Source of the DNA: Centroscyllium fabricii
Lineage: Eukaryota
Direction: 5' to 3'
DNA length: 64,000 nucleotides
Assembly (NCBI GenBank): GCA_051313645.2
Contig: JBNRSN020000031.1
Location: 6,696,001-6,760,000, forward strand
Shown here: positions 1 to 64,000 of the stretch, in pieces
Layout: every line of letters begins with the position of its first letter
How positions within the stretch are numbered: the stretch's first letter is position 1
Translations under genes and position numbers: made by a program
The notes under the pieces: model-generated
Database searches by the model: none
The model's input: the letters and a program-made list of their open reading frames with translations, nothing else
Told to the model about the DNA's origin: nothing

Positions 1-1599
1 AGGCATCTGTAAGGACTACCTATTATATTCACGTAATCACATGCTGAGTTATCATTGGCCCACAGGCATCTGGAAGGACTACCTATTATATTCACGTAAT
101 CACATGCTGAATTATCATTGGACCAAAGGCATCTGTAAGGACTACTATTGTATTCACGTAATCACATGCTGAGTTATCATTGGCCAACAGGCATCTCTAA
201 GGACTACCTATTATATTTATGTAATCACATGCTGAGTTATCATTGGCCTACAGGCATCTCGAAGGACTACCTATTATATTCACATGTACACATGCTGAGT
301 TATCATTGGCCCACAGGCATCTGGAAGGACTACCTATTATATTCACGTAATCACATGCTGAATTATCATTGGACCAAAGGCATCTGTAAGGACTACCTAT
401 TATATTCACGTAATCACATGTTGAGTTATCATTGGCCCACAGGAATCTGTAAGGACTACCTATTATATTCACGTAATCACAAGCTGAATTATCATTGCCC
501 ACAGGCATCTGTAAGGACTACCTATTATATCCACGTAATCACATGCTGAGTTATCATTGGCCCACTGGCATCTGTAAGGACCACCTAATATATTCACGTA
601 ATCACATGCTGAGTTATCATTGGCCCACAGGCATCTGTATGGACCACCTATTATATTCACGTAATCACATGCTGAGTTATCATTGGCCCACAGTCATCTG
701 TAAGGACTACCTATTATATTCACGTAATCACATGCTGAGCTTTCATTGGCCCACAGTCATCTGGAAGGACTACCTATTATATTCACGTAATCACATGCTG
801 AATTATCATTGGACCAAAGGCATCTGTAAGGACTACTATTGTATTCACGTAATCACATGCTGAGATATAATTGGCCCATAGGCATCTGTAAGGACTACCT
901 ATTATATTTACGTAAACACATGCTGAGTTATCATTGGCCCACAGGCTTCTGGAAGGACTACCTATTATATTTACGTAATCACATGCTGAGTTATCATTGG
1001 CCCACAGGCATCTGGAAGGACTACCTATTATATTCACGTAATCACATGCTGAATTATAATTGGACCAAAGGCATCTGTAAGGAATACCTATTATATTCAC
1101 GTAATCACATGTTGAGTTATCATTTGCCCACAGGCATCTGTACGGACTACCTATTATATTCACGTAATCACATGCTGAATTATCATTGCCCACAGGTATC
1201 TGTAAGGACTACCTATTATATTCACGTAATCACATGCTGAGTTATCATTGGCCCACAGGCATCTGTAAGGACTACTATTATATTCACGTAATCACATGCT
1301 TAGTTATCATTGGCCCACAGGCATCTGTAAGGACGACTATTGTATTCACGTAATCAAATGCTGAGTTATCATTGGCCACAGGTATCTGTATGGTCTACTA
1401 TTTTATTCACGTAATCACATGCTGAGTTATCATTGGCCCGCAGGCATCTGTAAGGACTACCTATTCTAATCACGTAATCACATGCTGAGTTATCATTGGC
1501 CCACAGGCATCTGTAAGGACTACCTATTATTTTCACGTAATCACATGCTGAATTATCATTGGACCACAGGCATTTGTAAGGACGACCTATTATATTCAC

Positions 1600-1723
1600 A
1601 AAGTCACACAACACCAGGTTTAAAGTCCAACGTTTTATTTTAAATCACAAGCCTTCGGAGCTTTTGCCCCTTCGTCAGGCAAAGAGAAACTGTTGGACTT
1701 TAAACCTGGTGTTGTGTGACTTT
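1600..1723. repeat. Perfect 32-bp inverted repeat with a 60-bp spacer
   Basis: AAAGTCACACAACACCAGGTTTAAAGTCCAAC (1600-1631) is the exact reverse complement of GTTGGACTTTAAACCTGGTGTTGTGTGACTTT (1692-1723). Confidence 0.97.
1645..1678 (-). ncRNA. Minimal hammerhead ribozyme-like motif, degenerate and probably inactive
   Basis: The minus strand reads CTGACGA-A-GGGGC-AAAA-GCTCC-GAAG-GCTTGTGA: a CUGANGA box, a 5-bp stem II (one G-U pair) with a tetraloop, then GAAG in place of GAAA. No 5' stem I partner is evident. Confidence 0.6.
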
Positions 1724-4700
1724 TTGCATTTGTTCACCCCAGTCCAACACCGGCACCTCCGCATTATGGGAATTATATTCACGTAATCACATGCTGAGTT
1801 ATTATTGGCATACAGGCATCTGTAAGGACTACATATTATATTCACGTAATCACTTGATGAGTTATCATTGGCACACAGGCATCTGTACGGGCTAACTATT
1901 ATACTCCCGTAATAATATTTCTGAGTTATCATTGCCCACAGGCATCTGTAAGGACTACATTTATATTCACATAATCAAATGCTGAGTTATCATTGGCCCA
2001 CAGGCATCTGTAAGGACCACCTATTATATTCAGGTAATCACATGCTAAATTATGATTGGCCCACAGGCATCTGTAAGGACTACCTATTATATTCACGTAA
2101 TCACATGCTGAGTTATCATTGGCCCACAGGCATCTGTAAGGACTACCTGTTATATTCACGTAATTACATGCTGAGTTATCATTCGACAACAGGCATTTGT
2201 AAGGACTACCTATTATATTCACGTATTCACATGCTGAGTTATCATTGGCCCACAGGTATCAGTAAGGACTACCTATTATATTCACGTAATCACATGCTGA
2301 GTTATCATTGGCCCACAGGCAACTGTATGGACTACCTATTATATTCACGTAATCACATGCTGAGTTATCATTGGCCCACAGGTATCTGTAAGGACTTCCT
2401 ATTAAATTCACGTAATCACATACTGAGATATCATTGGCCCACAGGCATTTGGAAGGACTACCTATTATATTCACGTAATCACATGCTGAATTATCATTGG
2501 ACCAAAGGCATCTGTAAGGACTACCTATTATATTCACGTAATCACATGTTGAGTTATCATTGGCCCACAGGCATCTGTATGGACTACTTATTATATTCAC
2601 GTAATCACATGCTGAGTTATCATTGGCCCACAGGCATCTGTAAGGACTACTATTGTATTCACTTAACCACATGCTGAGTTATCATTGGCCCACTGGCATC
2701 TGTAAGGACTACTATTGTATTCACTTAACCACATGCTGAGTTATTATTGGCCGCAGGCATCTGTAAGGACTACCTATTATATTCACGTAATCACATGCTG
2801 AGTTATCATTGGCCCACAGGCATCTGTATGGACCTCGAATTATATTCACGTATTCACATGCTGAGTTATCATTGGCCCACAGGCATCTGTAAGGACTACC
2901 TATTATATTCACGTAATCACATGCTGAGTTATCATTGGCCCACAGGCATCTGGAAGGAGTACCTATTATATTCACGTAATCACATGCTGAATTATCATTG
3001 GACCAAAGGCATCTGTAAGGACTACTATTGTATTCACGTAATCACATGCTGAGATATCATTGGCCCACAGGCATCTGTAAGAACTACCTATTATACTTAC
3101 GTAATCACATGCTGAGTTATCATTGGCCCACAGGCATCTGGAAGGACTACCTATTATATTCACGTAATCACATGCTGAGTTATCATTGGCCCACAGGCAT
3201 CTGGAAGGACTACCTATTATATTCACGTAATCACATGCTGAATTATCATTGGTCCAAAGGCATCTGTAAGGACTACCTATTATATTCACGTAATCACTTG
3301 TTGAGTTATCATTGGCCCACAGGCATCTGTAAGGACTACCTATTATATTCACGTAATCACATGCTGAATTATCATTGGCCCGCAGGCATCTGTAAGGACT
3401 ACCAATTATATTCACGTGATCACATGCTGAGTCATCATTGGCCCACAGGCATCTGTAAGGACTACTATTGTTTTCACGTAATCAAATGCTGAGTTATCAT
3501 TGGCCCACAGGCATCTGTACGGACTACCTATTATATTCAGGTAATCACATGCTGAATTATCATTGGCCCACAGGCATCTGTAAGGACTACATATTATATT
3601 CACGTATTCACATGCTGAGTTATCATTGGCCCACAGGCATCTGTAAGGACTACCTATTATATTCACGTAATCACATGCTGAATTATCATTGGCCCACAGG
3701 CATCTGTAATGACTACCTATTATATTTACGTAATCACATGCTGAGTTATCATTGGCCCGCAGGCATCTGTAAGGACGACCAATTATATTCACGTGATCAC
3801 ATGCTGAGTTATCATTGGCCCACAGGCATCTGTAAGGACTACTATTGTACTCAATTAACCAAATGCTGAGTTATCATTGGCCCACAGGCATCTGTTAGGA
3901 CTACTATTGTATTCACGTAATCACATGCTGAATTACCATTGCCCACAGGTATCTGTAAGGGTTACCTATTATATTCACGTAATCACATGCTGAATTATCA
4001 TTGGCCCGCAGGCATCTGTAAGGATTACCAATTATATTCACGTGATCACTTGCTGAGTTATCATTGGCCCACAGGCATCTGTAAGGACTACTATTGTTTT
4101 CACGTAATCAAATGCTGAGTTATCATTGGCCCACAGACATCTGTAAGGACTACCTATTATATTCAGGTAATCACATGCTGAATTATCATTGGCCCACAGG
4201 CATCTGTAAGGACTACATATTATATTCACGTAATCACATGCTGAGTTATCATTGGCCCACAGGCATCTGTAAGGACTACCTGTTATATTCATGTAATCAC
4301 ATGCTGAGTTATCATTGGCCCACAGGCATTTGTAAGGACTACGTATTATATTCACGTATTCACATGCTGAGTTATCATTGGCCCACAGGCATCTGTAAGG
4401 ACTACCTATTATATTCACGTAATCACATGCTGAGTTATCATTGGCCCACAGGCATCTGTAAGGACTACCTATTATATTCACGTAATCACATGCTGAGATA
4501 TCATTGGCCCACAGACATCTGTAAGGACTATCTATTATATTCATGTATCACATGCTAAGTTATCATTGGACCACAGGCATCTGTAAGGACTACCTATTAT
4601 ATTCACGTAATCACATGCTGAATTATCATTGGCCCACAGGCATCTGTAATGACTACCTATTATATTTACGTAATCACATGCTGAGTTATCATTGGCCCGC

Positions 4701-7700
4701 AGGCATCTGTAAGGACTACCAATTATATTCACGTGATCACATGCTGAGTTATCATTGGCCCACAGGCATCTTTAAGGACTACTATTGTACTCAATTAACC
4801 AAATGCTGAGTTATCATTGGCCCGCAGGCATCTGTAAGGACTACCAATTATATTCACGTGATCACATGCTGTGTTATCATTGGCCCACAGGCATCTGTAA
4901 GGACTACTATTATATTCACGTAATCACAAGCCGAGTTATCATTGGACACCTGGCATCTGTAAGGACTACTATTGTATTCATGTAATCAAACACTGAGATA
5001 TCATTGGCCCACAGGCATCTGTAAGGACTACTATTGTATTCACGTAATCACATGCTGAGTTATCATTGGCCCGCAGGCATCTGTAAGGGCTACCTATTAT
5101 ATTCACGTAATCACATGCTGAGTTATCATTGGCCCACAGGCATCTGTAAGGACTACTATTATATTCACGTAATCATATGCTGAGTTATCATTGGTCCATA
5201 GGCATCTGTAAGGACTACCTATTATATTCACGTAATCAAATGCTGAATTATCATTGTCCCAGAGGCATCTGAAAGGACTACCTATTATAATCACGTAATC
5301 ACATGCTGAGTTATCGTTGGCCCACAGGAATCTGTAAGGACTACCTATTATATTCATGTAATCACATGCTGAGTTATCATTGGCCCACAGGCATCTGTAA
5401 GGACTACCTGTTATATTCACGTAATCACATGCTGAGTTATCATTGGCCCACAGGCATTTGGAATGTCTACCTATTATATTCACGTATTCACATGCTGAGT
5501 TATCATTGGCCCACAGGCATCTGTAAGGACTACCTTTTAAATTCACATAATCACATGCTGAGTTATCATTGGCCCACAGGCATCTGTAAGGACTACCTAT
5601 TATATTCACGTAATCACATGCTGAGTTATCATTGTCCCACAGGTATCTGTAAGGACTACCTATTATATTCACGTAATCACATGCTGCGTTATCATTGTCC
5701 CACAGGCATCTGGAAGGACTACCTATTATATTCACGTAATCACATGCTGAAATATCATTGGACCAAAGGCATCTGTAAGGACTACCTATTATATTCACGT
5801 AATCACATGTTGAGATATCATTGGCCCACAGGCATCTGTAAGGACTACCTATTATATTCACGTAATCACATGTTGAGTTATCATTGGCCCACAGGCATCT
5901 GGAAGGACTATCTATTATATTCACGTAATCACATGCTGAGTTATCATTGGCCACAGGCATCTGTAAGGACAACCTATTATATTCACGTAATCACATGCTG
6001 AGTTATCATTGGCCTGCAGGCATCTGTAAGAAATGCCTATTATATTCACGTAATCAGATGCTGAGTTATCATTGGCCCACAGGCATCTGTAAGGACTACC
6101 TATTATATTCACGTAATCACATGCTGAGTTATCATTGGCCACAGGCATCTGTAAAGACTACCTATTATATTCACGTAATCACATGCTGAGTTATCATTGG
6201 CCCACAGGCATCTGTAAGAACTACCTTTTATATTCACGTAATCACATGCTGAATTATCATTGGCCCACAGGCATCTGGAAGGACTACCTATTATATTCAC
6301 GTAATCACATTCTGATTTATAATTGGCCCACAGGCATCTGGAAGGAATACCTATTATATTCACGTAATCACATGCTGAATTATCATTGGACCAAAGGCAT
6401 CTGTAAGGACTACCTATTATATTCACGTAATCACATGTTAGTTATCATTGGCCCCAGGCATCTGTAAGGGCTACCTATTACATTCAGGTAATCACATGCT
6501 GAATTATCATTGCCCACAGGCATCTGGAAGGACTACCTATAATATTCACGTAATCACATGCTGATTTATCATTGGACCAAAGGCATCTGTAAGGACTAAT
6601 ATTGTATTCATGTAATCACATGCTGAGATATCATTGGCCCACAGGCATCTGTAAGGACTACCTATTATATTTACGTAATTACATGCTGAGTTATCATTGG
6701 CCCACAGGCTTCTGGAAGGACTACCTATTATATTCACGTAATCACATGCTGAGTTATCATTGGCCCACATGCATCTGGAAGGCCTACCTATTATATTCAC
6801 GTAATCACATGCTGAATTATCATTGGACCAAAGGCATCTGTAAGGACTACCTATTATATTCACGTAATCACATGTTGAGTTATCATTGGCCAGCAGGCAT
6901 CTGAAAGGACTACCTATTATATTCAGGTAATCACATGCTGAATTATCATTGCCCACAGGCATCTGTAAGGACTACCCATTATATTCACGTAATCACATGC
7001 TGAGTTATCATTGCCCCACTGGCATCTGTATGGACTACCTATTATATTCACGTAATCACATGCTGAGTTATCATCGGCCCACAGGCATCTGTAAGGACTA
7101 CCTATTATATTCACGTAATCACATGCTGAGTTACCATTGGCCCACAGGCATCTGGAAGGACTACCTATAATATTCACGTATTCACATGCTGAGTTATCAT
7201 TGGCCCACAGGCATCTGTAAGGACTACTATTGTTTTCACGTAATCAAATGCTGAGTTATCATTGGCCCACAGGCATCTGTAAGGACTACCTATTATATTC
7301 AGGTAATCACATGCTGAATTATAATTGGCCCACAGGCATCTGTAAGGACTACATATTATATTCACGTAATCACATGCTGAGTTATCATTGGCCCACAGGC
7401 ATCTCTAAGGACTACCTGTTATATTCATGTAATCACATGCTGACTTATCATTGGCCCACAGACATTTGTAAGGACTACGTGTTATATTCACGTATTCACA
7501 TGCTGAGTTATCATTGGCCCACAGGCATCTGTAAGGATTACCTATTATATTCACGTAATCACATGCTGAATTATCATTGGCCCACAGGCATCTGTAATGA
7601 CTACCTATTATATTTACGTAATCACATGCTGAGTTATCATTGGCCCGCAGGCATCTGTAAGGACTACCAATTATATTCACGTGATCACATGCTGAGTTAT

Positions 7701-10700
7701 CATTGGCCCACAGGCATCTGTAAGGACTACTATTGTACTCAATTAAACAAATGCTGAGTTATCATTGGCCCACAGGCATCTGTAAGGACTACTATTGTAT
7801 TCACGTAATCACATGCTGAGTTATCATTTGCCCGCAGGCATCTGTAAGGACTACCTATTATATTCACGTAATCACATGCTGAATTACCATTGCCCACAGG
7901 TATCTGTAAGGGTTACCTATTATATTCACGTAATCACATGCTGAGTTATCATTGGCCCACAGGATTCTGTAAGGACTACCTATCATATTCACGTAATCAC
8001 ATGCTGAATTAACATTGGCCCGCAGGCATCTGTAAGGTCTACCAATTATTTTCACGTGATCACATGCTGAGTTATCATTGGCCCACAGGCATCTGTAAGG
8101 ACTACTATTGTTTTCACGTAATCAAATGCTGAGTTATCATTGGCCCACAGACATCTGTAAGGACTACCTATTATATTCAGGTAATCACATGCTGAATTAT
8201 CATTGGCCCACAGGCATCTGTAAGGACTACATATTATATTCACGTAATAACATGCTGAGTTATCATTGGCCCACAGGCATCTGTAAGTCTACCTGTTATA
8301 TTCATGTAATCACACGCTGAGTTATCATTGGCCCACAGGCATTTGTAAGGACTACGTATTATATTCACATATTCACATGCTGAGTTATCATTGGCCCACA
8401 GGCATCTGTAAGGACTACCTATTATATTCACGTAATCAAATGCTGAGTTATCATTGGCCCACAGGCATCTGTAAGGCCTACCTATTATATTCACATAATC
8501 ACATGCTGAGATATCATTGGCCCACAGGCATCTGTAAGGACTATCTATTATATTCACGTTATCACATGCTAAGTTATCATTGGCCCACAGGCATCTGTAA
8601 GGACTACCTATTATATTCACGTAATCACATGCTGAATTATCATTGGCCCACAGGCATCTGTAATGACTACCTATTATATTTACGTAATCACATGCTGAGT
8701 TATCATTGGCCCGCAGGCATCTGTAAGGACTACCAATTATATTCACTTGATCACTTGCTGAGTTATCATTGGCCCACAGGCATCTGTAAGGACTACTATT
8801 GTTTTCACGTAATCAAATGCTGAGTTATCATTGGCCCACAGACATCTGTAAGGACTACCTATTATATTCAGGTAATCACATGCTGAATTATCATTGGCCC
8901 ACAGGCATCTGTAAGGACTACATATTATATTCACGTAATCACATGCTGAGTTATCATTGGCCCACAGGCATCTGTAAGGACTACCTGTTATATTCATGTA
9001 ATCACATGCTGAGTTATCATTGGCCCACAGGCATTTGTAAGGACTACGTATTATATTCACGTATTCACATGCTGAGTTATCATTGGCCCACAGGCATCTG
9101 TAAGGACTACCTATTATATTCACGTAATCACATGCTGAGTTATCATTGGCGCACAGGCATCTGTAAGGACTACCTATTATATTCACGTAATCACATGCTG
9201 AGATATCATTGGCCCACAGGCATCTGTAAGGACTATCTATTATATTCATGTAATCACATGCTAAGTTATCATTGGACCACAGGCATCTGTAAGGACTACC
9301 TATTATATTCACGTAATCACATGCTGAATTATCATTGGCCCACAGGCATCTGTAATGACTACCTATTATATTTACGTAATCACATGCTGAGTTATCATTG
9401 GCCCGCAGGCATCTGTAAGGACTAACAATTATATTCACGTGATCACATGCTGAGTTATCATTGGCCCACAGGCATCTGTAAGGACTACTATTTTACTCAA
9501 TTAACCAAATGCTGAGTTATCATTGGCCCGCAGGCATCTGTAAGGACTACCAATTATATTCACGTGATCACATGCTGAGTTATCATTGGCCCACAGGCAT
9601 CTGTAAGGACTACTATTATATTAACGTAATCACAAGCTGAGTTATCATTGGACACCTGGAATCTGTAAGGACTACTATTGTATTCACGTAATCAAACACT
9701 GAGATATCATTGGCCCACAGGCATCTGTAAGGACTACTATTGTATTCAGGTAATCACATGCTGAGTTATCATTGGCCCGCAGGCATCTGTAAGGGCAACC
9801 TATTATATTCACGTAATCACATGCTGAGTTATCATTGGCCCACAGGCATCTGTAAGGACTACTACTATATTCACGTAATCATATGCTGAGTTATCATTGG
9901 TCCATAGGCATCTGTAAGGACCACCTATTATATTCACGTAATCAAATGCTGTATTATCATTGTCCCAGAGGCATCTGTAAGGACTACCTATTATAATCAC
10001 GTAATCACATGCTGAGTTATCATTGGCCCACAGGAATCTGTAAGGACTACCTATTATATTCATGTAATCACATGCTGAGTTATCATTGGCCCACAGGCAT
10101 CTGTAAGGACTACCTGTTATATTCACGTAATCACATGCTGAGCTATCATTGGCCCACAGGCATTTGGAAGGACTACTTATTATATTCACGTATTCACATG
10201 CTGAGTTATCATTGGCCCACAGCCATCTGTAAGGACTACCTTTTATATTCACATAATCACATGCTGAGTTATCATTGGCCCACAGGCATCTGTAAGGACT
10301 ACCTATTATATTCACGTAATCACATTCTGAGTTATCATTGTCCCACAGGTATCTGTAAGAACTACCTATTATATTCACGTAATCACATGCTGCGTTATCA
10401 TTGTCCCACAGGCATCTGGAAGGACTACCTATTATATTCACGTAATCACATGCTGAAATATCATTGGACCAAAGGCATCTGTAAGGACTACCTATTACAT
10501 TCAAGTAATCACATGTTGAGATATCATTGGTCCACAGGCATCTGTAAGGACTACCTATTATATTCACATAATCAAATGTTGAGTTATCATTGGCCCACAG
10601 GCATCTGGAAGGACTATCTATTATATTCACGTAATCACATGCTGAGTTATCATTGGCCACAGGCATCTGTAAGGACAACCTATTATATTCACGTAATCAC

Positions 10701-13700
10701 ATGCTGAGTTATCATTGGACTGCAGGCATCTGTAAGAACTGCCTATTATATTCACGTAATCGGATGCTGAGTTATCATTGGCCCACAGGCATCTGTAAGG
10801 ACTACCTATTATATTCACGTAATCACATGCTGAGTTATCATTGGCCCACAGGCATCTGTAAGAACTATCTTTTATATTCACGTAATCACATGCTGAATTA
10901 TCATTGGCCCACAGGCATCTGGAAGGACTACCTATTATATTCACGTAATCACATTCTGATTTATAATTGGCCCACAGGCATCTGGAAGGACTACCTACTA
11001 TATTCACGTAATCACATGCTGAATTATCATTGGACCAAAGGCATCTGTAAGGACTACCTATTATATTCACATAATCACATGTTGAGTTATCATTGGCCCC
11101 AGGCATCTGTAAGGACTACCTATTATATTCAGGTAATCACCTGCTGAATTATCATTGCCCACAGGCATCTGGAAGGACTACCTATAATATTCACGTAATC
11201 ACATGCTGATTTATCATTGGACCAAAGGCATCTGTAAGGACTAATATTGTATTCACGTAATCACATGCTGAGATATCATTGGCCCACAGGCATCTGTAAG
11301 GACTACCTATTATATTTACGTAATCACATGCTGAGTTATCATTGGCCCACATGCATCTGGAAGGCCTACCTATTATATTCACGTAATCACATGCTGAATT
11401 ATCATTGGACCAAAGGCATCTGTAAGGACTACCTATTATATTCACGTAATCACATGTTGAGTTATCATTGGCCCGCAGGCAACTGTAAGGACTACCTATT
11501 ATATTCAGGTAATCACATGCTGAATTATCATTGCCCACAGGCATCTGTAAGGACTACCTATTATATTCACGTAATCACATGCTGAGTTATCATTGCCCCA
11601 CTGGCATCTGTATGGACTACCTATTATATTCACGTAATCACATGCTGAGTTATCATCGGCCCACAGGCATCTGTAAGGACTACCTATTATATTCACGTAA
11701 TCACATGCTGAGTTATCATTGGCCCACAGGCATCTGGAAGGACTACCTATAATATTCACGTATTCACATGCTGAGTTATCATTGGCCCACAGGCATCTGT
11801 AAGGACTACTATTGTTTTCACGTAATCAAATGCTGAGTTATCATTGGCCCACAGGCATCTGTAAGGACTACCTATTATATTCAGGTAATCACATGCTGAA
11901 TTATCATTGGCCCACAGGCATCTGTAAGGACTACATATTATATTCACGTAATCACATGCTGAGTTATCATTGGCCCACAGGCATCTGTAAGGACTACCTG
12001 TTATATTCATGTAATCACATGCTGAGTTATCATTGGCCCACAGGCATTTGTAAGGACTACGTATTATATTCATGTATTCACATGCTGAGTTATCATTGGC
12101 CCACAGGCATCTGTAATGAATACCTATTATATTTACGTAATAACATGCTGAGTTATCATTGGCCCGCAGGCATCTGTAAGGACTACCAATTATATTCACG
12201 TGATCACATGCTGAGTTATCATTGGCCCACAGGCATCTGTAAGGACTACTATTGTACTCAATTAAACAAATGCTGAGTTATCATTGGCCCACAGGCATCT
12301 GTAAGGACTACTATTGTATTCACGTAATCACATGCTGAGTTATCATTGGCCCGCAGGCATCTGTAAGGACTACCTATTATATTCACGTAATCACATGCTG
12401 AATTACCATTGCCCACAGGTATCTGTAAGGGTTACCTATTATATTCACGTAATCACATGCTGAGTTATCATTGGCCCACAGGATTCTGTAAGGACTACCT
12501 ATTATATTCACGTAATCACATGCTGAATTATCATTGGCCCGCAGGCATCTGTAAGGACTACCAATTATATTCACGTGATCACATGCTGAGTTATCATTGG
12601 CCCACAGGCATCTGTAAGGACAACTATTGTTTTCACGTAATCAAATGCTGAGTTATCATTGGCCCACAGACATCTGTAAGGACTACCTATTATATTCAGG
12701 TAATCACATGCTGAATTATCATTGGCCCACAGGCATCTCTAAGGACTACATATTATATTCACGTAATCCCATGCTGAGTTATCATTGGCCCACAGGCATC
12801 TGTAAGGACTACCTGTTATATTCATGTAATCACATGCTGAGTTATCATTGGCCCACAGGCATTTGTAAGGACTACGTATTATATTCACATATTCACATGC
12901 TGAGTTATCATTGGCCCACAGGCATCTGTAAGGGCTACCTATTATATTCACGTAATCACATGCTGAGTTATCATTGGCCCACAGGCTTCTGTATGGCCTA
13001 CCTATTATATTCACGTAATCACATGCTGAGATATCATTGGCCCACAGGCATCTGTAAGGACTATCTATTATATTCACGTAATCACATGCTAAGTTATCAT
13101 TGGCCCACAGTCATCTGTAAGGACTACCTATTATATTCATGTAATCACATGCTGAATTATCATTGGCCCACAGGCATCTGTAATGACTACCTATTATATT
13201 TACGTAATCACATGCTGAGTTATCATTGGCCCGCAGGCATCTGTAAGGACTACCAATTATATTCTCGTGATCACATGCTGAGTTATCATTGGCCCACAGG
13301 CATCTGTAAGGACTACTATTGTACTCAATTAACCAAATGCTGAGTTATCATTGGCCCACAGGCATCTGTAAGGACGACTATTGTATTCACGTAATCACAT
13401 GCTGAGTTATCATTGGCCCGCAGGCATCTGTAAGGACCACCTATTATATTCACGTAATCACACGCTGAGTTATCATTGGCCCACAGGCATCTGTAAGGAC
13501 TACTATTATATTCACGTATTCACAAGCTGAGTGATCATTGGCCCACTGGCATCTGTAAGGACTACTATTGTATTCACGTAATCAAACGCTGAGATATCAT
13601 TGGCCCACAGGCATCTGTAAGGACTGCTATTGTATTCACGTAATCACATGCTGAGTTATCATTGGCCCGCAGGCATCTGTATGGGCTACCTATCATATTC

Positions 13701-16700
13701 ACGTAATCACATGCTGAGTTATCATTGGCCCACAGGCATCTGTAAGGACTACTATTATATTCACGTAATCATATGCTGAGTTATCATTGGCCCATAGGCA
13801 TCTGCAAGGACTACCTATTATATTCACGTAATCAAATGCTGAATTATCATTGTCCCAGAGGCATCTGTAAGGACTACCTATTATAATCACGTAATCACAT
13901 GCTGAATTTTCATTGGCCCACATGAATCTGTAAGGACTACCTATTATATTCATGTAATCACATGCTGAGTTATCATTGGCCCACAGGCATCTGTAAGGAC
14001 TACCTGTTATATTCACGTAATCACATGCTGAGTTATCATTGGCCCACAGGCATTTGGAAGGACTACCTATTATATTCACGTATTCACATGCTGAGTTATC
14101 ATTGGCCCACAGGCATCTGTAAGGACTACCTTTTATATTCACGTAATCACATGCTGAATTATCATTGGCCAACAGGCATCTGTAAGGAATACCTATTATA
14201 TTGACGTAATCAGATGCTGAGTTATCATCGGCCAACAGTCATCTGTAAGGACAACTTATTGTATTCATGTAATCACATGCTGAGTTTTCATTGGCCCACA
14301 GTCATCTGTAAGGACTACCTATTATATTCACATAATCACATGCTGAGTTATCATTGGCCCACAGGCATCTGGAAGGACTACCTATAATATTCACGTAATC
14401 ACATGCTGATTTATCATTGGCCCACAGGCATCTGTAAGGACAACTATTGTTTTCACGTAATCAAATGCTGAGTTATCATTGGCCCACAGACATCTGTAAG
14501 GACTACCTATTATATTCAGGTAATCACATGCTGAATTATCATTGGCCCACAGGCATCTGTAAGGACTACATATTATATTCACGTAATCACATGCTGAGTT
14601 ATCATTGGCCCACAGGCATCTGTAAGGACTACCTGTTATATTCATGTAATCACATGCTGAGTTATCATTGGCCCACAGGCATTTGTAAGGACTACGTATT
14701 ATATTCACATATTCACATGCTGAGTTATCATTGGCCCACAGGCATCTGCAAGGACTACCTATTATATTCACGTAATCACATGCTGAGTTATCATTGGCCC
14801 ACAGGCATCTGTATGGCCTACCTATTATATTCACGTAATCACATGCTGAGATATCATTGGCCCACAGGCATCTGTAAGGACTATCTGTTATATACACGTA
14901 ATCACATGCTAAGTTATCATTGGCCCACAGGCATCTGTAAGGACTACCTATTATATTCACGTAATCACATGCTGAATTATCATTGGCCCACAGGCATCTG
15001 TAATGACTACCTATTATATTTACGTAATCACATGCTGAGTTATCATTGGCCCGCAGGCATCTGTAAGGACTACCAATTATATTCTCGTGATCACATGCTG
15101 AGTTATCATTGGCCCACAGGCATCTGTAAGGACTACTATTGTACTCAATTAACCAAATGCTGAGTTATCATTGGCCCACAGGCATCTGTAAGGACTACTA
15201 TTATATTCACGTAATCACATGCTGAGTTATCATTGGCCCGCAGGCATCTGTAAGGACCACCTATTATATTCACGTAATCACACGCTGAGTTATCATTGGC
15301 CCACAGGCATCTGTAAGGACTACTATTATATTCACGTATTCACAAGCTGAGTTATCATTGGCCCACTGGCATCTGTAAGGGCTACTATTGTATTCACGTA
15401 ATCAAACGCTGAGATATCATTGGCCCACAGGCATCTGTAAGGACTGCTATTGTATTCACGTAATCACATGCTGAGTTATCATTGGCCCGCAGGCATCTGT
15501 ATGGGCTACCTATTATATTCACGTAATCACATGCTGAGTTATCATTGGCACACAGGCATCTGTAAGGACTACTATTATATTCACGTAATCATATGCTGAG
15601 TTATCATTGGCCCATAGGCATCTGTAAGTACTACCTATTATATTCACGTAATCAAATGCTGAATTATCATTGTCCCAGAGGCATCTGTAAGGACTACCTA
15701 TTATAATCACGTAATCACATGCTGAATTATCATTGGCCCACAGGAATCTGTAAGGACTACCTATTATATTCATGTAATCACATGCTGAGTTATCATTGGC
15801 CCACAGGCATCTGTAAGGACTACCTGTTATATTCACGTAATCACATGCTGAGTTATCATTGGCCCACAGGCATTTGGAAGGACTACCTATTATATTCACG
15901 TATTCACATGCTGAGTTATCATTGGCCCACAGGCATCTGTAAGGACTACCTTTTATATTCACGTAATCACATGCTGAATTATCATTGGCCAACAGGCATC
16001 TGTAAGGAATACCTATTATATTCACGTAATCATATGCTGAGTTATCATCGGCCAACAGTCATCTGTAAGGACAACTTATTGTATTCAAGTAATCACATGC
16101 TGAGTTATCATTGGCCCACAGTCATCTGTAAGGACTACCTATTATATTCACATAATCACATGCTGAGTTATCATTGGCCCACAGGCATCTGGAAGGACTA
16201 CCTATAATATTCACGTAATCACATGCTGATTTATCATTGGACCAAATGCATCTGTAAGGACTAATATTGTATTCACGTAATCACATGTTGAGATATCATT
16301 GGCCCACAGGCATCTGTAAGGACTACCTATTATATTTACGTAATCACATGCTGAGTTATCATTGGCCCACATGCATCTGGAAGGCCTACCTATTATATTC
16401 ACGTAATCACATGCTGAATTATCATTGGACCAAAGGCATCTGTAAGGACTGCCTATTATATTCACGTAATCACATGTTGAGTTATCATTGGCCCGCAGGC
16501 ATCTGTAAGGACTACCTATTATATTCAGGTAATCACATGCTGAATTATCATTGCCCACAGGCATCTGTAAGGACTACCTATTATATTCACGTAACCACAT
16601 GCTAAGTTATCATTGCCCCACTGGCATCTGTATGGACTACCTATTATATTCACGTAATCACATGCTGAGTTATCATCGGCCCACAGGCATCTGTAAGGAC

Positions 16701-19700
16701 TACCTATTATATTCACGTAATCACATGCTGAGTTATCATTGGCCCACAGGCATCTGGAAGGACTACCTATAATATTCACGTATTCACATGCTGAGTTATC
16801 ATTGGCCCACAGGCATCTGTAAGGACTACTATTGTTTTCACGTAATCAAATGCTGAGTTATCATTGGCCCACAGGCATCTGTAAGGACTACCTATTATAT
16901 TCAGGTAATCACATGCTGAATTATCATTGGCCCACAGGCATCTGTAAGGACTACATATTATATTCACGTAATCACATGCTGAGTTATCATTGGCCCACAG
17001 GCATCTGTAAGGACTACCTGTTATATTCATGTAATCACATGCTGAGTTATCATTGGCCCACAGGCATTTGTAAGGACTACGTATTATATTCATGTATTCA
17101 CATGCTGAGTTATCATTGGCCCACAGGCATCTGTAAGGATTACCTATTATATTCACGTAATCACATGCTGAATTATCATTGGCCCACAGGCATCTGTAAT
17201 GACTACCTATTATATTTACGTAATAACATGCTGAGTTATCATTGGCCCGCAGGCATCTGTAAGGACTACCAATTATATTCACGTGATCACATGCTGAGTT
17301 ATCATTGGCCCACAGGCATCTGTAAGGACTACTATTGTACTCAATTAAACAAATGCTGAGTTATCATTGGCCCACTGGCATCTGTAAGGACTACTATTGT
17401 ATTCACGTAAACACATGCTGAGTTATCATTGGCCCGCAGGCATCTGTAAGGACTACCTATTATATTCACGTAATCACATGCTGAATTACCATTGCCCACA
17501 GGTATCTGTAAGGGTTACCTATTATATTCAGGTAATCACATGGTGAGTTATCATTGGCCCACAGGATTCTGTAAGGACTACCTATTATATTCACGTAATC
17601 ACATGCTGAATTATCATTGGCCCGCAGGCATCTGTAAGGACTACCAATTATATTCACGTGATCACATGCTGAGTTATCATTGGCCCACATGCATCTGTAA
17701 GGACAACTATTGTTTTCACGTAATCAAATGCTGAGTTATCATTGGCCCACAGACATCTGTAAGGACTACCTATTATATTCAGGTAATCACATGCTGAATT
17801 ATCATTGGCCCACAGGCATCTGTAAGGACTACATATTATATTCACGTAATCACATGCTGAGTTATCATTGGCCCACAGGCATCTGTAAGGACTACCTGTT
17901 ATATTCATGTAATCACATTCTGAGTTATCATTGGCCCACAGGCATTTGTAAGGACTACGTATTATATTCACATATTCACATGCTGAGTTATCATTGGCCC
18001 ACAGGCATCTGTAAGGACTACCTATTATATTCACGTAATCACATGCTGAGTTATCATTGGCCCACAGGCATCTGTATGGCCTACCTATTATATTCACGTA
18101 ATCACATGCTGAGATATCATTGGCCCACAGGCATCTGTAAGGACTATCTATTATATTCACGTAATTACATGCTAAGTTATCATTGGCCCACAGGCATCTG
18201 TAAGGACTACCTATTATATTCACGTAATCACATGCTGAATTATCATTGGCCCACAGGCATCTGTAATGACTACCTATTATATTTACGTAATCACATGCTG
18301 AGTTATCATTGGCCCGCAGGCATCTGTAAGGACTACCAATTATATTCTCGTGATCACATGCTGAGTTATCATTGGCCCACAGGCATCTGTAAGGACTACT
18401 ATTGTGCTCAATTAACCAAATGCTGAGTTATCATTGGCCCACAGGCATCTGTAAGGACTACTATTGTATTCACGTAATCACATGCTGAGTTATCAATGGC
18501 CCGCAGGCATCTGTAAGGACCACCTATTATATTCACGTAATCACACGCTGAGTTATCATTGGCCCACAGGCATCTGTAAGGACTACTATTATATTCACGT
18601 ATTCACAAGCTGAGTTATCATTGGCCCACTGGCATCTGTAAGGACTACTATTGTATTCACGTAATCAAACGCTGAGATATCATTGGCCCACAGGCATCTG
18701 TAAGGACTGCTATTGTATTCACGTAATCACATGCTGAGTTATCATTGGCCCGCAGGCATCTGTATGGGCTACCTATTATACTCACGTAATCACATGCTGA
18801 GTTATCATTGGCCCACAGGCATCTGTAAGGACTACAATTATATTCACGTAATCATATGCTGAGTTATCATTGGCCCATAGGCATCTGTAAGGACTACCTA
18901 TTATATTCACGTAATCAAATGCTGAATTATCATTGTCCCAGAGGCATCTGTAAGGACTACCTATTATAATCACGTAATCACATGCTGAATTATCATTGGC
19001 CCACAGGAATCTGTAAGGACTACCTATTATATTCATGTAATCACATGCTGAGTTATCATTGGCCCACAGGCATCTGTAAGGACTACCTGTTATATTCACG
19101 TAATCACATGCTGAGTTATCATTGGCCCACAGGCATTTGGAAGGACTACCTATTATATTCACGTATTCACATGCTGAGTTATCATTGGCCCACAGGCATC
19201 TGTAAGGACTACCTTTTATATTCACGTAATCACATGCTGAATTATCATTGGCCAACAGGCATCTGTAAGGAATACCTATTATATTCACGTAATCATATGC
19301 TGAGTTATCATCGGCCAACAGTCATCTGTAAGGACAACTTATTGTATTCAAGTAATCACATGCTGAGTTATCATTGGCCCACAGTCATCTGTAAGGGCTA
19401 CCTATTATATTCACATAATCACATGCTGAGTTATCATTGGCCCACAGGCATCTGTAAGGACTACCTATTATATTCACGTAATCACATGCTGAGTTATCAT
19501 TGGCCCACAGGTATCTGTAAGGACTACCTATTATATTCACGTAATCACATGCTGCGTTATCATTGTCCCACAGGCATCTGGAAGGACTACCAATTTTATT
19601 CACGTAATCACATGCTGAATTATCATTGGACCAAAGGCATCTGTAAGGACTACCTATTATATTCACGTAATCACATGTTGAGTTATCATTGGCCCACAGG

Positions 19701-22700
19701 CATCTGTAAGGACTACCTATTATATTCACGTAATCACATGTTGAGTTATCATTGGCCTACAGGCATCTGGAAGGTCTATCTATTATATTCACGTAATCAC
19801 ATGCTGAGTTATCATTGGCCACAGGCATCTGTAAGGACAACCTATTATATTCACGTAATCACATGCTGAGTTATCATTGGCCCACAGGCATCTGTAAGGA
19901 CTACCTATTATATTCACGTAATCAAATGCTGAGTTATCATTGGCCTGCAGGCATCTGTAAGAACTGCCTATTATATTCACGTAATCAGATGCTGAGTTAT
20001 CATTGGCCCACAGGCATCTGTAAGGACTACCTATTATATTCACGTAATCACATGCTGAGTTATCATTGGCCACAGGCATCTGTAAAGACTACCTATTATA
20101 TTCACGTAATCACATGCTGAGTTATCATTGGCCCACAGGCATCTGTAAGAACTACCTTTTATATTCACGTAATCACATGCTGAATTATCATTGGCCACAG
20201 GCATCTGAAAGGACTACCTATTATATTCACGTAATCACATTCTGATTTATCATTGGCCAACAGGCATCTGGAAGGACTACCTATTATATTCACGTAATCA
20301 CATGCTGAATTATCATTGGACCAAAGGCATCTGTAAGGACTACCTATTATATTCAGGTAATCACATGCTGAATTATCATTGCCCACAGGCATCTGTAAGG
20401 ACTACCTATTATATTCACGTAATCACATGCTGAGTTATCATTGCCCCACTGGCATCTGTATGGACTACCTATTATATTCACGTATTCACATGCTGAGTTA
20501 TCATTGGCCCACAGGCATCTGTAAGGACTACCTTTTATATTCACGTAATCACATGCTGAATTATCATTGGCCCACAGGCATCTGTAAGGACTACCTATTA
20601 TATTCACGTAATCATATGCTGAGTTATCATCGGCCAACAGTCATCTGTAAGGACAACATATTGTATTCAAGTAATCACATGCTGAGTTATCATTGGCCCA
20701 CAGGCATCTGTAAGGACTACCTATTATATTCACATAATCACATGCTGAGTTATCATTGGCCCACAGGCATCTGTAAGGACTACCTATTATATTCACGTAA
20801 TCTCATGCTGAGTTATCATTGGCCCACAGGTATCTGTAAGGACTACCTATTATATTCACGTAATCACATGCTGCGTTATCAATGTCCCACAGGCATCTGG
20901 AAGGACTACCAATTATATTCACGTAATCACATGCTGAATTATCATTGGACCAAAGGCATCTGTAAGGACTACCTGTTATATTCACGTAATCACATGTTGA
21001 GTTATCATTGGCCCACAGGCATCTGTAAGGACTACCTATTATATTCACGTAATCACATGTTGAGTTATCATTGGCCCACAGGCATCTGGAAGGACTATCT
21101 ATTATATTCACGTAATCACATGCTGAGTTATCATTGGCCACAGGTATCTGTAAGGACAACCTATTATATTCACGTAATCACATGCTGAGTTATCATTGGC
21201 CCACAGGCATCTGTAAGGACTACCTATTATATTCACGTAATCAAATGCTGAGTTATCATTGGCCTGCAGGCATCTGTAAGAACTGCCTATTATATTCACG
21301 TAATCAGATGCTGAGTTATCATTGGCCCACAGGCATCTGTAAGGACTACCTTTTATATTCACGTAATCACATGCTGAATTATCATTGGCCAACAGGCATC
21401 TGTAAGGACTACCTATTATATTCACGTAATCATATGCTGAGTTATCATCGGCCAACAGTCATCTGTAAGGACAACTTATTGTATTCAAGTAATCACATGC
21501 TGAGTTATCATTGGCCCACTGGCATCTGTATGGACTACCTATTATATTCACGTAATCACATTCTGAGTTATCATCGGCCCACAGGCATCTGGAAGGACTA
21601 TCTATAATATTCACGTAATCACATGCTGATTTATCATTGGACCAAAGGCATCTGTAAGGACTAATATTGTATTCACGTAATCACATGCTGAGTTATCATT
21701 GGCCCGCAGGCATCTGTAAGAACTACCAATTATATTCACGTGATCACATGCTGAGTTATCATTGGCCCACAGGCATCTGTAAGGACTAGTATTGTACTCA
21801 ATTAACCAAATGCTGAGTTATCATTGGCCCACATTCATCTGTAAGGACTACTATTGTATTCACGTAATCACATGCTGAGTTATCATTGGCCCGCAGGCAT
21901 CTGTAAGGACCACCTATTATATTCACGTAATCACACGCTGGGTTATCATTGGCCCACAGGCATCTTTAAGGACTACTATTATATTCACGTATTCACAAGC
22001 TGAGTTATCATTGGCCCACTGGCATCTGTAAGGACTACTATTATATTCACGTAATCAAACGCTGAGATATCATTGGCCCACAGGCATCTGTAAGGACTAC
22101 TATTGTATTCACGTAATCACATGCTGAGTTATAATTGGCCCGCAGGCATCTGTATGGGCTTCCTATTATATTCACGTAATCACATGCTGAGTTATCATTG
22201 GCCCACAGGCATCTGTAAGGACTACTATTATATTCACGTAATCATATGCTGAGTTATCATTGGCCCATAAGCATCTGTAAGGACTACCTATTATATTCAC
22301 GTAATCAAATGCTGAATTATCATTGTCCCAGAGGCATCTGTAAGGACTACCTATTATTATCACGTAATCACATGCTGAATTATCATTGGCCCACAGGAAT
22401 CTGTAAGGACTACCTATTATATTCATGTAATCACATGCTGAGTTATCATTGGCCCACAGGCATCTGTAAGGACTACCTGTTATATTCACGTAATCACATG
22501 CTGAGTTATCATTGGCCCACAGGCATTTGGAAGGACTACCTATTATATTCACGTATTCACATGCTGAGTTATCATTGGCCCACAGGCATCTGTAAGGACT
22601 ACCTTTTATATTCACGTAATCACATGCTGAATTATCATTGGCCAACAGGCATCTGTAAGGACTACCTATTATATTTACGTAATCATATGCTGAGTTATCA

Positions 22701-25041
22701 TTGGCCCACAGGCATCTGTAAGGACAACTTATTGTATTCAAGTAATCATATGCTGAGTTATCATTGGCCCACAGGCATCTGTAAGGACTACCTATTATAT
22801 TCACATAATCACATGCTGAGTTATCATTGGCCCACAGGCATCTGTAAGGACTACCTATTAATTTAACGTAATCACATGCTGAGTTATCATTGGCCCACAG
22901 GTATCTGTAAGGACTACCTATTATATTCACGTAATCACATGCTGCGTTATCATTGTCCCACAGGCATCTGGAAGGACTACCTATTATATTCACGTAATCA
23001 CATGCTGAATTATCATTGGACCAAAGGCATCTGTAAGGACTACCTATTATATTCAGGTAACCACATGCTGAATTATCATTGCCCACAGGCATCTGTAAGG
23101 ACTACCTATTATATTCACGTAATCACATGCTGAGTTATCATTGCCCCACTGGCATCTGTATGGACTACCTATTATATTCACGTAATCACATTCTGAGTTA
23201 TCATCGGCCCACAGGCATCTGGAAGGACTATCTATAATATTCACGTAATCACATGCTGATTTATCATTGGACCAAAGGCATCTGTAAGGACAAATATTGT
23301 ATTCACGTAATCACATGCTGAGATATAATTGGCCCACAGGCATTTGTAAGGACTACCTATTATATTCACGTAATCACATGCTGAATTATCATTGGACCAA
23401 AGGCATCTGTAAGGACTACCTATTATATTCACGTAATCACATGTTGAGTTATCATTGGCCACCATGCATCTGTAAGGAATACCTATTATATTCACGTAAT
23501 CACATGCTGAATTATCATTGCGCACAGGCATCTGTAAGGACTACCTATTATATTCACGTAATCACATGCTGAGTTATCATTGGCCCAATGGCATCTGTAA
23601 GGACTACTAATGTATTCACTTAACCACATGCTGAGTTATCATTGTCCGCAGGCATCTGTAAGGACTACCCATTATATTCACGTAATCACATGCTGTGTTA
23701 TCATTGGCCCATAGGCATCTGTAAGGACTACTATTGTATTCACGTAATCAAATGCTGAGTTATTATTGGCCTGCAGCCATCTGTAAGGACAACTAATATA
23801 TTCACGTAATCACATGCTGAGTTATCATTGGCCCACAGGCATCTGTAAGGACTTCCCATTGTATTAACTTAATCACATGCTGAGTTATCATTGGCCCACA
23901 GGCATCTGTAAGGTCTACTATTGTATACACGTAATCAAATGCTGAGTTATTATTGGCCTACAGGCATCTGTAAAGACTACTATTATATTCACTTAATCAC
24001 ATGCTGAGTTATCATTGGCCCACTGGCATCTGTAAGGACTACTATTGTATTCACGTAATCAAATGCTGTGTTATCATTGGCCCACATGCATCTGTAAGGA
24101 CTACTATTTTATTCACGTAATCACATGCTGAGTTATCATTGGCCCGCAGGCATCTGTAAGGACTACGTATTATATTCACGTATCCACATGCTGAATTATC
24201 ATTGGATGAAAGGCATCTGTAAGGACTGCCTATTATATTCACGTAATCACATGTTGAGTTATCATTGGCCCACAGGCATCTGTAAGGACTACCTATTATA
24301 TTCACGTAATCGCAAGCTGAATTATCATTGCCCACAGGCATCTGTAAGGACTACCTATTATATTCACGTAATCACATGCTGAGTTATCTTTGGCCCACTG
24401 GCATCTGTAAGGACTACTATTGTATTCACTTAACCACATGCTGAGTTATCATTGGCCGGAGGCATCTGTAAGGACTACCTATTATATTCACGTAATCACA
24501 TGCTGAGTTATCATTGGCCCACAGGCATCTGTATGGACTACCTATTATATTCACGTAATCACATGCTGAGTTATCATTGGGCCACAGGCATCTGTAAGGA
24601 CTACCTATTATATTCACGTAATCACATGCTGAGTTATCATTGGCCCACAGGCATCTGGAAGGACTATCTATTATATTCACGTAATCACATGCTGAGTTAT
24701 CATTGGCCACAGGCATCTGTAAGGTCAACCTATTATATTCACGTAATCACATGCTGAGTTATCATTGGCCCACAGGCATCTGTAAGGACTACCTATTATA
24801 TTCACGTAATCACATGCTGAGTTATCATTGGGCCACAGGCATCTGTAAGGACTACCTATTATATTCACGTAATCACATGCTGAGTTATCATTGGCCCACA
24901 GGCATCTGGAAGGACTATCTATTATATTCACGTAATCACATGCTGAGTTATCATTGGCCACAGGCATCTGTAAGGTCAACCTATTATATTCACGTAATCA
25001 CATGCTGAGTTATCATTGGCCCACAGGCATCTGTAAGGACT

Positions 25042-25053
25042 ACCTATTATATT
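25042..25053 (+). repeat. Left target-site duplication of LINE copy 1
   Basis: ACCTATTATATT occurs at 25042-25053 and again at 28157-28168, bracketing the element. Confidence 0.9.
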
Positions 25054-28000
25054 ATGTTTAAACTAATTCTGCCACCACCATATACGCAAAGGATCTATCT
25101 CAGCGAAAAACGTCTGACAAAGCGACCAACATCATGCCCGGAGACCGAAGCAGACGTCGGTGTCAAAAACTCGGGTCTTCTTCAAGACCGGCACTGACTG
25201 TTTTGTCTGCAAATATGGAAGGGCTGTCAGCAGCGAAACAAGATCTACTCGCTGCGATTTGCAAGGAAATGCAATGCGACGTCCTATGCCTACAAGAGAC
25301 ACATCGCGGCAGTGAAAACAATCGCCCTGCGATACCCAAAATGACTATGGCAATTGAAAGACCACATCGCCAATACGGAAGTGCCATCTTCATCAAAACG
25401 GACTCAGTCATAGAAGCTACAGCTAAAACGGAGGTAAACAACATCGAAATTCTAACGGTAGAGTTTAGCAGAGCCATGGTCACCTCTGTGTATAAACCTC
25501 CAAATGTAGAATTCACTTTCACAAATCCCCTACCAAACCCGCATAACAAGGCGCAGATTGTAATCGGAGACTTCAACAGTCACAACACCCAATGGGGGTA
25601 CACTGAAACTAATTCTGATGGAGAAGCAGTGGAGGAATGGATGGACGCCAACCAGCTTAGCCTCATCCACGACCCGAAACAGCTGAGTTCCTTCAACAGT
25701 GCTAGATGGAAGCGGGGATCCAACCCAGACCTTGTATTAACAAGCAATAACATCGCTGGCTCCAGTAAGAAACTTGTTTTGGATGTAATACCAAGAACGC
25801 AACACCGCCCCATTGGTGTCCAGATACAAGCTGCAGTGGTACCAACCACTGTCCCATTTAGAAGACGCTTCAATTTTAAAAAGGCAAACTGGGAAGAATT
25901 CACACAAGAACTGGATCATAAGGCCAGATACATCAAACCACTCCCAGAGAATTACTGCCTGTTCATCAAAGCAGTTCAGAAAACAGCTAGAAGGAAAATC
26001 CCCCGAGGATGCAGGATGAATTACATCCCTGGCCTAACCCCTGAGAATGCTGAACTTTATAATGACTACATCACCATGTTCGAATCTGATCCCTTCTCCG
26101 AAGAAACAATAACAACAGGAGAACAGCTGATGATCAGTATCTCCCAAGAGCGCCAAAACACCTGGAATACTCTGATAGAGACAACGGACATGTCAAAGAA
26201 CAGCAAGAAAGCATGGGCTCTCATTCACAAACTCGGAGGAAATCCGAAGACAACCAAAGAACACTGCAACACCACTGCTGAACAAGTTGCCCACCAACTG
26301 CTGCTGAATGGAAAAGGCCCTAAGAAACGACAACAAAAAGCCAAACTAGACCGAAAAACGTACCATGCAAACCCAGGCTTCACAAGACCTTTCACTATGA
26401 CTGAACTGGAAACAGGAATACATAGTTTGAAACCAGGGAAAGCAGTTGGTCTGGATAACATCGCAACAGAGCAGATCAAGTACTTTGGAGAACAAACAAA
26501 GGTATGGCTCCTCAACCTATTCAATAACTGTATGGCTACACATAAGCTTCCAAACATCTGGCTCAAGGCACATGTACTAGCACTCCTGAAACCAGGGAAG
26601 GACCCGTCTTATCCTAAAAGTTTCCGGCCAATCTCACTTCTATGTCACACATACAAGCTGTTTGAGCGCCTGATACTGAACAGGATTGCACCATCCATAG
26701 ACGAGAAGATCATCCCAGAGCAAACAGGGTTCCGTCCAGGCAAATCGACAACCAGCCAACTCGTCAACCTCACTCAACACATTGAGGATGGATTTGAGAG
26801 AGGACAGATTACCGGTGCTGTTTTCGTGGACTTGTCTGCTGCCTACGACACAGTCAACCACAGACGACTCCTATGTAAGATCCTGGAGATCACAAAAGAC
26901 ACCGACCTAACAGAGCTAATGGAAGCCATGCTCCAGAACCGCAGATTCTACGTCGAATTAGGCGGAAAACGTAGCAGATGGCGCAACCAGAAGAATGGCC
27001 TCCCACAAGGCAGCGTGCTTGCCCCACTTCAGTACAACATCTATACAAACGACCAACCCAGAGATGATGTCACCCGTCGTTTTGCATATGCAGATGACCT
27101 GTGCATCACCGCCCAAGGAACAGACTTCATTAGTATTGAGGAAACGCTCAACGACGCCCTCTCAGGATTAACAACCTACTATGAAGAGAGCCATCTACGT
27201 GCCAACCCAGCAAAAACACAAGTATGCGCTTTTCACCTGAGAAACAAGGAAGCTAAGCGCCAACTGAATGTGTCTTGGTGTGGAATACCACTGTCACACT
27301 CTGAGCACCATGTCTACCTCGGAGTCACACTCGACAGATGCCTTACATTCAAAACCCACATCATGAAGACAAAGGCAAAAGTGAGCACCCGCAACAACAT
27401 CCTGCGCAAACTCGCCAACACCAGATGGGGTGCATGTCCCAAGACACTACGTGCCACAGCCCTTGCCCTCAGCTTCTCTACTGCAGAATATGCCAGCCCA
27501 GCGTGGGAAAGATCCACCCATGCTAAAAAACTGGACCCCGCTCTTAACGAGAGCTGCAGATGTATCACTGGGTGCCTGAAGCCCACTAACACCAACGACC
27601 TGTACATCCTGGCAGGTATCGCCCCTCCAGACATCAGAAGAGCGGTAGCCAGCAGGACAGAGCGGCGCAGGCAAACCACAGATGAGAGGCACCCCCTACA
27701 TGGCCATGTACCTGCCCCCAGCCGACTAAAATCACGGAGAAGTTTCCTGACCAGCACTGCTCCACTGGAGACAACACCATCTGAAGCCCGCCTTAAAATG
27801 TGGAAGGAAAAGCTGTCCAAACACCCACACACCTCGACTATGCTCATCCCCCCTGCTGAAACCCTCCCACCAGGAGATAACAACTGGGCAAAATGGAAGT
27901 GCTTGAACCGACTCCGCTCAGGTGTTGGCCGTTCCAGGGAAGCCCTAAGCAGATGGGGTTATCTTAGTGGCCCAACCACATGTGACTGTGGCACAGAACC

Positions 28001-28156
28001 CCAGACCATGGAGCACCTCCTTCGATGTCCTCTGTTAGGTGGACCCTGCACAGCAAAGGACCTAGCACTCTACAACATCAAGGGACAGCAATGTACCAAG
28101 CACTGGTTGGACGTTATATAAGCTGAATAGCTTTGTATATGGACACGAAGAAGAAG
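25054..28156 (+). mobile_element. Non-LTR retrotransposon, single ORF, Vingi/Ingi-like (I group), copy 1
   Basis: 3103 bp of non-satellite sequence: an 80-bp 5' leader, a 995-aa APE-RT-CCHC ORF, a 25-bp 3' UTR, a GAAGAAGAAG tail (28147-28156) and a 12-bp TSD. No ORF1 or recognisable RNase H, which matches Vingi architecture. Confidence 0.95.
25134..28121 (+). CDS. Retrotransposon polyprotein: AP-like endonuclease + reverse transcriptase + C-terminal CCHC motif (995 aa)
   Basis: APE motifs SANMEG, LCLQETH, SVYKPP, IGDFNSH, PDL, QHRPI. RT motifs FRPISLL, QTGFR, FVDLSAAYDTV, GLPQGSVLAP, YADD (27087-27098), YLGV. C-terminal CDCGTEPQTMEHLLRC (27981-28028). The frame is uninterrupted. Confidence 0.97.
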   Translation: MPGDRSRRRCQKLGSSSRPALTVLSANMEGLSAAKQDLLAAICKEMQCDVLCLQETHRGSENNRPAIPKMTMAIERPHRQYGSAIFIKTDSVIEATAKTEVNNIEILTVEFSRAMVTSVYKPPNVEFTFTNPLPNPHNKAQIVIGDFNSHNTQWGYTETNSDGEAVEEWMDANQLSLIHDPKQLSSFNSARWKRGSNPDLVLTSNNIAGSSKKLVLDVIPRTQHRPIGVQIQAAVVPTTVPFRRRFNFKKANWEEFTQELDHKARYIKPLPENYCLFIKAVQKTARRKIPRGCRMNYIPGLTPENAELYNDYITMFESDPFSEETITTGEQLMISISQERQNTWNTLIETTDMSKNSKKAWALIHKLGGNPKTTKEHCNTTAEQVAHQLLLNGKGPKKRQQKAKLDRKTYHANPGFTRPFTMTELETGIHSLKPGKAVGLDNIATEQIKYFGEQTKVWLLNLFNNCMATHKLPNIWLKAHVLALLKPGKDPSYPKSFRPISLLCHTYKLFERLILNRIAPSIDEKIIPEQTGFRPGKSTTSQLVNLTQHIEDGFERGQITGAVFVDLSAAYDTVNHRRLLCKILEITKDTDLTELMEAMLQNRRFYVELGGKRSRWRNQKNGLPQGSVLAPLQYNIYTNDQPRDDVTRRFAYADDLCITAQGTDFISIEETLNDALSGLTTYYEESHLRANPAKTQVCAFHLRNKEAKRQLNVSWCGIPLSHSEHHVYLGVTLDRCLTFKTHIMKTKAKVSTRNNILRKLANTRWGACPKTLRATALALSFSTAEYASPAWERSTHAKKLDPALNESCRCITGCLKPTNTNDLYILAGIAPPDIRRAVASRTERRRQTTDERHPLHGHVPAPSRLKSRRSFLTSTAPLETTPSEARLKMWKEKLSKHPHTSTMLIPPAETLPPGDNNWAKWKCLNRLRSGVGRSREALSRWGYLSGPTTCDCGTEPQTMEHLLRCPLLGGPCTAKDLALYNIKGQQCTKHWLDVI

Positions 28157-31100
28157 ACCTATTATATTCAATTAATCAAATGCTGAGTTATCATTGGCCT
28201 GCAGGTATCTGTAAGAACTGCCTATTATATTCACGTAATCACATGCTGAGTTATCATTGGCCCACACATCTGTAAGGACTACCTATTATATTCACGTAAT
28301 CACATTCTGATTTATCATTGCCCACAGGCATCTGTAAGGACAACCTATTATATTCACGTAATCACATGCTGAGTTATCATTGCCCTACTGGCATCTGTAT
28401 GGACTACCTATTACATTTACATAATCACATGCTGAGTTATCATTGGCCCACAGGCATCTGGAAGGACTACCTATTATATTCACGTAATCACATGTTGAGT
28501 TATCATTGGCCCACAGGCATCTGTAAGGACTACATATTATATTCACGTAATCACATGCTGAATTATCATTGCGCACAGTCATCTGTAAGGACTACCTATT
28601 ATATTCACGTAATCACATGCTGAGTTATCATTGGCCCAATGGCATCTGTAAGGACTACTATTGTATTCACTTTACCACATGCTGAGTTATCATTGGCCGC
28701 AGGCATCTGTAAGGACTACCCATTATATTCACGTAATCACATGCTGTGTTATCATTGGCCCATAGGCATCTGTAAGGACTACTATTGTATTCAAGTAATC
28801 AAATGCTGAGTTATTATTGGACTGCAGGCATCTGTAAGGACTACTATTGTATTCACGTAATCACATGCTGAGTTATCATTGGCCCACAGGCATCTGTAAG
28901 TCTACCTATTATATTCACGTATTCACATGCTGAGTTATCATTGGCCCACAGGCATCTGTAAGGACTACCCATTAAATTCACGTAATCACATGCTGAGTTA
29001 TCATTGGCCCACAGGCAACTGTAAGGACTACTATTGTATTCACGTAATCAAATGCTGAGTTATTATTGGACTGCAGGCATCTGTAAGGACTACTATTGTA
29101 TTCACGTAATCAAATGCTGAGTTATCATTGGCCCACAGGCATCTGTAAGGACTACTATTGTATTCACGTAATCACATGCTGAGTTATCATTGGCCCGCAG
29201 GCATCTGTAAGGACTACCTATTATATTCACGTAATCACACGCTGAGTTATCATTGGCCCACAGGTATCTGTAAGGACTACTATTATATTCACGTAATCAC
29301 ATGCTGAGTTATCATTGGCCCACTGGCATCTGTAAGGACTACTATTGTATTCACGTAATCAAATGCTGAGTTATCATTGGCACACAGGCATCTGCAAGGA
29401 CTACTATTGTATTCACGTAATCACATGCTGAGTTTTTTATCCGCAGGCAGTGCGCCTACTGAACGGCTAACGGCAACTGTTATTATCTGTTATTAATTGT
29501 TTTTTTTTATACTTACACTTGTTCTACTTTTACTCGTGCTTTTTTCTTTATAAGTGTGGGAGTGAACGGGGAGTAAGCATTCCATTGTACTTGTTACATA
29601 TGGCAAATAAAGGATCTTGTATCTTGTATCTTGTATCTTGTATCATTGGCCCGCAGGCATCTGTAAGGACTACCTATTATATTCACGTAATCACATGCTG
29701 AATTATCATTGGACCAAAGGCATCTGTAAGGAGTACCTATTATATTCACGTAATCACATGTTGAGTTATCATTGGCCCACAGGCATCTGAAAAGACTACC
29801 TATTATATTCACGTAATCACATGCTGAGTTATCATTGCCCAGAGGCATCTGTAAGGACTACCTATTATATTCACGTAATCACATGCTGAGTTATCATTGG
29901 CCCACTGGCATCTGTAAGGACTACTATTGTATTCACTTAACCACATGCTGAGTTATCATTGGCCGCAGGCATCTGTAAGGACTACCCATTCTATTCACGT
30001 AATCACATGCTGAGTTATCAATGGCCCACGGGCATCTGTAAGGACTACTATTGTATTCACGTAATCTAATGCTGAGTTATCATTGGCCTGCAGGCATCTG
30101 TAAGGACAACTATTATATTCACGTAATCACATGCTGAGTTATCATTGGCCCACAGGCATCTGTAAGGAGTACCTATTATATTCACGTAATCACATGTTGA
30201 GTTATCATTGGCCCACAGGCATCTGAAAAGACTACCTATTATATTCACGTAATCAGACGCTGAGTTATCATTGGCCCACAGGCATCTGTAAGGACTACTA
30301 TTATATTCACGTAATCACATGCTGAGTTATCATTGGCCCACTGGCTTCTGTAAGGACTACTATTGTATTCAATTAATCAAATGCTGAGTTATCATTGGCC
30401 CACAGGCATCTGTAAGGACTACTATTGTATTCACGTAATCACATGCTGAGTTATCATTGGCCCGCAGGCATCTGTAAGGGCTCCTATTATATTCACGTAA
30501 TCACATGCTGAGTTATCATTGGCCCACAGGCATCTGTAAGGACTACCTATTATATTCACGTAATCACATGCTGAATTATCATTGGCCCACAGGCATTTGT
30601 AAGGGTTACCTATTATATTCACGTAATCACATGCTGAGTTATCATTGGCACACAGGCATCTGTAAGGACTACCTATTATATTCTCGTAATCACATGCTGA
30701 ATTATCATTGGCCCACATGCATCTGTAAGGACTATGTATTATATTCACGTAATCACATGCTGAGTTATCATTGGCCCACAGGCATCTGTAAGGACTACCT
30801 ATTATATTCACGTAATCACATGCTGAGTTATCATTGGCCCACAGGCATCTGTAAGGACTACCTATTATTTTCACGTAATCCCATGCTGAGATACCATTGG
30901 CCCACAGGCATCTGTAAGGACTACCTATTATATTCACGTAATCACATGCTAAGTTATCATTGGCCCACAGGCATCTGTAAGGACTTCCTATTATATTCAC
31001 GTAATCACATGCTGAATTATCATTGGCCCACAGGCATCTGTAATGACTACCTATTATATTTACGTAATCACATGCTGAGTTATCATTGGCCCGCAGGCAT

Positions 31101-34100
31101 CTATAAGGACTACCAATTATATTCACGTGATCACATGCTGAGTTATCATTGGCCCACAGGCATCTGTAAGGACTACTATTGTATTCAATTAACCAAATGC
31201 TGAGTTATCATTGGCCCACAGGCATCTGTAAGGACTACTAATGTATTCACGTAATCACATGCTGAGTTATCATTGGCCCGCAGGCATCTGTAAGGACTAA
31301 CTATTATATTCACGTAATCAGACGCTGAGTTATCATTGGCCCACAGGCATCTGTAAGGACTACTATTATATTCACGTAATCACATGCTGAGTTATCATTG
31401 GCCCACTGGCATCTGTAAGGACTACTATTGTATTCAAGTAATCAAATGCTGAGTTATCATTGGCCCACAGGCATCTGTAAGGACTACTATTGTATTCACG
31501 TAATCACATGCTGAGTTATCATTGGCCCGCAGGCATCTGTAAGGGCTCCTATTATATTCACGTAATCACATGATCAGTTATCATTGGCCCACAGGCATCT
31601 GTAAGGACTACCTATTATATTCACGTAATCACATGCTGAATTATCATTGGCCCACAGTCATTTGTAAGGGCTACCTATTATATTCTCGTAATCACATGCT
31701 GAGTTATCATTGGCCCACAGGCATCTGTAAGGACTACCTATTTTATTCACGTAATCACATGATGAGTTATCATTGGCCCACAGGCATCTGTAAGGACTAC
31801 CTATTATATTCCCGCAATAATATGCTGAGTTATCATTGGCCCATGGGCATTTGTAAGGTCTACCTATTATATTCACGTAATCAAATGCTGAGATATCATT
31901 GGCCCACAGGCTACTGTAAGGACTACCTATTATACTCAGGTAATCACATGCTGAATTATCATTGGCCCACAGGCATCTGTAAAAACTACCTATTATATTC
32001 ACGTAATCACATGCTGAGTTATCATTGGCCCACAGGTATCTGTAAGGACTACCTATTATATTCACGTAATCACATGCTGAGTTATCATTGGCCGACTGGC
32101 ATCTGTAAGGACTACTATTGTATTCACGTAATCTAATGCTGAGTTATCATTGGCCTGCAGGCATCTGTAAGGACAACTATTATATTCATGTAATCACATG
32201 CTGAGTTATCATTGGCCCACAGGCATCTGTAAGGACTACCTATTATATTCACGTAATCACATGCTGAGTTATCATTGGCACACAGGCATCTGTAAGGACT
32301 ACCTATTATATTCACGTAATCACATGCTGAATTATCATTGGCCCACAGGCATCTGAAAGAACTACCAATTATATTCACGTGATCACATGCTGAGTTATCA
32401 TTGGCCCACAGGCATCTGTAAGGACTACCTGTTATATTCTTGTAATCTCACGCTGAGTTATCATTGGCCCACAGGCATTTGTAAGGACTACGTATTATAT
32501 TCACGTAATCACATGCTGAGTTATCATTGGCCCACAGGCATCTGTAAGGACTACCTATTACATTCACGTAATCACATGCTGAGTTATCATTGGCCCACAG
32601 GCATCTGTAAGGACTACCTATTATATTCACGTAATCCCATGCTGAGATACCATTGGCCCACAGGCATCTGTAAGGACTACCTATTATATTCACGTAATCA
32701 CATGCTGAATTATAATTGGCCCACAGGCATCTGTAATGACTACCTATTATATTTACGTAATCACATGCTGAGTTATCATTGGCCCGCAGGCATCTGTAAG
32801 GACTACCAATTATATTCACGTGATCACATGCTGAGTTATCATTGGTCCACAGGCATCTGTAAGGACTACTATTGTATTCAATTAACCAAATGCTGAGTTA
32901 TCATTGGCCCACAGGCATCTGTAAGGACTACTAATGTATTCACGTAATCACATGCTGAGTTATCATTGGCCCGCAGGCATCTGTAAGGACTACCTATTAT
33001 ATTCACGTAATCAGACGCTGAGTTATCATTGGCCCACAGGCATCTGTAAGGACTACCTATTTTATTCACGTAATCACATGATGAGTTATCATTGGCCCAC
33101 AGGCATCTGTAAGGACTACCTATTATATTCCCGCAATAATATGCTGAGTTATCATTGGCCCATGGGCATCTGTAAGGTCTACCTATTATATTCACGGAAT
33201 CAAATGCTGAGATATCATTGGCCCACAGGCTACTGTAAGGACTACCTATTATACTCAGGTAATCACATGCTGAATTATCATTGGCCCACAGGCATCTGTA
33301 AAAACTACCTATTATATTCACGTAACCACATGCTGAGTTATCATTGGCCCACAGGTATCTGTAAGGACTACCTATTATATTCACGTAATCACATGCTGAG
33401 TTATCATTGGCCCACTGGCATCTGTAAGGACTACGTATTATATTCACGTAATCACATGCTGAGTTATCATTGGCCCACAGGTATCTGTAAGGACTACCTA
33501 TTATATTCACGTAATCACATGCTGAGTTATCATTGGCCCACAGGCTTCTGGAAGGACTACCTATTATATTCACGTAATCACATGCTAAATTATCATTGGA
33601 CCAAAGGCATCTGTAAGGACTACCTATTATATTCACGTAATCACATGCTGAGTTATCATTGGCCCACAGGCATCTGTAAGGACTACCTATTATACTCACG
33701 TAATCACATGCTGAGTTATCATTGGCCCACAGGCATCTGTAAGGACTACATATTATATTGACGTAATCACATGCTGAATTATGATTGGCCCACAGGCATC
33801 TGGAAGGACTACCTATTATATTCACGTAATCACATGCTGAGTTATCATTGGCCACAGGCATCTGTAAGGACAACCTTTTATATTCACGTAATCACATGCT
33901 GAGTTATCATTGGCCCACAGGCATCTTTAAGGACTACCTATTATATTCACGTAATCAAATGCTGAGTTATCATTGGCCTGCAGGCATCTGTAAGGACTGC
34001 CTATTATATTCACGTAATCACATGCTGAGTTATCATTGGCCCACAGGCATCTGTAAGGACTAACTATTATATTCACGTAATCACATGCTGAGTTATCATT

Positions 34101-37100
34101 GGCGACAGGCATCTCTAAAGACTACCTATTATATTCACGTAATCACATGCTGAGTTATCATTGGCCCACAGGCATCTGTAAGGACTACCTTTTATATTCA
34201 CGTAATCACATGCTGAATTATCATTGGCCCACAGGCATCTGTAAGGACAACCTATTATATTCACGTAATCACATGCTGAGTTATCATTGGCCCACAGGCA
34301 CCTGTAAGGACTACCTATTATATTCACGTAATCACATGATGATATATCATTGGCCCACAGGCATCTGTAAGGACTACCTATTATATTCACGTAATCACAT
34401 GCTGAGTTATCATTGGCCAACAGGCATCAGTTAGGACTACCTATTATATTCACATAATCACATGCTGAATTATCATTGGCCCACAGGCATCTGTAAGGAC
34501 TACCTATTATATTCACGTAATCAAATGCTGAGTTATCATTGCCCACTGGCATCTGTAAGGACTACCTATTATATTCACGTAATCACATGCTGAGATATCA
34601 TTGGCCCACAGGCATCTGTAAGGACTACCTATTGTATTCACGTAATCACATGCTAAGTTATCATTGGCCCACAGGCATCTGTAAGGACTACCTATTATAT
34701 TCACGTAATCACATTCTGAATTATCATTGGCCCACAGGCATCTGTAAGGACTACCTATTATATTCCCGTAATCATATGCTGAGTTACCATTGGCCCACAG
34801 ATATCTGTAAGGATTACCTTTTATATTCACGTAATCACATGCTGAGTTATCATTGCGCACAGGCATCTGTAAGGACTACCTATTATATTCCCGCAATAAT
34901 ATGCTGAGTTATCATTGGCCCATGGGCATCTGTAAGGTCTACATATTATATTCATGTAATCAAATGCTGAGATATCATTGGCCCACAGGCAACTGTAAGG
35001 ACTACCTATTATATTCAGGTAATCACATGCTGAATTATCATTGGCCCACAGGCATCTGTAAAAACTACCTATTATATTCACGTAATCACATGCTGAGTTA
35101 TCATTGGCCCACAGGCATCTGTAAGGACTACCTGTTATATTCACGTAATCCCATGCTGAGTATTCATTGGCCCACAGGCATTTGAAAGGACTACCTATTA
35201 TATTCAAGTATTCACATATTGAGTTATCATTGGCCCACAGCCATCTGTAAGGACTACCTTTTATATTCACGTAATCACATGCTGAGTTATCATTGGCCAA
35301 CAGGCATCTGTAAGGACTACCTATTATATTCACGTAATCATATGTTGAGTTATCATCGGCCAACAGTCAGCTGTAAGGACAACCTATTGTATTCAATGAA
35401 TCACATGCTGAGTTATCATTGGCTCACAGGCATCTGTAAGGACTACCTATTATATTCACGTAATCACATGCTGAGTTATCATTGGCCCACAGGCATCTCT
35501 AAGGACCACCAATTATATTCACGTAGTCACATGCTGAGTTATCATTGGCCCACAGGCATCTGTAAGGACTACCTATTATATTCACGTAATCACATGCTGA
35601 GTTATCATTGGCCCGCAGGCATCTGGAAGGACTACCTATTATATTCACGTAATCACATGCTGAATTATCATTGAACCAAAGGCATCTGTAAGGTCTGTCT
35701 ATTATATTCACGTAATCACATGCTGTGTTATCATTGGCCACAGGCATCTGTAAAGACTACCTATTATATTCACGTTATCACATGCTGAGTTATCATTGGC
35801 CCACAGGCATCTGTAAGGACTACCTTTTATATTCACGTAATCACATGCTGAATTATCATTGGCCCACAGGCATCTTTAAGGACTACCTATTATATTCTCG
35901 TAATCAGATGCTGAGTTATCATTGGCCCACAGGCATCTGTAAGGACTACCTTTTATATTCACGTAATCACATGCTGAATTATCATTGGCCCACAGGCATC
36001 TGTAAGGACTACCTATTATATTCTCGTAATCACATGCTGAGTTATCATTGGCCCACAGGCATCTGTAAGGACTACCTATTATATTCACGTATTCACATGC
36101 AGAGATATCATCGGCCAACAGTTATCTTTAAGGACAACCTATTGTATTCAAGTAAACACATGCTGAGTTATCATTGGCCCACAGGCATCTGTAAGGACTA
36201 CCTATTATATTAACGTAATCACATGCTGAGTTATCATTGGCCCACAGGCATCTGTAAGGACTACCTATTATATTCACGTAATCACATGCTGAATTATCAT
36301 TGGCCCACAGGCATCTGTAAGGACAACCTATTATATTCACGTAATCACATGCTGAGTTATCATTGGCCCACAGGCACCTGTAAGGACTACCTATTATATT
36401 CACGTAATCAAATGCTGAGATATCATTGGCCCACAGGCATCTGTAAGGACTACCTATTATATTCACGTAATCACATGCTGAGTTATCATTGGCCCACAGG
36501 CATCAGTTAGGACTACCTATTATATTCACATAATCACATGCTGAATTATCATTGGCCCACAGGCATCTGTAAGGACTACCTATTATATTCACGTAATCAA
36601 ATGCTGAGTTATCATTGCCCACTGGCATCTGTAAGGACTACCTATTATATTCACATAATCACATGCTGAGATATCATTGGCCCACAGGCATCTGTAAGGA
36701 CTACCTATTATATTCACGTAATCACATGCTAAGTTATCATTGGCCCACAGGCTTCTGTAAGGACTACCTATTATATTCACGTAATCCCATGCTGAGTATT
36801 CATTGGCCCACAGGCATTTGGAAGGACTACCTATTATATTCACCTATTCACATATTGAGTTATCATTGGCCCACAGCCATCTGTAAGGACTACCTTTTAT
36901 ATTCACGTAATCACATGCTGAGTTATCATTGCGCACAGGCATCTGTAAGGACTACCTATTATATTCCCGCAATAATATGCTGAGTTATCATCGGCCAACA
37001 GTCACCTGTAAGGACAACCTATTGTATTCAATGAATCACATGCTGAGTTATCATTGGCTACAGGCATCTGTAAGGACTACCTATTATATTCACGTAATCA

Positions 37101-38032
37101 CATGCTGAGTTATCATTGGCCCACAGGCATCTGTAAGGACTACCTATTATATTCACGTAATCACATGCTGAGTTATCATTGGCCCACAGGCATCTGGTAG
37201 GACTACCTATTATATTCATGTAATCACATGCTGAATTATCATTGGAACAAAGGCATCTGTAAGTACTACTATTGTATTCACGTAATCAAATGCTGAGTTA
37301 ACATTGGCCCACAGGCATCTGTAAGAACTACCTATTATATTTACGTAATCACATGCTGAGTTATCATTGGCCCACAGGCATCTGGAAGGACTACCTATTA
37401 TATTCAGGTAATCACATGCTGAGTTATCATTGGCCCGCAGGCATCTGGAAGGACTACCTATTATATTCACGTAATCACATGCTGAATTATCATTGGACCA
37501 AAGGCATCTGTAAGGACTACCTATTATTTTCACTTAATCACATGCTGAGTATTCATTGGCCCACAGGCATCTGTAAGGACTACCTATTATATTCACGTAA
37601 TCACATGCTGAGTTACCATTGGCCCACAGGCATCTGGAAGGACTACCTATTATATTCACGTATTCACATGCTGAGTTATCATTGGCCACAGGCATCTGTA
37701 AGGTCAACCTATTATATTCACGTAATCACATGCTGAGATATCATTGGCCCACAGGCATCTGTAAGGACTACCTATTATATTCACGTAATCACATGCTGAG
37801 TTATCATTGGGCCACAGGCATCTGTAAGGACTACCTATTATATTCACGTAATCACATGCTGAGTTATCATTGGCCCACAGGCATCTGGAAGGACTATCTA
37901 TTATATTCACGTAATCACATGCTGAGTTATCATTGGCCACAGGCATCTGTATGGTCAACCTATTATATTCACGTAATCACATGCTGAGTTATCATTGGCC
38001 CACAGGCATCTGTAAGGACTACCTATTATATT
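28157..38032. repeat. 63-bp tandem satellite array, block 2 (interrupted at 29435-29640)
   Basis: Same monomer and orientation, resuming at the right TSD of LINE copy 1. Confidence 0.99.
29435..29640 (+). mobile_element. 5'-truncated LINE 3' end, Rex1/Babar-like (L2/CR1 group), copy 1
   Basis: 29435-29470 translates FYPQAVRLLNG*, resembling the SF(F/Y)PxAxRLLN C-terminus of Rex1/Babar/L2 ORF2. It is followed by a T-rich 3' UTR, CATTCCATTGTAC...TACATATGGCAAATAAA and a 7-bp microsatellite tail (ATCTTGT)4 at 29614-29641. Confidence 0.8.
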
Positions 38033-41000
38033 ATGTTTAAACTAATTCTGCCACCACCATATACGCAAAGGATCTATCTCAGCGAAAAACGTCTGACAAA
38101 GCGACCAACATCATGCCCGGAGACCGAAGCAGACGTCGGTGTCAAAAACTCGGGTCTTCTTCAAGACCGGCACTGACTGTTTTGTCTGCAAATATGGAAG
38201 GGCTGTCAACAGCGAAACAAGATCTACTCGCTGCGATTTGCAAGGAAATGCAATGCGACGTCCTATGCCTACAAGAGACACATCGCGGCAGTGAAAACAA
38301 TCGCCCTGCGATACCCAAAATGACTATGGCAATTGAAAGACCACATCGCCAATACGGAAGTGCCATCTTCATCAAAACGGACTCAGTCATAGAAGCTACA
38401 GCTAAAACGGAGGTAAACAACATCGAAATTCTAACGGTAGAGTTTAGCAGAGCCATGGTCACCTCTGTGTATAAACCTCCAAATGTAGAATTCACTTTCA
38501 CAAATCCCCTACCAAACCCGCATAACAAGGCGCAGATTGTAATCGGAGACTTCAACAGTCACAACACCCAATGGGGGTACACTGAAACTAATTCTGATGG
38601 AGAAGCAGTGGAGGAATGGATGGACGCCAACCAGCTTAGCCTCATCCACGACCCGAAACAGCTGAGTTCCTTCAACAGTGCTAGATGGAAGCGGGGATCC
38701 AACCCAGACCTTGTATTAACAAGCAATAACATCGCTGGCTCCAGTAAGAAACTTGTTTTGGATGTAATACCAAGAACGCAACACCGCCCCATTGGTGTCC
38801 AGATACAAGCTGCAGTGGTACCAACCACTGTCCCATTTAGAAGACGCTTCAATTTTAAAAAGGCAAACTGGGAAGAATTCACACAAGAACTGGATCATAA
38901 GGCCAGATACATCAAACCACTCCCAGAGAATTACTGCCTGTTCATCAAAGCAGTTCAGAAAACAGCTAGAAGGAAAATCCCCCGAGGATGCAGGATGAAT
39001 TACATCCCTGGCCTAACCCCTGAGAATGCTGAACTTTATAATGACTACATCACCATGTTCGAATCTGATCCCTTCTCCGAAGAAACAATAACAACAGGAG
39101 AACAGCTGATGATCAGTATCTCCCAAGAGCGCCAAAACACCTGGAATACTCTGATAGAGACAACGGACATGTCAAAGAACAGCAAGAAAGCATGGGCTCT
39201 CATTCACAAACTCGGAGGAAATCCGAAGACAACCAAAGAACACTGCAACACCACTGCTGAACAAGTTGCCCACCAACTGCTGCTGAATGGAAAAGGCCCT
39301 AAGAAACGACAACAAAAAGCCAAACTAGACCGAAAAACGTACCATGCAAACCCAGGCTTCACAAGACCTTTCACTATGACTGAACTGGAAACAGGAATAC
39401 ATAGTTTGAAACCAGGGAAAGCAGTTGGTCTGGATAACATCGCAACAGAGCAGATCAAGTACTTTGGAGAACAAACAAAGGTATGGCTCCTCAACCTATT
39501 CAATAACTGTATGGCTACACATAAGCTTCCAAACATCTGGCTCAAGGCACATGTACTAGCACTCCTGAAACCAGGGAAGGACCCGTCTTATCCTAAAAGT
39601 TTCCGGCCAATCTCACTTCTATGTCACACATACAAGCTGTTTGAGCGCCTGATACTGAACAGGATTGCACCATCCATAGACGAGAAGATCATCCCAGAGC
39701 AAACAGGGTTCCGTCCAGGCAAATCGACAACCAGCCAACTCGTCAACCTCACTCAACACATTGAGGATGGATTTGAGAGAGGACAGATTACCGGTGCTGT
39801 TTTCGTGGACTTGTCTGCTGCCTACGACACAGTCAACCACAGACGACTCCTATGTAAGATCCTGGAGATCACAAAAGACACCGACCTAACAGAGCTAATG
39901 GAAGCCATGCTCCAGAACCGCAGATTCTACGTCGAATTAGGTGGAAAACGTAGCAGATGGCGCAACCAGAAGAATGGCCTCCCACAAGGCAGCGTGCTTG
40001 CCCCACTTCAGTACAACATCTATACAAACGACCAACCCAGAGATGATGTCACCCGTCGTTTTGCATATGCAGATGACCTGTGCATCACCGCCCAAGGAAC
40101 AGACTTCATTAGTATTGAGGAAACGCTCAACGACGCCCTCTCAGGATTAACAACCTACTATGAAGAGAGCCATCTACGTGCCAACCCAGCAAAAACACAA
40201 GTATGCGCTTTTCACCTGAGAAACAAGGAAGCTAAGCGCCAACTGAATGTGTCTTGGTGTGGAATACCACTGTCACACTCTGAGCACCCTGTCTACCTCG
40301 GAGTCACACTCGACAGATGCCTTACATTCAAAACCCACATCATGAAGACAAAGGCAAAAGTGAGCAACCGCAACAACATCCTGCGCAAACTCGCCAACAC
40401 CAGATGGGGTGCATGTCCCAAGACACTACGTGCCACAGCCCTTGCCCTCAGCTTCTCTACTGCAGAATATGCCAGCCCAGCGTGGGAAAGATCCACCCAT
40501 GCTAAAAAACTGGACCCCGCTCTTAACGAGAGCTGCAGATGTATCACTGGGTGCCTGAAGCCCACTAACACCAACGACCTGTACATCCTGGCAGGTATCG
40601 CCCCTCCAGACATCAGAAGAGCGGTAGCCAGCAGGACAGAGCGGCGCAGGCAAACCACAGATGAGAGGCACCCCCTACATGGCCATGTACCTGCCCCCAG
40701 CCGACTAAAATCACGGAGAAGTTTCCTGACCAGCACTGCTCCACTGGAGACAACACCATCTGAAGCCCGCCTTAAAATGTGGAAGGAAAAGCTGTCCAAA
40801 CACCCACACAGCTCGACTATGCTCATCCCCCCTGCTGAAACCCTCCCACCAGGAGATAACAACTGGGCAAAATGGAAGTGCTTGAACCGACTCCGCTCAG
40901 GTGTTGGCCGTTCCAGGGAAGCCCTAAGCAGATGGGGTTATCTTAGTGGCCCAACCACATGTGACTGTGGCACAGAACCCCAGACCATGGAGCACCTCCT

Positions 41001-41135
41001 TCGATGTCCTCTGTTAGGTGGACCCTGCACAGCAAAGGACCTAGCACTCTACAACATCAAGGGACAGCAATGTACCAAGCACTGGTTGGACGTTATATAA
41101 GCTGAATAGCTTTGTATATGGACACGAAGAAGAAG
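38033..41135 (+). mobile_element. Non-LTR retrotransposon, Vingi/Ingi-like, copy 2
   Basis: Colinear with copy 1 at an offset of 12979 bp, with the same TSD ACCTATTATATT (38021-38032, 41136-41147) and the same GAA tail. Confidence 0.95.
38113..41100 (+). CDS. Retrotransposon polyprotein: AP-like endonuclease + reverse transcriptase + CCHC (995 aa)
   Basis: Same motifs as copy 1 in an uninterrupted frame, with four amino-acid differences seen. Confidence 0.97.
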   Translation: MPGDRSRRRCQKLGSSSRPALTVLSANMEGLSTAKQDLLAAICKEMQCDVLCLQETHRGSENNRPAIPKMTMAIERPHRQYGSAIFIKTDSVIEATAKTEVNNIEILTVEFSRAMVTSVYKPPNVEFTFTNPLPNPHNKAQIVIGDFNSHNTQWGYTETNSDGEAVEEWMDANQLSLIHDPKQLSSFNSARWKRGSNPDLVLTSNNIAGSSKKLVLDVIPRTQHRPIGVQIQAAVVPTTVPFRRRFNFKKANWEEFTQELDHKARYIKPLPENYCLFIKAVQKTARRKIPRGCRMNYIPGLTPENAELYNDYITMFESDPFSEETITTGEQLMISISQERQNTWNTLIETTDMSKNSKKAWALIHKLGGNPKTTKEHCNTTAEQVAHQLLLNGKGPKKRQQKAKLDRKTYHANPGFTRPFTMTELETGIHSLKPGKAVGLDNIATEQIKYFGEQTKVWLLNLFNNCMATHKLPNIWLKAHVLALLKPGKDPSYPKSFRPISLLCHTYKLFERLILNRIAPSIDEKIIPEQTGFRPGKSTTSQLVNLTQHIEDGFERGQITGAVFVDLSAAYDTVNHRRLLCKILEITKDTDLTELMEAMLQNRRFYVELGGKRSRWRNQKNGLPQGSVLAPLQYNIYTNDQPRDDVTRRFAYADDLCITAQGTDFISIEETLNDALSGLTTYYEESHLRANPAKTQVCAFHLRNKEAKRQLNVSWCGIPLSHSEHPVYLGVTLDRCLTFKTHIMKTKAKVSNRNNILRKLANTRWGACPKTLRATALALSFSTAEYASPAWERSTHAKKLDPALNESCRCITGCLKPTNTNDLYILAGIAPPDIRRAVASRTERRRQTTDERHPLHGHVPAPSRLKSRRSFLTSTAPLETTPSEARLKMWKEKLSKHPHSSTMLIPPAETLPPGDNNWAKWKCLNRLRSGVGRSREALSRWGYLSGPTTCDCGTEPQTMEHLLRCPLLGGPCTAKDLALYNIKGQQCTKHWLDVI

Positions 41136-42727
41136 ACCTATTATATTCAATTAATCAAATGCTGAGTTATCATTGGCCTGCAGGCATCTGTAAGAACTGC
41201 CTATTATATTCACGTAATCACATGCTGAGTTATCATTGGCCCACACATCTGTAAGGACTACCTAATATATTCACGTAATCACATTCTGATTTATCATTGC
41301 CCACAGGCATCTGTAAGGACAACCTATTATATTCACGTAATCACATGCTGAGTTATCATTGCCCTACTGGCATCTGTATGGACTACCTATTACATTCACG
41401 TAATCACATGCTGAGTTATCATCGGCCCACAGGCATCTGTATGGACTACCTATTATATTCACGTAATCACATGCTGAGTTATCATTGGCCCACAGGCATC
41501 TGGAAGGACTACCTATAATATTCACGTAATCACATGCTGATTTATCATTGGACCAAAGGCATCTGTAAGGACTACTATTGTATTCACGTAATCACATGCT
41601 GAGATATCATTGGCCCACAGGCATCTGTAAGGACTACCTATTATATTTACAAAATCACATGCTGAGTTATCATTGGCCCACAGGCATCTGGAAGGACTAC
41701 CTATTATATTCACGTAATCACATGCTGAATTATCATTGGACCAAAGGTATCTGTAAGGACTACCTATTATATTCACGTAATCACATGTTGAGTTATCATT
41801 GGCCCACAGGCATCTGTAAGGACTACATATTATATTCACTTAATCACATGCTGAATTATCATTGCGCACAGTCATCTGTAAGGACTACCTATTATATTCA
41901 CGTAATCACATGCTGAGTTATCATTGGCCCAATGGCATCTGTAAGGACTACTATTGTATTCACTTAACCACATGCTGAGTTATCATTGGCCGCAGGCATC
42001 TGTAAGGACTACCCATTATATTCACGTAATCACATGCTGTGTTATCATTGGCCCATAGGCATCTGTAAGGACTACTATTGTATTCAAGTAATCAAATGCT
42101 GAGTTATTATTGGACTGCAGGCATCTGTAAGGACTACTATTGTATTCACGTAATCACATGCTGAGTTATCATTGGCCCACAGGCATCTGTAAGTCTACCT
42201 ATTATATTCACGTATTCACATGCTGAGTTATCATTGGCCCACAGGCATCTGTAAGGACTACCCATTATATTCACGTAATCACATGCTGAGTTATCATTGG
42301 CCCACAGGCAACTGTAAGGACTACTATTGTATTCACGTAATCAAATGCTGAGTTATTATTGGACTGCAGGCATCTGTAAGGACTACTATTGTATTCACGT
42401 AATCAAATGCTGAGTTATCATTGGCCCACAGGCATCTGTAAGGACTACTATTGTATTCACGTAATCACATGCTGAGTTATCATTGGCCCGCAGGCATCTG
42501 TAAGGACTACCTATTATATTCACGTAATCACACGCTGAGTTATCATTGGCCCACAGGTATCTGTAAGGACTACTACTATATTCACGTAATCACATGCTGA
42601 GTTATCATTGGCCCACTGGCATCTGTAAGGACTACTATTGTATTCACGTAATCAAATGCTGAGTTATCATTGGCACACAGGCATCTGCAAGGACTACTAT
42701 TGTATTCACGTAATCACATGCTGAGTT

Positions 42728-42933
42728 TTTTATCCGCAGGCAGTGCGCCTACTGAACGGCTAACGGCAACTGTTATTATCTGTTATTAATTGTTTTTTTT
42801 TATACTTACACTTGTTCTACTTTTACTCGTGCTTTTTTCTTTATAAGTGTGGGAGTGAACGGGGAGTAAGCATTCCATTGTACTTGTTACATATGGCAAA
42901 TAAAGGATCTTGTATCTTGTATCTTGTATCTTG
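42728..42933 (+). mobile_element. 5'-truncated Rex1/Babar-like LINE 3' end, copy 2
   Basis: Same sequence and junctions as 29435-29640 (offset 13293). Confidence 0.8.
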
Positions 42934-45900
42934 TATCATTGGCCCGCAGGCATCTGTAAGGACTACCTATTATATTCACGTAATCACATGCTGAATTATC
43001 ATTGGACCAAAGGCATCTGTAAGGAGTACCTATTATATTCACGTAATCACATGTTGAGTTATCATTGGCCCACAGGCATCTGAAAAGACTACCTATTATA
43101 TTCACGTAATCACATGCTGAGTTATCATTGCCCACAGGCATCTGTAAGGACTACCTATTATATTCACGTAATCACATGCTGAGTTATCATTGGCCCACTT
43201 GCATCTGTAAGGACTACTATTGTATTCACTTAACCACATGCTGAGTTATCATTGGCCGCAGGCATCTGTAAGGACTACCCATTCTATTCACGTAATCACA
43301 TGCTGATTTATCAATGGCCCACGGGCATCTGTAAGGACTACTATTGTATTCACGTAATCTAATGCTGAGTTATCATTGGCCTGCAGGCATCTGTAAGGAC
43401 AACTATTATATTCACGTAATCACATGCTGAGTTATCATTGGCCCACAGGCATCTGTAAGGACTACCTATTATATTCACGTAATCACATGCTGAGTTATCA
43501 TTGGCACACAGGCATCTGTAAGGACTACCTATTATATTCTCGTAATCACATGCTGAATTATCATTGGCCCACAGGCATCTGTAAGGACTACCAATTATAT
43601 TCACGTGATCACATGCTGAGTTATCATTGGCCCACAGGCATCTGTAAGGACTACCTGTTATATTCATGTAATCTCACGCTGAGTTATCATTGGCCCATAG
43701 GCATTTGTAAGGACTACGTATTATATTCACGTAATCACATGCTGAGTTATCATTGGCCCACAGGCATCTGTAAGGACTACCTATTATATTCACGTAATCA
43801 CATGCTGAGTTATCATTGGCCCACAGGCATCTGTAAGGACTACCTATTATATTCACGTAATCCCATGCTGAGATACCATTGGCCCACAGGCATCTGTAAG
43901 GACTACCTATTATATTCACGTAATCACATGCTAAGTTATCATTGGCCCACAGGCATCTGTAAGGACATCCTATTATATTCACGTAATCACATGCTGAATT
44001 ATCATTGGCCCACAGGCATCTGTAATGACTACCTATTATATTTACGTAATCACATGCTGAGTTATCATTGGCCCGCAGGCATCTGTAAGGTCTACCAATT
44101 ATATTCACGTGATCACATGCTGAGTTATCATTGGCCCACAGGCATCTGTAAGGACTACTATTGTATTCAATTAACCAAATGCTGAGTTATCATTGGCCCA
44201 CAGGCATCTGTAAGGACTACTAATGTATTCACGTAATCACATGCTGAGTTATCATTGGCACGCAGGCATCTGTAAGGACTAACTATTATATTCACGTAAT
44301 CAGACGCTGAGTTATCATTGGCCCACAGGCATCTGTAAGGACTACTATTATATTCACGTAATCACATGCTGAGTTATCATTGGCCCACTGGCATCTGTAA
44401 GGACTACTATTGTATTCAAGTAATCAAATGCTGAGTTATCATTGGCCCACAGGCATCTGTAAGGACTACTATTGTATTCACGTAATCACATGCTGAGTTA
44501 TCATTGGCCCGCAGGCATCTGTAAGGGCTCCTATTATATTCACGTAATCACATGCTCAGTTATCATTGGCCCACAGGCATCTGTAAGGACTACCTATTAT
44601 ATTCACGTAATCACATGCTGAATTATCATTGGCCCACAGTCATTTGTAAGGGCTACCTATTATCTTCTCGTAATCACATGCTGAGTTATCATTGGCCCAC
44701 AGGCATCTGTAAGGACTACCTATTTTATTCACGTAATCACATGATGAGTTATCATTGGCCCACAGGCATCTGTAAGGACTACCTATTATATTCCCGCAAT
44801 AATATGCTGAGTTATCATTGGCCCATGGGCATTTGTAAGGTCTACCTATTATATTCACGTAATCAAATGCTGAGATATCATTGGCCCACAGGCTACTGTA
44901 AGGACTACCTATTATACTCAGGTAATCACATGCTGAATTATCATTGGCCCACAGGCATCTGTAAAAACTACCTATTATATTCACGTAATCACATGCTGAG
45001 TTATCATTGGCCCACAGGTATCTGTAAGGACTACCTATTATATTCACGTAATCACATGCTGAGTTATCATTGGCCGACTGGCATCTGTAAGGACTACTAT
45101 TGTATTCACTTAATCACATGCTGAGTTATCATTGGCCGCAGGCATCTGTAAGGACTACCCATTCTATTCACGTAATCACATGCTGAGTTATCAATGGCCC
45201 ACGGGCATCTGTAAGGACTACTATTGTATTCACGTAATCTAATGCTGAGTTATCATTAGCCTGCAGGCATCTGTAAGGACAACTATTATATTCACGTAAT
45301 CACATGCTGAGTTATCATTGGCCCACAGGCATCTGTAAGGACTACCTATTATATTCACGTAATCACATGCTGAGTTATCATTGGCACACAGGCATCTGTA
45401 AGGACTACCTATTATATTCACGTAATCACATGCTGAGTTATCATTGGCCCACAGGCATCTGGAAGGACTACCTATAATATTCACGTAATCACATGCTGAT
45501 TTATCATTGGACCAAAGGCATCTGTAAGGACTACTATTGTATTCACGTAATCACATGCTGAGATATCATTGGCCCACAGGCATCTGTAAGGACTACCTAT
45601 TATATTTACAAAATCACATGCTGAGTTATCATTGGCCCACAGGCATCTGGAAGGACTACCTATTATATTCACGTAATCACATGCTGAATTATCATTGGAC
45701 CAAAGGCATCTGTAAGGACTACCTATTATATTCACGTAATCACATGTTGAGTTATCATTGGCCCACAGGCATCTGTAAGGACTACATATTATATTCACTT
45801 AATCACATGCTGAATTATCATTGCGCACAGTCATCTGTAAGGACTACCTATTATATTCACGTAATCACATGCTGAGTTATCATTGGCCCAATGGCATCTG

Positions 45901-46686
45901 TAAGGACTACTATTGTATTCACTTAACCACATGCTGAGTTATCATTGGCCGCAGGCATCTGTAAGGACTACCCATTATATTCACGTAATCACATGCTGTG
46001 TTATCATTGGCCCATAGGCATCTGTAAGGACTACTATTGTATTCAAGTAATCAAATGCTGAGTTATTATTGGACTGCAGGCATCTGTAAGGACTACTATT
46101 GTATTCACGTAATCACATGCTGAGTTATCATTGGCCCACAGGCATCTGTAAGTCTACCTATTATATTCATGTATTCACATGCTGAGTTATCATTGGCCCA
46201 CAGGCATCTGTAAGGACTACCCATTATATTCACGTAATCACATGCTGAGTTATCATTGGCCCACAGGCAACTGTAAGGACTACTATTGTATTCACGTAAT
46301 CAAATGCTGAGTTATTATTGGACTGCAGGCATCTGTAAGGACTACTATTGTATTCACGTAATCAAATGCTGAGTTATCATTGGCCCACAGGCATCTGTAA
46401 GGACTACTATTGTATTCACGTAATCACATGCTGAGTTATCATTGGCCCGCAGGCATCTGTAAGGACTACCTATTATATTCACGTAATCACACGCTGAGTT
46501 ATCATTGGCCCACAGGTATCTGTAAGGACTACTACTATATTCACGTAATCACATGCTGAGTTATCATTGGCCCACTGGCATCTGTAAGGACTACTATTGT
46601 ATTCACGTAATCAAATGCTGAGTTATCATTGGCACACAGGCATCTGCAAGGACTACTATTGTATTCACGTAATCACATGCTGAGTT

Positions 46687-46892
46687 TTTTATCCGCAGGC
46701 AGTGCGCCTACTGAACGGCTAACGGCAACTGTTATTATCTGTTATTAATTGTTTTTTTTTATACTTACACTTGTTCTACTTTTACTCGTGCTTTTTTCTT
46801 TATAAGTGTGGGAGTGAACGGGGAGTAAGCATTCCATTGTACTTGTTACATATGGCAAATAAAGGATCTTGTATCTTGTATCTTGTATCTTG
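46687..46892 (+). mobile_element. 5'-truncated Rex1/Babar-like LINE 3' end, copy 3
   Basis: Same sequence and junctions as 42728-42933 (offset 3959). Confidence 0.8.
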
Positions 46893-49800
46893 TATCATTG
46901 GCCCGCAGGCATCTGTAAGGACTACCTATTATATTCACGTAATCACATGCTGAATTATCATTGGACCAAAGGCATCTGTAAGGAGTACCTATTATATTCA
47001 CGTAATCACATGTTGAGTTATCATTGGCCCACAGGCATCTGAAAAGACTACCTATTATATTCACGTAATCACATGCTGAGTTATCATTGCCCACAGGCAT
47101 CTGTAAGGACTACCTATTATATTCACGTAATCACATGCTGAGTTATCATTGGCCCACTTGCATCTGTAAGGACTACTATTGTATTCACTTAACCACATGC
47201 TGAGTTATCATTGGCCGCAGGCATCTGTAAGGACTACCCATTCTATTCACGTAATCACATGCTGATTTATCAATGGCCCACGGGCATCTGTAAGGACTAC
47301 TATTGTATTCACGTAATCTAATGCTGAGTTATCATTGGCCTGCAGGCATCTGTAAGGACAACTATTATATTCACGTAATCACATGCTGAGTTATCATTGG
47401 CCCACAGGCATCTGTAAGGACTACCTATTATATTCACGTAATCACATGCTGAGTTATCATTGGCACACAGGCATCTGTAAGGACTACCTATTATATTCTC
47501 GTAATCACATGCTGAATTATCATTGGCCCACAGGCATCTGTAAGGACTACCAATTATATTCACGTGATCACATGCTGAGTTATCATTGGCCCACAGGCAT
47601 CTGTAAGGACTACCTGTTATATTCATGTAATCTCACGCGGAGTTATCATTGGCCCATAGGCATTTGTAAGGACTACGTATTATATTCACGTAATCACATG
47701 CTGAGTTATCATTGGCCCACAGGCATCTGTAAGGACTACCTATTATATTCACGTAATCACATGCTGAGTTATCATTGGCCCACAGGCATCTGTAAGGACT
47801 ACCTATTATATTCACGTAATCCCATGCTGAGATACCATTGGCCCACAGGCATCTGTAAGGACTACCTATTATATTCACGTAATCACATGCTAAGTTATCA
47901 TTGGCCCACAGGCATCTGTAAGGACATCCTATTATATTCACGTAATCACATGCTGAATTATCATTGGCCCACAGGCATCTGTAATGACTACCTATTATAT
48001 TTACGTAATCACATGCTGAGTTATCATTGGCCCGCAGGCATCTGTAAGGACTACCAATTATATTCACGTGATCACATGCTGAGTTATCATTGGCCCACAG
48101 GCATCTGTAAGGACTACTATTGTATTCAATTAACCAAATGCTGAGTTATCATTGGCCCACAGGCATCTGTAAGGACTACTAATGTATTCACGTAATCACA
48201 TGCTGAGTTATCATTGGCCCGCAGGCATCTGTAAGGACTAACTATTATATTCACGTAATCAGACGCTGAGTTATCATTGGCCCACAGGCATCTGTAAGGA
48301 CTACTATTATATTCACGTAATCACATGCTGAGTTATCATTGGCCCACTGGCATCTGTAAGGACTACTATTGTATTCAAGTAATCAAATGCTGAGTTATCA
48401 TTGGCCCACAGGCATCTGTAAGGACTACTATTGTATTCACGTAATCACATGCTGAGTTATCATTGGCCCGCAGGCATCTGTAAGGGCTCCTATTATATTC
48501 ACGTAATCACATGCTCAGTTATCATTGGCCCACAGGCATCTGTAAGGACTACCTATTATATTCACGTAATCACATGCTGAATTATCATTGGCCCACAGTC
48601 ATTTGTAAGGGCTACCTATTATATTCTCGTAATCACATGCTGAGTTATCATTGGCCCACAGGCATCTGTAAGGACTACCTATTTTATTCACGTAATCACA
48701 TGATGAGTTATCATTGGCCCACAGTCATCTGTAAGGACTACCTATTATATTCCCGCAATAATATGCTGAGTTATCATTGGCCCATGGGCATTTGTAAGGT
48801 CTACCTATTATATTCACGTAATCAAATGCTGAGATATCATTGGCCCACAGGCTACTGTAAGGACTACCTATTATACTCAGGTAATCACATGCTGAATTAT
48901 CATTGGCCCACAGGCATCTGTAAAAACTACCTATTATATTCACGTAATCACATGCTGAGTTATCATTGGCCCACAGGTATCTGTAAGGACTACCTATTAT
49001 ATTCACGTAATCACATGCTGAGTTATCATTGGCCGACTGGCATCTGTAAGGACTACTATTGTATTCACTTAATCACATGCTGAGTTATCATTGGCCGCAG
49101 GCATCTGTAAGGACTACCCATTCTATTCACGTAATCACATGCTGAGTTATCAATGGCCCACGGGCATCTGTAAGGACTACTATTGTATTCACGTAATCTA
49201 ATGCTGAGTTATCATTGGCCTGCAGGCATCTGTAAGGACAACTATTATATTCACGTAATCACATGCTGAGTTATCATTGGCCCACAGGCATCTGTAAGGA
49301 CTACCTATTATATTCACGTAATCACATGCTGAGTTATCATTGGCACACAGGCATCTGTAAGGACTACCTATTATATTCACGTAATCACATGCTGAATTAT
49401 CATTGGCCCACAGGCATCTGAAAGGACTACCAATTATATTCACGTGATCACATGCTGAGTTATCATTGGCCCACAGGCATCTGTAAGGACTACCTGTTAT
49501 ATTCATGTAATCTCACGCTGAGTTATCATTGGCCCACAGGCATTTGTAAGGACTACGTATTATATTCACGTAATCACATGCTGAGTTATCATTGGCCCAC
49601 AGGCATCTGTAAGGACTACCTATTATATTCACGTAATCACATGCTGAGTTATCATTGGCCCACAGGCATCTGTAAGGACTACCTATTATATTCACGTAAT
49701 CCCATGCTGAGATGCCATTGGCCCACAGGCATCTGTAAGGACTACCTATTATATTCACGTAATCACATGCTGAATTATCATTGGCCCACAGGCATCTGTA

Positions 49801-52800
49801 ATGACTACCTATTATATTTACGTAATCACATGCTGAGTTATCATTGGCCCGCAGGCATCTGTAAGGACTACCAATTATATTCACGTGATCACATGCTGAG
49901 TTATCATTGGCCCACAGGCATCTGTAAGGACTACTAATGTATTCACGTAATCACATGCTGAGTTATCATTGGCCCGCAGGCATCTGTAAGGACTTCCTAT
50001 TATATTCACGTAATCAGACGCTGAGTTATCATTGGCCCACAGGCATCTGTAAGGACTACTATTATATTCACGTAATCACATGCTGAGTTATCATTGGCCC
50101 ACTGGCTTCTGTAAGGACTACTATTGTATTCAATTAATCAAATGCTGAGCTATCATTGGCCCACAAGCATCTGTAAGGACTACTATTGTATTCACGTAAT
50201 CACATGCTGAGTTATCATTGGCCCGCAGGCATCTGTAAGGGCTCCTATTATATTCACGTAATCACATGCTGAGTTATCATTGGCCCACAGGCATCTGTAA
50301 GGACTACCTATTATATTCACGTAATCACATGCTGAATTATCATTGGCCCACAGGCATTTGTAACGGTTACCTATTATATTCACGTAATCACATGCTGAGT
50401 TATCATTGGCCCACAGGCATCTGTAAGGACTACCTATTTTATTCACGTAATCACATGATGAGTTATCATTGGCCCACAGGCATCTGTAAGGACTACCTAT
50501 TATATTCCCGCAATAATATGCTGAGTTATCATTGGCCCATGGGCATCTGATAGGTCTACCTATTATATTCACGGAATCAAATGCTGAGATATCATTGGCC
50601 CACAGGCTACTGTAAGGACAACCTATTATACTCAGGTAATCACATGCTGAATTATCATTGGCCCACAGGCATCTGTAAAAACTACCTATTATATTCACGT
50701 AATCACATGCTGAGTTATCATTGGCCCACAGGTATCTGTAAGGACTACCTATTATATTCACGTAATCACATGCTGAGTTATCATTGGCCCACTGGCATCT
50801 GTAAGGACTACGTATTATATTCACGTAATCACATGCTGAGTTATCATTGGCCCACAGGTATCTGTAAGGACTACCTATTATATTCACGTAATCACATGCT
50901 GAGTTATCATTGGCCCACAGGCTTCTGGAAGGACTACCTATTATATTCACGTAATCACATGCTAAATTATCATTGGACCAAAGGCATCTGTAAGGACTAC
51001 CGATTATATTCACGTAATCACATGTTGAGTTATCATTGGCCCACAGGCATCTGTAAGGACTACCTATTATACTCACGTAATCACATGCTGAGTTATCATT
51101 GGCCCACAGGCATCTGTAAGGACTACATATTATATTGACGTAATCACATGCTGAATTATGATTGGCCCACAGGCATCTGGAAGGACTACCTATTATATTC
51201 ACGTAATCACATGCTGAGTTATCATTGACCACAGGCATCTGTAAGGACAACCTATTATATTCACGTAATCACATGCTGAGTTGTCATTGGCCCACAGGCA
51301 TCTTTAAGGACTACCTATTATATTCACGTAATCACATGCTGAGTTATCATTGGCCTGCAGGCATCTGTAAGGACTGCCTATTATATTCACGTAATCACAT
51401 GCTGAGTTATCATTGGCCCACAGGCATCTGTAAGGACTAACTATTATATTCACGTAATCACATGCTGAGTTATCATTGGCGACAGGCATCTCTAAAGACT
51501 ACCTATTATATTCACGTAATCACATGCTGAGTTATCATTGGCCCACAGGCATCTGTAAGGACTAATTTCTATATTCACGTAATCACATGCTGAATTATCA
51601 TTGGCCCACAGGCATCTGTAAGGACAACCTATTATATTCACGTAATCACATGCTGAGTTATCATTGGCCCACAGGCACCTGTAAGGAGTACCTATTATAT
51701 TCACGTAATCACATGCTGAGTTATCATTGGCCCACAGGCATCAGTTAGGACTACCTATTATATTCACATAATCACATGCTGAATTATCATTGGCCCACAG
51801 GCATCTGTAAGGACTACCTATTATATTCACGTAATCAAATGCTGAGTTATCATTGCCCACTGGCAACTGTAAGGACTACCTATTATATTCACGTAATCAC
51901 ATGCTGAGATATCATTGGCCCACAGGCATCTGTAAGGACTACCTATTATATTCACGTAATCACATGCTAAGTTATCATTGGCCCACAGGCATCTGTAAGG
52001 ACTACCTATTATATTCACGTAATCACATTCTGAATTATCATTGGCCCACAGGCATCTGTAAGGACTACCTATTATATTCCCGTAATCATATGCTGAGTTA
52101 TCATTGGCCCACAGACATCTGTAAGGATTACCTTTTATATTCACGTAATCACATGCTGAGTTATCATTGCGCACAGGCATCTGTAAGGACTACCTATTAT
52201 ATTCCCGCAATAATATGCTGAGTTATCATTGGCCCATGGGCATTTGTAAGGTCTACCTATTATATTCACGTAATCAAATGCTGAGATATCATTGGCCCAC
52301 AGGCAACTGTAAGGACTACCTATTATATTCAGGTAATCACATGCTGAATTATCATTGGCCCACAGGCATCTGTAAAAACTACCTATTATATTCACGTAAT
52401 CACATGCTGAGTTATCATTGGCCCACAGGCATCTGTAAGGACTACCTGTTATATTCACGTAATCCCATGCTGAGTATTCATTGGCCCACAGGCATTTGAA
52501 AGGACTACCTATTATATTCAAGTATTCACATATTGAGTTATCATTGGCCCACAGCCATCTGTAAGGACTACCTTTTATATTCACGTAATCACATGCTGAG
52601 TTATCATTGGCCAACAGGCATCTGTAAGGACTACCTATTATATTCACGTAATCATATGTTGAGTTATCATCGGCCAACAGTCACCTGTAAGGACAACCTA
52701 TTTTATTCAATGAATCACATGCTGAGTTATCATTGGCTCACAGGCATCTGTAAGGACTACCTATTATATTCACGTAATCACATGCTGAGTTATCATTGGC

Positions 52801-55800
52801 CCACAGGCATGTCTAAGGACCACCTATTATATTCACGTAGTCACATGCTGAGTTATCATTGGCCCACAGGCATCTGTAAGGACTACCTATTATATTAACG
52901 TAATCACATGCTGAGTTATCATTGGCCCGCAGGCATCTGGAAGGACTACCTATTATATTCACGTAATCACATGCTGAATTATCATTGAACCAAAGGCATC
53001 TGTAAGGTCTGTCTATTATATTCACGTAATCACATGCTGTGTTATCATTGGCCACAGGCATCTGTAAAGACTACCTATTATATTCACGTTATCACATGCT
53101 GAGTTATCATTGGCCCACAGGCATCTGTAAGGACTACCTTTTATATTCACGTAATCACATGCTGAATTATCATTGGCCCACAGGCATCTTTAAGGACTAC
53201 CTATTATATTCTCGTAATCAGATGCTGAGTTATCATTGGCCCACAGGCATCTGTAAGGACTACCTTTTATATTCACGTAATCACATGCTGAATTATCATT
53301 GGCCCACAGGCATCTGTAAGGACTACCTATTATATTCTCGTAATCACATGCTGAGTTATCATTGGCCCACAGGCATCTGTAAGGACTACCTATTATATTC
53401 ACGTATTCACATGCAGAGATATCATCGGCCAACAGTTATCTTTAAGGACAACCTATTGTATTCAAGTAAACACATGCTGAGTTATCATTGGCCCACAGGC
53501 ATCTGTAAGGACTACCTATTATATTAACGTAATCACATGCTGAGTTATCATTGGCCCACAGGCATCTGTAAGGACTACCTATTATATTCACGTAATCACA
53601 TGCTGAATTATCATTGGCCCACAGGCATCTGTAAGGACAACCTATTATATTCACGTAATCACATGCTGAGTTATCATTGGCCCACAGGCACCTGTAAGGA
53701 CTACCTATTATATTCACGTAATCAAATGCTGAGATATCATTGGCCCACAGGCATCTGTAAGGACTACCTATTATATTCACGTAATCACATGCTGAGTTAT
53801 CATTGGCCCACAGGCATCAGTTAGGACTACCTATTATATTCACATAATCACATGCTGAATTATCATTGGCCCACAGGCATCTGTAAGGACTACCTATTAT
53901 ATTCACGTAATCAAATGCTGAGTTATCATTGCCCACTGGCATCTGTAAGGACTACCTATTATATTCACGTAATCACATGCTGAGATATCATTGGCCCACA
54001 GGCATCTGTAAGGACTACCTATTATATTCACGTAATCACATGCTAAGTTATCATTGGCCCACAGGCATCTGTAAGGACTACCTATTATATTCACGTAATC
54101 ACATTCTGAATTATCATTGGCCCACAGGCATCTGTAAGGACTACCTATTATATTCCCGTAATCATATGCTGAGTTATCATTGGCCCACAGACATCTGTAA
54201 GGATTACCTTTTATATTCACGTAATCACATGCTGAGTTATCATTGCGCACAGGCATCTGTAAGGACTACCTATTATATTCCCGCAATAATATGCTGAGTT
54301 ATCATTGGCCCATGGGCATCTGTAAGGTCTACGTATTATATTCACGTAATCAAATGCTGAGATATCATTGGCCCACAGGCAAATGTAAGGACTACCTATT
54401 ATATTCAGGTAATCACATGCTGAATTATCATTGGCCCACAGGCATCTGTAAAAACTACATATTATATTCAGGTAATCACATGCTGAGTTATCATTGGCCC
54501 ACAGGCATCTGTAAGGACTACCTGTTATATTCACGTAATCCCATGCTGAGTATTCATTGGCCCACAGGCATTTGGAAGGACTACCTATTATATTCACCTA
54601 TTCACATATTGAGTTATCATTGGCCCACAGCCATCTGTAAGGACTAACTTTTATATTCACGTAATCACATGCTGAGTTATCATTGGCCAACAGGCATCTG
54701 TAAGGACTACCTTTTATATTCACGTAATCATATGCTGAGTTATCATCGGCCAACAGTCACCTGTAAGGACAACCTATTGTATTCAATGAATCACATGCTG
54801 AGTTATCATTGGCTACAGGCATCTGTAAGGACTACCTATTATATTCACGTAATCACATGCTGAGTTATCATTGGCCCACAGGCATCTGTAAGGACTACCT
54901 ATTATATTCACGTAATCACATGCTGAGTTATCATTGGCCCACAGGCATCTGTAAGGACTACCTATTATATTCACGTAATCACATGTTGAGTTATCATTGG
55001 CCCACAGGCATCTGGTAGGACTACCTATTATATTCATGTAATCACATGCTGAATTATCATTGGAACAAAGGCATCTGTAAGTACTACTATTGTATTCACG
55101 TAATCAAATGCTGAGTTAACATTGGCCCACAGGCATCTGTAAGAACTACCTATTATATTTACGTAATCACATGCTGAGTTATCATTGGCCCACAGGCATC
55201 TGGAAGGACTACCTATTATATTCAGGTAATCACATGCTGAGTTATCATTGGCCCGCAGGCATCTGGAAGGACTACCTATTATATTCACGTAATCACATGC
55301 TGAATTATCATTGGACCAAAGGCATCTGTAAGGACTACCTATTATTTTCAATTAATCACATGCTGAGTATTCATTGGCCCACAGGCATCTGTAAGGACTA
55401 CCTATTATATTCACGTAATCACATGCTGAGTTACCATTGGCCCACAGGCATCTGGAAGGACTACCTATTATATTCACGTATTCACATGCTGAGTTATCAT
55501 TGGCCACAGGCATCTGTAAGGATAACCTATTATAATCACGTATTCACATGCAGAGTTATCATCGGCCAACAGTCATCTTTAAGGACAACCTATTGTATTC
55601 AAGTAAACACATGCTGAGTTATCATTGGCCCACAGGCATCTGTAAGGACTACCTATTATATTAACGTAATCACATGCTGAGTTATCATTGGCCCACAGTC
55701 ATCTGTAAGGACTACTTATTATATTCACGTAATCACATGCTGAGTTATCATTGGCCCACAGGTATCTGTAAGGACTACCTATTATATTCACGTTATCACA

Positions 55801-58800
55801 TGCTGAGTTATCTTTGGCCCACAGGCTTCTGGAAGGACTACCTATTATATTCACGTAATCACATGCTGAATTATCATTGAACCAAAGGCATCTGTAAGGA
55901 CTACCTATTATATTCACGTAATCACATGTTGAGTTATCATTGGCCCACAGGCATCTGTAAGGACTACCTATTATTTTCACGTAATCACATGCTGAATTAT
56001 GATTCGCCCACAGGCATCTGTAAGGACAGCCTATTATATTCACGTAATCACATGCTGAGTTATCATTGGCCCACAGGCATCTGTAAGGACTACCTATTAT
56101 ATTCACGTAATCACATGCTGAGTTATCATTGGCGACATGCATCTGTAAAGACTACCTATTATATTCACGTAATCACATGCTGAGTTATCATTGGCCCACA
56201 GGCATCTGTAAGGACTACGTTTTATATTCACGTAATCACATGCTGAATTATCATTGGCCCACAGGCATCTGTAAGGACAACCTATTATTTTCACGTAATC
56301 ACATGCTGAGTTATCATTGGCCCACAGGCATCTGTAAGGACTACCTATTATATTCACGTAATCACATGCTGAGATATCATTGGCCCACAGGCATCTGTAA
56401 GGACTACCTATTATATTCACGTAATCACATGCTGAGTTATCATTGGCCCACAGGCATCTGTAAGGACTACCTATTATATTCACGTAATCACATGTTGAAT
56501 TATCATTGGCCCACAGGCATCTGTAAGGACTACCTATTATATTCACGTAATCACATGCTGAGTTATCATTGGCCCACTGGCATCTGTAAGGACTAACTAT
56601 TATATTCACGTAATCACATGCTGAGATATCATTGGCCCACAGGCATCTGTAAGGACTACCTATTATATTCACGTAATCACATGCTAAGTTATCATTGGCC
56701 CACAGGCATCTGTAAGGACTACCTATTATATTCACGTAATCACATGCTGAATTATCATTGGCCCACAGGCATCTGTTAGGACTACCTATTATATTCCCGT
56801 AATCATATGCTGAGTTATCATTGGCCCACAGGCATCTGTAAGGATTACCTTTTATATTCACGTAATCACATGCTGAGTTATCATTGGCCCACAGGCATCT
56901 GGAAGGACTACCTAATAAATTCACGTAATCACATGCTGAATTATCATTGGACCAAAGGCATCTGTAAGGACTACTATTGTATTCACGTAATCACATGCTG
57001 AGTTATCATTGGCCCACAGGCATCTGTAAGGACTACCTATTATATTTACGTAATCACATGCTGAGTTATCATTGGCCCACAGGCATCTGGAAGGAATACC
57101 TTTTATATTCACGTAATCACATGCTGAGTTATCATTGGCCCACAGGCATCTGGAAGGACTACCTATTATATTCACGTAATCACATGCTGAATTATCATTG
57201 GACCAAAGGCATCTGTAAGGACTACCTATTATATTCACGTAATCACATGTTGAGTTATCATTGGCCCACAGGCATCTGTAAGGACTACCTATTATATTCA
57301 CGTAATCACATGCTGAGTTATCATTGGCCCACAGGCATCTGGAAGGACTACCTATTATATTCATGTAATCACATGCTGAATTATCATTGGAACAAAGGCA
57401 TCTGTAAGTACTACTATTGTATTCACGTAATCAAATGCTGAGTTATCATTGGCCCACAGGCATCTGCAAGAACTACCTATTATATTTACGTAATCACATG
57501 CTGAGTTATCATTAGCCCACAGGCATCTGGAAGGACTACCTATTATATTCAGGTAATCACATGCTGAGTTATCATTGGCCCGCAGGCATCTTGAAGGACT
57601 ACGTATTATATTCACGTATTCACATGCTGAGTTATCATTGCCCCACAGGCATCTGTAAGGACTACCTATTCACGTAATCACATGTTGAGTTATCATTGGC
57701 CCACAGGCATCTGTAAGGAATACCCATTATATTCGCGTAATCACATGCTGAGTTATCATTGGCCCACAGGCATCTGGAAGGAATACCTATTATATTCATG
57801 TAATCACATGCTGAATTATCATATGAACAAAGGCATCTGTAAGTACTACTATTGTATTCACGTAATCAAATGCTGAGTTACCATTGGCCCACAGGCATCT
57901 GTAAGAACTACCTATTATATTTACGTAATCACATGCTGAGTTATCATTGGCCCACAGGCATCTGGAAGGACTACATATTATATTCAGGTAATCACATGCT
58001 GAGTTATCATTGGCCCACAGGCATCTGTAAGGATTACCTTTTATATTCACGTAATCACATGCTGAATTATCATTGGCCCACAGGCATCAGTAAGGACTAC
58101 CTATTATATTCTCGTAATCACATGCTGAGTTATCATTGGCCCACAGGCATCTGTAAGGACTACCTGTTATATTCACGTATTCACATGCAGAGTTATCATC
58201 GGCCAACAGTCATCTGTAAGGACAACCTATTGTATTCAAGTAATCACATGCTGAGTTATCATTGGCCCACAGGCATCTGTAAGGACTACCTATTATATTC
58301 ACGTAATCACATGCTGAGTTATCGTTGGCCCACAGGCATCTGTAAGGACTACCTATAATATTCACGTAATCACATGCTGAGTTATCATTGGCCCACAGGC
58401 ATCTGGAAGGAATACCTATTATATTCATGTAATCACATGCTGAATTATCATATGAACAAAGGCATCTGTAAGTACTACTATTGTATTCACGTAATCAAAT
58501 GCTGAGTTACCATTGGCCCACAGGCATCTGTAAGAACTACCTATTATATTTACGTAATCACATGCTGAGTTATCATTGGCCCACAGGCATCTGGAAGGAC
58601 TACATATTATATTCAGGTAATCACATGCTGAGTTATCATTGGCCCACAGGCATCTGTAAGGATTACCTTTTATATTCACGTAATCACATGCTGAATTATC
58701 ATTGGCCCACAGGCATCAGTAAGGACTACCTATTATATTCTCGTAATCACATGCTGAGTTATCATTGGCCCACAGGCATCTGTAAGGACTACCTGTTATA

Positions 58801-61800
58801 TTCACGTATTCACATGCAGAGTTATCATCGGCCAACAGTCATCTGTAAGGACAACCTATTGTATTCAAGTAATCACATGCTGAGTTATCATTGGCCCACA
58901 GGCATCTGTAAGGACTACCTATTATATTCACGTAATCACATGCTGAGTTATCGTTGGCCCACAGGCATCTGTAAGGACTACCTATAATATTCACGTAATC
59001 ACATGCTGAGTTATCATTGGCCCACAGGTATCTGTAAGGACTACCTATTATATTCACGTAATCACATGCTGAGTTATCTTTGGCCCACAGGCTTCTGGAA
59101 GGACTACCTATTATATTCACGTAATCACATGCTGAATTATCATTGGACCAAAGGCATCTGTAAGGACTACCTATTATATTCACGTAATCACATGCTGAGT
59201 TATCATTGGCCACAGGCATCTGTAAGGATAACCTATTATAATCACGTAATCACATGCTGAATTATCATTGGCCCACAGGCATGTGGAAGGACTACCTATT
59301 ATATTCACGTATTCACATGCTGAGTTATCATTGGCCACAGGCATCTGTAAGGATAACCTATTATAATCACGTAATCACATGCTGAGTTATCATTGGCCCA
59401 CAGGCATCTGTAAGGACTACCTATTATATTCACGTAATCAAATGCTGAGTTATCATTGGCCTGCAGGCATCTGTAAGGTCTGTCTATTATATTCACGTAA
59501 TCACATGCTGTGTTATCATTGGCCACAGGCATCTGTAAAGACTATCTATTATATTCACGTTATCACATGCTGAGTTATCATTGGCCCACAGGCATCTGTA
59601 AGGACTACCTTTTATATTCACGTAATCACATGCTGAATTATCATTGGCCCACAGGCATCTGTAAGGACTACCTATTATATTCTCGTAATCAGATGCTGAG
59701 TTATCATTGGACCACAGGCATCTGTAAGGATTACCTTTTATATTCACGTAATCACATGCTGAATTATCATTGGCCCACAGGCATCAGTAAGGACTACCTA
59801 TTATATTCTCGTAATCACATGCTGAGTTATCATTGGCCCACAGGCATCTGTAAGGACTACCTATTATATTCATGTATTCACATGCAGAGTTATCATCGGC
59901 CAAAAGTCATCTGTAAGGACAACCTATTGTATTCAAGTAATCACATGCTGAGTTATCATTGGCCCACAGGCATCTGTAAGGACTACCTATTATATTCACG
60001 TAATCACATGCTGAGTTATCGTTGGCCCACAGGCATCTGTAAGGACTACCTATTATATTCACGTAATCACATGCTGAGTTATCATTGGCCCACAGGTATC
60101 TGTAAAGACTACCTATTATATTCACGTAATCACATGCTGAGTTATCTTTGGCCCACAGGCTTCTGGAAGGACTACCTATTATATTCACGTAATCACATGC
60201 TGAATTATCATTGGCCCACAGGCATCTGTAAGGACTACCTATTATATTCACGTAATCACATGTTGAGTTATCATTGGCCCACAGGCATCTGTAAGGACTA
60301 CCTATTATATTCACGTAATCACATGCTGAATTATGATTGGCCCACAGGCATCTGGAAGGACTACCTATTATATTCACGTAATCACATGCTGAGTTATCAT
60401 TGGCCACAGGCATCTGTAAGGACAACCTTTTATATTCACGTAATCACATGCTGAGTTATCATTGGCCCACAGGCATCTTTAAGGACTACCTATGATATTC
60501 ACGTAATCAATTGCTGAGTTATCATTGGCCTGCAGGCATATGTAAGGACTGCCTATTATATTAACGTAATCACATGCTGAGTTATCATTGCCCCACAGGC
60601 ATCTGTAAGGACTACCTATTCACGTAATCACATGTTGAGTTATCATTGGCCCACAGGCATCTGTAAGGAATACCTATTATATTCGCGTAATCACATGCTG
60701 AGTTATCATTGGCCCACAGGCATCTGGAAGGACTACCTATTATATTCATGTAATCACATGCTGAATTATCATATGAACAAAGGCATCTGTAAGTACTACT
60801 ATTGTATTCACGTAATCAAATGCTGAGTTACCATTGGCCCACAGGCATCTGTAAGAACTACCTATTATATTTACGTAATCACATGCTGAGTTATCATTGG
60901 CCCACAGGCATCTGGAAGGACTACATATTATATTCAGGTAATCACATGCTGAGTTATCATTGGCCCACAGGCATCTGTAAGGATTACCTTTTATATTCAC
61001 GTAATCACATGCTGAATTATCATTGGCCCACAGGCATCAGTAAGGACTACCTATTATATTCTCGTAATCACATGCTGAGTTATCATTGGCCCACAGGCAT
61101 CTGTAACGACTACCTATTATATTCACGTATTCACATGCAGAGTTATCATCGGCCAACAGTCATCTGTAAGGACAACCTATTGTATTCAAGTAATCACATG
61201 CTGAGTTATCATTGGCCCACAGGCATCTGTAAGGACTACCTATTATATTCACGTAATCACATGCTGAGTTATCGTTGGCCCACAGGCATCTGTAAGGACT
61301 ACCTATAATATTCACGTAATCACATGCTGAGTTATCATTGGCCACAGGCATCTGTAAGGACAACCTATTATATTCACGTAATCACATGCTGAGTTATCAT
61401 TGGCCCACAGGCATCTTTAAGGACTACCTATGATATTCACGTAATCAATTGCTGAGTTATCATTGGCCTGCAGGCATCTGTAAGGACTGCCTATTATATT
61501 AACGTAATCACATGCTGAGTTATCATTGCCCCACAGGCATCTGTAAGGACTACCTATTCACGTAATCACATGTTGAGTTATCATTGGCCCACAGGCATCT
61601 GTAAGGACTACCTATTATATTCGCGTAATCACAAGCTGAGTTATCATTGGCCCACAGGCATCTGGAAGGACTACATATTATATTCATGTAATCACATGCT
61701 GAATTATCATATGAACAAAGGCATCTGTAAGTACTACTATTGTATTCACGTAATCAAATGCTGAGTTACCATTGGCCCACAGGCATCTGTAAGAACTACC

Positions 61801-64000
61801 TATTATATTTACGTAATCACATGCTGAGATATCATTGGCCCACAGGCATCTGGAAGGACTACATATTATATTCAGGTAATCACATGCTGAGTTATCATTG
61901 GCCCGCAGGCATCTGGAAGGACTACCTATTATATTCACGTAATCACATGCTGAATTATCATTGGACCAAAGGCATCTGTAAGGACTACCTATTATTTTCA
62001 CTTAATCACATGTTGAGTTATCATTGGCCCACAGGCATCTGTAAGGACTACCTATTATATTCACGTAATCACATGCTGAGTTACCATTGGCCCACAGGCA
62101 TGTGGAAGGACTACCTATTATATTCACGTATTCACATGCTGAGTTATCATTGGCCCAGAGGCATCTGTAAGGATAACCTATTATAATCACGTAATCACAT
62201 GCTGAGTTATCATTGGCCCACAGGCATCTGTAAGGACTACCTATTATATTCACGTAATCAAATGCTGAGTTATCATTGGCCTGCAGGCATCTGTAAGGTC
62301 TGTCTATTATATTCACGTAATCACATGCTGTGTTATCATTGGCCACAGGCATCTGTAAAGACTATCTATTATATTCACGTTATCACATGCTGAGTTATCA
62401 TTGGCCCACAGGCATCTGTAAGGACTACCTTTTATATTCACGTAATCACATGCTGAATTATCATTGGCCCACAGGCATCTGTAAGAACTACCTATTATAT
62501 TCTCGTAATCAGATGCTGAGTTATCATTGGCCCACAGGCATCTGTAACGATTACCTTTTATATTCACGTAATCACATGCTGAATTATCATTGGCCCACAG
62601 GCATCTGTAAGGACTACCTATTATATTCTCGTAATCACATGCTGAGTTATCATTGGCCCACAGGCATCTGTAAGGACTACCTATTATATTCACGTATTCA
62701 CATGCAGAGATATCATCGGCCAACAGTCATCTGTAAGGACAACCTATTGTATTCAAGTAATCACATGCTGAGTTATCATTGGCCCACAGGCATCTGTAAG
62801 GACTACCTATTATATTCACGTAATCACATGCTGAGTTATCATTGGCACACAGGCATCTGTAAGGACTACCTATTATATTCATGTAATCACATGCTGAGTT
62901 ATCATTGGCCCACAGGTAGCTGTAAGGACTACCTATTATATTCACGTAATCACATGCTGAGTTATCTTTGGCCCACAGGCTTCTGGAAGGACTACCTATT
63001 ATATTCACGTAATCACATGCTGAATTATCATTGGACCAAAGGCATCTGTAAGGACTACCTATTATATTCACGTAATCACATGTTGAGTTATCATTGGCCC
63101 ACAGGCATCTGTAAGGACTATCTATTATATTCACGTAATCACATGCTGAATTATGATTGGCCCACAGGCATCTGGAAGGACTAACTATTATATTCACATA
63201 ATCACATGCTGAGTTATCATTGGCCACAGGCATCTGTAAGGACAACCTATTATATTCACGTAATCACATGCTGAGTTATCATTGGCCCACAGGCATCTTT
63301 AAGGACTACCTATTATATTCACGTAATCACATGCTGAGTTATCTTTGGCCCACAGGCTTCTGGAAGGACTACCTATTATATTCACGTAATCACATGCTGA
63401 ATTATCATTGAACCAAAGGCATCTGTAAGGACTACCTATTATATTCACGTAATCACATGTTGAGTTATCATTGGCCCACAGGCATCTGTAAGGACTACCT
63501 ATTATATTCACGTAATCACATGCTGAATTATGATTGGCCCACAGGCATCTGGAAGGACTACCTATTATATTCACGTAATCACATGCTGAGTTATCATTGG
63601 CCACAGGCATCTGTAAGGACAACCTATTATATTCACGTAATCACATGCTGAGTTATCATTGGCCCACAGGCATCTTTAAGGACTACCTATTATATTCACG
63701 TAATCAAATGCTGAGTTATCATTGGCCTGCAGGCATCTGTAAGGACTGCCTATTATATTCACGTAATCACATGCTGAGTTATCATTGGCCCACAGTCATC
63801 TGTAAGGACTACCTATTATATTCACGTAATCACATGCTGAGTTATCATTGGCGACAGGCATCTGTAAAGACTACCTATTATATTCACGTAATCACATGCT
63901 GAGTTATCATTGGCCCACAGGCATCTGTAAGGACTACCTTTTATATTCACGTAATCACATGCTGAATTATCATTGGCCCACAGGCATCTGTATGGACAAC

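Follow-up and report, generated by a model that had tools for sequence, protein, structure and literature searches.

A short head-to-head insertion in a 63-bp satellite, almost certainly from a Penelope-like element, and its sister insertions

Endonuclease-bearing (EN+) Penelope-like elements (PLEs) of the Neptune clade have a single ORF in which a reverse transcriptase (RT) is followed by a C-terminal GIY-YIG domain, with DKG, CCHH and CX2-5CxxC linker motifs. They form partial tandems that give pLTRs, and their copies can show an inverted 5' truncation, a target site duplication (TSD), a tail of 30-40 bp at one end and an ORF that starts inside the pLTR or tail (PMC8557442 and PMC3846280). 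An inverted, 5'-truncated copy with a one-sided tail has already been described (PMC8557442), as have inverted pLTRs with TSDs and palindromes at their junctions (PMC3846280) and pairs of hammerheads on opposite strands, 100-700 bp apart (PMC4209133). The origin of PLE inverted repeats has been named as an open question (PMC8557442). Neptune and Poseidon are both found in vertebrates (bioRxiv 10.64898/2026.07.22.740005), and Poseidon has no linker before GIY-YIG (PMC8557442). For a PLE protein of the anole, cutting and extension of both strands have been shown in vitro (PMC11167929).

The locus studied here lies in a window of 64,000 nucleotides, by which we mean the whole stretch of DNA analysed. 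The window is made up of a 63-bp satellite plus a few inserts, the satellite array runs on past both window ends, and one of the inserts is almost certainly the stub of a PLE. Its parent family is like the Neptune elements in all of the features listed above. The tail has 46 nt in the window copy, and the modal ends of sister copies lie at -37 and about 0. The window insert, however, carries none of the coding sequence past the ATG. Here the TSDs measure 11-14 bp, whereas rotifer examples have 8-10 bp (PMC8557442), and stem II of the hammerhead has 5 bp, compared with 7-8 bp in examples from Schistosoma (PMC4209133). Set against the hammerheads of metazoan PLEs, the window copy has one hammerhead, with A15.1 changed to G (PMC4209133). 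Coelacanth and Xenopus have about 4,000-9,000 hammerheads (PMC4209133), compared with at least 152,249 core matches here, counts that were obtained by different search methods. The Poseidon element of the green anole, which belongs to a different clade, is alike in having two fixed ends that bracket the tail and AT-rich targets, but its ORF starts in hammerhead stem II and reverse transcription begins about 111-118 nt into the ORF, whereas here the tail ends at the ATG (PMC11167929). Non-LTR retrozymes are also short, non-coding, hammerhead-bearing and PLE-derived, but in these every unit of a head-to-tail tandem has its own hammerhead, whereas the window insert is a head-to-head singleton (bioRxiv 10.64898/2026.07.22.740005).

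The insert and its parent family

The insert (1600-1771, 172 bp) is flanked by an 11-bp TSD, ATTATATTCAC, and the satellite unit is restored once the insert and one TSD copy are taken out (Table 1). This confirms the size and duplication given in a first-pass annotation of the window, which had also correctly noted that the same 32-mer restarts on the plus strand, as a perfect 32-bp inverted repeat was found. The extension of about 48 bp beyond that repeat had been given the right length, but it consists of 46 nt of element plus two extra bases, which were likely added without a template. Between 1600 and 1691, 91 of 92 nt are identical to a subfamily copy (L111); base 1692 is common to both arms, giving a single shared base at the junction, and the outer end of the tail-less arm lies 43 nt before the ATG of the ORF. 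The tail carries a single C→T change, at 1734, so that the two arms together differ from L111 by two substitutions, the other being the hammerhead A15.1→G. No poly(A) follows the AATAAA on the minus strand. The predicted minus-strand fold of the insert has an energy of -76.8 kcal/mol (z -7.9), which none of 200 shuffles equalled.

Table 1. Features of the insert and its surroundings, in window coordinates
Feature	Position	Strand	Basis
Left TSD copy, 11 bp, satellite sequence	1589..1599	+	sequence
Tail-less inverted arm, PLE 3' UTR/pLTR end	1600..1692	-	match to subfamily copy L111
Left stem of perfect 32-bp inverted repeat	1600..1631	+	
AATAAA hexamer of pLTR	1634..1639	-	sequence; also in sister copies
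Minimal type I hammerhead (predicted)	1645..1682	-	layout read against the minimal-PLE-hammerhead description in PMC4209133
Right stem of 32-bp inverted repeat, inner start of tailed arm	1692..1723	+	
PLE tail, 46 nt, ending one base past the ORF ATG (1766-1768)	1724..1769	+	
Two bases matching neither element nor TSD	1770..1771	+	comparison with full-length unit
Right TSD copy	1772..1782	+	
Host 63-bp satellite array, duplicated along with the inserted element	1..63997	+	

Both arms match the 3' end (pLTR) of a unit of 3,142 bp whose ORF, starting with an ATG at the end of the tail, specifies an RT and GIY-YIG protein of 890 aa. The full unit comes from a tandem locus (L117) of head-to-tail 3,142-bp units that are 99.5% identical; together with a 942-bp direct repeat at another locus (L118), it displays the partial-tandem organization that forms pLTRs. 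RT and GIY-YIG coding sequence is also present at a locus where two hammerheads, separated by 2.7 kb, face outward, and the exact hammerhead subtype of the window copy, which has 1,757 genome matches, adjoins RT/EN frames at two loci (L223 and L082). In Pfam the ORF has an RVT_1 match (E 8e-10). No match to GIY-YIG, and none specific to PLEs, came from Pfam, NCBIfam or PDB, and the matches in PDB and NCBIfam were weak, generic RT ones. C-terminal GIY-YIG, CCHH and CX4CxxC motifs, as defined in PMC8557442, can be read from the sequence, and GIY-YIG clusters are among the look-alikes in the Atlas (31% and 18% of members), which gives no more than a lead; a putative GIY-YIG endonuclease is assigned from these motifs and that lead. 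The CX4CxxC linker and CCHH point to Neptune/Nematis, and the clade is probably Neptune. The expectation that homologues adjoin an RT and GIY-YIG ORF was borne out, and the full-length copies that were read showed no link to a transposase, which had been named as contrary evidence. The TSD has the length usual in the family, and the earlier reading of the insert as a complete Penelope-type integration product stands.

The PLE family is young and very abundant, and it has intact ORFs. Its own genome of 7.2 Gb holds 33,196 matches for one hammerhead subtype set and 9,617 for the tail, and the full 919-codon frame was present in about 21 of 150 scored matches, counted by eye. Look-alikes scored in a first genome search (40 of 3,871 candidates) have similar outer ends and varied inner junctions. 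Between subfamilies (L076-L086, L117 and sister loci) the RT stretch is 99% identical while the 3' UTR and the hammerhead loop differ, which implies a much higher rate of change in the UTR than in the ORF. The start of the hammerhead core is altered in one subfamily (L099, L109, L112, L151).

To judge how typical the stub is, we used the first 100 of the 9,617 tail matches by position, which span the initial 107 Mb of a single contig; matches had to be exact over 35 nt of the tail, so the sample favours young copies. Simple inverted copies make up 70 of these 100 (62/88 and 8/12), and 30 are not of this kind. The remainder of the first 88 comprises 18 non-inverted copies, three tandem or complex ones, two that ran off the fetched DNA, two open-ended inversions and one complex inversion. 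A clear TSD is often absent from the non-inverted copies, of which just 5/18 have one of at least 11 nt. After removal of three duplicates and of four copies without a TSD of at least 11 nt, 55 of the 62 inverted copies could be measured, with arm ends taken as BLAST boundaries that may be off by a few bases. Insertion lengths range from 139 to 3,997 bp (median 284 bp), and 6/55 are at most 175 bp. TSDs are 11-14 bp long in 54/59 sisters and 69% AT; that of the window copy starts with ATT. Tail-less outer ends fall between -26 and -47 from the ATG, with a mode at -37, and tail ends between -3 and +10 around its A. The 172-bp stub is short, yet ordinary for a PLE family with thousands of sister insertions, and the earlier description of it as extremely short was overstated, given that the shortest sister has 139 bp. 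The insert itself matters little, its structure having already been described; the interest may sit in the family. One fold-back PLE insertion (L108, L115, L131, L132, also L014 and L019) lies inside another dispersed repeat and was spread with it, and three such rows were dropped as non-independent.

The exact junction of the insert occurs four times in the genome, always on the contig of the window (C834, 43 Mb), so the claim that the insert is unique holds within the window but not beyond it. The four insert copies are identical. Their right flanks differ at 10-12 of 1,500 nt, compared with 152-258 for eight other in-phase satellite stretches. Since the junction occurs in one satellite array only, one insertion was copied with the satellite and spread by its duplication. 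On the left side, about 130 of 1,500 nt distinguish the window copy from the other three, and one flank has therefore been reshuffled. The four copies can be used as markers of array duplication. Along C834, at about 4.87-6.77 Mb, satellite surrounds insert copies that lie about 1.8 Mb apart.

The hammerhead motif and insertion ends near its predicted cut site

The first-pass annotation had placed a hammerhead core, followed by AATAAA, on the minus strand. Both are present, the hammerhead-like motif lying between the stems of the inverted repeat, but the core of the window copy reads CUGACGA...GAAG, not GAAA. Stem I is formed by 1679-1682/1645-1648 and stem II by 1666-1670/1657-1661, with the core at 1672-1678, an extra A at 1671, G12-A14 at 1654-1656 and the mutated 15.1, a G, at 1653; the predicted cut would lie between 1649 and 1648. 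A15.1 is kept in all of the 100 subfamily matches listed of 1,757. Because A15.1→G breaks the conserved core, the hammerhead of the window copy is probably impaired. The annotation had further proposed that a read-through transcript would form a hairpin enclosing the ribozyme motif; in the predicted fold of such an RNA, stem II forms, with a pairing value of about 0.8, and stem I, at 0.0, does not.

At the level of the family, the motif has CUGANGA, GAAA, UH, an extra base after A9 and a palindromic stem III, and reads as a textbook minimal PLE hammerhead. A loose core pattern has 152,249 genome matches, compared with 22 for a reversed control. Over 26 variants picked by core patterns, 95.3% of stem cells are paired (slid controls 25-57%). 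As to covariation, which the annotation had named as a check, the same variants show one-sided changes in 3/9 pairs of stems I and II and two-sided changes in none, with no excess over shuffles. The proposed Rfam search gave no hammerhead match for the window at the gathering score, host satellite included, or for 1560-1820 at E<=10, which is unsurprising for a minimal variant, while the family itself keeps the CUGANGA/GAAA core. Weak Rfam miRNA matches were discarded, as they merely reflect the hairpin.

A first look at the sister copies showed five arm ends at the predicted cut site. A targeted search for arms ending near the cut covered the first 100 of 486 matches (L227-L311). Counted from one base after the cut and going upstream, the ends of all 100 arms number 13, 14, 9, 7, 5 and 2. 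Of these arms, 83 are joined to other element sequence, and their ends are confounded by palindromes and by the search pattern. Among the 17 solos, which have nothing but genomic sequence upstream, 16 fall in the 10-base test range, and 8 of the 16 begin at the cut or one base before it (binomial p 0.007 against a uniform distribution, post hoc and with small n). An enrichment of 'furthest ends' (41 compared with 19) was set aside because both arms were sometimes counted, some solos were misclassified and the pattern excludes joins centred on the stem III palindrome. These ends suggest that cleaved RNA is sometimes the template for insertion. In the anole study, no RNA reads were found to end at the hammerhead cut site (PMC11167929). 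The window copy, for which copying went past an uncut hammerhead, has no part in the pile-up at the cut site. Among the literature listings searched, none reports arm-length coupling in PLEs or insertion ends at the cut site. If true, these ends would be in vivo evidence of cleavage by a minimal PLE ribozyme and of retrotransposition of its 3' product, and the sister insertions would form a genome-scale record of the PLE copying mechanism.

Origin of the inverted arms

We consider it fairly probable that the head-to-head stub arose in one event, with reverse transcription primed from the two cut ends of the target. Across the 55 independent copies (TSD at least 11 nt), the lengths of the two arms are correlated (Spearman rho 0.78) and lie within 10 nt of each other in 25, compared with a mean of 4.6 and a maximum of 13 in 20,000 shuffles. 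The tailed arm is longer by more than 30 nt in 10/55, and the tail-less arm in another 10/55. Junctions show microhomology of 1-8 nt in 39 copies, are blunt in eight and have 1-6 extra nucleotides in eight; equal-length joins are found at 7/55, and that of L174 has neither loop nor overlap. Identity between the two arms is 99.4% (65 differences over 10,348 nt, 53 copies), and pairs that differ by more than two in the diagnostic 75 nt number 3/35, compared with 442/595 random pairs. On inspection, the three deviating pairs reflect shifts or point changes within one subtype. In the window copy, the tail-less arm has 93 nt and the tailed arm 78 nt, reaching 85 and 24 nt upstream of a common anchor.

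Coupled arm lengths and same-subfamily arms suggest that one RNA was copied twice from two nicks. Fold-back self-priming would predict both equally well, and subfamilies active at different times would likewise give same-subfamily arms. LINE-1 twin priming is alike in that two target ends prime cDNA on one RNA and the inverted 5' part is joined by microhomology, but its two parts derive from stretches of the RNA that do not overlap. Here, by contrast, the two arms are copies of one and the same 3' stretch, and each has a fixed outer end.

In the proposed sequence of events, which is built from end products and from in vitro work on a PLE of another clade (Poseidon), the GIY-YIG endonuclease would nick both strands about 11 nt apart, as judged from the TSD. 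One nick may then prime cDNA at the ATG of the ORF and the other about 40 nt upstream; the ends are observed, and the anole PLE likewise has two internal RT start sites that bracket the tail and match the two fixed outer ends (PMC11167929). Both cDNAs likely copy the same RNA, which would be left intact by an RT in which no RNase H was detected. In the window copy, judging from the lengths of the arms, one cDNA of 93 nt would have crossed the uncleaved hammerhead while the other stopped after 78 nt. The 3' ends of the cDNAs would be joined by microhomology or bluntly and then filled in. Finally, as observed, the insert gained its two substitutions, one at hammerhead A15.1, and satellite duplication then brought it to four copies. 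A broader and less probable reading of the sister insertions is that one RNA is reverse-transcribed twice, from the two nicks and two start sites, that synthesis of both cDNAs tends to finish by run-off at a shared RNA 5' end ahead of joining, and that some of these 5' ends are made by the hammerhead.

With the same PLE identity, a single cDNA or antisense RNA could instead fold back and be copied, the endonuclease resolving the hairpin so that the tail is left on one arm. We think this unlikely, although coupled arm lengths and nearly identical arms fit it well. Self-priming of antisense RNA has been proposed on the basis of palindromes at the junctions (PMC3846280); here, too, the hammerhead flanks provide short complementary stretches near the junction of the window copy, and similar junctions recur in other subfamilies, in a query-biased sample. 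However, snap-back of a tail-primed cDNA cannot lengthen the tail-less arm, which is the longer one here and by more than 30 nt in the 10 copies noted above. Equal-length joins on 2-6-nt palindromes or without a loop are hard to obtain as hairpins, and the two outer ends coincide with in vitro RT start sites on sense RNA (PMC11167929). The antisense-RNA version withstands the objection from long tail-less arms, and self-priming on an antisense template is the main rival to priming from both cut ends.

A longer inverted insertion could also have been shortened after integration by a deletion across the palindrome centre, which we regard as improbable even though long palindromes are unstable. 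Microhomology-mediated deletions are reported for PLEs (PMC3846280), but the window copy is young (two substitutions compared with its subfamily) and is the same at all four sites. There are also short, non-palindromic solo insertions with TSDs, and short cDNAs are therefore made directly. Least probable of all is that the 172-bp unit is mobile in its own right, as a non-autonomous element (MITE-, SINE- or retrozyme-like) that spreads by transcription and re-insertion. The first search did give many look-alikes of 156-185 bp with similar outer ends and TSDs of their own, but their inner junctions vary and carry different subfamily markers, lengths are continuous from 139 to 3,997 bp, and the exact junction is confined to the four satellite copies with shared flanks. 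The tandem array that retrozymes require, with hammerheads in two or more consecutive units (bioRxiv 10.64898/2026.07.22.740005), is absent. A self-propagating mini-family was rejected as largely refuted by the confinement of the junction to one array; a MITE or DNA transposon, by the right repeat, which sits 48 nt inside the end and is not terminal, the variable lengths and the partner ORF with RT and GIY-YIG; and a non-LTR retrozyme, by the single hammerhead and head-to-head arms. The window insert is a dead-end stub that shows no sign of a function of its own.

Other inserts in the window

Two copies of a 3,103-bp non-LTR retrotransposon, with five differences between them, lie at 25054-28156 and 38033-41135. 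The element has a 12-bp TSD and a short GAA-repeat end, and an open frame of 1,019 codons, in which AP endonuclease and RT domains are found, is preserved in both copies; we take it to resemble Vingi/Ingi elements. Three identical 206-bp inserts (29435-29640, 42728-42933 and 46687-46892) end in a 7-bp tandem repeat. Their first codons presumably resemble the C-terminus of a LINE ORF, and they probably represent a LINE truncated to its 3' end; a clear TSD is missing. Together with the LINE pair, the 206-bp inserts mark recent satellite duplications of about 13 kb and 4 kb.
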